From positions 48,176,001 to 48,240,000 of the forward strand of contig OZ076409.1 in the NCBI GenBank assembly GCA_964187785.1: a stretch of DNA of 64,000 bases, read 5' to 3'. The position numbers and the translations under genes are program-made. Source of the DNA: Amphiscolops sp. MND2022. Lineage: Eukaryota. The notes beneath the pieces were generated by a model that was given only the letters and a program-made list of their open reading frames with translations, had not been told where the DNA came from and ran no database searches. Each line of letters starts with the position of its first letter. Within the stretch, counting starts at the first letter, position 1. This document shows, one piece after another, positions 1 to 64,000 of this stretch.

Positions 1-143
1 TCTCTTGGCAAACTGACACTTATATTCGAGTTTGCGTTATTGACTGTCGCCAAACTACTTGGACTATACTATATGAAATCAATTTTATGAATAGGTTTTT
101 CAAGAGTGTATTTATTTTTTAAAGAAAACATATCTGTGTTCAT
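1..143 (-). pseudogene. Probable Polinton major capsid protein, N-terminal fragment running off the window edge
   Basis: Manual translation from ATAAATG at 143: MNTDMFSLKNKYTLEKPIHKIDFI*YSPSSLATVNNANSNISVSLPR. Resembles Polinton MCP N-termini (I..Y.P.....N......I). One in-frame TAG at 69-71. Confidence 0.5.
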
Positions 144-212
144 TTATAATAAAAAATTATTGCGAAAGCTCCGCGAAAGCTCTGTAAAACTATGTGGGCA
201 CAGTTTCGCAAA

Positions 213-1068
213 TTACTCAAATTTGTGGAAAATATTCATATTTTCTAACGTTTTGTTGTTAGAGTCAAAGTTGAATATGCTTCTTAAAAAATCTTGTTCA
301 TAGTATTTTCCTCGAATAATTTCTCCATTTTCATCATTTAGAGTGTATGTTACTGGGTTTGTTTTGTTGATGCTGTGTATTTTAAAAAGTTCTCTATTCC
401 AATTTGTTGTATAACCTTTTGAATAAATATTCCTTTTGTCAGGAACTCTTACAAAATCCCCCACTTGGAATTTGGGTTGTTCCGGTTTATTAACAAAAGT
501 AGGTGGATCTATTGGTTTTTTATTCGCTTCAAAAGGTGTCATTTTTGTTGTGGTATGGACACGATTAAATATACTTATCCAAAGCATTATTAATGTGATT
601 CAACCAGTTACCTTTACCCTCAATATACATTGGTTCTTTGATTAAGTCCAAAAGTGTTCTATTGAAACGTTCAACAAAAACAGCCTTCAAATCTGAATTA
701 GTTGAATAAATTTGAATGTTTTGCTCTTTTAAATATTGTAAAAATGTTGTGTTGTAAAACTCTTTACCTCTATCACTCCAAATTTTGTGTGGTTTTCTCT
801 TCTCTTTTTCAATGAGACCTTTTAATGCAGTAGTTGTACTTTTTAATGATTTATCTTTGAGGGGAATCGCCCATGCATATTTAGTATGATTGTCAATTAT
901 TGTCAATATAAACTTGTAGTTTTTGTTGTATTTGCCTAAATTTGAGCGATCAATTAAATCGATACTCCAACATACATCTTTATAGTGAGTTTGTATTTGA
1001 ATTCTTTGAAACTTCTTGATTACAGGAGAGAATATTTCTTTAGCAATTTCTTTCTTATTTTGATTCAT
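213..1068 (-). pseudogene. Polinton retroviral-type (rve) integrase, frameshifted
   Basis: DDE motifs WSIDL / WSDRGKEF / VERFNRTL in ORF 565-1068. C-terminal KFQVGDFVRV...KGYTTNWNRELF...YYEQD in ORF 213-587. Frameshift near 570. Confidence 0.92.
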
Positions 1069-1091
1069 TTATAACAATTTTTTATAAATAA

Positions 1092-2318
1092 ATGAATAAT
1101 GATTATTGCTTGCAGAGCTATAGAAATAATTATCAAGGTGAAGGAGACGGCGCGGGAGGCGGCGCGAGAGCTGGTGCAACCAATTGGTTTCATAAAACAC
1201 GAATCTATAAACTAATCACAAATCCTATGTTTATTGTATGTTTAATTATATTTATAGGTATTAATGTTGTAATATATTGGAATTATATTCGCCCTAGACA
1301 GTTTAAAACAATTTATGAAAAACTACTACAATTTGCAGGGTTCAAATACTCTCATCTGACAAACCAGGAACGCGAAGCCCCCCTGGATACACGCGAAGCT
1401 ACGCACAACAACAACTCACATAACAATTCTCATTGCAACGCGCATTTCATATTCTATGGCAGTAGTGGCTCTGGGAAGACAAGTTTTTAAAAGCATTATT
1501 TGGCACAACGTCCCCACGACAAGTCCTGTGATAACCCCCGCAGTTATTTAGTATTTGGGAGAGATGAACGTGAGTTTCCCTCTCAAAATTTTGTACCACT
1601 ACTGCAGTTGGAGAAAGTTAGTATTGAATCACTTGCTAATAAAATTGTTGTACTGGATGATGCAGGTCCATACAAGAACCTTAGATTGAAAGTAGAAGAC
1701 CTTTTCCGATTTGGTAGACACTTGGGGATTCAAGTAATTTATCTCGCTCACTATGCAAAGGATGTACTTCCAATCGTGAGGGAAAATTGCTTCAAAATAT
1801 ACTTAACAATTAATAACCCAGATAATTTCTTCGAGCCGATTGCACAAACTTATGCAATAGCTTCCGCGAAAGCTAACGCAATTAATGGACTTAATTGGAA
1901 ATACTACCGGGATCAGTTAGAATATGGCATAGTTGAATTTGACACAAGGAGTCAGAAATACAAGGTATTAAACAACAAGTACAACTTAATTTATGATTCG
2001 AGCAAACGAAGTAAATGGGGTCCAGAACAACTTGTTGCTTATGAAAGTTACTTTTTCACTGGTGATGAATACAACAAACTCAAAATTTTCTCAGAGGAAA
2101 TGTCCGACCAGACAATTGAAATAACACCACTCAACATAGCTTATTATTATGTAGCATATTGCAAACAAAATAATATTAAAGTAAATGAATCCAAAATAGA
2201 CAACTACGTTGAGCGTATGCAAAAACCACTAATTAGTGATTCAGTTAAAGAGGACTTCAAGAAGTTAATTTATGATCATGCAAAAAATTTTACTAAAAAT
2301 AAGCTAAATAATGTTTAG
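1092..2318 (+). pseudogene. A32/FtsK-like packaging ATPase 1 with N-terminal hydrophobic segment; one premature stop
   Basis: Walker A GSSGSGKTS, Walker B IVVLDDAG, GRHLGIQVIYLAH motif. ORFs 1092-1490 and 1500-2318 are in the same frame, separated by TAA at 1488-1490. Confidence 0.8.
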
Positions 2319-2620
2319 TGATTATTTATTGATTATTTAGTGATTAGTGATTATTTAGTGATTATTTAGTGATTCTTAGTGATCTCTAAATTTCTCTAAA
2401 TTCCTCTAAGAATCACTAAGGTTTCACTAAGAGCATTTATTTTCACTAAATTTCACTATAATCTTTAATCTTAGAGAAATAAATACTCTTAGAGACACTT
2501 AGTGAAACCTTAGTGATTTAGTGAAATTTGCTTAGTGACTACATAGTGATTACATAGTGATTACAAAGTGATTACATAGTGATACTGAGTGATTCTTAGA
2601 GGAATTTAGTGATTTTTTAC
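2318..2620. repeat. Intergenic TTAGTGAT-type short repeats with nested inverted repeats
   Basis: 2396-2417 is the exact reverse complement of 2588-2609, and 2411-2431 of 2498-2518. TACATAGTGAT-like unit repeated about 4 times at 2540-2583. Confidence 0.85.
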
Positions 2621-2627
2621 TAAATAA

Positions 2628-3700
2628 ATGAATTGCTTAATTTGTAAAAAAAGTAGTGAAAAAAGTTTGTGTGATGATTGTAGTAATAAAAAAAGATGTA
2701 AGGAATGTAATATTATGAAGAATTGTAATACTTTTTATTCATACAAAAATGGTAAAACGTACAATTCATGCAAAGTGTGTTTTAATAAAAAGGTGAGGTG
2801 TGAATTTTGTAATAAGCAATTAAACAAAAGATATTTAAGGTCAAACATCAAGAAGCAACACTTGTATCAGCATTATAATCGCGCGAAAGCTGCCGCAGGA
2901 GCATTCGCAGCTTCGCACACAACTGCACAGCTTCGCACAAATATTAATACCGGGGTGACTTGCTTCCCACACAGCTTCGCGATAGCTACCGCAATAGCTA
3001 CCGCACACATAATAATAATAATGATGATAATAATAATAATGATAATAATGCGGAAGCTAACGCGAAAGCTATCGCTAATGATGATAATAATAGTGGTGTG
3101 AACGAAACTAATAGAACATTATTAGTTGGCCCATCATTTTGTGGTAAGACTCATTTGTTGTTGAATAAATTACGATTGATTCGTTTGGAAGATCCAGAGA
3201 AACAAATACGTATCATTACAAGGAGTCCGGAACAATATGAGGATGTGGAGCTTTATATTCAAGGAATAGAAGTGGAAGAAAATGTGGGGGATTTGGAAGA
3301 GTATAGGAGGTGTTGTGTAGTATTTGATGATATGTTAGACTCCAACCAGAAATTGATTGATCCATTTTTTACTAGGGGAAGACACAAATCTTGTGATGTT
3401 TATTATTTATGTCAGAGTTATTTTGATGCACCAAAAAAGACAGTTAGAAACAATTCGAATATAATAATTTTATTTCAACAAACACTGAAAGATGTAGAAC
3501 ATATTCATAGGGACATATCAGGTTTTGATATGTCTTATGAGGAATTCAAAAGTTTGTGCAGAGAAGCATGGAACGAAAAATTCAATTATTTATTAATAAA
3601 CAGATTGGAAGATAAAAATGGGAGTAGGTACAGGATTTGTAATGAATCTAATACAAATTACAAGATCTTTAATCCACAAACTGATCCTTTAAGTAATTGA
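2628..3700 (+). pseudogene. Cys-rich Zn-finger N-terminus plus A32-like packaging ATPase 2 (probably one frameshifted gene)
   Basis: CxxC pairs in 2628-2870. Walker A GPSFCGKT, Walker B VVFDDML, RGRHKSCDVYYLCQSY and VRNNSN motifs in ORF 2960-3700. Confidence 0.85.
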
Positions 3701-4722
3701 GGGGCTTTGTGAGGAGATCAAGTTGCTTCGTATATTTTGGTGTTGAGAAGGTGATATGCATTCATACTCCAGGAGTTTATCTATAATTGCAATAATTTGT
3801 TCATTAATCAGAAAACTATCATTTCCTCCAACTTTTTTAAAATAAAGTAGTTTCAATTGATCCACTAATTCGTCTGAGTCAGATGGGAGGAAAATGTACT
3901 GTTGTGTGGAGCTTCGTGTGGAACTTCGCGAAGTTTCGCGATAGCTTTCACCATTTAATCCACTTCCTGTGAAGCCCTGTGTATAGCTCTGTGATTGGCT
4001 CTGTGAATCATGTGCTTGTGTGTAGCCCTGTGAATCATGTGCTTGTAATTGATAGCGAGAGAATAATTCTTTAATAAATTGATATCTGATTGATTTTTTA
4101 TCTCCATAATTTAGATCATATTTCATATCATTTAGGAAGTTATAAATTGGGCCCCAGTTCTTTATTGGTTTGTCAAATTGTGTATTAGTTATAAAATATT
4201 GAAGATCTGGGTTACTAAGATCATATGAATTCCCATTCTCGAAAGTCATTGTTGAACCTTTAATTAGTACTTGTTGTGGGTTATGGGGATTAATTGTGAA
4301 TAAATTAGGATTGTCTTGTGTATTTGGTTCTAAACTAAATTGACTTTTGTTTTTGTCATTAGGTAATTTTTAGAAACTGTTTTTACAATACTAGAATCAA
4401 CCTGGTTGGAACTAACAAGACTTGTAAGAAGTTGGTTGTTTTGATTTGTAATTTCATTATATTGTTTTATTCCTTCTTTAATAGAATTTTGAAGAGTATC
4501 ATTATTGTGTTCTATTGCTCTTGTCTGATTTTCAATGGCTTGTAGTTGTTTTTCATTTGATTCCACCTGCTTTGTAGTAACAGGTTCAAAAACTTCTTCA
4601 AGGTCGTAATGAAAGTCTTGCTTCCCTAGTTTCTCTTTTAATCTTTCTTTGCGTACTAAAGATTTTGTTTCTTGTAAATTTTTTAATTTTTCCAAGTCAT
4701 CTCGGGTGTGAATTGAATACAT
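3689..4722 (-). pseudogene. Polinton conserved uncharacterised protein (coiled-coil N-terminus), frameshifted
   Basis: ORFs 4330-4722 and 3689-4249. The C-terminal FLPSDSDELVDQLKLL...GGND...NEQIIAIIDKLLE motif resembles a recurrent Polinton ORF. Confidence 0.6.
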
Positions 4723-4735
4723 TTATTAAGTATAA

Positions 4736-5212
4736 TTAGTGGATTTTCCCCAGATACAGGCCTTTACTATTAGTTCTTGCTTTTCTGCCTTTACTCGACA
4801 AACCTTCGCGAAGCCCTTCGGCTTTGCAGAGGCCCTTCCCTTGATGTACAAATTTAATGACCTCGGTTGCAGTTGCAGCAATTAATCGTGGATTTTTACT
4901 TGCTGCTGCAGTTCCAATATTTGCTACTATTTCTAGTGCACGGCCTGGGTTATTGAGTATTTTCTTTCCAACGTTTTTGGCTGCAGAACCTAAATGTTTA
5001 AAGAAGTCTCCCAATCCTTCCGCATTTATTGTTCGTTCAGATACAATTAGACTCTTATTTCTGTTACACGTTACGCAGTTGCCACGTAATATGTATACGG
5101 GCCTACCAATCCGTATCCCAGTGTTTGTTGTATCTCCATAAATATTTGTGGTGGGAGAATATTGTTTTCCACCAACACAATATGAATTATTTATAAATTT
5201 ATTATGACTCAT
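4736..5212 (-). CDS. Small Zn-ribbon plus amphipathic-helix virion protein (adenovirus pVI/pX-like, membrane-active candidate)
   Basis: YCVGGKQ...GNCVTC followed by the amphipathic EGLGDFFKHLGSAAKNVGKKIL. Located next to the capsid and protease genes. Confidence 0.55.
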   Translation of the reverse strand: MSHNKFINNSYCVGGKQYSPTTNIYGDTTNTGIRIGRPVYILRGNCVTCNRNKSLIVSERTINAEGLGDFFKHLGSAAKNVGKKILNNPGRALEIVANIGTAAASKNPRLIAATATEVIKFVHQGKGLCKAEGLREGLSSKGRKARTNSKGLYLGKIH

Positions 5213-5215
5213 TTA

Positions 5216-6330
5216 TTAGAAAAAAAAATTATCATTTTTGTGGAGCTTCGCGAAAGCTATCGCCCAACATGATATTTTAATAATTTGAATTGTGAAGGTG
5301 AGTGTCTCCCCGTTGAAATCAACTGAATCATGATTAGAGTCCTCAAGGAAAAATTGAATGGTGTCCAGTCGTGTTTTGTTTATCAGCTTGTACAAAACAG
5401 TTGTGGGTTCTTTTATAATTTTATATCCGGGAGGTGCGCTTAAATTGAAAGAAAATAAAATTTGTTCTCGTATACCATTAACAATTGAACCATCTACGCA
5501 GTCGCACTTCAGATGAACTTTGTCTGTGGTTGTTATCATGACTGGTTTTTCTGAAGTGTGAGTTCCGGATGGGTAATCACGTTGTGTAAATCCCAGGACT
5601 TTGTTAAGTTCGGAGTTAAAATGAATAGGATTTGAGGTTGTTAAAACTGATTTCATCGATATTGTGTCGGGTATTATGTTGAATTCAATACTAAAAACTG
5701 TAAGATCTTTTTTGAATTTTGACTTATCATCTAATTCATAACCTGAATCAGTAATTATTTGTTTTATGGTATTATTTTTTTCAATCAGTTCGTATACGCC
5801 TGGAGCTAAATTTATATCAATAAACTCATTCTCAATTTCAAAGTTTGGAATAGTTATAGGAATGTTGCTCTTCATTTGCTTTAAATAGTCAAAATCTTTT
5901 TTCGGAAGTTTCTTCTTTTTTTATAACTAGTAAGTAAATATATATTAGCTTTTTCTATAAATTCATAGTAAAGTTTATTATTTTCTAAATCATAAGTTTC
6001 ATACAACTTCTTTATATTTGGCACCACTCCTGTGTCAAACTCAAGTGCATCGAGTTGTCGATCATTTAGAATAATCTGTAGTTTGTTATTGCTGTTAGTG
6101 ATATTATAAACTGTATTGTATACTTCTAAACTTGTTACTCCCATCATCCATTTTTCATTTAAAATGAGAGGAACATCAAATGAGAAAGATTTTTTTTGTT
6201 TATTCATTTTAAATTCTAGAGTTTCTTGTGGTTTAGAATGAGTATTTACTACAATTTCTTGATTAGATTTTGCAATACTTAAAAGAAGAGATTCTTTTTT
6301 ATCATAAGTTACAAAGCTTGATAGATCCAT
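5216..6330 (-). pseudogene. Polinton minor capsid (penton-like) protein, frameshifted
   Basis: C-terminal VHLKCDCVDGSIVNG...ILFSF...PPGYKIIKEP...LY...IQFFLED...VDFNGETLTFTIQI and N-terminal W.MGVTSLEVYNTVYNITNSNNK are typical of Polinton minor capsids. Split over ORFs 5881-6330 and 5216-5875. Confidence 0.8.
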
Positions 6331-6333
6331 TTA

Positions 6334-6534
6334 TTATAGATTAAATTGTTTGAATCCACTAGCGGAAATGTTATTTATAAATTCTTGTCTATCTTTTGAT
6401 AATGTTTTCTTATGAAAATTTGTTCTATTTTTTCCATGATTTTGATTTTGATTGTGAAGCTGTTCTGTGAAATTTTGTGCGAAGCTGTGCGAGATAATTT
6501 TATATTGAGTTGAATAATTATTAATTTTCTTCAT
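6334..6534 (-). CDS. Small Polinton ORF, unknown function
   Basis: 66-aa ORF starting with the same ATAAATG as neighbouring genes, tightly packed between the protease and minor capsid genes. Confidence 0.45.
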   Translation of the reverse strand: MKKINNYSTQYKIISHSFAQNFTEQLHNQNQNHGKNRTNFHKKTLSKDRQEFINNISASGFKQFNL

Positions 6535-6957
6535 TTATCAAGTTTGAAAGTTTGGTAGTATAAATTTAGTACTGCATTTTTGAACCCAATTTTATTTGTG
6601 AGATACAGTGTGTATAAACAATACGCCGCGCAATAACTGTCGTTGGTCTGAATTTGATATTCTGAATAAATACCATTTTTAATATGATTAGGTATATTAG
6701 TTGGGGGTGGGCATCCATATGAATCAAAATAATTTTGATTTGTAAACATAACCCAATGTGTTCCTTTAGTTGGATGTAAGTTAACTATACCACTGGTAGT
6801 GTTAAACTTATCATCTCTCATGTATATTCCACATGGAATATTTAATTCGCTGGAGGCACCAAGCCTATCAAGTATTTCTTTTTTTTTTTACATTAGAAGT
6901 TGCTTCGTTTTTTAGTCTGTATTTTTCAACAAATTCTTTGAATGATAAATAGTTCAT
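6531..6957 (-). pseudogene. Adenain-like cysteine protease, frameshifted
   Basis: GIVNL...GTHWV...YFDSYG.PPP...QIQ...SYCAAYCLY (His/Asp/Gln/Cys catalytic set). ATG at 6957 is out of frame with the catalytic part, probably through the T run near 6880. Confidence 0.88.
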
Positions 6958-6984
6958 TTATTAGTTATTTTTCATTGTTGCTGG

Positions 6985-7304
6985 CTGTACATTAACGCTG
7001 GTTGTACATTAACGCTAGTTGCACATTAGCGCTGGTTGCAACGTTGACATTAAACTATAGAGGTTAGTGAATTTTGCTTCATGGCAAAAACACTGTTTTT
7101 GATGATTTGTTTTCTAAAAAGTCCTTAAAATCAATGGTTTTGGCGTAGCTTCGCGGACTTTTAATTTTTGGGGTTTTGTTGGCCAGTATCGGAAAACCAT
7201 TGTTTTTAATGATATGTTTTCTAAAAAGTCCTTAAAATCAATGGTTTTGAGTACTTTTAATTTTTGGAGTTTTTGTGGCCAGTATCGGGATTTCCACTAC
7301 TACT
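6985..7304. repeat. Polinton terminal region with 17-bp tandem repeats and two ~100-bp direct repeats
   Basis: ACATTAACGCTGGTTGT-like unit x3 at ~6989-7040. Direct repeats at ~7086-7192 and ~7193-7290. Terminal ACTACTACT. Confidence 0.75.
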
Positions 7305-10225
7305 AATTATTAAAATTTTTTCACTTCAAATTTTTTCCTTTAAAAAACTCAGTGCCCAAAATCCCAAAAAAGACCACAATTTCGCAAAACTATTATTCCA
7401 AGCCAAAAAAGTAATAAAACTGAAAGTGGTACACTTCTATCGAACAAATGTTTTTTCAAAAAAACAACAGTGCCAAAAAACGTAGGTCCTTCCCACAGTT
7501 ATTGGAAGAAGTTTCATCAGTTGCAAAGGAGCAAAAGTATAATCAATGAGCTTACTCGTATGACTCGGAACAGAGTTTTCATAACAGAAAACATCAAAAA
7601 ACCCAAAACTGTATAAAAAAATCAATTAATTTGATTTTTTTAATCTTTGGTAAACCGCCTTCAGCCGAAAAAAAACCTAACGTAGTCCTCTCTGCTCTCA
7701 AAACGCTTTGTTTCTGCAGAAATCAAAAGGGGTCTAAAAATCTACTCACTTCGATTGAAACCTCCGCCTCTTCCTACCTAAAGACCAAATAAATAACGTC
7801 AAAGTTCGGATATAGGGCAAAAATTTTGAACCTCCAACTCCGCTTTAGTGAAATACAACTCACTTCGTATATAACATCAATACCATTGAAAAATAGGCCA
7901 AGAAACGTTATATCTGGTGTAGGTAATATCTGGTAAGACTTAAATCCGGTATAGGTTGTTATTGTCGAAACGGACTCCTTACCACCTTTTACAGTTCAAA
8001 TGTAGAACGTAGATGGCCGAAAAAGACTTTACCAAAACTGAAGAATTTTTGGTAGAACTAATTTGACTAGCTCAGGTGTATCAAAAAAAACTGACATAGA
8101 GCCAAGACCACAGCCGCTTTTTTCTAAACGATTATTACAGTTACATTTTTTTTCTTTTTTTGAGACAGGTGCTAGTTCGACCAAGTTCGAAATTTCTGTT
8201 CAGTTTGTTCAACTAAAAAATACTTAGTAAACCCATTTAGGTCAGTGCACAGGGTTCCCTTTTTCAACATAACATAGAAAACCAAACGAGACCAAAGGGT
8301 CCCCCTTTCAAATTTATAGGCTTTGTGAGACTTTTTGTCAAGAGTGCTCGCAAAAGAAATAAAAAAAGGTCGCCCCCACCAAAAAAAAACAAAATTCGGA
8401 TAAGACGTGCTGGGTCACTGAGAAAACGCAATTTTAGTACAAAAAATTGCCATTTCGAAAAATCTCACCGAAAATTGTAAAATGGAGATCTTTTGGAAAC
8501 GTTAAAAATTTCGAAATAAAGTCTTACAAGGATAAAAAACTTTGGTCAATTGCAAAACTCGGAGTCCTGTGGTTCTGCTTCTCGGACCTCGAAAATTCTG
8601 GGTTAACCTAAGCGCCAAGTGGCAGTAGAAGGTACCACAAGTTTCTAAGAAACAGATAAAACTTATAAAAACTGTCAGTTCGTCTGTCTTAAAATGTAAA
8701 ACCTCATGACTATAGTCTGCTCTTCCTACGAAAGCGCCGACTAGAAACCTCGCCAAACTGTGAAACTTCGCCATTTGGTTCAGGGAAACCAGATAAAATC
8801 GAAATGATGGATAAGTTGGATAAAACCATTCAGTGTGAGAAGTAGTGCAAATATTTAGGCTTTCACTTGCAAAGTTCGTTGAGATTCAATCGCCATACTG
8901 ATGATGTAGTGGAAAAGTTGAACAAATTTTGTAGTCCTTTCAAAAGAGATCGTCACCTTCAAGACAAAAAACGCCTTTTGTTGTTCTTTAACTTGATTGC
9001 AAAGTCCGTGAACTCTAATGATTTACTGATTTACGGCAGCCGCTAAAATCAAACTAGGGAAATTTTAAAGGGCTCAGCGACGTAACTATTTTTACGAAAC
9101 GAAAATACGACTCATTAGTGACAATTTTGCTTGAAATTCAATTTTATCCGGTCATTGATTTGTATTTTGTTGAACTCATCATAGAAGTGTTTCGACAGGT
9201 TTAGAAATAATCCCTATCGACTTTCCTGCCTCAGCTGGGAACAACTGTCAATAGGACTTTTACCAGAGCAATTATTCATTACCACTGGCTAAAAGACGCA
9301 CTATAAAAAACGAAAATTCTTCAAAATGCTCTTTGTAAAAATAAAACTAGTTTTGTCAGTTCAATGTTCTACCCTGTGACTTGCATTTGATGACACAAAT
9401 CACAGAATCAAAACTAAATTTAAAAACTAGAAAGACTACATCATTGACAATCATCACTTTTTTTAAAGTTTCTTAAAATTTACAATTTTATTGTCTCAAA
9501 AGTTGAAACTGTGCCGTTAAATGAATCTCCAGGGTGAGAACTCGAAGAACTATTACGCTCCTTTCTTCGATTTAGGATATTTTGAACAAAAGTATTTCAT
9601 GTTTTGAAAAGTCTTACTTTCAATATCTAATGAAATAAAACGTTCGACTTTCATTTCCTTGGCCCAGTTAGGCGGTAGCTTTGCCAGTGTCGACTTCAAC
9701 TCAACCTACTTTAAATGGTTTATTTAGTCAGCACTATAGTTGAAACATAGCCGGTTATTATAGCAACATTTCGTTTTTAAAATATACTTTTTCCGATATT
9801 CAAAAGTGTATGGTACCAAAGCGCCACTCTCCGATTTGGGATATTTTTTGCCATTGAATATTTGCATCAAAAAATTCTGTTTTACTGAAGAGTCTTTCAA
9901 AATTTTCTTGATGTGTTCAGTTAAGAAAACGTGAGTTTAATTGGCTCCCTTCAGATTTTTGGGCACTGAAAAAACTGATTGTTTTTTTTTCAAGAACAAG
10001 CTGTGAAAAGTTGAAGGATTGTGTTCTCTTTGAGCTTCAGGCGTGGCGCTAAGTTCACCGCTTCCTGATTTTAATTAAATTTACACTTCCGGCAATAGCT
10101 TACGCGGGTGCTCCTCTCGAGGTTCAAACGCAAAAAAAACTTGAGAAGTGGCAGATTGTGTGCAAAAATGTTTTGAAAGTTTTTTAGTGGGAATTCCAAA
10201 AAAGCAGAAATTGCTTTGAAAACAG

Positions 10226-11125
10226 AACAAGACGGGAATGTCTAAAGTCGGCGCCATATCTAAGGCTCAAAAAGCTCAAACTTTTCGAAATTGTAAAAGG
10301 GGGGACCCTTTGGTTTTTTGAAAATCCAATTTGTTGCGGGGTGTAACGTCTCAAACTTCGGATATAGCGTGCTGGCCCAAATGGGAGCGCTTTTTGAACC
10401 TCCGCCTCCTCCTTGGTAAAACGGAATATAATTCGGATATAACGTCAAAAAATCGGATAGAGCGCTTTACTAAGGATATTACGTCCAAGTTTCGGATAGT
10501 TTTGGAAAAATTATTGGTAAATATATACTGAGAAAACCTAATTTCAGACGAAAAACGACAATTTTGAACAGTCTCATAGTGCCAAAAAATCTAAAATAGG
10601 GGACCCTCTGGGATTGTTTATAATCTATTATGTTACAAAAAATTTTAAAAATTGAAGGGGGACACTTTCGAGACATTAAAAAAATATTCGAGAAAAAACC
10701 AAAAATCGAAAGATAAGAATTTTGAGACAGTTTCATAGTGCCGAAAAACTTAAAAGGGGAGACACTTTGGGCTTTTAGAAACTTCAATTTGCTGTAAAAT
10801 ATCAAAAAACATGAAGGGGGGACCCTTTGGGGACAAAAAAATTTCGAAAAAAAGTCGCACAATGCCGAAAAAAACTCAAAGGGGGGACCCTATAGTCTCG
10901 TCCTGCTTTGTATCTTACAATAAAAATGGATTAACTGAAGGGGGGACCTTTTGTACTATCCAAAATGCGTTCCCCGTTTGCCGGTCCAGTAGTTTAGTAC
11001 TGAAATTAGTAGTTGAACGTTAATTTCAACGTTCGTCGCTTCGAGTCTGTCTTTTAAAAAAAAAAGAAAAAAACGAGTGACTGTAATAGTCGGGCTCTTT
11101 TATTAATAAAAGCGCCGACTAAAAA
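10226..11125 (-). mobile_element. Helentron-associated non-autonomous element (HINE/DINE-like)
   Basis: Subterminal inverted repeat AGTCGGCGC at both ends (10246 and 11112-11120), short 3' stem-loop, T-run ends. Same architecture as the copies at 35457 and 56171. Confidence 0.65.
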
Positions 11126-11129
11126 TAGC

Positions 11130-11249
11130 ATGTGCTTGGAATTGAACCCGCTACCTGCAGTCCAGGAATAGTAAACTGACTAGTAGGCCACCTAACCTTG
11201 AAACTTGGAAAAGTTCAGTCCCGGAATTGAACCCGAAAACTTTCCCCAG
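11130..11249 (-). mobile_element. tRNA-derived SINE-like fragments; the B-box half of a SINE split by an LTR insertion
   Basis: GGTTCAATTCC B boxes on the minus strand at ~11138-11148 and ~11223-11233. The matching A box lies on the far side of the LTR element at 27966-27976. Confidence 0.5.
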
Positions 11250-13163
11250 TGTAGAAATTTTAGATTTCGAGGGCGGAGAGATTTCCTCACGAATCTAACT
11301 CCATCAGAAAAAGGATTTTTGGTGAATAAGTTCCGTTATTTCTATCGTGTTCTCGCTTATCCAAAGTCTCTCCAGTGCTCAAGTTATTCGGCTCTCCTTG
11401 ATTGACTAAGAAAGTTGAAGTAATAATCGAATCGAATTACTTTTTGTAGAGAAAATCAAATCTGGTTCTTTAACAACAATGGCTAACTAATAACTACATG
11501 CGTTACAGCCAACTAAGTCTCGCGCAAAATACAAGTGACGGACTTGTAGAATTTCTATCTCTAGCTCCAAGAGCTAACGACAAACAAGTTTTCTTTGCGA
11601 AGCCAGGTTTCTTGCCCCCGTCTCGAGGCTCCACTTGCTTGTAGCTCTCTAATTCGGTTGTGCCTATTCAGTATATTTCAATTCCTTCTCAATTATATTT
11701 ATTCATCGGTTTCATCATAACATCATATCCTATTTGACATTTTCGTTACATACAGGGCGTCGGCATATTGAGTTTGCATGTGTGTTTACCTTCATGTTTA
11801 TCCGTTACTTTTATGGTAAGGCGAACGCCACTGGTTATATTCCGACTAAACATTCCTTGCCGCCGATGGCAAATGATTCGTCAATGGTTTTACAAAGTTC
11901 ACATTTTTATAAGAATTCAAGTCACTCGAGAAATTTCTATTTTCGAGACAATTCTTCAATGACCTTCAGTTTCATGGTTTACATGTTCGTTACATATGTA
12001 AGGGGTACGTCCCCATCATTTTAAGTGCATTGCATTGCAATTCCTCTTGCTTGACTGAATTGAATAAACAATCACTCAAAAAAGCTGATATACATGTTTT
12101 ATTGTAAGTTTTTTCATATGTTCCGGGGTTGCATCTAAAATGACTTTGATGTCCGTCGGTGTCCTTGAAATTATTTGTAGCTATCCAAAGTTGCTACATG
12201 CCAAGTTATATCGTCCTAGGGTCAATGGTCTCCGAGTTATTTGATGTGCGTAACATTTATTTACTTAAGGCGGTCACCCCCGCATGGGTTACGAATACTG
12301 TTCCATTCACAATAGCAATCAACCACATTCGTTATTCCGGTCCATTTCAGATGATACAAGCCGAAGACAAATGTCAATTATCGGTCGGGCCCGCGCGTCT
12401 ACTCCCGCGTGCCTTAAACAAACATTACTCAGCGCGTGGTGGGCCGATCAATTTATCTTTCATGTATATCACTTAGGATTGGTAGATGTACATATTAGGC
12501 AAGTTTCATAATCCTCGGGTCATCCGTTGGCTATTTACATAACATTCGGGGTTTGTTTCCATAGGGTCGGTGCTCCTCCTACACGCGTCATAGGGTTCCA
12601 AAAATATGCGCAACCGGCTGAATATCCTATCAATTCCAAGTGCTATATGATTTATCCCCTGCTTCGCCGACGAATTCGTATGGGGGTCGACCTAGGTCAC
12701 TTCCGGTGGTAATATCTCGGGACCGGGTGGAGGTACGAGGTGGGGTATCTCGAGTTGAAAGTTGAGTTAACACCTCTGATTTATGCATGCCAAATTTCAG
12801 CGCGATCTGAGAAGTCCTTCTCAAAAACGTGTGGGATGGTGTTTTTTGGGGATGCCTCGCCTTTTGCATAAAGTAAAAATTTAGTAAAGTTCGCTCTACG
12901 GGATAAATTCTGTCTTAGCATGATTCGAACGATTACACGACGACGTCACTCACTGACTTGCTCAAACAATCAACCTCACTCTTTCTATTATTCGTACGCC
13001 AAAATTAAAACGCTAATTTCGCTAAATACGCCAAATTCGCCTTTCCGCTGTTTTTACTGACTTACGCAATTTGGAATGTCTGAAGTTTAGTTCGATCTAC
13101 AATCTGTGCTTCGCGCAAAATTGATGGGGTTTTCTTGAAACGCTAGGGTCTAAAAATTCCACA
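11250..13163 (-). repeat. 3' LTR of the gag-only Gypsy-like element
   Basis: TGTAGAAATTTT...AAAATTCCACA. Colinear with 26041-27937 and adjacent to the purine tract on the minus strand. Confidence 0.9.
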
Positions 13164-13192
13164 ATCTTCCCTTCTGGACTTTTCTTTTCCCG
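13164..13192 (-). promoter_or_regulatory. Polypurine tract
   Basis: Minus strand reads GGGAAAAGAAAAGTCCAGAAGGGAAGAT immediately before the 3' LTR. Confidence 0.75.
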
Positions 13193-13213
13193 AATAAACT
13201 TAGCGGTATTATC

Positions 13214-14137
13214 TGTTGGCGCCAGTCATCAGAAGGCAGAGAAACTCGATTCAGAACATGTTGGTTGAGATACGAGAACTTAAACTCCTAAAAACTTAGA
13301 TGAAAATTTGAAGAAAAGTCAATCGTCATAAAATCGAAAACCCCCCCCAGTCAGGGTTTTCTCTGCAACTAATAACCGTAGAGACTTGAAACTTGGCACA
13401 CATACGCAGATACCTAACACGAACACACCGGCTAAGTTTCAAGTTCATTCCCCCATTATAACCCCCTTTACCCCTCACATGTGTAGTATTCAAGGTCATT
13501 GAACCAAAAATGTAAACTTTGCTATTTACCTATATGACCACATTAGAATGTAACTCTGTTGAATTGATAATGTTTACATAGTGTAAACATACTTTCTAAC
13601 CCACCTAACCAACATGCCAAAACCACCATGTGCTTTGTTTACATAGCCAATAACTTTAATAATTCACTTAAATGTCATTTATTTATACAACATATTTTAA
13701 CTGATATTTGCTTATATTTACTGTAGAATTATAAACGATATGTATACTATTATTAGATAGAGATTTTCTCCACTGAATAGCTATAGTCAAGTTGGGTCTC
13801 AGGACCGCGAGACTAATTAATCTACTTCTCAATCTTCACAACTTGTCGCTAGAGTTAGAGCGACTAAGTAGCTACTCTCATAGTTGGAGAGCCGGAGCGC
13901 GTGAAGATACAGTGAAGGAAGTGAGTGTGTGCAGGATCACATCGGATCCAATTCAGTGCAAAGAGGAATCGCAGAAGATTCCACGGGTCACATCGGACCC
14001 ATCAAGCCAAAAGATACAGTCCTTTGAAACAAGAAACCAGGAATCGTTTAGTGACGGTCCACAGCACTAAGCAACGGATCAGGGCGGCGTAAAGCTTGTC
14101 AAGCCTCAGCGCAGGATAAGGGCAAGCAGCCGTTACA
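13214..14137 (+). repeat. BEL/Pao 5' LTR
   Basis: TGTTGGCGCC...GCCGTTACA. About 7 differences from the 3' LTR by manual comparison. Confidence 0.96.
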
Positions 14138-14139
14138 TT

Positions 14140-14156
14140 TGGTCCGCCGACCCGGA
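14140..14156 (+). promoter_or_regulatory. Primer binding site (probably tRNA-Tyr type)
   Basis: TGGTCCGCCGACCCGGA 2 nt after the LTR. Resembles the TGGTCCTTCGAGCCGGA tRNA-Tyr PBS common in BEL/Pao elements. Confidence 0.75.
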
Positions 14157-14271
14157 CAACTCGTTGGTGGACGACCCGGACTAGCAGAAGAAGACGAGGA
14201 CGAAGACGACTCGTTGGTGGACAACTGAGAAGATTGCCCAAGAAGAACAAGTGTCTGGATCTTGGAGTCGC

Positions 14272-14475
14272 TGCCACTGTGTCTCTGGGAGATTGGGCTA
14301 CTGTGTCTCTGGGAGATTGGGCTACTGTGTCTCTGGGAGAGTGGGATATTGTGTCTCTGGGAGATTGGGCTACTTTGTCTCTGGGAGATTGGGCTACTGT
14401 GTCTCTGGGAGATTGGGCTACTGTGTCGCTGGGAGAGTGGGCTATTGTGTCTCTGGGAGTTTGGGCTATTGTGAC
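14272..14475 (+). repeat. 24-bp tandem repeat (~8 copies) in the BEL 5' UTR
   Basis: Unit CTACTGTGTCTCTGGGAGATTGGG with a few substitutions. Confidence 0.95.
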
Positions 14476-14499
14476 TTTGGGAACTGAGAAGAGAAAAAA

Positions 14500-17400
14500 A
14501 TGGCTCAACCAAAACGGTTTGATATCAACAAAGTTGAAAACTTTCTGAAGAACTCTGCAGACGCGGCCCAAATTGTGAGTCATTGGAATGCAGCGTACGA
14601 GCACGGCGAGACTATCAGAACAATTGATGAAAACCTAGCTAGGAATGATGACAACAAACAGATAGCAGAGCTACTGTTACGACGAATAGATGTCATAAAC
14701 AGGCGAGAACGACTCTTTAAGGCAATCCAAAATGCAATCAAAATCAAGTACCAACCCCAGATAACCGAAATGTTCTCAACAGTGATCCAAGTGATAAAGA
14801 GTCGATTTGTTGAGTTGCAGCAACAAAACTCTAGCATTGGAAAGTTGATAATACTGATGTCAGCATTGCAAGATGAAAATCAGATACTGAACTATCTGGA
14901 TCTTGAAGAAAAGAAACGTGCTATTGATGAAAGAATCGCCCACAACGAAAAGTTGCGCGAGGAACGAATTGAAAACGGCGAGGACGCCGAAGAAGATTAC
15001 GCAGCAGCATGTCAAGCATTGCTTCAAGAGAGGTCTGACCTTAAATTGAAAATTGAAGCTCTCCTAAAGTCAGGAGAAGCTGGAGCCATTTTGCGAAGCC
15101 TTGAAGACGCCGAACAAAGACTGGCAGACGTTCGCGCAAGCGTAGCCGCAGACAAATCAAGTAGAAATGACACTTCAACACAAAAGGAGCCCGAACCAGA
15201 CGAGGAGCAGAAAGAAGACAATGGTTATAACGCGGATGACAGCCAAGAGCGAAACAAATGTGCTAGATCATTGCCAATAGAAGAATTGAGCATACACTCG
15301 CGAAGTAAAAGAACCAAAAGCAACAAAACGTCTGTGATTTCAAAAACATCAAGTGCAAGACGAGTTCTCGATTTGGAACTAAACGCTTTGAAAGAGCAAG
15401 AAGAATTGCAAAGTCGCCTGGAGAAACTCAGACGCAATGCGGAACAGAATGAAATAGCAGACTTACAAGAAAAGCTGGCCCGCAAAGCCAAAATAGCCGA
15501 AAAAGAAATAGAGATGGCGAAAGTTCCGAGTAGTTGTGGGTCTAGTTTCCGGAGTATCTCACCAGTCGAGACTCCAGACGACAACCTGACGAAAGTCTCA
15601 GATTGGATGGACAAGACAGAAGAAGCTGAAAACGTGGCATCGACGACTAACGTGCCATCTGTATACCAGCAAACGTCCGTCTCAGCACCAGTAGTAACAG
15701 TACAATCGATGCATGAAGGACAATGCTCCGCGCTAGTTGGGGACTTGAACCCTCCAGTGAAACCGACTATATCCACCGAAGCCGCTAGTCGAGGTATTGG
15801 AAAGCACAGAACAAAGACTGTCATAGATGCTGTCAGTCAAAGTGCAACAGCACAACCAGAAGTGAAATTCGCCCCATCGAAGCCGTCGATGACTCTCAGT
15901 GCAGACCCGAATCGGTTACCGCCTACGTTTGGAGGCATCCAGAGTGGTGCATTTCAAGTACCACAGCTTGCGAACACACAGAAGCAGTATATGCCAAGTC
16001 AAGGGCCAAACATAGTGTCAAATGCGAGAGATGACTACTACATCAGATCCAGCTTGCCAAAACTGAAGCTGGCAGAGTTTTCAGGTGACCCATTGGAGTG
16101 GCCAGAGTGGTCACAACTGTTTCAGGCAACCGTCCACGCAGCAAACATGGACGACAGTGTAAAAATGAATCACTTGAAAACAATGGTAACGGGCAAAGCC
16201 AAAGAGGCGATTGCTGGCCTTGGGTACACCGCTGAGATGTACAATGTGGCGTGGAACGTTCTAGTTCGAAACTTTGGAAAACCGCAGATGGTTGTGAATG
16301 CTCAGCTGAAGCGAATATACTCCTTTCCACCGATGAAACCGTATGACGGAGCAGCATTGATCAAGTTTGCGAGAATAGTGTCGAGTTGCGTGAATGTTTT
16401 GACACAATTCAACTACGTGGGAGACCTAAACTCAGAAGGAGTTCTGGGCAGTGCCACAAGGAAGTTAACACTGGACATGAAAACGAAGTGGCTCACTTAT
16501 GTCAAGCAAATGAACCTGTGTCAACCTGGACTCGCTGTGTTCAGTGAATGGCTCAATGATATAGCAGATGTTCAAGACGAATTGCTTTTGTCTTCAAACC
16601 CGAATGCTGATCGCGCGAAGTCGAACTACAAGGAAAAGACCAAAGGCTCCACGTTTGCCACATCAACAACAAACACAACCAGTGACAACTCAAAATACCA
16701 GCGAGAGTGTGCGCTGAAAGATGGCAAACATCCAATATGGAAATGTGAGAAGTTCAAGAAGATGAACGTCGAAGAAAGGGGACAAAAGGCGAAAGAGCTG
16801 AAATTGTGCTTCAAATGCTTGTCAGACGCACATCAGATGAGAAATTGCTCTGGTAGACTCTGCGATGTGAATGGTTGCGGAAAACCCCATCACAGATTGC
16901 TACACAGACCATACAAGAATGTGGAACAAAAGAAAAATGTTGAAAATGTCGATGAGGTCTCAAACCTGTCCTCAATGAGAAGCAGTGGAGTGCTTCCAGT
17001 CATTCCAGTATCGATAGGGAGTGGGAGCAAAACTGTGAAAACGTTCGTTTTGTGTGACTCTGGAGCAAGCCTGTCCTTTGTGGACGAGAGCCTGATGAAA
17101 GCGCTAAATCTGACGGGACAGCCAGTGGATTTGAATGTTGCAGGGATTCATGGAACGTCAGATATTAGTAGTAAACGACTTCGAGTCAAGATTGGAGATC
17201 AGGACGGAAAAGTCAAAGAAGATATCATGGCCTATAGTCATCCCGACGTAAATGCAGGAAATCGAACGTACAACCTCAAGAAATTGAAGGAAGAATATCC
17301 ACACCTGTCAGTGCTGAAAGATTCTACCATCAACCTGAAAGAGGTGAAAGTCATCTTGGGCCAAGATTGCTACCACTTGCATAGAGCAATCGACTATAGA

Positions 17401-20400
17401 AAGTGTGGAAACGCCAAGCCCTGGGCAGTGCGAACGAAGCTGGGATGGATGCTCAGTGGTCCATTGCCTCAGCAAGAGACAGCAAAGCTCGCAACTGAAA
17501 GTCTAGTTGCAGCAGAAGTGGACCCGTTAGCGGATCAAGTGAAGTCTTGGTGGAGCATGGAATCGTATGCTTCCAATTGCAGCGCATCCGGAAGGTCCAA
17601 GGAAGACGAGCGAGCCCTCGAAATGCTCAAAGCAACCACGAAGTTCGACGGAAAGAGATACGAGGTCGGGCTACTTTGGAAAAATGCAAAGCCGCATTTG
17701 CCAAACAATTACAGTTCGGCAGTAAGTCAATTGAAGTCTCTCGAGCGCCGACTGGAAAAGGATGCGAACTTGAAACAACGCTACAAAGAGACAATTGATG
17801 TGGACGTACAAAAGGGCTTTGTGCGAGTTTTGGACGAAGCAGAGCTTGAAAACACTAATTCAGACCTTCAGTGGTATGTTCCGCATCTCCCTGTGCTGAA
17901 CCCGAACAAGCCGGACAAAGTGAGACGAGTGTGCAACGCTGCCTCAAAGTTCGGAGGTGTTTCGCTGAATGATAACTTGATGGCCGGTCCAGACCTCCTA
18001 CAATCGCTGATAGGAATTATCTTCAGATTCAGGGAAAAGGAAATCGCCCTGACAGCAGACGTCGAAGCAATGTTTCTCCAAGTGAAAGTACCCCCTACTG
18101 ATTGCAGAGTACTGAGATTTTTGTGGAGAGAAAACCACACTGACCCTATCTCTGTGTATGAATATGGAAGACACATTTTTGGAGCTAAGAGTTCGCCAAC
18201 ATGTGTCAACTACGCTTTGCAACAAGTCGGACGAGACAGCAGAGATGACAATGGGATGGTTGCAAAGTTGATCAACAGAAACTTCTATATGGACGATTTG
18301 GTGAAGTCAGTAGCTTCGAGGGAAGAAGCTGTGGAAGCGTATAAGTGCTTGCGAAAATCCTTAGCGGATCGTGGCTTTCAACTAACGAAATGGATCTGCA
18401 ACTCAGAGAAAGTAATGGAAGAAATTCCTTCTGAAGATAGATCAGACGCGCTAAGTAAAACATTCGAAGCTGAACCCTTGGCACCCTCTATCTTGGGACT
18501 CCAGTGGAATGTGGAGTCAGACAGTCTTGAGATTTGCCGCGGTACGGGAAAAGAGGTGCCTGTCAAGATCACTCAGAGAATTGTTCTATCTCACGTATCC
18601 TCTGTGTTTGACCCGTTTGGATTGTTTTCCCCCTTCACAGTGAGAATGAGATTGTTGCTCAAAGGAATTTGGAAGAAGCATGGGCAATCGTGGGACGAAC
18701 AAGTTTCTCCAGAAGACGAGATTGCTTTCAAGGATTGGGCATCGGAGTTGAGTCACATGAATGAAATGGCTATCAAAAGAAAATATCTATCGAAAAATGC
18801 TGAAGTAGTGGATTTGCATATTTTCGCCGATGCATCCCTGGAAGCCATGTGCATAGTTGCCTACTTTCGAGATCAACAAACTGGAGAGCTTGCCTATGTG
18901 TTAGGGAAATGCCGAGTAGCGCCAATGAAGCAACAATCAATTCCCCGACTAGAGCTACAAGCAGCCATGTATGGAACCCGATTAAAACAACTGATCGTAG
19001 ACGAACACGACATTCAAGTTGAACGAACTTTCTTTTGGACGGATTCGACAACCGTTTTGCAATGGTTGCATGGAGCTGACAAGAAACAACCGGTGTTTGT
19101 AGCGAATAGAGTCGCTGAAATCCTTGACAGTTCAACTATTGATCAGTGGAGACATGTCGAAGGAACCTTAAACCCTGCCGACATTGGAACAAGAGGAAAA
19201 TCCGTCCACGAATTAGAAAAGAGCGAGTGGTTCACAGGGCCGGCATGGCTTCAAGAAAAGGAAGATGCTTGGCCACAAACCTCACCACAGTTGTTTCAGC
19301 AGAAAACAGAAGACATAGAGCAAGTCTTTGAAGTCGTGTCAGAAGAAAAAGACATTGATTGGGAGAAGTTCGGTTCTTTCAGAAGAATGACCCGGATCTT
19401 CGCCTATTGCCTTCGGTTCAAATCAAAAATCAAAGGAAAGGTGGTAATAACAGAAGAAATGCAGCAAGTGATCCGACTATTACTGAGGAAAAGTCAGATG
19501 GAAAGCTTCTGTCAAAGTTATCAAGCATTGGCCGCAGGTAAACCCCTGGCGGCATTTGATCACTTGAACAAACTATCACCATTTATGGACGATCAGAACC
19601 TCATGCGATTCAGAGGACGACTGCGTCACGCTGATGCCAGTTATGAAATGAAACATCCAATTTTGCTATCTGCGAAGCATCCAATAGTGAGGAAATTGAT
19701 TGAAGATGCTCACGAAAGTAACTATCATGAAGGAACAGAGTATGTTCGCAGTATTTTGCAGCAAAATTACTGGATAATTGGACTCCGAAACGCGCTCAGA
19801 AATGTGAAATTGAAGTGTGTTAAGTGCAGAAAGCAACAAGTTGGAGGAGTTCAACCTTTCATGGCAGACCTACCTAAAGAAAGATTGGAAGAAAGAGTTT
19901 TCCCTTTTGCCAATACTGGCGTAGACTATTTTGGACCATTCGAAGTGAGATTCATGAGGAAATCAATGAAACGATGGTGTTGTCTATTCACATGTTTAAC
20001 AACAAGAGCTGTGCATATTGAAGTCGTGCCCAGCCTGGAAGCCGACGCATGTCTTGCTGCAATTACGAGATTCATGGCACGAAGAGGAAAACCCAACGTC
20101 ATTCTAAGTGACAATGGAACAAATTTCGTGGGCGCAGCAAGAGAAATGCGAGAATGGATAGAAGCTTGGAATCAATCAGATATTGAGCAGTCTTTGGCTC
20201 TAAAGCAAATAAAATGGAAGTTCAACCCCCCAGGTGCGCCGCATTTTGGAGGTGTTTGGGAGCGAATGGTCAGAAGCTGCAAGAAAGCTATGATGGCAAT
20301 AGTCGGAAACAGAACACTGACAGATGATGTACTATCCACAACTATGTGTCTAGTCGAGCAGATATTGAATTCGAGACCTCTGACTAGTGCCAGTGATGAT

Positions 20401-20883
20401 CCGGAAGATTTGGAAGCTTTGACTCCAAATCACTTCCTGCTAGGACGTGCAAGTCCAGCAACCCCATTTATTCCTGACGCTCAGCGATATACAGATCTGA
20501 GAAGAGTATTCAGAGTATCACAAGCATACGCAGACATGATTTGGAGCAGATGGAATAGAGAATATTTACCCCAATGGAATGAGAGATCTAAATGGAATAA
20601 AGAAGAAGTTAGACAACTGGAAGTCAATGATTTGGTTTGGATAGTGGACGAGAATGTAAAAAGAGCACACTACAAGATGGGTAGATTGTTGGAAGTCTAT
20701 CATGGAAGCGATGGGCGAGTGAGATCAGCGCTGGTGAAAACGGAAGATGGAAAACTCAAAAGACCAGTAGTGAAACTGGCACCCATGTTCTACGAAAGTG
20801 TTTTTCGGGAGAAAAACAGGGCCGGCAATGTTGGCGCCAACCATCAGAAGGCAGAGAAACTCGATTCAGAACATGTTGGTTGA
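14500..20883 (+). CDS. BEL/Pao Gag-Pol polyprotein (Gag, Zn knuckles, aspartic protease, RT, RNase H, integrase)
   Basis: LPKLKLAEFSGDPLEW gag domain; three Cys/His knuckles; LCDSGA protease; NFYMDD RT; LHIFADAS RNase H; HHCC plus GVDYFG/SDNGTNF/WERMV integrase. The ORF ends 55 nt inside the 3' LTR. Confidence 0.97.
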   Translation: MAQPKRFDINKVENFLKNSADAAQIVSHWNAAYEHGETIRTIDENLARNDDNKQIAELLLRRIDVINRRERLFKAIQNAIKIKYQPQITEMFSTVIQVIKSRFVELQQQNSSIGKLIILMSALQDENQILNYLDLEEKKRAIDERIAHNEKLREERIENGEDAEEDYAAACQALLQERSDLKLKIEALLKSGEAGAILRSLEDAEQRLADVRASVAADKSSRNDTSTQKEPEPDEEQKEDNGYNADDSQERNKCARSLPIEELSIHSRSKRTKSNKTSVISKTSSARRVLDLELNALKEQEELQSRLEKLRRNAEQNEIADLQEKLARKAKIAEKEIEMAKVPSSCGSSFRSISPVETPDDNLTKVSDWMDKTEEAENVASTTNVPSVYQQTSVSAPVVTVQSMHEGQCSALVGDLNPPVKPTISTEAASRGIGKHRTKTVIDAVSQSATAQPEVKFAPSKPSMTLSADPNRLPPTFGGIQSGAFQVPQLANTQKQYMPSQGPNIVSNARDDYYIRSSLPKLKLAEFSGDPLEWPEWSQLFQATVHAANMDDSVKMNHLKTMVTGKAKEAIAGLGYTAEMYNVAWNVLVRNFGKPQMVVNAQLKRIYSFPPMKPYDGAALIKFARIVSSCVNVLTQFNYVGDLNSEGVLGSATRKLTLDMKTKWLTYVKQMNLCQPGLAVFSEWLNDIADVQDELLLSSNPNADRAKSNYKEKTKGSTFATSTTNTTSDNSKYQRECALKDGKHPIWKCEKFKKMNVEERGQKAKELKLCFKCLSDAHQMRNCSGRLCDVNGCGKPHHRLLHRPYKNVEQKKNVENVDEVSNLSSMRSSGVLPVIPVSIGSGSKTVKTFVLCDSGASLSFVDESLMKALNLTGQPVDLNVAGIHGTSDISSKRLRVKIGDQDGKVKEDIMAYSHPDVNAGNRTYNLKKLKEEYPHLSVLKDSTINLKEVKVILGQDCYHLHRAIDYRKCGNAKPWAVRTKLGWMLSGPLPQQETAKLATESLVAAEVDPLADQVKSWWSMESYASNCSASGRSKEDERALEMLKATTKFDGKRYEVGLLWKNAKPHLPNNYSSAVSQLKSLERRLEKDANLKQRYKETIDVDVQKGFVRVLDEAELENTNSDLQWYVPHLPVLNPNKPDKVRRVCNAASKFGGVSLNDNLMAGPDLLQSLIGIIFRFREKEIALTADVEAMFLQVKVPPTDCRVLRFLWRENHTDPISVYEYGRHIFGAKSSPTCVNYALQQVGRDSRDDNGMVAKLINRNFYMDDLVKSVASREEAVEAYKCLRKSLADRGFQLTKWICNSEKVMEEIPSEDRSDALSKTFEAEPLAPSILGLQWNVESDSLEICRGTGKEVPVKITQRIVLSHVSSVFDPFGLFSPFTVRMRLLLKGIWKKHGQSWDEQVSPEDEIAFKDWASELSHMNEMAIKRKYLSKNAEVVDLHIFADASLEAMCIVAYFRDQQTGELAYVLGKCRVAPMKQQSIPRLELQAAMYGTRLKQLIVDEHDIQVERTFFWTDSTTVLQWLHGADKKQPVFVANRVAEILDSSTIDQWRHVEGTLNPADIGTRGKSVHELEKSEWFTGPAWLQEKEDAWPQTSPQLFQQKTEDIEQVFEVVSEEKDIDWEKFGSFRRMTRIFAYCLRFKSKIKGKVVITEEMQQVIRLLLRKSQMESFCQSYQALAAGKPLAAFDHLNKLSPFMDDQNLMRFRGRLRHADASYEMKHPILLSAKHPIVRKLIEDAHESNYHEGTEYVRSILQQNYWIIGLRNALRNVKLKCVKCRKQQVGGVQPFMADLPKERLEERVFPFANTGVDYFGPFEVRFMRKSMKRWCCLFTCLTTRAVHIEVVPSLEADACLAAITRFMARRGKPNVILSDNGTNFVGAAREMREWIEAWNQSDIEQSLALKQIKWKFNPPGAPHFGGVWERMVRSCKKAMMAIVGNRTLTDDVLSTTMCLVEQILNSRPLTSASDDPEDLEALTPNHFLLGRASPATPFIPDAQRYTDLRRVFRVSQAYADMIWSRWNREYLPQWNERSKWNKEEVRQLEVNDLVWIVDENVKRAHYKMGRLLEVYHGSDGRVRSALVKTEDGKLKRPVVKLAPMFYESVFREKNRAGNVGANHQKAEKLDSEHVG

Positions 20884-21752
20884 GATACCAGAACTTAAAC
20901 TCCTAAAAACTTAGATGAAAATTTGAAGAAAAGTCAATCGTCATAAAATCGAAAAACCCCCCCAGTCAGGGTTTTCTCTGCAACTAATAACCGTAGAGAC
21001 TTGAAACTTGGCACACATACGCAGATACCTAACACGAACACACCGGCTAAGTTTCAAGTTCATTCCCCCATTATAACCCCCTTTACCCCTCACATGTGTA
21101 GTATTCAAGGTCATTGAACCAAAAATGTAAACTTTGCTATTTACCTATATGACCACATTAGAATGTAACTCTGTTGAATTGATAGTGTTTACATAGTGTA
21201 AACATACTTTCTAACCCACCTAACCAACATGCCAAAACCACCATGTGCTTTGTTTACATAGCCAATAACTTTAATAATTCACTTAAATGTCATTTATTTA
21301 TACAACATATTTTAACTGATATTTGCTTATATTTACTGTAGAATTGTAAACGATATGTATACTATTATTAGATAGAGATTTTCTCCACTGAATAGCTATA
21401 GTCAAGTTGGGTCTCAGGACCGCGAGACTAATTAATCTACTTCTCAATCTTCACAACTTGTCGCTAGAGTTAGAGCGACTAAGTAGCTACTCTCATAGTT
21501 GGAGAGCCGGAGCGCGTGAAGATACAGTGAGGGAAGTGAGTGTGTGCAGGATCACATCGGATCCAATTCAGTGCAAAGAGGAATCGCAGAAGATTCCACG
21601 GGTCACATCGGACCCATCAAGCCAAAAGATACAGTCCTTTGAAACAAGAAACCAGGAATCGTTTAGTGACGGTCCACAGCACTAAGCAACGGATCAGGGC
21701 GGCGTAAAGCTTGTCAAGCCTCAGCGCAGGATAAGGGCAAGCAGCCGTTACA
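20829..21752 (+). repeat. BEL/Pao 3' LTR
   Basis: Near-identical to 13214-14137 and followed by the TSD TTATC. Confidence 0.96.
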
Positions 21753-24700
21753 TTATCTTTGACTGAACCGTGGGATCTGGTTTAAGTATACACGTTATGA
21801 AAAAGGGTTGGGCATTGGTAAAAATGGTTTTCGAGTAAAGACAAAAATACCAATCGTTAATTATATGTACAGTATTCATGAACGAGTATAGCACAAAATG
21901 AAAAAAAACAATAAAATGGGCAATTAAAACATCATATAATCAAAAAACAAGTATCGAAGTCAGGAATTAAAATACTCTTCAAGTTAATTTTTGTGGTAGT
22001 TTATAATAAAAAAAATCAAAAAATCGACAATCCTGGATATCAAAATTTGTTAATTACCACTATCTAATACTACATTTTGTTTCCTCCGTCATTGAGTCAG
22101 TCTAAAAAAACTCCCTATATAAGACATGAGCTCTTCGAGCGCGCCCCGTTCCGCCGCATTGAGATTACCCGCCGTTTTTCGATATTCCCGAAGGAGCGCC
22201 AGCAGACTTCTCCACTCCTCCGTTCCCGGGCGTATCACTACTTCTCGCCGCCTATGGGTTGCGGTGGATACTTCGACTGTCATGGGTGCCAGGTCGAAAA
22301 GGCAGAAGATTCTTACTACGCGGACGTACTCATTCCAGTTCGGGAAATACCACTTACTAATATAGAGCCCCATTAAAGCCATGACCGCAAAAATGGTGAA
22401 TAATCAGTCTATAATAATAATCAACAAACTCAAAACTTTACTTGCTATCCGCAACAACAAAAAATGCTTATACTCAAATTTTTCGTACTCGCGATGTTTT
22501 ATTTGGAGGGCTGCTTCGAGGGCTGTTTAGAGAGACAACATATGTTTCCTATAGTCTTATTCCTTTCAGCAACATTCAGGTACGGGCTTCTCCACTTGCT
22601 CACTAAGATATTCACGTTTAGAAATACGCCAGAGAGTCAAAATTATGAGGTGGGCTTTTCGCCGTTGAAAATTTTACTTACACGGCAAAATTACTCTTAT
22701 AACACCGTCAGCTTTCGCCAACGTTTCGGAACTACCAAATTGTACTCTTATATCCTCTCAATTTTGTGATACGTGAAAGCAATGATGCATGAGAATATCA
22801 TAACAAGAATGCAATGGGCTTCACTTTACTATCGGAGGGTTTTCTCCGCGCAGAATGTGAATGTAGACGGGGGTTACGACATAAGGATTTTATTGGAAGG
22901 AGGGGAGCAGCTTTTGCAAGAACATCTGTCGCATGGCCGGGTCGAATTTACCCTATTTCTGCTCAAACTCTCTATTCCTGGGAAAAGGGTCGAGGGTCAG
23001 ACGTTTTGACTCCGATTGGCTTGACGAACGCTTCAAAGAGCCTTTAAAAAACGTCGCTTCCGGACTTTTTATCTTGAATTCATTTGAACAAAAATTATCA
23101 TTTTCATCCTAATTCATTTCTATATAACCTGCTAGATTTTTGCATCTTTTTGTCTGTTTCTTTCGCATTGGAATAGTTCTAAGGATCCTAACTTACATGT
23201 TCGAGTATAAGTTTGGATTGGTTGGGGCTAGTTATCGCGCCTGACAAAACAACGGGGAGAGTAGCACTAGGGTAGGGGTTGCGAGAGGTAGGGGTGTGGG
23301 TATGTTCATGGGCACCTTATTAAATGCAATCGGTTAGGGTCAGGAATGGGTGTTGATACATTAAAAAGGATATAAATACAATAATATGGCTCATTGAAAT
23401 TCAGCCTTTGAAATGTTGCTCATCAAAAGAAAACTTGATACAATTTCATCGTCTCGCAATAAAAAATGCCTTCGGCGGAACCTCAATTTCGCCTGACAAC
23501 AAGAATAACGTTGACTTCACAACAATAATTTTAGGAAAAAAATTAAGGGAACGATCGAAATTGGGTTTGTCATGAAATATACTCATATGTTAGGCGGATG
23601 GAGTTTCACGTACATCGCCGCATCGTATGGTGGACACGCATTGCTGTCATCTTGGTTTCTGCTTTCCCACACTGTTTCCTTCCTCTGACTGCACCAGCGT
23701 CGTGTCTCATCCGATCTCAGTTGCAGCTGCGGCGATTGTACTTCAATTGGGTTGACCTTCCACATGCTGTGCTTTCGGTGGGTCGGCCGGCACAGGCAAG
23801 TCAATTCCCTCTGCTGACGCTCTGTTTTGCGCCTACCTTGCTTCGTGTGGGGTACCCAGCTGGATCCGAACAACCCAACTTGCTGCTGCTCAGCTTTTCG
23901 CCTCCCATGCTTCCTGTGTGTGGGCTCAGAGCTTTGAATGAGGTCCGACATCGACATTGTCGTCAATCGTATCACCTCCTTTGGGTAGCTTCTGCTTTGT
24001 GGCACACAGTGTCAACCTCACTGGTAACACACTTCCCTTCTTGACTGATCCCCTCGGGTTTAACACGGGCGTCGAGCAGTGTTTTAGTGTGTTCTTTATC
24101 AACCTCCTCTCCAGGTAAATGGTTGGCTGCTGTGGTTGAGTGGGACACAAATTCTGATAGTCTCTCCCCTACAAGAGAGGTAATTTCAGCCAGTGCTTCG
24201 TCAACATCAACTTCGAGCTCTTTCACTGGAACCTCGAACCCTTCATCTACCTCAAGTTCATCAAGCAGTTTCTAAATATAGGCATCCAATGCAAGTGAAT
24301 CGCCTACCTCGGGCAAGTGACAGCAACCTAGTTTAGCCACTTCAGGTTCCATTACATCTATCAAAATTTCCTAGATGGTGGCACTGTCTATATTATTTAC
24401 ATCAGCAGTTGCTGGGTCCCAACGCTCGTTCGACTGGATTTGGGTCTCAGGTTTGACGACTCTCAGCTCCGTCAACTGCCTTGCACGTTTCCCAATTGTA
24501 TGCCCAACAATTACTCCTCGACTAAGAGCAGGCATTCCAAAGTTGTTCTTCACCGGGGTACACGGCATCAAAGCTGAGTGAAGCGAACACTTGCCTTCTG
24601 CCTTGGGACGCCCAGGTGAGCTTTCGGGTTTTGCTAAAGCTCGATCCTCACTTGCATTGGCAGGCGTCTCCACCTCGCAAAAACAGTCGGCCGGTTTCAA

Positions 24701-24939
24701 CACAACGTCCAAATAACTGTCGGGTTCATGACTTTTTACCGTTTCCGGCTCTCGTACCGCGCAGAATTGGTCCACTTGCGACTCAAGTGTACCATGTTGC
24801 CAAGCACTGATGTTTCTCGGGGAGAGTATTCACGGGCCACTCCTAATCTTTCCACGGTCAACAGTTTGTCTGGTATCTGCTCACTAGCGCCTTTGTTGAG
24901 ACCAGTAAATGAGGACTGAGTAGTCAAAGTTTTGTTCGA

Positions 24940-25953
24940 CGATCGCCGTGCATCAGCTTTCACAATTCCTTCGGCTTGTTGCTGTGTGAGGGTGCCGTAT
25001 GATTCGGCCGGGAGAGCTAACTTCTGCGACGGTCTACCGGCGCTCGCAAGTTTAAATGATCTCTTCTTTGTGGGCATTTTTTGCGATGTGTCCGTCTATT
25101 CCGCACTCAAAACATCGAAATGGCTCCCTTGGTCTCTGGACCTGAGTTCAAATTCCCGACACCAACGCGCTGACGAATCGGGTCGTCATCTCTGTTAGAC
25201 TGTTCGTTGCAACAGTGATTTCGTTCACTTGCTGTTTCATCTCATTTATCTCCTTGTCGCTGTTCACGAGAGCCATCTCTTGAGTCACCCTGAAGGCGTC
25301 TACGCGCTTGTTCGGTCGACTGCGTATGGACTCAGTAAAAGCCTCTAAATCAACCGCTCTATCCACTGTCTCCGTGAAAGTCCTTGTGTTTCTCTGAGTA
25401 GGACATCGAGTAGCTCAGGATTGTACAACCTTCAAGGAAGCGCACCTTGAACAGTTCGTCTCGTTCTTCAGCGTCCCGTCCACGTTGTGGTACATTAACA
25501 TAACGGTACTTCGAACTCGGCGCGCAAAATCCTTGAGGCTCTCATCGCTCGCTTTTCTGCACTAGTGCTCCGAATTCACTTCTTCCGAAACGGTCGTTTC
25601 GCAGGACACTCAAAGCTCCGTCCAAATGCTCAAATAAGTTTCGCAGATGTCGGGGCCGGTTCTCCTTCAGGGTCTTGTCTCAACACTGCTGGTGCGGCAT
25701 AGAACTCATCCAACGCGGGACCGTTTAGACAAACTGGCGAGGCGTTGATGGCTTGAATCTGGGTCCATCTGTTCGCCGCTGCCACCGCGACGAAGTGTGA
25801 CTTCTATTGAACCCAGTTTGGAAAAGTATCGGATGGAAATCGGTCCGGTCTAACTGCGCCATTTCGGAAAATGTAATTCTGCTGATCGTCCAGCACTCGT
25901 CCAAAGGCCTGCATGGTCACCTCCAGCAAGTCTCGTTTCTCGTTTGGATTCAT
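24940..25953 (-). pseudogene. Gypsy-type gag, degenerate
   Basis: Manual translation: HFVAVAAANRWTQIQAI...CLNGPALDEFY; DESLKDFARRV; RFLEGLYNPELLDVLLRE; CCHC-type knuckle CFECGIDGHIAK at ~25075-25115. Contains stops and frameshifts. Confidence 0.8.
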
Positions 25954-26021
25954 CTCCCAATCCACGAGTAAAAGTAGAATCCAAGTAACAAGTTGTAACA
26001 TGATAGCAAATTACGAAAAGT

Positions 26022-26039
26022 GCCCACCCAGGAGCGCCA
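26022..26039 (-). promoter_or_regulatory. Primer binding site complementary to tRNA-Asn
   Basis: Plus strand GCCCACCCAGGAGCGCCA closely resembles the animal tRNA-Asn 3' end GCCCACCCAGGGACGCCA. It lies 1 nt from the LTR. Confidence 0.75.
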
Positions 26040-26040
26040 C

Positions 26041-27937
26041 TGTAGAAATTTTTAGATAGCAAGGGTAGAGAGATTTCCTCAAGAAACTAACTCTATCAGA
26101 AAAAGGATTTTTGGTGAGTAAGTTTGGTTATTTCTATCGTGTTCTCGGTTATCCAAAATCTCGTCAGTGCTCAAGTTATTCGGCTCTCCTTGATTGACTA
26201 AGAAAGTAGAAGTAATAATCGAATTACTTTTTTAGAGAAAATCAAATCTGGTTCTTTACCAACAATCGCTACCTAATAACTACATGCGTTACCGCCAACC
26301 AAGTCTCGCGCAAAATACAAGTGACGGACTTGTAGAATTTCTATCTCTAGCTCCCAGAGCTAACGACAAACAAGTTTTCTTAGCGAAGCCAGGTTTCTTG
26401 CCCCCGTCTCGAGGCTCAACTTGCTTGTAGCTCTCTATCTCGGTTGTGCCTATTCAGTATATTTCAATTCTTTCTCAATTATATTTATTCATCGGTTTCA
26501 TCATAACATCATATCATATTTGACATTTTCGTTACATACAGGGCGTCGGCATATTGAGTTTGCATGTGTGTTTACCTTCATGTTTATCCATTACTTTTAT
26601 GGTAAGGCAAACGCCACTGGTTATATTTCGACTAAACATTCCTTGCCGCCGATGGCAAATGATTCGGCAATGGTTGTACAAAGTTCACATTTTTATAAGA
26701 ATTCAAGTCAATCCAGATATTTCTATTTTCGAGACAATTCTTCAATGACCTTCAGTTTCATGGTTTACATGTTCGTTACATATGTAAGGGGTACGTCCCC
26801 ATCATTTTAAGTGCATTGCATTGCAATTCCTCTTGCATGACTGAATTGAATAAACAATCACTCAAAAAAGCTGATATACATGTTTTATTGTAAGTTCTTT
26901 CATATGTTCCGGGGTTGCATCTAAAATGACTTTGATGTCCGTCGGTGACCTTGAAATTATTTGTAGCTATCCAAAGTTGCTACATGCCAAGTTATATCGT
27001 CCTAGGGTCAATGGTCTCCGAGTTATTTGATGTGCGTATCATTTATTTACTTAAGGCTGTCACCCCCGCATGGGTTACGAATACTGTTCCATTCACAATA
27101 GCAATCAACCACATTCGTTATTCCAGTCCATTTCAGATATTACAAGCTGAAGACAAATGTCAATTATCGGTCGGGCCCGCGCGTCTACTCCCGCGTGCCT
27201 CAAACAAACATTACTCAGCGCGTGGTGGGCCGATCAATTTATCTTTCATGTATATCACTTAGGATTGGTAGATGTACATATTAGGCAAGTTTCATAATCC
27301 TCGGGTCATCCGTTGGCTATTTACATAACATTCGGGGTTTGTTTCCATAGGGTCGGTGCTCCTCCTACACGCGTCATGGGGTTCCGAAAATATGCGCAAC
27401 TGGCTGAATATCCTATCAATTCCAAGTGCTATACGACTTATCCCGTGCTTCGCCGACGAATTCGTAGGGGGGTCGACCTAGGTCACTTCCGGTGGTAATA
27501 TCTCGGGACCGGGTGGAGGTACGAGGTCGGGTATCTCGCGTTGAAAGTTGAGTTAACACCTCTAGTGTATGCATGCCAAATTTCAGCGCGATCTGAGAAG
27601 TCCTTCTCAAAAACGTGAGGGATGGTGTTTTTTGGGGATGCCTCGCCTTTTGCATAAAATAAAAACTTAGTAAAATTCGCTCTACGGGATAAATCCTTAG
27701 CATGATTCGAACGATTACATCGACGACGTCACTCACTGACTTGCTCAAACAATCAAGCTCACTCTTTTTATTATTCGTATGCCAAAATCATTAACGAAAT
27801 ACGCTAAATTCGCCTTTCCCGCTGTTTTTACTGAATTACGCATTTCGGAATGTCTGAAATTTAGTTCGATTTATAATCTGTGCTTCGCGCAAAAATGATG
27901 GGATTTTTTAAAAACGCTAAAGTCTAAAAATTTCACA
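26041..27937 (-). repeat. 5' LTR of the gag-only Gypsy-like element
   Basis: Colinear with 11250-13163 with scattered substitutions and small indels. Adjacent to the PBS. Confidence 0.9.
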
Positions 27938-27978
27938 ACTAGTGTAAAGAAAGCTAGTGCTCTGACCACTGCGCCAAC
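27938..27978 (-). mobile_element. A-box half of the split tRNA-derived SINE
   Basis: Minus strand GTTGGCGCAGTGGTCAGAGCAC is a Pol III A box in a D-arm-like context. Confidence 0.5.
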
Positions 27979-28541
27979 AATCTGCAGAACTTTGTGATTT
28001 TGCGGCATTTTTTGCTCGCATTGCCCGAATTTTACGAATCCTTTACGATTTCGCAATTAGACTGGGGGCTCTCTAGTCGTTCTTTTGGGACCAAAGACAA
28101 ATAGTTTATGATTATTAGTTTTTTTCCCAAACAAGGGTAGATACTAGCAATCAGAGTATATTTAAGTTCGTTTATTTATGTGAAACGTGTAGCGTTCATG
28201 AAAGCAACACATAAAATGTTCAGCGGAACTTTCAGAAATTGATTTTCAGGGCTTTTCCAGCAGAAAAAACCTTCTAGAAAAATTTTAAAGTTTGAAAAAA
28301 TGATCCGAACAAAAGCAAACTCGAGCGTAAGCTATACGCTAATTCCAACCAATATGAAAACTTGCTCCAAAATTCCTGAAATTTTGAAAAAAATGTCGAT
28401 TCTCGGCACTTGTTTTTGTATATTTTAAATGTATCTTCTTTGAAATTACGTTAGCGAGCTAAGTTATAGATCCTTGAACGTCGGTTAAGACTTGAATATC
28501 ACAAATGAAACATCATTCCAACTTTCTTTTATTTCCGGCAC

Positions 28542-29211
28542 TGTTACGACTATTGACCGGAGTTGTTTTGGTATTAGTTGCAGTTACTGTTTTAACAGGA
28601 GGTGACGTTCGAGCAACGGGGGTATTTTCAACTTCGGAGTCAGAATCTTGGTTTTCCAACGAAACTGCTCGTTTCTTACTCAGTGGTGCTATTAATATGA
28701 ACATTTCCTTCTGGTTTTCAGCTAGTATTTTTGATAGATCAGATAAAATCTCCTTTCTCAAGGACGCTTTTAGCTCGTTCAGATCTTCAGGCTCAGTTTT
28801 AGTGGTTTTGCTACAGCTGGGAACTAAGTTTTCAGTTACGTTATTCTCAGTTAAAGAAGTCTCAAACTCTCCTGACACCAACTCATTTACTGCCTTTCTT
28901 TTCTGGCTTCTCGTTGTCATTTTTGAAAGGGAGGAAACTATTGGATTTTTGAAGAACAGTGAATTTAGTAAAGAAAGATTCACGGAACTTTGTCGTTATC
29001 AATTTCAGAACAATACAAGTTATCAACTGATTATTTAGAATTGCATCAACTATATATACCTTCCTAGCATCATTTGTTCCTCACCTAAAAATTCCAAGGA
29101 ATCGCAAAAATTGGGTTTGTTCGTAAAAAATCCTATATGATTCAAATTGTTTCAGCCCTTTGTCAATAAATCAGGATTTGAAATTCCTAACAGCGTCACA
29201 TGATCGTCACA
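28542..29211 (-). mobile_element. Probable solo LTR containing a gag-like N-terminal ORF
   Basis: Termini TGTGACG...CGTAACA on the minus strand, TATA-like TATATA near 29051, ORF MTTRSQKRK...LKASLRKEILSDLSKILAENQKEM running to the LTR end. No TSD seen. Confidence 0.5.
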
Positions 29212-30835
29212 ATTGTTGAAAACATTTTTGTTCATTCACATCTACTTCCTGTATTGCTTTCAAAAGAGAGCAAAATAAAAGTCTGCTTGAATATTCTATC
29301 GACAAAGGTACGCCGGCATGAACAATTAGTCAGAACCTAAGCGAAAAGCTACTGGAAAACGCGGTGAAATGTATGACTAATAAATATGACGACGCAACTG
29401 AGACGCTGTCAACTATACTGATATTGGCTATTATGGAGGAACGAAATGATGCTAAGACTTCCGATTGATCGGTTTCCAATCTACAACTTTAACAAGCATC
29501 CAAAATCGTACATATTTCGACAAATAACAAATGTAGAATCAACATCACTCAATACATCAAACATGGCAATTCTATAATTCAACAAAACCAAAAATCAAAA
29601 CATAAATACTTCTCTGGTACTCCAGATTTAAGCATATCATACAATTATAGTAGCTAAAACAATACATGGGATTATCTAGAATAGCGTTGACCTAACGTCA
29701 TTATTATGTGAGTGTAAAAGAAACTGTACTGTGGTTGATCTATGTGAAATGTAAGTTACACTTGACGTTCTGTCTACGCTATTTCAAGATTACAACGAAA
29801 ATAGGCTTTGGCCAAACACAATGTAAATCCAATTGGAGTTTCGACTTTTAAAATCTTTCGCTTACGGCACAGTCTCGTTTGTTTATTGTTGAAAGTTAAA
29901 AATCAACGCATTGGATATCTATTCCTAAATAAAAATCACGAAGCGTATCATTAGGAATTATATGTTTGAATCCTTAAACCTTAAAGTGTGACGTAGTGTT
30001 GACGTACGTTTTAAGATTAGCTATAGCAAGCTAGCTGTTTAGTAGTTAGAGCGGAGCAACCACCATTCTTAAATTCATTCTTAATGACGTCACTAGAACG
30101 ATTCTCATTAGCTTGAGCGCAAATAAGCTGGTTATTACTGTGATGCTATTGGTCCATAAATTAGAATCACCAGTATTTTGTTGGCTTGAGTTACGTTGCC
30201 ATAACGCTACAAGAGCTCACTACAGTGAATTGAGTGGGCTTTTGTAGCTATTTCAAATACTTATAACAAATCCTTTGTAATAATTTTATGTTCTTTTCAT
30301 TTTAGATCGTATGTATTCCAATAGGGTTGAGAAATTAAATAATGTTTTTGCTGTTTTCATTTCAGTGTGGAGAGGAAAGAAAATGATCCCAGAAATAGGA
30401 ATGTTTTCACTTTGATATTTAGATCGGTATGAAATCTTTAACAGAAGAAACTGGAAATGAAAGATGAAATCGTTGTGTATGAAAACTCTAAACCAGAAGT
30501 TTCATTTTATCTAAGAATCATTTTTGGCTAGTTTACGTTGCGCGTACGTCGAGCTTCTTACTTAAATGTACCACTTAGCTGTTAGACTGCACCGTAAGTA
30601 AGATTTTACAAACAAATTACTGCGCCTGGGAGTAGCCATGTCCCATTCCTTTTGATTGTCTATGAATGCCATGCTGGCAGTACGTACACCAGCCGGAAGC
30701 GGGCTGTGACAGGCACTTCTCCAAGAAAGTGCATTTCCGTATTTACATTTACTACAAATCTCGAATTTGGTTTTAGAAACTCCGTTATTATGTATTAAAC
30801 TGTAGTTTGCTCGGGAAACGCGGCCGTGAGGTTGA

Positions 30836-30975
30836 ATTTTTGTGTTTAACATATCAATAATGTTATAATCTAATATTCTACGGTTAAAACAGATAATTGT
30901 TTTAATTAAAACAAACATCTGTTTTAACCGTAGAATAATAGATTACAACATTATTGATATGTAAAACACAAAAAT
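30836..30975. repeat. 140-bp near-perfect palindrome
   Basis: 70-bp arms with 5 mismatches and no spacer. Confidence 0.92.
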
Positions 30976-30976
30976 A

Positions 30977-31062
30977 GAAGATAGAAATAGATACTTGAAG
31001 AGAATCGAGTTAAAGTCTTAAGACTTTAACTCGATTCTCTTCAAGTATCTATTTCTATCTTC
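30977..31062. repeat. 86-bp perfect palindrome
   Basis: 43-bp arms that are exact reverse complements, centred on CTTAAG. Confidence 0.95.
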
Positions 31063-31506
31063 GTTACAAAACAACAATGATTTCAAGCACAATAACATAA
31101 AGTGACAGTAATTAGAGTTTTGTTGGTATACAAGACCAAGTCTCTCTGTGTATGACCGTATGTTACGGTATGAACTAAATCTACGGTAGAGGTCATGATG
31201 ACGGCATGTCATAAATAATGGTTGAAGAAACTAATTGAATAAAGTGATAAAGCATCCTTCTTTTGGGTTTTAGATTTCAGTGAAATACCTGCATCAGTAA
31301 AGAGACCCAACAATGCATATATAAAAACGCAAAAGATGCTGGTCAACTTTTGATACCTCTTCAAAAAAAATTGATACAATTCATTCAAAGCAGATGTTCT
31401 TGACTCCCTTCATTGAGAAAGTGACGAAAACTGTGACAATTTGAAAAAGGAAAGAGAAATGTTGAGCCATTTTATTTCGACTAGTAACAAGAGTAAGCTT
31501 AATTAC

Positions 31507-31684
31507 CGTAGACTCCACATCGCCTGTAACCATCATAGGATACGAAACAACTTTCCCACAATCCTCTGTGCCGTCTTCTATAAATCCAGCCTTCGTTTCC
31601 ATGGCCCAGGAAACCGAACAATAGACTAACAAAAGCAAGGGCTACCCCCACGACACCAATAACTTGGGGAACGGTTGGGTTCAT
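31507..31684 (-). pseudogene. Claudin/PMP22-family first exon; downstream exons appear degenerate
   Basis: MNPTVPQVIGVVGVALAFVSLLFGFLGHGNEGWIYRRRHRGLWESCFVSYDGYRRCGVY: TM1 plus the W-GLW-C-C signature, ending at a GT donor. A hydrophobic remnant LTSIFCVFIYALLGLFTDA at ~31290-31350 is out of frame. Confidence 0.55.
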
Positions 31685-33299
31685 TTTTGAGTCTTTCACC
31701 AACCAAAAACAGGTTTTCTTCATTCAATTGGTTCATTACTGAGGAACCCTTGGAGAAAGACAGAGAAAGACATATATGTTTTCATACATGTTTCATTCAT
31801 AAATTTTCCAAGAGTTTTGTTCCCGAGCTATCTGCATGAAGAATATTTTAAAACATTTGAAAAACTCACATGACCAAAAGCATTCATTGTAAATAGCAAA
31901 ATTCTTGCTTTTACATCAGTTTTATTATTCCATTTTTGGTAGGTCTTTTGACGAAATATCAATTGGAAAATTTTTTCTAGGATGAAAATTTGACAGTTGA
32001 CAAGCAGCAAATCAAGCCTTGCCATTTCCTGGTGGTTCAAGTAATCCAGAGACGTTGGTGCCACAATTAGTTAATTATTTGGCAAGTTAACAAAGGAAGG
32101 AAACCTGAGTTACGGTATGAGAAGTGTCTATTGATATGACAAGTGTTTTGACTCTGGATCGTTGTTTTTGCACAATGAATTCCATCACCTGTTTGCCGCA
32201 AAAAAGTTTGACACGTGCTTCAATATAGTTACTGGTACAGTATAATAACTGGAAGACTGGAGAATGGAAAAATTCTAATTCGAAGAGATCATCGAATGAC
32301 AGTTATTTGATAAAGTGAAACGTTTCAAATACAGAGGGACAAAAATGTTCTCTGATATTTGAACTGTGTATTTTTTCATAGGCGATCAATAAAAGAAATC
32401 AGTTCCGCTTTGATTGATTTTTTTGTTCAATTGCAGCTGATATCCTAATGATGAAGAAAATGAGCTCGCAAAAGTAACTTGAACGCTCGTTCTCGAGAAT
32501 GAAAGAAAAGAAGCTGAGCACCAACAACAAGACCTGAAGGGACTCAGTTTAAAAACTCTTCGAATTACTATGAAGCATTTTGCGTATTCGTGAAACCCTT
32601 GATAAACTTTTTGGTCAGGTTAATACCAACAGTGGCTGTCACCAATTCCAGCTTGATGGGGGCTTCCCATCTGATCGAATGTCCTCTTAGCCGAAGTTGA
32701 AAAAGATTTCACTTGGCCGAATTTTAAAAAATTAATCAAGAGTGATCAATTTCTCAAATTTGATTGGACAACGATACTTCAAAGATGCAGCGGATAACTG
32801 TACCTGTAACCAGGAATAGCCTCAATGGAAAATACGATAATGTAGTCAGCTATGGTAACATACCTCCAGTGCCCTTAATGCAGGAGCGAAGCGAAGCAGA
32901 GTGACATGCCTTTACTTGACCAGCAGCTGGTTTCGACGAAGGCCGACCTGGAGGAGCGCGAAGCGCCTCGGAAAAAGGAACGTCGAATCATCGAACCAAT
33001 ATAAACAAATCACCGATAGTAGTTTTAATTAGTCTATGTGGAACGAATTTCAATTTCGGCGCGATGGGAATGATATCGTTTTTCAGTGCCATGGATTATC
33101 ACCTTGTAACTGGTAGTGTGAACAGTAGCAAAGTAATTGTAAACAATGAAATTAATTGAAAGGACTAAGGTTTCTGGTGGAAAAATCAAGAATTTGAGTG
33201 AAGACTGAGCAAGGTTTTCGAGGGTTAACCTAACTGGTTGAGGCTTTATAGACAACGAGGTATTTTGCACTGGGGGAATACACAACCTTGCAAAGTTTG

Positions 33300-33700
33300 A
33301 AACTTTTCATCCAAAAACAATCTAACCAAAAAGTGATGCTAAGATTCGTTTGAGAGGATTGTTTTGTGGAGAGCAAAATAGAAGAACAAAAATCACGAGA
33401 AAACGACCCTGAAGCTTCTCAGCGGAAAAAACCACTGAATGCAGAATTTTGATGCATTGGTATACCCAGGTGATAAGAAAGAGGTAATCCAAGTATTGGA
33501 ACATTGTGTACAACCAAAAGCACAGAAAAATTTGATGGTAATCGAATTTGGTCCATAACAGAGGAATAATTTTCCCTAGCTTACGTATAACACTCAATCT
33601 TTGATAAATTTCTGATGACAATTCTTAGCAATTGAAAAATTTGTGTCTAATGTCTTGCTCAATTTAGAGAGAGATGAGGTTGAAAGTGGTGATAACAGAC
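33300..33700 (-). mobile_element. Possible decayed non-LTR (CR1/L2-like) RT C-terminal remnant
   Basis: RLSVIRKLGKIIP...TK...LDY...W resembles the post-RT region of CR1/L2 ORF2. Highly degenerate. Confidence 0.3.
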
Positions 33701-34619
33701 AACCAATGATTCATTTTAAAAAGCTTCTCGGGTTTTTGGGAAATTTCCAACTAATCAATGAAGCCAGATTGTGTATGGATGGTGGTTGTGATTCAAAAAC
33801 GTTTATTCTGAGAACGACTTTCTTGTATCAATCGATTCGAAAGTAAAACTTCATGACTTCGTTATACAGAGCGCATTGAGCCAACAATCCAATCAGGAAG
33901 AGAAAAAAGTCTCGTCAAGTTAATGCTCAAGAGAGCCAATTCGGATTGAATGAGCACTAATAAATTGCAAATAAAAGCCAACTAATAAATTCATACTATA
34001 ATCAATTTGTCCTTGAGACTGAGGGGGCTGAACTATGGTGATAATATCGAACCTTCACTTTCAAACAGAATGAAAAATAATACTTATTATCAGCAATATA
34101 ATTCGAAAATCAACGTCTGATTCGCAATTAGCTTCTTTTGGCGAGAGATTGGGTTCAGTTCTCCAGGTCAACATTTGTTTCAGATAACTGGCTATGCATT
34201 TCACCTTTATATGAAAGTGTGCTAATCTATCAAGCCTTCTTGATGATCGGTTAACAATTCAGTTGATATTCCGTAGAAATATAAAAGGAAATGCTCCAGT
34301 TCCAACACTACTGCTAAAATTCCAGTTCCTTTATTGAGTAATTCTTTTCAGTGTCCTTTAGGAATCTACTTGCAAATCCGATAGGTTTGACGTTGTCGTT
34401 TTTTTCTCTGCCATAGTGTAGCCACTAAATCTTTTGTACTGGCGTCTGCTGTTGTGATGGTTTTGTTTTCTGCAATGTAGAGTGGTAAACAGGGTACTTG
34501 GATAATGCATTCTTCTAGGTTATTTGAACCTTTTGAATGTTCTTCCATCCATGTCCATTCGATAACTCTCAAAAAGCGTTTTTCGTTTTTTTTTGTGTGT
34601 GTGTGTGTTTTGTAAATGC

Positions 34620-37500
34620 TTTTAGTGTGTCTTGGTGTGGTCGTATGTCTTGTCGGTCCATTTTGTTTCCGAACTAATCAATTTCTTCCTTGAAGAATTG
34701 GCATATCTTTGGGTGTAATCTGTATCCTGTATTTTCCAATTTTTTCATCATTTTGCATAGTTTCGCTTCATGTCGCTTCATGTCGCTTTGGTAATTATTT
34801 ATGTGTCGTCGAGCCATGATGGTTGTTTGCATTCCAGCGTTTTATCTTTCCGTTCGTCGGTTGTGGAACTTGGTTCGGAAGTCCGCCAGTCTGTAGAGTG
34901 CTTTACGAAAACGGTAATATCTTGTGAACTCTGGTTGTGTTACGATGAATATGCATAGGTTTCTCGTTTTTCATCCATTTTCATTCGACCGTAAGCATTG
35001 TCAAAGTCAGTTTTCGTAGCCAAGATTTTACTCTCTGTGCCATCGGAAACGTTCCACAATATTCCTGATTTTACTTCTTCCGTATTTGGCACCTGTGCTA
35101 TTCCGCCTAATTTTACTTCTTTTAGTTCTTTTGAGTCGAAAGCAACTTTTTTATTCGAATGGTTTATCGTTTTACTGTGATCCCTGCAAGGCTCACGAAA
35201 CAGTCTTGTCATCTGAGATGCGTTTTCCAAGTAACTCTTTTCATTAACCGTTCTACATCTTCTGCTACTTGGTCGTGAAGATGTGTTCAGATTAGACGCT
35301 CCTTTGGTTGTAATGTTTCTGCCCAATCTTTTAAGGTTACTTTTACTGACAGACTCTTTGTGTCTTTGTTGTTGTAAAACATCTTAGAATATGTTTTGAG
35401 TTGCATCTTTTTTCTCCGTAGTAACCAATTTTAAAATATAGATTTGTATAGCGTCGTTTTTTAGTCGGCGCTTCATGAAGTGAAACGCGACTATTATAGT
35501 GGCTTTTCTTTTTTTGTTTTCAATCCACACAAACTGACCAAAATACTTCCTAAAAGTTCTACAAAATATTATTGCACCAAATTGCACTATTTGGTCTAGC
35601 GAACTGAACCAAAAAAGTTTTTCCTGTTTTCCCGCGTACCATACTATACCCAGGGAGACCAAAGGGTCCCCCCTTCCAATTTTTTTCGGCACTGCGAAAC
35701 ATTTTTTTCCGGAAATTTTTTTTTCAAAGGGTCCTCCCTTCAGTTTTTTTGCTGCTTTGCGACAAAATGGATGTTGGAAAAGCCCAAAGGGTTCCCCATT
35801 TCAGTTTTTTTTGACACTGTGAGATTTTTTTCCGAAAACAAAAATTTTTCCCCTTTTCAATTTTTTGACGTTTTGCGACAAAACCCCTTCAACTGCGACA
35901 AAAATGTTGACAATTTCGGAAGTGTCCCCCTTTCAGCGCGCCAGGGGCTCGCGCTAGCGGGCCCCGGCGCGCCACTTGGTCCATTTTTTGAGTATGTAAT
36001 TTTTTCAAAAATTTTTTTTTCGTGAAACATTCGATTTTCGAGTACTGTAAAAGAGAATACTTGACATTTGGAAGGCTTTTTGCTATTTTTGAGCCTGGGA
36101 TATGGCGCCGACTTGGGCCGGTCCCGGCTTGTTGCATTTAAATTTAGCCCCAGCGTGCGTTTACTATACGCTTCTACATTCAGTTTCTGTCTATGTTATC
36201 AAAAACAGTAAATCAATTGTTTATTTGTGTGATTTTTGTCGACGTTTATTTTTGTCAACGAATATTTTATGTCCAGTAAATTCATTCCCCTGATTGTTCA
36301 AATCTCTTTTAGTGGTTTTCAGTGGTTCAAATTCAGTTATTTTGTTGGACAAACAATTTGGAAAAAAGGTAGCTTGTGATTCGAGGTCGATGAAGAAATT
36401 GATTGTTTCAATCTGACCAAAACGTTGCGTTATAAAATTTCTTTGGTTTGTCACTATTCGTCATCGGAGATTCAATATAATTTCAGTTGCTTCTTCGAAT
36501 GACGATGTTTCTTTTTCGATGTATCGTACTCTTTTCAACGACCTGCAAAGTTTTTTGCATAGGCCCTTCTTTTCGAAGATTGAACATTCTGCCAATTTTG
36601 CGGGACAATTCTGCTGTCTTGTCTAATTTGATGCCCCACATTCTGCTCAGCAATTGTCTCTATATCCGAAATTTCGTATATGGTCTATTTTTTGAAGTGG
36701 TCGTATGCCTTGATGGTGCATTTTCTTTCCGAACTACTCGATTTCTTTCCTGAAGAACTGGCATTTGTTTTGAAATATTCTGCATTCCAATTTTTTCATT
36801 GTTTCGACTACATTCGCTTCATTTTCCTCTACATCGCTTTTGGTTATTACTTATGGTCGTCGAGCTATGATGGTTGTTCGAATTCCAGCGTTGTGTCTTT
36901 CAGTTCTTCGTTCTTGGAATTGGTTCGGATATCCGCCAGTCTGTGAAATGCTCTCCGAAAATGGTATTATCCCGTGAACTCTCCGAGTGTAACGGTGAAT
37001 ATGCATACGTTTCTCATTTTTTCATGCATTTTTATTTGACCGTATGAATTGTCGAACTCATGTTTCGTTGCTAAGATTTCACCTTCTGTTCCATCGAAAA
37101 CGTTTGACAATTTTCCTGAAAAAAATTCCTATAAATTTGGCACTCGTTCCTTTCTGCTTAATATTACTTCTTTCAGACTTTTTGAGTCGGGCGCAATTTT
37201 TTGAATCGTTAATCTTTTTATCGTGAGCACTGCAAGGCTCACGAAACAATCAATTGAAATCTGAGATGAAATTTTGAAATGTACATGTTCTAATAACTGT
37301 TCTAGTTCTTCTGCTATGCAGATGTATCAAGATTGGACGGTCTTTCTGTTGTTTTGTTTCTGTCCATCATTTAATGTTACTTTTACTGACAAATCCTTTG
37401 TTTCTTTGTTGTTATAAGACAGGTTTTTGAATTTTTTCTGATACGGATATTTTTTTCCGTAGTAGCCAATTTTATGATATAGAATACTATAGATTTGTAT
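34620..37500. repeat. Diverged ~1-1.4-kb tandem repeat units, continuing at 55120-56170
   Basis: Shared blocks such as TCCGTAGTA(A/G)CCAA..TATAGAT.TGTAT at ~35415, ~37456 and ~56013, and GTAAATCAATTGTTT at ~36208, ~55183 and ~56134. Confidence 0.75.
35457..36133 (+). mobile_element. HINE-like non-autonomous Helentron
   Basis: 5' TTTTTTAGTCGGCGC with partial inverted repeat; 3' GCGCCGACT followed by the hairpin GCCGGTCCCGGC and TTGTT. Confidence 0.75.
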
Positions 37501-38160
37501 TGTGACGTCATGATGCATGACTTCAAGAATCCTAATATTTGTTAAAGTATATTTAAACTCCCTGACCTAACAGCATGACAGATGCCATTTTATTTAAATG
37601 TTAATACTTCAATTATAGAGATGCTAATATTTCGAATGATTTCATTATAGAAGTAATCCGGTCAATCTCATCTTGTAATGATTTTAGTTCTAAATAACCT
37701 GAATACTGATTGATGTAATAACTGAAACTATATACTCAAAGTAACTTGAATGTTTTAATCTGACAGTGCTCTCATTTAGGAAGAAAAAGAATTCTGAGCT
37801 CTCAGTCTAACTTAGTCAAACTCAGTTCAGTAGAAATGATAGCTATCTAGACGGTACTCCTGATAAGACTTAAAAGAACTTCTTATGTATTCAGTAAAGG
37901 AAATTAAGATAAACATCCAACAAGTCTTTAACAGCTCAATTGGTGCGACCACGAAACTTCTCTTTTCTCTTCCTCTAGTACCTCAAATTCATTCTTCTTG
38001 TAGAAGCTTTCTAATTTTTTTCATTCGATACCTCTTTGTTCGCCATACAGTTTCACCTCCTCTCTCTATCGTATATCAATATTAACTTTCCGTTCCAACC
38101 AATTTTCTCTGAAAATTGATTCGTGTTGGTATGGTTCTGACTACGTTCCATACGTAATTC
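37501..38160 (+). repeat. 5' LTR of the env-bearing element
   Basis: TGTGACGTCATG...CATACGTAA(TT). Colinear with 54467-55119. The exact 3' boundary is uncertain by a few nt. Confidence 0.85.
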
Positions 38161-38302
38161 CTGTCAGTTAAATCTTCTTCGTTCCAACCACTTTTCAAGT
38201 GATACGTGTTGGTCATACTTATTTCCGTTCCAACCACCTCACCCGTGATTCGCGTTGGTTACTTCTCTTTCGTTCCACCGCAGACGTGCGATACGTGTTG
38301 GT
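38091..38302 (+). other. Array of four bulged stem-loop motifs CGTTCCAAC-[variable hairpin]-ATWCGY-GTTGGT
   Basis: Copies at 38091-38130, 38180-38213, 38226-38259 and 38271-38302 (the fourth has CCAC for CCAAC). Inner stems differ in sequence but always pair. Confidence 0.8.
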
Positions 38303-38702
38303 TTCCACAACGTGCTATCCAGCGATTCCTGCTAGTAAAAAACTCTTGGTTCTAGCCGCTTGGACCAACTTTAAAATAGTTGGCACAAAAACATAACACA
38401 GTTTCTCTTCTTTTATACTTCTGTAAACTGATTTTTCACTATAGTACATTCTTCTTCTTTTCTAAAACACTCCTATCTATAATACAAATTCTGATTTATA
38501 ATACAAATTCTATCTATAATACAAACTCTATCTTTGCTAACGTTAATACTAACCTTTAGTACTATTCATATATAACACAAACTCTCCCTTTAATATCATT
38601 TCAATACAAGTTCTAATACAAAATATGTCTTTATTTAATACACTTTTCTTACAACAAGTACAGAACAAAACTTACCTTTAATACAATTAACGTACAAAAT
38701 TA

Positions 38703-39095
38703 ATGCCTTCTATTGACACTTTAGTACGATTTCTAATTCTACTTTGGTTCTCTCTTGGTATACTTGCTGGTATTGCCCTTTTCTTTGACAGATTTTTGGT
38801 TTCTTTTATACCTAAATTCTGATATCTAACATACACTCCAAAATTTCTACAATCCTTATACAACACTCATCTTCATATGATACATACTATAATACTCCCC
38901 CTTTTTGGACTCTTTGGAATATGTTATACATTTTGTACCTTAATTTCACTCACATCTAACAAAGTATTACTTATTTTTCTTACTTTACTCGCTATTTTAA
39001 TTTAAATTACATTTATAGAACTAATTCACTTTGATACAAAATACTTTATTACACAATACCTGTTTTCACTATGGCACAATTTCTTTTCTAACTGA
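38703..39095 (+). pseudogene. Hydrophobic multi-TM ORF upstream of gag, with two in-frame stops
   Basis: MPSIDTLVRFLILLWFSLGILAGIALFFDRF...ILPLFGLFGICYTFCTLISL...VLLIFLTLLAILI; 131 codons in one frame. Confidence 0.45.
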
Positions 39096-42000
39096 TATTT
39101 AATATAATACAAAATATAATGCTTCCGCCTCCATTCCTATTATCCCACAACATAGATCTGCACGTTCAGTCACTCAAGATGTAATACCTTTCTTAAGCAA
39201 CCTAATTTTTCAGTACACCAATCCACTTTCATTTGAAACTGAAGCACATTCAATACATACAATACCATTACTTCGAGAACACTTAGTTTCCTATCTTTAT
39301 TACATCAGGTATAAAACTTTAGAAATTACTCCATCTCAGCAACCTTTTCAAATTATTTTTAACCCAATACAAGATATTAAACCAGGAACATATTTCAGAA
39401 CAATTCACCCTCGAAGTTTGACACTATCGATACAAGATATTTTCATCAGTTATATAGATAAACTTATAAAACACAATGAAAACTTGGATAAACCACTATA
39501 TCGACCTTCTCATCTTGAAAGTTTAAAAGACAAAGCTGATTATTTCGATGTACCTGATATTGATACAAAAATTCAAACACACAGTAATCCCCATTATTGG
39601 CTTCAACAAGATCTTCTACAAGTCACAAACTTCCAATACAAAATTTACACTTCCGAAATATTACACTAACTGACGATACAATACCCCAAATCAAAGTCTT
39701 CTCTCACTTTCTCCTAAAGTATTTTAGATTTAATTATCAACTATTATGGGAACAAAAAGATCAAACCGCATATGTTAACTTTCCTCATGTACTCACAGAA
39801 TGTGAACTCGTACCATTTATCACACAAATACTTTCAAACACTCCTTTTACAAAGACTTCACTACATTTCCTACATCATATTTTGAAAATATCATCTTGAA
39901 CTCTGATTTTATAATAGAACAATCAGAAATTTCTGATAGTAGACCTTATATAACTACTGTTAATATTTCACCATTCAATAAACACATAGTACAAGAAACC
40001 TTTGATAATGATGACAACGTCATTCACCATCAACCAACAACACCACAACCACCATCTCATTTACCACGAGTTACTACTGAATCTATTCAAGATACTCTTG
40101 CAAATCCACACACTTCTTCCACTATTACAGATTCTAATGCTCTTCAAAGACCTACCCACGATATTACAGAAAATACCAAAAATCCCTTTCATCAAGAAGA
40201 TCCCTCTACACTATCTACAATCAATGCTGTTGATACACAACCCCTCCAAACACACCACAGACAAAACTACGATCCTCCGCCTCCTCCATCTAAAACTTCT
40301 ACTCATAGTACTCCTACACATTCACCTCAACAAGGTTCATCTTATACATTTCAAAATAGAGAACACACCCTAACGCAATCACAGTCTCAACTAAATACCC
40401 CTCCACGACAATCTACACAAACAATACAATATATTCCTGTTCAACCTTCAATAACACAAAATCCTAATACCGTTTTTACAATCAATACCCTACATACCAA
40501 TCCTGTAACTAATACAACAACGTCTGGTGCACTATCTAGACCTCCTTTATCACTAATTCAAAACAACCCGCTCTCGTAAAACCTTACTAGTACTAATTTT
40601 CACTCACAACCATCTTCAAACATTACTCAATATAATACTAATATTCAACCCTCTTTTACTCAATTTAACAATCATATCCCTCCTAAAACAATACAAACAA
40701 ACCCACATGTTAACCCGACCTCTATTCAACCTGAAGCGAATACTCTAAACATACCTCCAAATTCCTTTAATTCTCACACTACTCACACTATACCTTCCTC
40801 TACTACACTTTTAACTACATTAAATACCCCAACCTACATTAACTCTTCTGCATCTATTGTCAAACCTATCAAACCTTTTGATGGTTTGGACCACAACTAT
40901 ACACCAGAAGAATATTTACAACATATTGAGGCCCGTGCAACATTTTCTCTAGGATTAAAACCTACTACTGCTCATGAACATAAATTTTTGCACGCTCGCC
41001 GAATGGCTTTTAAACAATGTTCATTAATTGGAACTGCTCTTAGTTGGTAGATTCTTTTGAATGATACTCATAAACAAGAAGAACGCCTATTACGCACAAG
41101 TTGAAGCTCTTAGCTTGGTTAAAAAGACAATGAAATTGTTCGCCATTTTGCACTGAAAGTTCAACAGCTGGTTGAAAAAGGCTGGTGTAATGAGAATGCA
41201 TCGACTATAAATCTCAAATGTAATGAAATCTTCACAAAAGCACTTCCAAAAACTCTTAAAGACTTTGCAAACAAACGACGAGTTAAACATACGTCTACTG
41301 TTTTAGAACCTTCAATTCCTTTTCACACTCTAGTCGACCTTGTTGATGCTGAAGACATCGCAAATGACAAAATACGTACACATTATCTTACTCTGGATGT
41401 CAACAATATTACAAAACAGCTACAAATTCAAACATGAGATTCACAACAATCTGATCAAGTACTGTTTACACAACCTCGAGACCCTAATGCCAAAACTAAA
41501 CCGGCTAACAAGTAATACTGTTTCTACTGTCACAGAACAAACCATTCTATCTCTGCTTGTTTCAAAAAACAACGAGATGATAAAGACAGACGTGATAATT
41601 ATGCAAGATCAAAATCTCCTCAGAAATCTTTTGTACAAAATTTTCGTTCATCCTCCATTGACAAAACATCAAGATATGACACAAGATCAAACGAATATCC
41701 AAATAGATATCGCAGTCGAAGTACATCTCGTAAAAACTATCAGAGAAATAACAATCCCCATTATAGACAAAGATCTACATCTAGAACTCGTTACAATTAT
41801 GATCGAAACACTACTCCTCCACATTACACTCGATCACGTTATGATAATTATCAGTGAGACTCTCGATCACATCGTTCACCATACAGGTCTTCTTATAGAT
41901 CACCATACACACGTGATTCACGTCCTAGATACAAATCTCGATCTTACTCCAGAGATGATAACTTCCAAAAATGCACTTCTTCATATAGACCTCCTTCAAG

Positions 42001-42110
42001 ACCTAAAGATTCCAGATAATCTAGATCTCATTCACACTCTAATACACGAAATAAAGTCAATAATATTCAACCACAATCTCCTATAGATCCAATTACCTTT
42101 GGAATACACA
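39071..42110 (+). pseudogene. gag: long N-terminal and Pro/Thr-rich region, capsid, Zn knuckle, Arg/Ser-rich tail; degenerate
   Basis: IKPFDGLDHNYTPEEYLQHIEAR (~40865); FALKVQQLVEKGW (~41147); CFYCHRTNHSISAC knuckle (~41520); RS-rich stretch at 41700-42050. Confidence 0.8.
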
Positions 42111-45100
42111 TGTATCACCCAACAGAAATGGCAAATGCATTAACTCCCACAATTTGGTTTTACTCCTTACATACACATGTTTCACCAAACCAAACCCAAC
42201 GTGACTATCCATCTAGACTTGAAATTTCTTTTCTCTTGGATAGTCGCGCTTCGATCTCTGTATTAAACTACCCTACTTTGTTACAATTGCAAAACTTCTT
42301 AATATTAAACAAAACAATCCACAAAAATCGTCTAAAACACTAACAGTTGCAAATCAACCAGAAGTTCCTATTTTACACTACGTCACTCTCACCTTAAATA
42401 CAACCATAGAAGATGACTCTCGTCAATTTACAGAACCTTTTGCAGTAGCAGATATAAAATACAAAATTCTTGGTACACCCTGCTTTGAAGAAAATATACA
42501 GAACATAAATCATCAAAATTTTACATTACAATTCAAACATCACTCTAGAGTACACCCAAACTATACAAAATTTACTTCACTTCTATCCAAAGATTACCCA
42601 TATTTCTAATATATCTATCGAATTAACCCAAAAACACAAGTTCGTCTAAAACCTAACTCCTCTAAAGTATCACACTTCCCTATAAACAATTATTACAACC
42701 TTCATTTCTCAACGACTCCACAGAATCAATTTTTCCCTACAAAACCACATACTTATTTTCCTTCAAAATTTCGTAAAACCTTCCGTTTCATTGAAGTTTT
42801 CACGGATGACAAACCAGACAATTGTGCTACAATTATCCAAAACTCTACGAATCTTGTTGCAGCACTTCCTACAGGACACATTGGATATATAGAAGTTTCA
42901 ATGACTAATGAAAAACCTAAATATTACCAAGTCAATGATATAAATACACTCATACACAATGTCACTCATACATACCACCCTAATATTACGGAACCAATTC
43001 CACAAACAAATTACTCTGTACCGCCCAATCATGATACCTTCTCTACTACTCAATCTCTCTATAATGTCCAACCCACTTCTCACACTTCAAAACCTCGAGT
43101 TTTTTCTTCATTACCGTATTCTCCCGAAATTCTCAAATTTATAAACAAATTCAACTTCCAATTTTCTGATCTAACAAATACCGAATACGTTACACTATGC
43201 AACCTATTACTCAAATAGAAAACATGTTATTCTACCCATTAAAATGATGAACCAATCCATTACCGTGATAAACTCAACAATCTTCCTAAAGAACTAGAAA
43301 AACATAACATTATCAAACAAATAGGTTCTTCTCAAGACAAACCAGTCTAAGGCAGAACTTATTTAAATCCTCTTATTATTATACCTAAAGGAGATTCCAT
43401 TAAATGTGTGTTAGATGCACAACACCTTAATTCTAATACAGAACAATCTGACGAATCCTGGCCTATTGAATTTCTTGCTCCACAATTGGCACGAGCGAAT
43501 AAAAATACAAATGTGCAATAGACCTCATGTATGCTTATGCACAAACACCTCTTGATGAAGAAACTATTAAACTTACAAGTTTCTCCTCCGGAGACAATTT
43601 TATCGCATTTATAAGAGGCTTTTATGGTCTCAAAGGACTTCCGAATTTCTTTACAAAACAAATGTCAACCTTTTTCAAACTCTTATTGAACAAGGTTTTG
43701 CTCTTGTTTGCATAGATGATATTTTACTCTTATCAAATTCTAAAGAACATATGTTTCAACTTATCGAACAGTTACATATTATTAGTACAAAAAATAATCT
43801 CAAACTCGCCCGAGACATCCTTTTTCATGCCTCTCAAAGTCAAATTTTTGGGACATGAAATAGGTTACAATACAATCAAACCCATTCATTCAAAAATTGC
43901 AGCCATACATAAAATTTCTTCTCCCACTGGAAAAGTTGCCCTAAAGAGTTTCATAGGTGCACTTAACTTTTATACAAAATTTATAGACAAACTTCATATT
44001 AACCTCAAACCATTTTACGATCTATTACATGAAAACACTCCTTGGAAATGGACAGATGAACATGAACGTTTATTCCAACCATTAAAGACATCTCTTACTT
44101 CTGACACAGAACTTACAATCCCCAAAACAAAACACCCATTCTTTATTAAAGTAGACGCTTCACTTATTGGATTAGGCGCTGTCCTATTTTAATTAAATTA
44201 ACTAAACAAAATGAAAGTTATATCTTACAATTCACGTATATTAAACCCACAAGAACAAAAACTCGCTACTCTTGAACGTGAACTCCTTGGTATAGTCCAT
44301 GCCCTTCAAATCTACGAATTCATCATTATAGATTCCCCCCTTCCGATCCTTATATTCACTGACCACAAACCTCTTTTACATTGTTTTACAAAAAAAGGAA
44401 ACCTTAGTCCACGATTCTATTGAGCTCAAATGCAACTTACCAAATTCTCAAAACATAAAATTATACTTACTCCTGGAAAAAAATTTTCTGTTGCTGACTC
44501 ACTCAGTCGCTCTTTTACGAAAGAAGAACTCCAAATAAATCAATTAAAACACAAACTCCTTCCACCTCAAATTGACTTTACAATATTACAAAACAACACC
44601 CTTAAACCCGTACATTACTTGATCAAACACGAAGAAGTTTTACCACATCAGAAACACGACTCTCATCCAATCCTTGCCGATTATGGTACAGATCAATTGT
44701 CAATACGAATTATTGACAAAGGTAACGATAATATAGTTAAACCGTTAAACTCTTTTTATTCCAAAGCTGTCACTCCCTTTCAATTCAAATTCAAAACACC
44801 TACAAAAAAACATAATAAATCTTTTCATCAACAATCTCTCCTATTGAACGATACTGATGTTACAAGTGATGACGAAGAACATATATACACTAGAATTCCA
44901 AAAAATAATTTTCCTTTCTCTACTGACGAAACGTTACATGATCAAGAAGAAACTTTCTCTACAATCGAAAAATCAACACCCAATACAATACTAAAACCAT
45001 TATCAGAATCAAGTTCTGATATCGATGTACAAACCAATTCAAATCCTATAACACATTCTCCACAAATTAAACCTTTCTATGATCCTCCCTTCTTCGGATA

Positions 45101-46980
45101 CAAAACTCACTTTCAAGGCTTCTTTCTTCCTGATGATTACTCTTTCGACCTCAAAACATTCCAAACACAACAATCCCAAAATCCTATTCTCAGAACTGTC
45201 CATTCTTGGATATCTCGAAATGAGAAACCAGAGTTTCTTACACCTCTAATCACTGGCAACCCTTTTTTACACGCGTATTGCAAACGATTTTCACAACTTT
45301 TTATCGATGATACTACAAACCTCATAAGCCTATATACAACAAATCCGCTTCCTCCTGAAACACATTCTATTTCAATTCCAAAATAAATATATAAAACTAT
45401 TCGAATTTGTCTCCCTTTTAGAATGTTTCAAACTGTATACAGCAAACTTCACGAACACTCTCACACAGGTATCAAAATCACATATAACACTTTTCACAAT
45501 ATTATTACATTCCCCATCTTGAAAAATGGTTATCTATTTTTATACATGACTGTATTGAATGTCAACGAAATAAACACTTCGTTATGAAAATCCAAACTGC
45601 TCCTACACCAGCATTTGCAGAACATGCTCCTTCTTTTAATTACAGAATTTCTATGGACACCAAAGGACCTATCAATCCTCCTTCAGCACACAAATCATAC
45701 ATTCATGTCATGGTCGACGCTTTTAGTCACTTTATTGTTACTGTTCCAATTAAATCAAACAATGCCAAAACCGCAGTTAAAACTCTATTACACCATTGGA
45801 TTACCAAATATGGTCCACCTATATACCTTGTTACAGACCGTGGATCTGAATACATAAATAACGATATGGCACATCTTTGTACTCTTATGGGAATTAGACA
45901 TTCCTCTAGAACAGCTTATTCTCCTTGGACAAACGGCATTGTAGAAGTACAAAACAGAAATCTTGGCACTCACTTCCGTATGTTTTTTCATAACACTCCT
46001 CAAGATTGGGCATTCCAAGTACATGTGTATGCATATGCACACAATTCACAATTAGAACTCCATGTTTCACCGTATGAAATTGTTTTTCACACAAGACCCA
46101 GAATCCCACTTACCTTTGATTTAAACCTTAATCGTAATGCCTCCAAAACTTGTGTTTCACATTATTGTTCTCAACTTCCAGAACATTCACACTACGACAA
46201 AACGGATTTAAACCCATTCTTTTATAAAAATCTCTAAACCTATCCCACAATGGTTTCTCGCTGTCGAAACTGCAATGTTACAAATATACTCCACTGTATA
46301 TTACTACACCCAAAAAAAACTAAATTCTTACGCTTACATTACTAAAACTTATCATGACGGAAAACCACTTCCTATTGGCACTTTTGTACTCAAACGTCCT
46401 TTTGCACATGTCCATTTTTCAGACAAACTTAAACCCCTTCGGATTGGTCCATACAAAATCTTTGATAGATTATCCGATGTTACATATGAACTTCTTGCAC
46501 AAAATGGTTCTACATTACACGTTCATAGAAATCATTTAATACCTTACTATCCTAAAGAACCACTCTTATATCCTCATCTACGTCATTTTATGCGTTTCTC
46601 TGACTCAAATAACTATGATAATAATACTCCAAATCCCAATAATTATGCAAACAGTGACTCATCACCTTTTAATTCCGATGAATCCCTTTCTGACAATCCT
46701 TCGTCATCAGATGACCAAAACCCTTCAAAGAAAGACCTCTTTCATAACTCATCAAATACTAATATTGACGGAGAGTCCTCCGTCAAATATTACCTCACCT
46801 TTCAAACAAATCCTCAAAGTCCCTGATAATGATCAATTTTCCGACAGAACCCGTCTCCCATCTCAAAACCAATCAACACCTCTCTATACTACAGATAATA
46901 GAAATACCAAAACTCATTATAACTTAAGACAACAACCCAAAATGGACTATCGTCTTTTCATACCACCATCCAAACTTTGA
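42110..46980 (+). pseudogene. pol: aspartic protease, RT, RNase H, integrase; multiple stops and frameshifts
   Basis: FLLDSRASISVL (protease, from DSGA); CVLDAQHLN, IDLMYAYAQ, FYGLKGLPNFF, VCIDDIL (RT); VDASLIGLGAVL, ERELLGIV, FTDHKPL (RNase H); ISMDTKGP, VTDRGSEY, NGIVEVQNR and GPY (integrase). Confidence 0.92.
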
Positions 46981-47039
46981 GTTTTTCATTTCAACTCCAA
47001 AATTTATATTCACTAGTTAACCAAACTAACAGAAAAACA

Positions 47040-48320
47040 AATCTAAACAAGCTGAACTATCACACTGGGTTTTTCACCTTAGACATCTTCCTCTGCTCCT
47101 AGTGTACCTTCTTCATCTGAATCTTCGGTTTCACAAGTTACCCAATCAAGCAATGTAACTCCTGTAACCCCTTCAAAACGACCACGATCTCTTATAATTT
47201 AACCACTTCTCCTACACAATCCTCTCAAACAACCTCTACTCATATTAGTAGACCACCTATTGCTGAGATACCACTTACCCCTCGTTCTCGATCTCAACCA
47301 TCAACTCGTACACCGGTAATTCATATACCACATCCTCATACTGTATCACACATTGTAATCTACAAACAGCCAACTGCTAAAAAAACTGCTCGCCTTCCAC
47401 CTCATTACCAACATAAATTAGATCTAGTACAAATCCCTGACATAGAATACACACCTCTTCCTTCATTACACCTACCATCTGAATCGTCTAAAACTACTCA
47501 ACTTACCTTCCTTGAAAACCTCTCAGACACCCTTCAACTTCTCTTTCTAATTTGTTAGATTCTGCATCTGAGTATCAACCACAAACAGATACTTGTAGCT
47601 CCGATATTGTACCTCAACATAGATATAATCTTAGACCTTTACCGAACAGACGCCTCAGTGCTACTGACTCGTCAACACTTAATATTTCAGCACTATCCAG
47701 TAATTCTGCAATACGTCTTCTCAGACAACACGCTCAACCCTTATCTTCTGAAAGCCCACACTCTTCAGAACTTGTCCCACAATCTTATTTTACAACTGGA
47801 GTTGGCACTGCTTCGTTAATTTCCTCTGATGTTCAAACTGTATACCTCTCAGGAAATTTCTTTTCTGAAGTTCTAATACCCACACCTGTGGCTCCTCACG
47901 TAAGAATCCCTGAATATTTTACATCTGTTCACTCAAGACCACCTACTCCCAATTTTGTAGATTATCCTATCCGTGTAGACGGAACGACTATCTACGATCC
48001 TCAAAACGATCCTCGTTTCCCTTTTTTACAGAACATTTTATTGCAAATATTAACTCACTTTCTAATAAAAGAAAAGAACTTGAACTCAAACGTCTTCAAA
48101 ATCCCAACTTTGAATTAAAACTTGAAGTCAAAGTCAAATTCCAAGGTCTTAATCCTCATCCTATATTTCACGTTGCAAAGATTGAACATAAAACAACCCC
48201 TGCTCCGTTTGAAGTCATTTTAACTGATTTTAATCGTGACCCAGAATTACATGACTTAGCTTATGGCAAAATCGTTTTCTACAACCCTTATTTTGGTCTC
48301 AAATATACTACTTCTTTTTA
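47040..48320 (+). pseudogene. Ser/Pro/Thr-rich ORF of unknown function preceding the glycoprotein
   Basis: ORF 47552-48118 plus adjacent frames (KRKELELKRLQNPNFELKLEVKVKFQG...YGKIVFYNPYFGLKY). May be an N-terminal extension of env. Confidence 0.45.
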
Positions 48321-50849
48321 ACAAATATACTTCTATTACATATATACTACTTTTCTATATCCCAATATATTTTACTTCTTCTATTCCTACTACTCCCACT
48401 GATGATAACCAATACCTTCCATCTGATGATCCAAACATTACCAATCTTATTTTCTGTCATTATGACTGTGCAAAACAACATAACCTTCGCCAACTTAATC
48501 TCATTAATGTAAAACAATGTACTGAAGCTCCTTCTAACATACAACACGCAAATGTTCAAGCCTGAGTTTATGTAAGAGCAAAAGCCAAACATGTTCGCGC
48601 TTTCAAACGTGAAGCTTATGCTAAAAAGAACGAAAAGTTTGCTTTCAAGGCAATGTCAAATACCGAATACCGACGTGTTGATCGAACTGTTTGGAATCAT
48701 AACACTATGCCACTACCTATCACTCTTGAATGTAAAAACCTTATTAGACATCCTATTGGAACTGATAATAAAATATTGAACAATCTCAACTATAACAATA
48801 CTTTTACACTAGTAGAAGACCACTATTTTCAAGGACAATTAGAACGATTTCAGACTCCTTTTACTGTATATAATTTTACCAAATGTAAACAGGAACCTTT
48901 CCTTATATGCCTGCTGACAAAAATTGGATATATGACCCACTTCGCAATCCTCATCATAACTGTCCTGCCCATCATCAATTTGAAGTCAACCTAGTAAGTT
49001 GGCGACTTGCAATATATGAAATAGAATTAACTTATGATGATACTCAAAATGTTGTGATAATTGATGGTCACACTTTACCATTGAAACAGACTCCTTTGTA
49101 CACTCCTCTATTCCCAAAAAACCTGCCACCAACGCTGGTATTAAGGTACTTCTTATCCTTATGTCCATGCTCCACATGCACAAAACCCACATAACCCAAG
49201 TCTTTCACACTTTGAAGTATTTCCTAATGCTCAATCCTTTTGTGGTAAACCTGAACCTCATTATTCTACTCAACACTCTGATCATTTTGTTACTTACACT
49301 GAAGGATTTGATATGCATACAGGATAAGCAAATCCTAGCTCCATTATAAACAATTGTATTTCCGGTAAAATAGTATTGAACAATTCTAACAACAAAAACA
49401 TATTCCCAGCAATAAATGTTTCCAACAATTTTGCTACAATAGACTATGATGCACATATAATTTCAAAGATAGATTACACTATTAACCATGTTTTTCGTTC
49501 AATGACTGTCCAAGAACTAAATACTTTTCATACAGTATGTTAATTAGAACGGAACCAACTTCTTACAATACTTGCAATGTCTGTACAGAACACTCAACTT
49601 GCTGGCTTCCTTCTGACAGGCAATCGCAGTAATTACCTCTATGTTGAAGGTTCTACTGCTTGGCTTTATGATTGTCCACATTTTCTTTCTCCATTATATG
49701 TTACTGACCGCTGTTTTGACAGAATTCTTATTCACTTTGAAGACACTCTTATGTACGTTGACCCTATTACACGCCAAACATTTCAGTATGCTACTCCTAT
49801 CACATGCGAAAATAATCCAAAGAACATTATCGAACCTGAGCCAGACTCAGATGATCAAGACAGACTTTTATATACTTGGTCTTGAACCTATTAAAAGAAA
49901 ACCACCACTTATGTTTATTCCTTCGCAAAGTAAAACTACAATACGCCCTAATACTTTTACAGCTCAAGATGCTGGTATATATTCTAATGCTAAACTAGAT
50001 CAATTTTGGAATAGAATTCTATTTTCAAAACATTCAGAAACTACACTACAACTTTTGGGAAAAGCCGTTAGTTGTTCTCTTTTCTTTCCTCTAACACACC
50101 TTATTATGATGCCAATACCCCACATGACAATCCATACAATACACTTCGTATTGGACTCCATGATAGACTAATTAATCTTACACCACTTTTTACTCCTACA
50201 TGGTTTTCAGATGCTTTTATCGCTTTATTTGGATACACAATGTAAAATATATTTTTCTACATATCGTTTCATACAAACAATGTTAACACTCATAGTTAAA
50301 CTTTAAACAACTATTTCAATCAAATACAATCTTAAACAAAACATCACAGTTCTTAGCTCTCTTGCTCATGGTTTTTTGAATATTTTTACAGCTGACATGT
50401 TACATGACCTAAAAAATGCTCGTTCCAAAAGATCTCTTAAAAGTTCAAATCACCTGTCCAACATTACTGAAAGCTCATTAGATGAATCCTCTTTAAATCA
50501 TCGTGATACAACTGGTATTTCTTCAAATCCAACTGGCATTATTTCACCACCACCATTTTATACAAAACGTCCGACTAGGATTTCCAAAATGACACGTTTT
50601 AAATTCCTTCCCAGAGGGAAACAGTATTCCAATCAAAAACGCAATACTGGTCAATCAACATTTACTACATCATCATCATTACCACATTACTCTTCTGTCA
50701 CCACAAATCCTAATGATTATCCTTTAAATACATCACCTGTCGATTGCGAGATGGACACTCCTGTCCGCATACATTCCAAAACAAATTACTCCTTTCCTCC
50801 GCCATCTTTTCAAACTGACCATTCTGACTTTTTCACTTTTCCTGAATAG
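48263..50849 (+). pseudogene. Env-like viral fusion glycoprotein (chuvirus/class III-like), degenerate
   Basis: Hydrophobic leader; FCHYDC...LNLINVKQC; VC*LERNQLLTILAM...LAGFLLTGNRSNYLYVEGSTAWLYDC...PLYVTDRCFDRILIHF...YVDPITRQTFQYATPITC; membrane anchor at ~50200-50400 and a Ser/Pro-rich tail. Confidence 0.75.
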
Positions 50850-51073
50850 CTGCTCGTTGAACAACTTCTTTTCCCTCTCTTTCTTGCTCTACATCAGAAC
50901 TTCTCTTCCAAATTGAGCAACCGCCTCCTCTCCAACTTGAATCCGTCATCGAAATAACACTCAACCGCCCAACAACTATCCGTGTTCTTCCTCCTCCTCC
51001 TCAAACAGCTAATAAAGCTACTCGTTAGTGTTTTCTCAACTAAAAAATTTTTATAAAACAATCTTTCTCAAAT

Positions 51074-52449
51074 ATGACACAAGCACAATTAGATTTTCAT
51101 AGACTGACTCCACATATAACACAAGAACATTTTGATCTTCGAAATCAACTCGAAATGCACACTATGGATCTTATAACAAAACCTCTCTCTAATGATTCTC
51201 CTGTCCTCTTTCTTGGTACTAAAGATCTGCCTACTATATCTTCAAATGACCAAATGAAACTTCAACCTATATCTTCAAAATACAAAACACCTTCAGACCA
51301 CAATAATTCTCCTGAAACTCCACCACCAACAAAAAAGAAATATGAAATAATGAAAGATCCTGCATTTCTTTCATCACCGGTATATCCTCCAATAATACCT
51401 ACAAAACCTCAAAACTCAACTAATCGCAACGAAAATCTTACACCCATACTGTCTACAAATCAATTCTCTTTCAAATCACAATCAACTTCTCTATACATGC
51501 ATCCAACTGACTACAACTTCAAACTCTAAGATAAAAATCAAAACTTCTTCACATCAATTGCTTCTAAAATTATGGCACCTTATCAGTACTGGTTTGATAA
51601 TGGTGTAAAAATACTCTCTCTACAGTTCAACTTTCTCCACCCATCTGTCTATGATCTAGAAACAGATGAAAATGATCCATCTTTCCTATCGAACGCTCAA
51701 AAAGCCAATCTTCACTTCACTTATACTCGCTTTCTTCAACACACCAAACCTCAAAATTACATTTTTGCAAACTACAAATATACATCACCTTTCACGATGA
51801 CAAACCTATATACCATTGACCACTCTAAAATAACAGGATAACTCCGTAATTACGATCCTATCAAACAATACTTTTGTCTACTTCCTCATTATGATACATC
51901 TCGTCCTTTTATCGTACCCCAAGAAGCTCTAATTCATTTTGATGACTTTCTGTTGCCTTGCAACGTTCCAACTCAGATTGTCAAACCGTTGGCAGTAATA
52001 AAACACTTTGTTTCATCACCCTAGATGATAAAGACATTTCTTATTATACAGCTCTCTCAAAGCAATCACAATCATATAAAGAATTTTTGTTCATCGCTGC
52101 GAAAGTCATTTCCTTTATGGTTTAAACAGAACAAAAACATACCTATTCAGATCAATAATCGCCTACAAAATCTCCTATCAAACATTCACAAACCACTAGT
52201 GAAAAACTTTCTACCAAGTTGAACAACCGTACTCTTAAGGACCTAACTCAAATGTTGGACCCATATAAACGAAACCCATCGGATTCTCCAATCACCACTC
52301 TTAACCATCTAATACACTGCTATGACAGAACTTCTAAACTTCTCCAGACTCTAAACCTAGATTCTCAACGTATAACACAATCATCTCGAGCAATTCAATC
52401 TGCTCTTGACTCTATGAATACCCTGTTTAATACTTTCAATTTTCAATAA
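51074..52449 (+). pseudogene. Accessory ORF of unknown function, interrupted
   Basis: ORFs 51074-51529 and 51572-51841 are in the same frame with single stops. Protein-like text continues (LRNYDPIKQYFCLLPHYDTSRPFIVPQE) towards 52449. Confidence 0.6.
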
Positions 52450-52833
52450 ATCATCTCTCAGGTAATACAAATTTCTTTAATTTTTGTACGATCCTATACT
52501 GGACACTTTCTCTATTGAACATTTTCAACCCAAACTACAGGCAACATTCCTATTTTACTTCCCAAAAATTTTGGGACATTATCTATGGTTCCTAATATAT
52601 CTTCTAGCACTCTCTTTTTCGACTCTTTTTCAGAATTACTTTTCATCTATAGTACAAAAACAACATACATAATATAGCACCAGAGTATATAACAAAAAAT
52701 TCCTTGCATTTTGTCTTCAAATCTAAGACTCCATCTGTTTTAGAAACTTCTATTCTTCTTCCTCCTTCTGGACTTCTTTCAGCTTCCGCCAACTCCAAAA
52801 ACTTCTACCAGGATTTCAGCTCTCGTTCTTCTA

Positions 52834-53289
52834 ATGGCTCCGCAAAACTCTGAAATCAAAAAGCTTGGTAACTCCACAACCTCTAAAGTACCTAGTTTAA
52901 AAGCCGCCATCTTCCACACTATGGCCTATAAAATGTCACTGGAAAACAACAACGGCAATGTAACTCTTCCTATCAGACGTTCCTTCCTAAAAGTTCTTTA
53001 CAACGTATGTCAAATCAAGAAAAAGCACATAAATTTCGAACAATACTATCGCATTCATGTTGAAGGCCCAAAAATCGCTGTTTGCGAAACTACTTCGGAA
53101 ACAGTTTTCGTCCTAAATTCTGCAATTACAAGTAAGGACAACTACTTTCAAACTGCCCTAGATGACGCCATAGATGCATTTAATGCTAGCTTTCTCAATT
53201 TTGGATATACTCAACAACTACAACGTTATGACCCAGAAACCCATCAAGTACACCATCCTTCAAAACATCCTTTTTGGCCAACAGAATAA
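52834..53289 (+). CDS. Accessory ORF of unknown function (151 aa)
   Basis: ATG-initiated, globular-looking ORF inside the element on the same strand as gag-pol-env. Confidence 0.55.
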   Translation: MAPQNSEIKKLGNSTTSKVPSLKAAIFHTMAYKMSLENNNGNVTLPIRRSFLKVLYNVCQIKKKHINFEQYYRIHVEGPKIAVCETTSETVFVLNSAITSKDNYFQTALDDAIDAFNASFLNFGYTQQLQRYDPETHQVHHPSKHPFWPTE

Positions 53290-54466
53290 AAAATAACATG
53301 AACCAACCTCACTCATTTCGCTTCTCTGCAACTTCTTCTTACTTTGATGCTGCTGAAATTCTTTAATGGACTCATTGATTTCTTCAACTTCAACATGCAT
53401 CTTTCACTACATGCTTCTCGAACTCTTCTTCACATCGACACTTATTCACTTGCGTCGGTGCTTCTCTTCTTCGCTGTCCATCCAGACACCGTCACTCCTC
53501 ACTTCTTTGACATCGTCAACCACCACCCATCATCGTCACTTCAACCATCACCCATCATCGTCACTTCAACTGTCATCCATTATCACTCTTCAACATCGTC
53601 CAAGACCCAAACACCAGTTTCTTTCGACTTTCAAACTTCAAACATTCATTAGCCTCCAGTTCTTTCGACTTTCAAACTTCAAACTTTCATTAACTCAATA
53701 TTTAACCTTCAATAAGTCGTGTAATCTTTAGTTTAGTTCTTACTATAAATACCCCCCGTATAATCTTTATTTTACTATAATTCTTTGTAATCGTATAATC
53801 AATATTCTAATCTGATGCTATTATAAACTCTCATTTAATCAAATTGTAATCATTTTACTTATTCATTTTGTGCTTAGTACACAAATTTCACTTATATAAC
53901 CCTTAATTGTACTCAATATTTTCTTGTCTTTCTTCTTTTTTTCCAGTACAAGACACCTTCTTCTATAAGACATTTTCGACTTTTGAATTTCAACTGAAAT
54001 TTGAAGTTTGAAGTACTTTCCGAAAAGACTATTCCTCACTTTCTTGAGAATGAAATGAACCTTTGCAATTTTTGACTTCTTCACACTTTGTTCACTACCC
54101 GCCAATGTTTGTTCACAACTCATTGACAACTTTCAGAAATGTTCTTCAACTCGAAAAGTTTCCATTTGAATGCTCATATGAAGAACTCATATATTTTTTA
54201 AAACAAAAGCCTACTACTACAAGTTGTCAAACAATAACTTGAACAACAACGTCAATCAAAACTTTTGACTGACTGAAAAACGTTGCACCAATGTGAACCA
54301 TCAAATCACTAAGAAGTTCAAACCGTCTTAGGTTGTTCTCACTCCTTAAGTATGGTACTCTAACATAACAAGAAACATTAAACACCTATAGTACAAAGCT
54401 CAAGTTTAAAACACACACCCCCTGAAGATACTGATATACTTTACGCTTTCTGAAAACCTGGTCGAT

Positions 54467-55119
54467 TGTGACGTCATGATGCATGACATCAAGAATCTTA
54501 ATACTTGTAAAAGTATAATTAAACTCCCTGACCTAATAGCATGACAGATGCCATTCTATTCAGAAGTTAATACTTCAATTTTTGAGATGCTAATATTTCG
54601 AATGATTTCATTATAGAAGTAATCCCATCAATCTCATCTTGTAATGATTTTAATTCTATATAATCTGAACACTGATTGATGTAATAACTGAAACTATATA
54701 CTCAGAGTAACTTGAATGTTGTAATCTGACAGTGCTCTCATTTAGAAAGAAAAAGAATTCTGAGATCTCAAGCTAACTTAGTCAAACTCAGTTCAGTAGA
54801 AAAGATAGCTATCTAGACGGTACTCCTGTTAAGACTTAAAAGAACTTCTTAAGTGTTCAGTAAAGGAAATTAGGATAAACATCCAACAAGTCTTTAACAG
54901 CTCAATTGGTGCGACCACGAAAATTCTCTTTTCCCTTCTTCTATCACCTCAAATTCATTCTGTACAAACTTTCTAAACTTTTTCATTCGATACCTCTTTG
55001 TTCGCCATAGTTTCACCTCCTCTCTCTATCGTATATCAATATTAACTTTCCGTTCCAACCAATTTTCTCTGAAAATTTATTCGTGTTGGTATGGTTCTGA
55101 CTACGTTCCATACGTAACT
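54467..55119 (+). repeat. 3' LTR of the env-bearing element
   Basis: Colinear with 37501-38160; ends CATACGTAACT. Confidence 0.85.
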
Positions 55120-56170
55120 TCCACCAAAAAGCCTGAGTTTAGTCCTTGTTTTTACGTTTATTTGTTGTATCTTATCAAAGCCGTAAATCAATTGTTTCTT
55201 TGTATGTTTCAACGAATTTTTTTTGTCTTGTAAATTCAACCGCCTGATTGCTCAAGTCTCTATCAGAGGTTGTGATTCGAGGCCGATAATGAGTTTGATT
55301 GACGCTATCTGACCGGAAACGTTGCGTTATATAATTCCTTTGGTTTGTTGCTATTGGTCGTCTGAGTTTAGTTATAATTTCAGTTGTCTACTTCAGATGA
55401 CGATATTGCTCTTTCGATGTATTGTTTTTTTTCAACATCCTGCAAAATTTTTTGTAATGTCCTTTCTTTAAAAAACTAGGCATTTTGCCAATTTTGCGTT
55501 GCAATTATGCTGTCGTGTTCAGTTCGGGGCCTCACATTCTCCGAAGCAATTGTCTCTATATCAGAATTTTTGATTCTTCAATCATTTTTGTTCTTTCAAG
55601 ACAGGATATTTCTGACAATTTTCTCTTGTTTGGTCAACATTAGACTCTCAATGTGTTATCTATGTCCATTTTGTTTGGTTCATTATCCGTAACGCTTTTT
55701 GTCATTTCTGTTGAGCTGATTCTCCCAGCTGAACTGTTCAACACAGATTATTTTGATTTGATTGATTCGTCTTTTTACTGTGATCACTGAAGGGCTTACG
55801 AAACAGTCTTTTGAAAATTGAGATGCTTGTTCCAAATATACGTGTTCTTTCTATTTCTACCACTACTTGGAGTGATGTATCAAGATTGGACAGTCTTTTT
55901 GTTGTATTATTATTACCCCTTTCTTAAGGTTACTTTGCTGGCAGATTCTTTATTCCTTTGTGGTAAAACAACAGATCTTAGAAACCTTTTTTGACTTGGA
56001 TAATTTTTTTCTCCGTAGTAACCAAGTTAACAATATAGATCTGTTGTATAGCGTCGATCTGTTTTTACGCTTTGTTCCAGCCTGCGTTTAGTCCCTCTAT
56101 TCAAGTTTAGCTTCTGCATTTGTTATCAAAAACTGTAAATCAATTGTTTCTTTGTATGTTTCAACGAATA

Positions 56171-57609
56171 TTTTTAGTCGGCACGTTTTCCTTTTAAAGA
56201 AAAATGCCCGACTATAGCAGTGACTTTTTTTTCTTCAGACCACATACCTCACACTCAACAAGCTTTTACCACAACATAAAATGTCGGACAGAGACTACAC
56301 TGTCAACGGAAATGACATATTTGAATGTAAACGATGGACAGTCATAGAAGGCCAAACTGATTCGAAAGGTTTTAATGTTTCTAGCGTGAAGAAAGGAAGG
56401 AACTTTTAATTAAAATTGCGAGTGAGAAAAAAATTCCAAGAGAAACCCATAGGTGTTGAATTGAATGTTCAGGTCAATTGTGGATGATTTTGAACCATAT
56501 AACTGTGGACGAGTTTTCAGTTCAGAATATTTCTGAGTAGGGTTGGGTTGTAATGCTCTCTGTGTGAGTCCAGTGCAAACTGAAAAATTTTTCCTTGAAA
56601 ATCGCGTAACCGGTTTCGAAAAACAAACGTCACTCTGCCATTTTTGATCAAAATAAAAAACCCAATCGTATTTTCGGTCGGCTTTCGTGTTTTAAGGAAA
56701 AGAGTCCGATTATTAAATTGACTAATTTTTTGTCAGTCTCACTCTGAACAATCCACTTTTTGTGCGCTGTGCACCTCTACCATGAGTAGTTAATACCTAA
56801 TTTTGAACGTATCCAAAGCCTAACAAGAAATACAGAGCCATTCCAAAGCAGAAGGGTCCCTCTCAATTTTTTTGGTATTTTGCATCAGAATGGATGTTTA
56901 AAAATGCCAAAGGGTCCCACCTTTTAGATTTTTCGGCACTATGAGCAAAGTTGAAATTTATTTTTCGTCCGATATTGGGTTTTCTCAATGGATATCCACA
57001 AACAATGTTTTTCAGTAATAACCGAGTTTTGGAGAACATTGCGTTGTATCCGAATTTTTGACGTTATATGTGAACTATATTGCCTTTCACTAAGGAGGAG
57101 AAAGAGATTCGAAAAACTCTTGAGACTTTTTTGAACATTTTTCATGTTTTCAGAGAGTCCCCCCTTCAATTTGTTCGATATTTGGCACAAAAATTAACGT
57201 TTAAAAAGCCCAAGGGATCCCCCCTTTTTTTGTTTTTCGGCTCTGAGACTGTTCAAAAATCTGTCTGATAATAGGTTTTCTCAATATATATCCACCAATA
57301 TTTATTTCACTACTATCCTAATTTTTGACGTAATATCCGAAGTAAGCGCTACATACGGTTTTGACGTTATATCCGAACTATATTGCGTTTTACTAAGGAG
57401 GCGTGGAAGTTCAAAAACAAGCGTTCCCATTTGTCCTATCACGCTATATCTAAACTTCTGAAGCTTTCCAAACTTTCCGAGCACAGAAGGCACCCTTACG
57501 TGTTTCGAAACTTGTTAGTTTGTCATAAAACACGTCCTGGCCATTTTCAAAATCTTTGCGTTTTTTGAGCCTTAGGTAAAGCGCCGACTTGAGCCGTTCC
57601 CGTTTTGTT
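56171..57609 (+). mobile_element. HINE-like non-autonomous Helentron, possibly composite
   Basis: 5' TTTTTAGTCGGCA with partial inverted repeat; 3' GCGCCGACTTGAGCCGTTCCCGTTTTGTT. Internal GACGTTATATCCGAA repeats are shared with the 10226-11125 copy. Confidence 0.6.
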
Positions 57610-58261
57610 TCAAAGTGTAGCAGCCCAAGAGGCCCAACAGATGAATTTTGCTTGTATAACAGTTAGTCGCACAATGGTTCGATCTATTTATATAATCATC
57701 GATATCAATTTTCATAGTGAACCGATAATGGATGACAAGCACATTTTTCTCTATTCTTACATTCAATAGCAATCTTGCCATCAATTTTAGAAACGAACCT
57801 AGTAGTGAAAAACGGTTTTTTAAATTATTCTACAGTCCTTGTATTGGATCTTCGGGTGGCCTAAGCTCAAATTGTGGCAATAATTTTTTAAATTCTAGCG
57901 ACAAATTTACACCAATTACTATTTGGTATAAAGCCCTAAAAATCTTCAATGTACAAATTGTTTGTTACTAAATTTATAAGTCATGACTTTACAAAGTATT
58001 AACCCAAACTAGCATGGATGTTTTTGCAACACATTTTCAAAAATTTGATTTATTTCAATCGTTAACATCTCTATTTCAACAAAGCATACCATATAAATGA
58101 AATATAGCGCGTTTGAAAGGTCTAATATTGAGCTTTCATTTTGGTTTAGTGAGCCCCTGTCCGCGCACGCCCTTTGGGATTTTAATTCTCCCAGGTACCG
58201 TCGCTATACGGGAGCTTCTTGTCCCAACAGCGTATCATTTAGATTTGTTGAGCAAGGTCTT

Positions 58262-59111
58262 TGTAACGGCTGCTTGATCCCTTCAATTGACCAAACTTTA
58301 CGCCGCCCTGAATTCGGTGCTCGGCACTGCGGATCGTTGCCGAACACTGCTTGCTTCTTAGATTAAAAGGACTGTATCTTGACTTAGTAGGATCCAATGA
58401 TCCCGAATTGCACTTCTTCCTTGTCTCTTAACACGTCCAACTCTCCACAAGTTGAGAGTAACTAACTTAATCGCCCTAAGTCTTTGGCGAAAAGTCGAAA
58501 AGAGGTGAAGAAATGAATTGAGAATTGAAATGGTCCTAAGACCCGACTTTAATACAGCTTTCCAATCAATTTGTGCCTATCTAACAATGGTATACATATC
58601 GTTTACAATTATTCGATAACTATGAGTTGAAATATGAAGTATAAATAAATGACATTTAAGTGAATTATTAAAGTTATTGGCTATGTAAACAAACCATAGT
58701 GTGGGTATAGCATGTTGGTTAGGTGGGCTCTAAGCATGTTTACACAATGTAAATATCATTAATTGCAACAGAGTTACATTCTAATGTGGTCATATAGGTA
58801 AATAACAAAGCTTACATTTTTGGTTCAATGACCTTGAACACCACACATGTGAGGGGTAAAGAGGGTTATAGTATATGAATGACCTTGAAACTTAGCCGGT
58901 GTGTTCGTGTTAGGTGCTTGCATATGTGTGCCAAGTTTCATGTCTCTAGGGTTAATAGTTGTCGAGAAAATCCATTTTGGGGGGGGGTTTCCATTTTTGT
59001 GATGGGAATTTCTTCAAAATTTCATCTAAGTTTTTTTTGAGTTTAAGTTTTGTTTCTCAACCAGCACGTTCCGAATCGAGTTTCTTTGCCTGCTGATGAC
59101 TGGCGCCGACA
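58262..59111 (-). repeat. 3' LTR (850 bp)
   Basis: Minus strand TGTCGGCGCC...GCCGTTACA. Nearly identical to 63523-64000 over the available length. Confidence 0.92.
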
Positions 59112-60392
59112 TTGCCGGCCCTGTTTTTCTCCCGAAAAACACTTTCATAGAACATTGGTGCCAGTCTCACTACTGGTGGTCTGCGATTGTCATCAGTCAT
59201 CGTTTCTTTCTGAGAAATTCTGTACCGTAGTCATGTTTGCCAGTTGTTTGCTGTGTTCTTTCTCTACTGCAATGCTTCTCCAGCCCATATTCCAGTTCGC
59301 TGAGAAAGAGGTTGTTTTCCACATAATCACATAACACAACCAAGTGTTTCCAAAAACTGTTCTCTCATTTCAAGTGATAGTTTTCCCAATTATCCCAAAC
59401 TTGATCGTCAACGTCCAACATTCATTGAGTTCAACCAATTCCTTTTCTCTTGAATCTTTAATAGGTATGATACAAAATTGCTTCAGTTCATTTAACTCGA
59501 CTTCCATAATTACTTCAACATCCAAAGAATAGATTTCCAGATAAGTCGAAAATGTCTCCAGACAGTTTCCCAAGATTTGCTCTGCTACATATTTCCGCAT
59601 CAAAGTTGACTGACCGCGGGGAAGGTATGTCAAACTGAGTTCGTTCTCTAATTGTTCCATACTGAAGCTTTCAATTTGGCGTTCGGGAGCGATTATTGAA
59701 TCATCCATGATCATCACCAATAGATAAAGAGAATTTCCAACATTACGGCGACTGGAGTTTTTTCCTTTGTGTTCAATGCTCTTTTTGCATCCAATAGGAG
59801 GGGATTTGAATTGTGAACTCAGTCGCTGCGCTGCATTTTGCTTTTTTTTCTGGCAGGTCGTTTTTCGTAGCTACATCCCAGTTTTCTAGTAACTGCAATG
59901 CTGTGGAGTTTCGCTTTCGCTTCTGTTTGTAGAGCGTCACCGAGCTTCTTTCACCACAAAATTCTAATTTCTTTTCATCTTGGTTTCTATCCGGCTCCAA
60001 TAGATCATCAGAAACTTCCAATTTACCAATAGACCCATACTGAGTCCCCATAGCCATGAATGGTGTAGCCGGCCCATTGCAAGTCCCATTTTTCCAACTT
60101 CCTGTTGTGGGTACTTTCAAAGATCACATTTCCATTCTTGGCACTGATGAGTTATCTCTGAACTCAGGTAGCCAAAGTGTGTCATCTTGTGGTGTTCCAT
60201 TTACTTTCAACTGAGCTCCTTCCGTCATTTCCTGTATCAGGTTCCAGTTATGTTCAATCTTCCGAGATCTTTTCTTCAGTTGCTTGCGGTGGCTGTTGCT
60301 CAATTGAGTTTCATCAATGTCGTTAGCCTGTGACACTGCGTCCATCCCTGAATTTCCATTACCAATCCAATGGTTCCATGCATTTCTTTGAC

Positions 60393-62585
60393 TCAGGGTA
60401 ATTTCTTCAACAAGCTTACCTTGAAGTCAATTTCAGACTTCTTTCCATAGGTTGAGTTCATGGTTCGTGTTTCACTTCTGGCATTGCCTTCCACGGTTTT
60501 GTCTTGTTTCACTGCACCGTGGCATATTTGTTGATGCATGGCTTCTTCTTTCCAATAGTCTTGCAGTGCAAATGGTTGCTCATTTACAAACCCAAAACTT
60601 TTGTCCATTTCAAAACATTTGTTTCGTTCTTCAAGAAGTAGAGTACCGGCGTAGAACACTGTCACTTGGAGTAGTTTCCCTTGTTGTACGCCCTGTTGTA
60701 CAGTGATAACTTCTGCACACTCTTGCAGCACTTCAAATTGCACGCGCGGTTCTTCCGAAGTTTCATTTTTCGATGATGCCAAAGCTAAGCTTCGCTGCTC
60801 TTGCATTGTTTCAGTCATTGTGTAATCCAAAGTCTCTTCTGTTTGCACTACCAAGTGTTCACTCATGACCAAGTGATTCTCTTCTTCCAAAACTTGTTCT
60901 GTATCCACGAGGAGGGTTTCTGATTGGAAGTCCTGCCAGCCATTGTCTACAACGAATGTTTCTGGCCAGTTCCACATCCATTCTGCGATTAGATTTTTCG
61001 AGGTTCCTTTGTTTGCATTGCTTTCAACATTTGTCATATTTGAGTCTTCATGTGCTTCACGTTCGATAATTTTGTCTTGCAAGTTTCCATGGTTAGGACA
61101 CATGTCTGAACACTTCATCTGCTCGGGTTTCCATTTTTTCATTGTGCACGTTCCTTTTGTTGTACAGTCAAGAGCTTTGGGCAAAGCCATTTCTTCTTGC
61201 TTGCCCATAAGTTCGTCTTTTCTTTTCAGCGATTCATTGCGACCACTTGAACTTTCTTTGCTCGAAGTATGCCTTGGTTGAGTTTGCTTTACAGTTCTCA
61301 TCATTGAACTACTTTCAACGCTTTCTTTGTTCGAGTGCCAATGTGATAAAACAATGCTCTTTGAATCAGTTTGACCAAAACGGGGTTCCTTGTTGTTTCT
61401 CAGGTGTGACTCTTTGTTCGCCACTTCATTCATGTTGTTCCGAGAGTGAGGGTTTTGCCCACGCCGTTCCGTTCCTGTAAGAGTCTTCGTTGAGGTCGAG
61501 GATGCCTTGAAGTTCCGATAACATTCCTGCGGACTTTTGCATGGTTGCAATTGCTTTGTCACTTTCTGTGATTGTGTCGGTCTCAGCCGAGTTCCATTTC
61601 GCGCTAATTCCTTCGCTTGGTTAGAGGCTTGTTTGGTCCTCGCGTTTTCTTCAAGTTTAGCAATTTCGAGTTCTTCTGTGAGGGTATCAATTTCATCTTG
61701 CCTCCCTCGAATTTTGGCTTTGCGTCTTGCTGCAGCTAGCTGTTTATCAATTTCATCTTGTTTCTTCATTGCTTCCAATTCTAGAAGAAGTATTCGTTTT
61801 GCGTTTGATGACTTCGAACTAACTGTTGTTCTGTTGCTCTTCGAGGTTGCTTTGACTGACCCGTTGTTGATTTGTTCGGGTAACACATTCACAACACTGT
61901 TAGATTTAAGCACATCAGAGGGGTTGGATGCTCCAACAACCCGTCGTTTTTCATCAGATACCCTGCTTGACTGTGTCAGTGATTTCTTTTCCCTAGTTGC
62001 TTCCCCTGAGCCATTGCGTTTTGTTGGATTGAAGCTACTTTGCTTGAGCATCGTTGTGTGAGTGCATCGCATGGTCGCATATGTGGAGGTTCCACTTGCC
62101 TCTTGGCGAAGTTTCGTTTTGTCTGTCTCATCTTTTGGACCCTTCATCAATGTCTTTACATCTGGGAACCAATATCCCCAGCTGGCTTCTAACTCAGCAA
62201 AGAATTCTTTCCATTCAGTCACACTTCGACTGAGCTGTCTTTGCTTTTCCTCATTCGTGATGTCCAACATGAGATCTACGTTATGCAACAATGCTTGTTT
62301 ATTCTCGCGATATTCGAATACCCAATCGTTCAATTCTGCTTTGCGAAGAATAGCGCCTTGCTCGTCCAGCTTGTCATCCAACTCTTTAATCAGATTCCGT
62401 AGTCTTCCCACTTGAGTGGCCAGAGTATCCAGTTAAAAGCGCCACACGTACCAGTCGGAATCATTTTCCAAATCTCTTGATCTGAGGTCCATCAGTTCTT
62501 GGCTCTGATTTGTGTTTCGTTGATCAAATACATTTGTCATTCGAGGATGTTGCACCTCGAGCATTTCTTTTTTTCTGACTTTCAT
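60393..62585 (-). pseudogene. Gag-derived long ORF of the non-autonomous BEL element
   Basis: SKSNRTTVSSKSSNAKRILLLELEAMKKQDE matches TKSNKTSVISKTSSARRVLDLELNALKEQEE of the intact BEL Gag. In-frame ATG at 62585 with one stop near 62434. Fragmentary ORFs continue to ~59370. Confidence 0.7.
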
Positions 62586-63399
62586 TTGTTCAGACTACGG
62601 TTTTGTTTAACTGAGGGTTTTCTAACTACACAATAGTTTCTTGTCAATTTTGTAACTTTTCCCAAATTCCGCAAATTGTTAGATCTGAAGTATCAACTGC
62701 TCAACCCAGTAATCAGTCGCCAATTCTTGAAGAATCAACCCAACAATGTCGATTATGCTTGCCTTCTTTGACGAACTTGATTGTTTCGGTGGATCTCGTC
62801 CCTCTGACTCGATCCTTTTGCTTTACTTGGTGGATATGCTTGCAGCGACGTCTTAGTTCAAACCTTTGCTTTCAATTAAGAATACGTTTCTCAAGGATAC
62901 CATTCGTCCCAAACTGGAATTGAAGCACAATTGCCTCCAGAGTGCTGCTAAAGCCCAACTCCCAGAGTACACAACCAATCCAGTTCCAAATCGCTCAATA
63001 GTCCAATACCAAAGCCCCAGTGTACACTTTCCCAGAGTTCCAATCACCAACTGTAGACCCATTTTCCACAGTTCTCGATCGTCGTGAATAGTCGTCTCAA
63101 CTACTTGTCGCAATTCCGTCCGAATGCAATGCGACGACTCTTGCAATACTTTTTGATTGCTGTGCGAACAGGCTCACCTGTTGCCACTTTTGGATTTTGG
63201 AAGGTCCCTACAATTAGGCTTGTCCTCCCAGCTCTCTGGTTTGCCAATGAAACCAGCACAGAAGCTTTGTCAAAGCTTCGTGTCACTTGAACAGATAGAT
63301 GTTGTGTCACCCGTTTGATGACTCTAACTGCTCACGTGTCTTCCACCACGACTGCTATCCACACACGATGAAGACGGCGTTCCTCTTGCAGTGTCCACC

Positions 63400-63506
63400 C
63401 AGAATGATGTCCACTCCAACTGTTGATGTCCGCCCAATGTGATGAAGTCCGCCCGAATGTTGATGTCCGCCCAAATGATGATGTCCGCCCAAAATTGTTG
63501 ATGTCC
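63400..63506. repeat. ~18-bp tandem repeat next to the PBS
   Basis: TGATGTCCGCCCAA-type unit, about 6 copies. Confidence 0.85.
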
Positions 63507-63520
63507 GGGTCGGCGGACCA
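63504..63520 (-). promoter_or_regulatory. Primer binding site
   Basis: Minus strand TGGTCCGCCGACCCGGA, identical to 14140-14156. Confidence 0.8.
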
Positions 63521-63522
63521 AA

Positions 63523-64000
63523 TGTAACGGCTGCTTGATCCCTTCAATTGACCAAACTTTACGCCGCCCTGAATTCGGTGCTCGGCACTGCGGATCGTTA
63601 CCGAACACTGCTTGCTTCTTAGATTAAAAGGACTGTATCTTGACTTAGTAGGATCCAATGATCCCGAATTGCACTTCTTCCTTGTCTCTTGACACGTCCA
63701 ACTCTCCACAAGTTGAGAGTAACTAACTTAATCGCCCTAAGTCTTTGGCGAAAAGTCGAAAAGAGGTGAAGAAATGAATTGAGAATTGAAATGGTCCTAA
63801 GAACCGACTTTAATACAGCTTTCCAATCAATTTGTGCCTATCTAACAATGGTATACATATCGTTTACAATTATTCGATAAAAATGAGTTGAAATATGGAG
63901 TATAAATAAATGACATTTAAGTGAATTATTAAAGTTATTGGCTATGTAAACAAACCATAGTGTGGGTATAGCATGTTGGTTAGGTGGGCTCTAAGCATGT
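63523..64000 (-). repeat. 5' LTR, truncated by the window edge
   Basis: Matches 58262-58739. Confidence 0.92.

What the first reader, a model, noticed from the sequence alone, without database searches (positions are those of the whole stretch)
37501..55119. 17.6-kb complex retrovirus-like Gypsy element with a fusion glycoprotein and several orphan accessory genes
Seen: LTR, hairpin array, TM ORF, long gag, pol, Ser/Pro-rich ORF, glycoprotein, at least two more ORFs, LTR, all on one strand. Known: most Ty3/Gypsy elements are much shorter; errantivirus env is baculovirus-F-like, and chuvirus-type glycoproteins have been described mainly in BEL/Pao elements. Inference: this may be an undescribed lineage of infectious invertebrate retrovirus-like elements with a complex-retrovirus layout. 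This copy is inactivated by many stops and frameshifts.
Basis: partly seen in the sequence, partly recalled or inferred. Interest (0 to 1): 0.88.

Follow-up and report, generated by a model that had tools for sequence, protein, structure and literature searches.

The report
Complex enveloped retrotransposon with accessory genes
This is a broken copy of a large, recently multiplying family of retrovirus-like elements in an invertebrate genome; besides an envelope gene they keep several extra genes, one of which appears to start at CUG instead of AUG, a layout more like a complex retrovirus than an ordinary transposon.

Summary
The element is real: 17.4 kb (37501-54904), LTRs 93% identical, with many stops and frameshifts. 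It is an old copy of a large family (1,780 exact LTR-primer-site junctions in the genome). Young sister copies (17.7-17.9 kb, LTRs 99.5-100% identical, 4-bp target duplications) show the layout: two small membrane ORFs, one 2,691-aa gag-pol, ORF2, a class III chuvirus/gB-type env, ORF4, ORF5. The extra ORFs are not secondary insertions; they are under purifying selection across families (dN/dS 0.06-0.45).

New: ORF2 has no AUG. It begins at a CTG in strong Kozak context in 27 of 28 copies from four families, and AUGs are depleted from there to env, which suggests CUG initiation with leaky scanning to env. The RT forms a long-stemmed clade with marine-metagenome elements that also read pol-ORF-env. 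Sister families carry a TRAF/MATH gene.

No RNA run was listed; infectivity, splicing and accessory functions are inferred. Verdict: new variant of a known kind.

The parts
37501..37938 (+). 5' LTR, 438 bp, TG...CA
37941..37951 (+). primer-binding site TGGTGCGACCA, shared by families A-E; matching tRNA not found
   Evidence: pattern search empty
38092..38301 (+). leader with four short imperfect repeats; AUG-poor in family A (1 observed, 6.0 expected); no excess folding
38703..38822 (+). small ORF0, 39 aa, one predicted membrane helix; open in this copy
   Evidence: (dN/dS 0.23-0.45)
38877..39098 (+). small ORF1, 78 aa and two predicted helices in young copies; 2 stops here
   Evidence: (0.26-0.45)
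39119..46980 (+). gag-pol: orphan N-terminal domain, capsid, CCHC knuckle, protease, RT, one RNase H, bridge, integrase; broken here (25 frame-changing indels, 14 stops)
47011..47018 (+). conserved YAG-T motif between pol and ORF2 (splice acceptor or initiator-like)
47065..48321 (+). ORF2, 414 aa from a conserved CTG in Kozak context; Ser/Pro/Thr-rich N-part, conserved C-terminal domain; broken here (5 frame-changing indels, 2 stops)
   Evidence: (0.07-0.22)
48263..50849 (+). env, class III fusion glycoprotein, 908 aa in young copies; broken here (12 frame-changing indels including a 139-nt deletion, 8 stops)
   Evidence: (ectodomain 0.07-0.11)
51023..51031 (+). acceptor-like CGTTAG/TG before ORF4, found in 23 of 25 copies of families A-C
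51074..52449 (+). ORF4, 471 aa in young copies, orphan; broken here (7 frame-changing indels, 3 stops)
   Evidence: (0.10-0.14)
52457..52465 (+). CAG/GTA just after the ORF4 stop (donor, or acceptor), 22 of 25 copies of A-C
52736..52747 (+). acceptor-like TGTTTTAG/AAAC before ORF5, 21 of 25 copies of A-C
52834..53302 (+). ORF5, about 160 aa, basic, orphan; 1 frame-changing indel and 1 stop here
   Evidence: (0.06 against family A)
54467..54904 (+). 3' LTR; no purine-rich tract directly upstream
54905..55117 (+). primer site and start of leader of a truncated tandem second unit; not part of the LTR

Best explanation
The window holds a dead copy of an autonomous, env-bearing LTR retroelement of the Ty3/gypsy type that works like a complex retrovirus. 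SHOWN: gene order; recent amplification; purifying selection on env and four accessory ORFs; class III fold of env; conserved CTG at the start of ORF2; AUG depletion. INFERRED, with my odds: the genomic RNA gives the small membrane proteins and Gag-Pol. A subgenomic RNA that starts in the pol-ORF2 spacer makes ORF2 from the CUG (0.85), and ribosomes that scan past it make Env from the first strong AUG about 1.2 kb on (0.65), which would couple the two in a fixed ratio. ORF4 and ORF5 are read from further RNAs processed at conserved AG sites (splicing 0.55; internal promoters or trans-splicing otherwise). Env lets particles pass between cells, most likely soma to germline (0.55). The accessory proteins most likely regulate element expression or blunt host defence (0.5, by analogy only; the TRAF/MATH gene of sister families points that way).
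For: Layout in 8 of 8 family A copies (env open in 7 of 8, ORF5 in 7 of 8); ORF2, env, ORF4, ORF5 in 6 of 6 family B copies, small ORFs in 5 of 6; ORF2, env, ORF4 homologues in 3 of 3 family D copies. dN/dS family A vs B: RT-RNase H 0.04, env ectodomain 0.07, ORF2 C-part 0.07, ORF2 N-part 0.21, ORF4 0.14, small ORFs 0.45, with dS 0.7-2.2. CTG in 27 of 28 covered copies (29 examined), A at -3 in 28 of 28, G at +4 in 27 of 28, while CTG encodes 0 of 233 leucines in family A gag-pol. Conservation begins at about that codon. ATG between CTG and env: 3 vs about 11 expected in A, 3 vs about 10 in B, 1 vs 8.2 and 0 vs 6.0 in D; the remaining ones open 1-17 aa frames. Spacers are AUG-poor while LTR and 3' UTR are not. 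Env: PF24664 E 9e-23; 14 of 15 cysteines kept across 46 sequences; best fold matches chu-like virus G (E 2e-23) and herpesvirus gB (E 1e-10). Env and RT trees give the same groups.
Against: No transcript, ribosome or particle data support any expression step. No strong splice donor is conserved in the leader. The A-C splice-like motifs after ORF4 are not kept in family D. AUG depletion is partial, and one older copy has 10 ATGs. The three metagenome relatives show weak depletion (4 vs 7.9, 6 vs 10.1, 5 vs 8.5), so the CUG mechanism may be limited to families A-D. No R-X-K/R-R furin site in 4 of 4 envs tested, and the C-terminal membrane helix of families A and D fell under my hydropathy threshold. 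The env model is mediocre (pLDDT 56; TM-scores 0.13-0.29 by query length). No function could be assigned to ORF2, ORF4 or ORF5. Copies are related, so the counts are not independent events.
Confidence: 0.72

Rival explanations
1. ORF2 is the second exon of a spliced gene that takes its AUG from a small leader ORF or from gag; the CTG is a conserved leucine.
For: A YAG lies 43, 74 and 48 nt before the CTG in families A, B and C. Tor3a env is spliced from a donor near the start of gag (PMC4402516, passages).
Against: The AG-to-CTG distance and frame vary between families, and the nearest YAG in family D is over 200 nt upstream. In family A the ORF2 frame is closed by a stop 18 nt before the CTG. 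A leucine would not need the otherwise unused CTG codon or the -3A/+4G context, and this reading does not explain AUG depletion in the other frames.
Confidence: 0.1
2. Downstream genes come from internal promoters (as in Tor3b/4b) or from spliced-leader trans-splicing, not from cis-splicing; the CUG start may still hold.
For: The motifs before ORF2 and ORF4 also fit an initiator-like YYAGT (consensus recalled). No conserved leader donor. Tor4b env RNA starts in the spacer after pol (PMC4402516).
Against: TGTTTTAG and CAG/GTA are typical splice signals and are kept in 21 and 22 of 25 copies; branch-point-like words precede the ORF4 motif (read by eye).
Confidence: 0.35
3. An ordinary member of an already named env-bearing Gypsy clade (for example one of the 'ancient errantivirus' groups or a Tor lineage) whose extra ORFs were simply not annotated.
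For: Best solved RT match is Ty3; Pfam domains are Gypsy-type; gB-type env occurs across many Gypsy lineages (PMC13524379). My trees contain no named elements.
Against: RT-RNase H identity to everything outside the clade is at most 34%, with RGFYGL where the outgroup rows shown have PFG[LIV]. The published survey capped regions at 10 kb and the pol-env gap at 1 kb in its search; here the gap is about 1.27 kb and gag-pol plus env exceed 12 kb.
Confidence: 0.3
4. The element is now purely intracellular; env and the accessory genes serve egress, RNA handling or host manipulation, not infection.
For: No canonical furin site; no relative found among viral contigs.
Against: The env ectodomain is under strong constraint (0.07) and tracks RT across distant lineages; furin sites are not always kept in gB-type errantivirus env (PMC13524379); that viral collection is mostly prokaryotic viruses (own knowledge).
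Confidence: 0.3

Closest known systems
gB-type env-carrying Ty3/gypsy 'ancient errantiviruses' (Chary and Hayashi, PMC13524379)
   Same: LTR, gag-pol-env order, class III gB/chuvirus-like env, single RNase H, many near-identical copies
   Different: About 18 kb; an ORF between pol and env and two after it; two small membrane ORFs before gag; AUG-less ORF2.
Burro/GYPSM1 giant Gypsy elements of planarians (PMC6431247, passages)
   Same: Very large, thousands of copies, env homology, MATH/TRAF domain (here in sister families E and F)
   Different: Burro packs its domains and env into one 4,900-aa polyprotein with env between gag and pol; here they are separate ORFs after pol. The host's mitochondrial code is not the flatworm one.
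Tor elements of Oikopleura (PMC4402516, passages)
   Same: Divergent Gypsy-like pol; env RNA from a site in the spacer after pol (Tor4b); 4-5 bp target duplications
   Different: No accessory ORFs are described in the passages read; the host's mitochondrial code is not the tunicate one. Sequence relationship not tested.
Drosophila MDG1/412 elements with sORF1 and sORF2 (PMC11952523, passages)
   Same: Two small accessory ORFs, one a membrane protein linked to cell-to-cell transfer
   Different: Those elements lack env; here small membrane ORFs and env coexist; the ORFs do not start with the MG myristoylation motif.
Foamy-like fish endogenous retroviruses up to 17 kb (cited in PMC6431247) and complex retroviruses
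   Same: Size, several accessory ORFs, probable subgenomic RNAs
   Different: RT is nearer Ty3 than foamy virus; no second RNase H found; class III rather than retroviral env.
Anakin (BEL/Pao with chuvirus glycoprotein; PMC7642597, search listing only; described in PMC12440569 and PMC13524379)
   Same: Chuvirus-like glycoprotein
   Different: pol here carries Gypsy-type domains.
Bdelloid rotifer LTR elements with extra ORFs (PMC5408684, passages)
   Same: Captured ORFs after pol; insertion between protease and RT
   Different: One extra ORF3, env of class I F type; a dUTPase could not be shown here.

Membership tests
Ty3/gypsy (Metaviridae) | Domain order protease-RT-RNase H-integrase with Gypsy-type gag, RNase H and integrase C-terminus | tested here: met
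   PF03732, PF00078, PF17917, PF17921, PF00665 over cut-off; SH3_Tf2-1 and Integrase_p58_C below cut-off in the intact copy; protease weak, E 0.03
Ty3/gypsy (Metaviridae) | LTRs with TG...CA ends, tRNA primer site, 4-6 bp target duplication | tested here: met
   4-bp duplication in 8 of 8 family A copies; family D ends TG...TA; not readable for the window copy
Ty3/gypsy (Metaviridae) | RT nested among named Metaviridae clades | tested here: inconclusive
   Best PDB match Ty3 (E 2e-36), but the clade is split from all other sampled Gypsy-like RTs by a long branch and no named references were in the trees
gB-type errantivirus (sense of PMC13524379) | Intact gag, pol and env in multiple genomic copies | tested here: met
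gB-type errantivirus (sense of PMC13524379) | env with class III gB-like fold and conserved cysteines | tested here: met
   model pLDDT 56, monomer only
gB-type errantivirus (sense of PMC13524379) | RNase H followed by a 'mini' domain in the bridge | not tested
   the 310-aa bridge has no Pfam hit; not folded
Retroviridae / foamy-like / loki / Odin | Degenerate tether plus second RNase H; RT grouping with retroviruses | tested here: not met
   one RNase H with Gypsy-type profile directly after RT, none found in the bridge; foamy RT scores far below Ty3.
Troyka | CG...CG termini, 3-bp duplication, no env, longer zinc knuckle | tested here: not met
   TG...CA, 4 bp, env present, CX2CX4HX4C (definition from PMC12440569)
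Burro | Single giant polyprotein with env between gag and pol | tested here: not met
   against PMC6431247
BEL/Pao Anakin | BEL/Pao-type pol | tested here: not met
   no Pao families among the Pfam hits; Gypsy-type hits only
Infectious errantivirus | Cell-to-cell transmission of enveloped particles | not testable with these tools
   needs host tissue

The most novel reading that the evidence does not exclude
The clade (families A-F here plus marine-metagenome relatives) is an unnamed, family-level lineage of reverse-transcribing viruses of marine invertebrates that independently reached complex-retrovirus organisation: class III env inherited with pol, small membrane proteins, CUG-initiated bicistronic ORF2-env expression, processed subgenomic RNAs and captured immune-signalling genes (TRAF), and it still spreads as enveloped particles.
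Probability: 0.3. Interest if true: 0.9.

Novelty: new variant of a known kind. Interest (0 to 1): 0.74.

Why it matters
Accessory genes and recoded translation are usually treated as marks of complex vertebrate retroviruses. Here they are kept by selection in a Gypsy-type element with well over a thousand copies, young ones among them, so the expression model can be tested with ordinary RNA and ribosome data from the host. A conserved CUG start coupled to env by leaky scanning was not found for an LTR retrotransposon among the titles and abstract starts listed (11 of 12 papers listed).

Tried and rejected
This is no evidence either way. ORF4 fold: pLDDT 43, not searched. Atlas: no usable hit for the ORF4 core or the ORF2 C-part. 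ORF4 homologues: 283 hits, the 120 listed all unnamed ENA proteins without Pfam. An apparent shared beta-domain between ORF4 of A-D and the post-env ORF of E/F/L082 was rejected: a profile of A-D found none among 761 ORFs, HHalign probability 0.1%; E/F vs L082 only E 0.016 among 660 ORFs. ORF2, ORF5 and gag N-domain profiles also found nothing in E, F or the metagenome loci. A third ORF after env rejected. Hairpin array not beyond shuffles. dUTPase between protease and RT: no Pfam or PDB support. Primer tRNA not found. Env had no PDB match by sequence or profile. Viral contigs: 20 pattern matches, none confirmed. Names for relatives: none informative in 30 clusters looked up. Motif search in the eLife supplements is uninformative because the control motif also had no hit. 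Host phylum: a host exon search found nothing. No earlier findings for this genome.
Full report
OBSERVATION. The window lies at G000:C1:48176001-48240000 in a 1.07-Gb genome. The region has a strong one-strand GC skew from 38 to 55 kb and fragments of RNase H, integrase and a Monjiviricetes fusion glycoprotein. The LTRs are 438 bp (37501-37938, 54467-54904; K2P 0.069), and the 3' LTR is followed by 213 bp of primer site and leader, so the copy is 17.4 kb and ends in a tandem stump. Every ORF except the 39-aa one carries stops or frame-changing indels.

FAMILY. Ten copies of the window's own subfamily (C), picked by their env match, are 84-93% identical and collinear over ORF2-env-ORF4; 8 of 10 run to the 3' LTR and 4 of 10 to the 5' LTR. 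An integrase search gave 23,708 candidates; of 150 scored, 52 by my hand count lie in a 2,695-codon open frame. Eight of these (family A) are 17.7-17.9 kb, with LTRs 99.5-100% identical and 4-bp target duplications in 8 of 8. Their layout is: 39-aa and 78-aa membrane ORFs, gag-pol 2,691 aa, ORF2 (420 codons, no Met), env 908 aa, ORF4 471 aa, ORF5 about 160 aa. Family B (6 copies) has the same set. Family D (3 copies; pol about 58%, env 55%, ORF4 42%, ORF2 C-part 38%) has the same order with an unrelated ORF5. One 21-base LTR-primer-site word has 1,780 exact matches genome-wide and its control none.

SELECTION. Family A vs B dN/dS: RT-RNase H 0.04, integrase 0.05, env ectodomain 0.07, ORF2 C-part 0.07 and N-part 0.21, ORF4 0.14, gag N-domain 0.12, small ORFs 0.45; ORF5 is saturated against B and 0.06 against the window. 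Those alignments were protein-guided, so I checked with plain nucleotide alignments: mismatch at codon positions 2 and 3 is 8.7/37.8% in ORF2, 7.8/30.7% in env, 6.6/42.3% in ORF4, 9.0/50.0% in ORF5, but 25/29% in the 3' UTR and 30/21% in the ORF4-ORF5 spacer.

EXPRESSION SIGNALS. ORF2 does not overlap pol, so a frameshift is excluded in A-C. Conservation between families starts at about an in-frame CTG with A at -3 and G at +4, also present in family D. The CTG is kept in 27 of 28 copies that cover the site (29 examined), although family A gag-pol uses CTG for 0 of 233 leucines. Between it and the env AUG, ATGs number 3 against about 11 expected in A, 3 against about 10 in the three B copies scored, 1 vs 8.2 and 0 vs 6.0 in D; older C copies have 3-10. 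Those left open frames of 1-17 codons. In family A the leader and spacers hold 2 ATGs against 14.5 expected, while the LTR (12 vs 8.3) and 3' UTR (21 vs 16.8) are not depleted. CUG starts and leaky scanning are known from MLV glyco-Gag and several viruses (recalled). AG motifs are conserved before ORF4 (23 of 25 A-C copies) and ORF5 (21 of 25), and CAG/GTA follows the ORF4 stop (22 of 25). No conserved leader donor was found, so splicing, internal promoters and trans-splicing remain open. No RNA run was listed.

ENV. PF24664 is hit above cut-off; 14 of 15 cysteines are kept in a 46-sequence alignment. The model (pLDDT 56) matches chu-like and xinmovirus glycoproteins best among viral models and herpesvirus gB among solved structures, with low TM-scores. 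The env tree recovers the same groups as RT (A-D; E-F; metagenome contigs), with long-branch warnings.

PLACEMENT. Among 1.84 billion representatives, the nearest RT-RNase H sequences outside the families A-D type are unnamed proteins at 39-44% over long stretches. In a 126-sequence tree the families, five metagenome loci and several such proteins form one clade (19 tips, support 1.0, stem 0.56); IQ-TREE on 46 of the 126 rows gives SH-aLRT 100. Identity to any outside row is at most 34%, and the clade has RGFYGL where the outside rows shown have PFG[LIV]. The best solved match is Ty3. The trees hold no named elements, so 'unnamed clade' is not shown. Three metagenome contigs repeat the pol-ORF-env order. 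Families E and F of this genome add a TRAF/MATH gene. Accessory ORFs of A-D are not detectably homologous to those of E, F or the contigs: the layout is shared, the cargo turns over.

WHAT IS KNOWN. PMC13524379 (abstract; sections 5 and 6 part 1, 7, 8, 14; term searches; supplement search and first part of file 7) shows gB-type env to be widespread in Ty3/gypsy, says nothing on accessory genes in its main text, used 10-kb and 1-kb limits, and has no hit for six acoel-related names in its supplements; its figures and sequence repository could not be seen and may hold a member of this clade. PMC6431247 (passages) describes Burro with env and MATH_TRAF and 17-kb fish ERVs. PMC4402516 (part 2 of 6 and passages) gives an internal env promoter; PMC11952523 (passages) small membrane ORFs; PMC5408684 (passages) captured ORF3s; PMC12440569 (part 1 of 5 and passages) defines Troyka. 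Eight searches listed no paper on this layout, judged from titles and abstract starts; one search returned none. The library lacks most subscription journals and Repbase.

VERDICT. Each ingredient has a precedent; the combination, the selection evidence and the CUG-ORF2/env coupling were not found in those searches. It works like a complex errantivirus; membership in Ty3/gypsy is met by structure and open by phylogeny. New variant of a known kind, interest 0.74; a 30% chance that it is a family-level lineage of enveloped invertebrate retroelements, worth 0.9.

Noticed in passing
L122:4279-5178, L128:4133-4882 (families E and F): Sister families in the same RT clade end with a TRAF/MATH-domain ORF (Pfam E 9e-12 and 7e-22); the family F ORF has 34 full-length matches at 98-100% among 150 scored. 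They have separate gag and pol and several small orphan ORFs in a 3.0-4.7 kb pol-env gap.
   Followed up: partly
L081, L082, L083: Metagenome contigs (RT-RNase H about 41% identical in L082 and L083) read pol - 290-313 aa ORF - env (26-28%), and L082 has a further 391-aa ORF. Host unknown.
   Followed up: partly
L055:4226-4831 and 8585-8995; window 41334-42086: Alternative-frame ORFs overlapping the nucleocapsid region (202-230 aa in 8 of 8 A copies, 203 aa in 4 of 6 B copies, about 230 aa in D) and the integrase (137-138 aa in A and B). May be a by-product of codon bias.
   Followed up: no
L115, L117, L119 leaders: Family D has three small hydrophobic ORFs before gag (45-48, 37, 78 aa) and TG...TA termini; family E has 56- and 58-aa hydrophobic leader ORFs.
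   Followed up: partly
window 34637-37492 and 55130-56179: The element interrupts a degenerate repeat (72-81% between units) present on both sides.
   Followed up: partly
window 11255-27938, 13214-21128, 58262-63822: Other long direct-repeat pairs (96%, 99%, 99% over 300 nt), probably nested LTR elements; family A proteins found no match outside 37-55.5 kb at E 1e-4.
   Followed up: no
window 30836-30975 and 30977-31062: Two adjacent palindromes with no spacer (70-nt arms 93%, 43-nt arms 100%).
   Followed up: no
P0208: A 2,790-aa clade member whose RT catalytic motif reads YTDT, with a long extension ending in a globular-looking domain (macro-domain-like by recall, untested).
   Followed up: no
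L131: Host cox1 reads sensibly under mitochondrial table 5 (AGA/AGG as Ser, ATA as Met at conserved-looking sites): an invertebrate, not a tunicate, flatworm, echinoderm or diploblast. An acoel is my untested guess.
   Followed up: partly
P0339, P0340-P0342, P0336-P0338, P0344: Distant env relatives (27-33%). P0339 has only 57% matches in this genome, so the lineage occurs in at least one other long-contig assembly.
   Followed up: partly

Follow-up and report, generated by a model that had tools for sequence, protein, structure and literature searches.

Among the questions raised by a 64,000-nt stretch of the Amphiscolops sp. MND2022 genome (assembly GCA_964187785.1, contig OZ076409.1, positions 48,176,001-48,240,000 of the forward strand; the whole stretch is called the window hereafter), the one addressed here relates to a tandem series of small bulged hairpins that precedes the gag gene of a decayed retrotransposon: what are these hairpins, and what could they do for the element? 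A previous sequence-only reading had described four units with a CCAAC/GTTGG lower stem, at 38091-38129, 38180-38212, 38226-38258 and 38271-38301, followed by a CCAACT/AGTTGG hairpin at 38365-38383, and regarded them as a selected RNA structure. These hairpins are indeed present, the four units with the bulges and inner stems attributed to them. Two of the reported variants, CCAC in the stem at 38271-38301 and ATTCGC in the bulge at 38226-38258, are correct as sequence, yet they reflect the decay of this particular copy, since other copies have CCAAC and ATTCGT. Moreover, a unit at 38133-38167 and a circularly permuted one at 38317-38364 had been overlooked.

The array consists of five bulged-hairpin units and one circularly permuted unit, all in the 5′ leader and on the + strand. 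Unit 1 (38091-38129; CG class, 8-bp upper stem) and unit 2 (38133-38167; GG/CC class, lower stem CTGAC/GTCAG) fold as drawn in 84% and 85% of the predicted ensemble, respectively, and the drawn fold of unit 3 (38180-38212; CG class) appears in the best structure only (21%). Unit 4 (38226-38258; CG class, 3-bp upper stem) and unit 5 (38271-38301; CG class) are predicted to fold partly otherwise in this decayed sequence; the latter carries a GACG tetraloop at 38283-38286 and has lost one lower-stem base in the window copy. The permuted unit (38317-38364), delimited by its predicted fold and by the comparison of copies, follows the order bulge, lower-stem 3′ strand, loop, GGTT and lower-stem 5′ strand, with an upper stem built from the flanks. 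It is contained in a predicted multibranch domain (38312-38386), of which the terminal hairpin (38365-38383) forms a branch. The folding energy of the region is weak alone (z -1.65, with 7 of 100 shuffles as good). A structural descriptor that includes a pseudoknot (see below) recovers three units in the 64-kb window against two matches in 20 shuffled windows, and the six strong matches of a covariance model in the window all fall within the array or its 3′ repeat.

A comparison of 49 copies, which represent two subfamilies (integrase about 80-86% identical) of what we call family A, gives a unit consensus made of (C/G)GTT, a 5-bp lower stem, a variable upper hairpin, the bulge AT(T/A/C)C(G/C)T and the lower-stem partner; 12 of 231 unit calls were dropped, 10 of them chimeric on the permuted unit and 2 decayed true units. 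Covariation was assessed on the 19 unit sequences that are each shared by at least two copies, leaving aside units seen in one copy only. In this set, 97.6% of the cells are paired and 8 of the 11 pairs have changed on both sides. None of 500 shuffles reached either the paired percentage or the covariation score, while the count of covarying pairs was attained in 28 and that of pair types in 443; these shuffles overstate the case for covariation, because the rows stem from three or four unit classes and the pattern itself presupposes the lower stem. Shared departures from Watson-Crick pairing comprise five G-U and no A-C, which points to an RNA of the + strand; private decay is even, at 10 to 10. 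Folding z-scores are modest and reveal no + strand preference in three of four families. A CpG-decay origin of the covariation was rejected, given the similar observed/expected ratios of CpG (0.69) and GpC (0.68). Between the two subfamilies, identity amounts to 85% in the single-stranded core, 82% in the lower stems, 94-95% in the permuted domain and 92% in the GACG loop, against 57% in the linkers and 43% in the ordinary loops. The covariation, the shared G-U without A-C, and the better retention of stems and bulge relative to loops and linkers all sustain the idea of a selected RNA structure, and the pairing of the upper stems, which had been singled out as the feature to look for in other copies, is retained there.

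Two central bases of the bulge probably pair with the (C/G)G that precedes the lower stem, forming a likely 2-bp pseudoknot of either CG/CG or GG/CC type. The first base of the flank and base five of the bulge change jointly (C-G in 11 sequences, G-C in 8) next to an invariant G-C, a covariation that comes from two unit classes and so amounts to about one evolutionary event; by eye, both bases agree in 99 of the first 100 of 10,535 genome matches to the unit. The permuted unit, found in 48 of the 49 copies and with further compensatory changes in its lower stem, would most simply have arisen from two adjacent units. Unit 5 keeps its GACG tetraloop in 43 of the 49 copies and in 27 of 28 arrays anchored on the PBS (tRNA primer binding site), each element having one such hairpin and not two. 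The loop is predicted to be able to pair with the bulge of its own unit, an option that one subfamily has lost while keeping GACG. Chance alone yields about one hairpin of this kind per 14 kb (30 in 431 kb), and none was found in the arrays of four sister families, B, C, D and E, among eight loci scanned, so that GACG was rejected as a clade-wide feature.

The array is tied to a single kind of element. Searching the 1.07-Gb genome with an IUPAC pattern of the unit gave 10,535 exact matches, compared with four for the reversed pattern; the first 100 of these fall at 24 sites, 23 of which hold at least two matches. Seven loci were taken in genome order, and in all seven an LTR end followed by the PBS lies 160-202 nt upstream of the first exact unit. 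Conversely, 28 of 30 PBS-anchored loci contain at least three units (4-6) plus the permuted one, the two exceptions being the cut-off 3′ copy of the window and a copy with an extended PBS. In family A, the array is present once per element, 150-450 nt downstream of the PBS and before gag. A motif scattered over the genome independently of the element, the other outcome considered beforehand, is not what we see, as the sampled matches all lie in the leader of this element.

The host of the array is an env-carrying Ty3/Gypsy LTR retrotransposon (Metaviridae-like). Its gag-pol remnants (39103-46826, + strand), identified by ORF and domain matches, are interrupted by stops and frameshifts, and keep gag, reverse transcriptase, RNase H and integrase in Gypsy order in the broken window copy and likewise in the relative P0147. 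Another relative, P0002, is nearest to the Ty3 Gag-Pol among solved structures, and its Gag bears a CX2CX4HX4C knuckle and an Arg/Ser-rich tail. Ahead of the Gag capsid domain, the single gag-pol frame encodes about 640 residues with no assigned domain (P0147 residues 1-640; window 39103-40579). Broken env remnants (48260-50171, + strand) correspond to a Monjiviricetes-type fusion glycoprotein (PF24664); the match is weak in the window (E 2e-4, below the cut-off), and the same domain scores above the Pfam cut-off in five of five families. With its gag-pol-env order between LTRs, a tRNA PBS and many copies, the element fits the ancient env-carrying Gypsy elements described across metazoans (PMC13524379, in the part of the report available), whose main text has no match for “UTR”, “Monjiviricetes” or RNA hairpins; its supplements may list related elements.

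Comparison of 30 5′ and 30 3′ loci sets the LTR at about 438 bp, starting with TGTG and ending with CA, which in the window places the 5′ LTR (438 bp, TG..CA) at 37501-37938 and the 3′ LTR at 54467-54904, both on the + strand. The window copy has no target-site duplication. Among seven other copies whose LTRs were paired through their chromosomal position, five are flanked by an identical 4-bp duplication, one by a duplication with one mismatch and one by none. The window LTR seemed 650 bp long because the PBS and the leader are repeated up to 55117: 213 nt of leader, cut off after unit 1 and part of unit 2, run on from the 3′ LTR on the + strand (54905-55117, identified as a sequence repeat). 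A unit directly follows only one of the 30 3′ LTRs, that of the window itself, and unit 1 does not belong to the LTR as had been thought.

Nor does the array take the place of the PBS. Two bases 3′ of the LTR starts an 11-nt PBS (37941-37951, + strand) complementary to the 3′ end, including the added CCA, of the host tRNA-Met(CAT), which was found in 4 of 11 loci scanned and is probably, judging from its sequence, the elongator form. The exact junction of LTR end and PBS has 1,801 genome matches and none with control patterns, the PBS core is retained in the sister families, and tRNA-Met fits every one of them. A tRNA-Arg primer was rejected, as the exact pattern in that register matched nothing, and so was tRNA-Val, for which one gene copy fits 13 nt in conflict with four neighbouring Val copies. 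In three copies (L317, L318 and L319, around position 1500) the PBS is lengthened to 15-18 nt along the tRNA and fused to three different downstream sequences. Two of them lead back into the interior of their own element, which BLAST shows for one and inspection by eye for the other, and copying of the primer would give this result. The third may be a chimera involving family D, in which the PBS has the long complement; such copies are likely to be aberrant second-strand transfers. The 3′ LTR is not preceded by a polypurine tract. In families A, D and E (window 54453-54466; loci L231, L234 and L236), its place is taken by a conserved A-run, then CCCGG or CCGG, then a short spacer. Priming of the plus strand may thus be unusual; the Ty3/Gypsy classification is unaltered.

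Each of the four sister families has its own, different tandem module at or near the matching place. In 20 of 20 loci of family B (integrase about 63% identical), the PBS is the same and is followed by 2-6 three-way junctions, with 100% pairing and 3 of 14 pairs covarying; in family E (about 67%), 19 of 20 loci have 5-7 internal-loop hairpins, with 98.5% pairing and covariation in 1 of 6 pairs. Families A, B and E share a structured leader between PBS and gag. The arrays of families C and D lie upstream of the PBS: 8 of 8 loci of family C (about 38%) have 5-7 hairpins with a single bulge, and 12 of 12 loci of family D have 3-11 hairpins, located inside the LTR and repeated at the 3′ end. The covariance model of the family A motif has no match in 72 loci (441 kb) of sister families, other regions and metagenome relatives. 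These metagenome relatives are about 30% identical and mostly lack the leader, and viral contigs yielded no relative. In distant relatives from other organisms, repeats also occur before gag (L163:1-230; L165:1-120 and 13050-13166); those of L163 are repeated hairpins, one of them with a 6-bp GACG hairpin. For P0067, a protein of another assembly, there is no close copy in this genome.

What would such modules be for? The simplest reading of a repeated fold whose single-stranded pocket is fixed and whose stems are exchangeable is a site where a protein docks, and the wholesale replacement of the motif among families sharing one host argues for a reader encoded by the element. Two features, the GACG loop and a location between PBS and gag, speak for packaging and dimerisation through Gag. 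We consider the chances about even that the array is a multivalent, family-specific packaging and dimerisation signal read by the Gag of the element, which we regard as more likely than recognition by an accessory protein. Several Gag molecules would attach to the pocket that recurs in the bulges, and capsid assembly would start there on full-length RNA; the GACG loops of unit 5 in two genomes would form a kissing contact, and the motif would be replaced as families diverge, so that each family would pick its own RNA.

There are precedents for parts of this model. In the packaging and dimerisation region of MuLV, also made of stem-loops between PBS and gag with a conserved GACG tetraloop, loop-loop contacts of the GACG tetraloops of SL-C and SL-D stabilise the dimer, according to the available text of two reports (PMC5874298, PMC516450). 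Unlike MuLV, the present element has one GACG loop instead of two, no long palindromic dimer-initiation loop was seen, and it repeats five or six times a bulged, probably pseudoknotted module with a putative packaging role; moreover, it is a Ty3/Gypsy element and not a retrovirus. Lineage-specific repeated structural motifs have been proposed as packaging signals in coronaviruses (PMC8206606), and a pseudoknot region is needed for packaging in FMDV (PMC11734982); as far as the consulted portions of these papers go, several short structured 5′ UTR motifs, lineage-specific in the former and pseudoknotted in the latter, are tied there to packaging. However, these viruses and their sequences are unrelated to the element, whose conserved part is the bulge and its flank and not the apical loop. 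Structured leaders and repeated packaging motifs are kinds of objects already known, also from the accessible parts of other reports (PMC13736810, PMC4974528, PMC8206606, PMC11734982). A literature search that covered few subscription papers returned no account of this motif or of covarying RNA arrays in Gypsy leaders.

Several observations count against packaging. Nucleocapsid proteins mostly bind exposed G, and the bulge is pyrimidine-rich, which speaks against it as a Gag docking site. The arrays of families C and D, being upstream of the PBS, would sit on every transcript, and the GACG loop is confined to family A. A packaging signal would be needed in cis. Of 20 sampled copies, 17 span at least 2,500 of the 2,691 gag-pol residues, and a multi-copy non-autonomous derivative with a retained array did not turn up among the 20. 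The four array-less LTR-PBS junctions examined are each single-copy, a status also expected of any rare accident, which limits their value as support. Finally, the Ty1 retrotransposon offers the precedent of a Gag-bound 5′ pseudoknot without a demonstrable packaging role (PMC4974528, in the part seen of that work).

A broader proposal, which we consider less probable, is that every family carries its own RNA barcode, a tandem compact fold read by its own Gag or accessory protein and swapped wholesale at divergence. The fold types would then be the likely pseudoknotted bulge of A, the three-way junction of B, the internal loop of E and the bulged or plain hairpins of C and D, with family A holding a natural circular permutant of a non-catalytic module. 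If true, this barcoding would represent a lock-and-key self-recognition among retroelements that share one genome. Few LTR retrotransposons have a mapped packaging signal, and the present families bear on how related elements of the same genome keep their RNAs apart. Five families with five small covariation-supported modules at a matching place, and thousands of natural variants, make specificity testable on short RNAs and on isolated domains of proteins. Being outside Rfam and available in two chain topologies, the family A module is moreover a good structure target.

Coming back to an accessory protein as the reader, the arrays could work as response elements of the RRE, TAR or CTE kind, bound by such a protein or by a host export factor, and license the export or the stability of unspliced RNA. 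The layout of the clade is that of complex retroviruses, with ORFs behind env. In the window these are remnants at 51044-53289 (+ strand, by ORF comparison), including an ORF of about 440 aa (window 51044-52449; L232:4636-5961, L233:5399-6886, L234:5245-6552) that has a short basic patch and is 36-39% identical among families A, B and E. Family-specific motifs would suit a reader of this kind, and the arrays of C and D upstream of the PBS occupy a TAR-like position. Nevertheless, we find this role unlikely. The Pfam search of the accessory ORFs gave no RNA-binding family, the ORF of about 440 aa has no Pfam family at all (290 relatives were found), and a host factor should preserve one motif across families, which is not seen. 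For a 150-aa ORF, the Atlas leads were all under 0.9. The single leader checked contains no GTRAG splice donor. Families C and D have, 3′ of env, an ORF with a TRAF/MATH domain (L235:7657-8409, L236:6791-7768).

Control of translation, in which an IRES-like or ribosome-shunting array would carry ribosomes over the 1.1 kb of leader and its upstream ATGs and small ORFs, seems rather improbable to us. In one copy examined, five ATGs and a small ORF precede gag, the linkers are U/C-rich, and IRES sequences occur in some errantiviruses (PMC3383448, in the text available). The small ORF of the window (38703-38822, + strand) encodes a hydrophobic 39-aa peptide with a counterpart in family B; similar small hydrophobic ORFs lie between leader and gag in families A and B and, by eye, also in D (L082, oriented, from 3334 on; L099, oriented, from 5276 on). 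But about 300 and 700 nt separate the end of the array from the first small ORF and from gag, respectively, the number of units varies from 4 to 6, and the motif is wholly replaced between families despite a shared host ribosome.

Circular permutants are typically found among natural small ribozymes (PMC11620745, PMC10085705, in their accessible sections), which raises the idea of a self-cleaving motif. It is a very improbable one, as cleavage behind the PBS would sever the primer site from the genome, and the units lack the two-sided 5+6-nt loop with CA of twister-sister-like ribozymes (the former of these reports). The same low probability holds for a fold that blocks exonucleases. The likely 2-bp pairing of the 5′ flank next to the 5-bp stem recalls flaviviral xrRNAs, but the permuted unit has its entry on the opposite side, ill-suited to a ring around the 5′ end, and there is no third stem. 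The Rfam search that the sequence-only reading had advised returned no family match, be it to ribozymes, xrRNAs or retroviral leaders (lowest E 9.1 for the stretch in the window and 0.35 across five loci, the latter outside the arrays).

Only a slight chance is left for repeats that act at the DNA level as enhancer or insulator, on the model of the 12 Su(Hw) sites in the gypsy 5′ UTR. Their position and tandem layout do match those of Drosophila errantiviruses, whose 5′ UTR repeats (the gypsy Su(Hw) insulator, ZAM, Idefix, gtwin) are described as DNA sites bound by proteins in the part of the review available (PMC3383448). The present units, in contrast, covary as RNA helices, and compensatory changes, strand-specific G-U and a circular permutant are unexpected for protein sites on double-stranded DNA.

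The hepadnaviral epsilon consists of a lower stem, a 6-nt bulge and an upper stem, and supports protein priming in the bulge with no tRNA PBS. A priming structure of this sort, or one for self-priming, in place of a PBS has a negligible probability here: the unit shares that bulged stem-loop shape only, with its bulge on the 3′ side and in tandem copies, in a tRNA-primed element with an integrase, and the tRNA-Met PBS directly after the LTR, its core kept in sister families, together with the three copies whose PBS is extended along the tRNA, make an epsilon-like role unnecessary. The candidate of a missing PBS with priming in a bulge at the LTR end was dropped once the LTR end and PBS had been mapped, and the array does not represent a new priming mechanism.

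Other elements of the region and of the loci inspected deserve a brief mention. The window also contains a Bel/Pao retrotransposon with an open frame of 2,131 aa (14488-20883), to which repeats on the opposite strand at 58262-63988 are related. Loci L064-L070 hold tRNA-Trp and tRNA-Arg genes in tandem arrays, many of them degenerate. At 30836-31062 of the window, two palindromes adjoin each other, both without spacer, with 70-nt arms that are 93% complementary and 43-nt arms that are 100% complementary.
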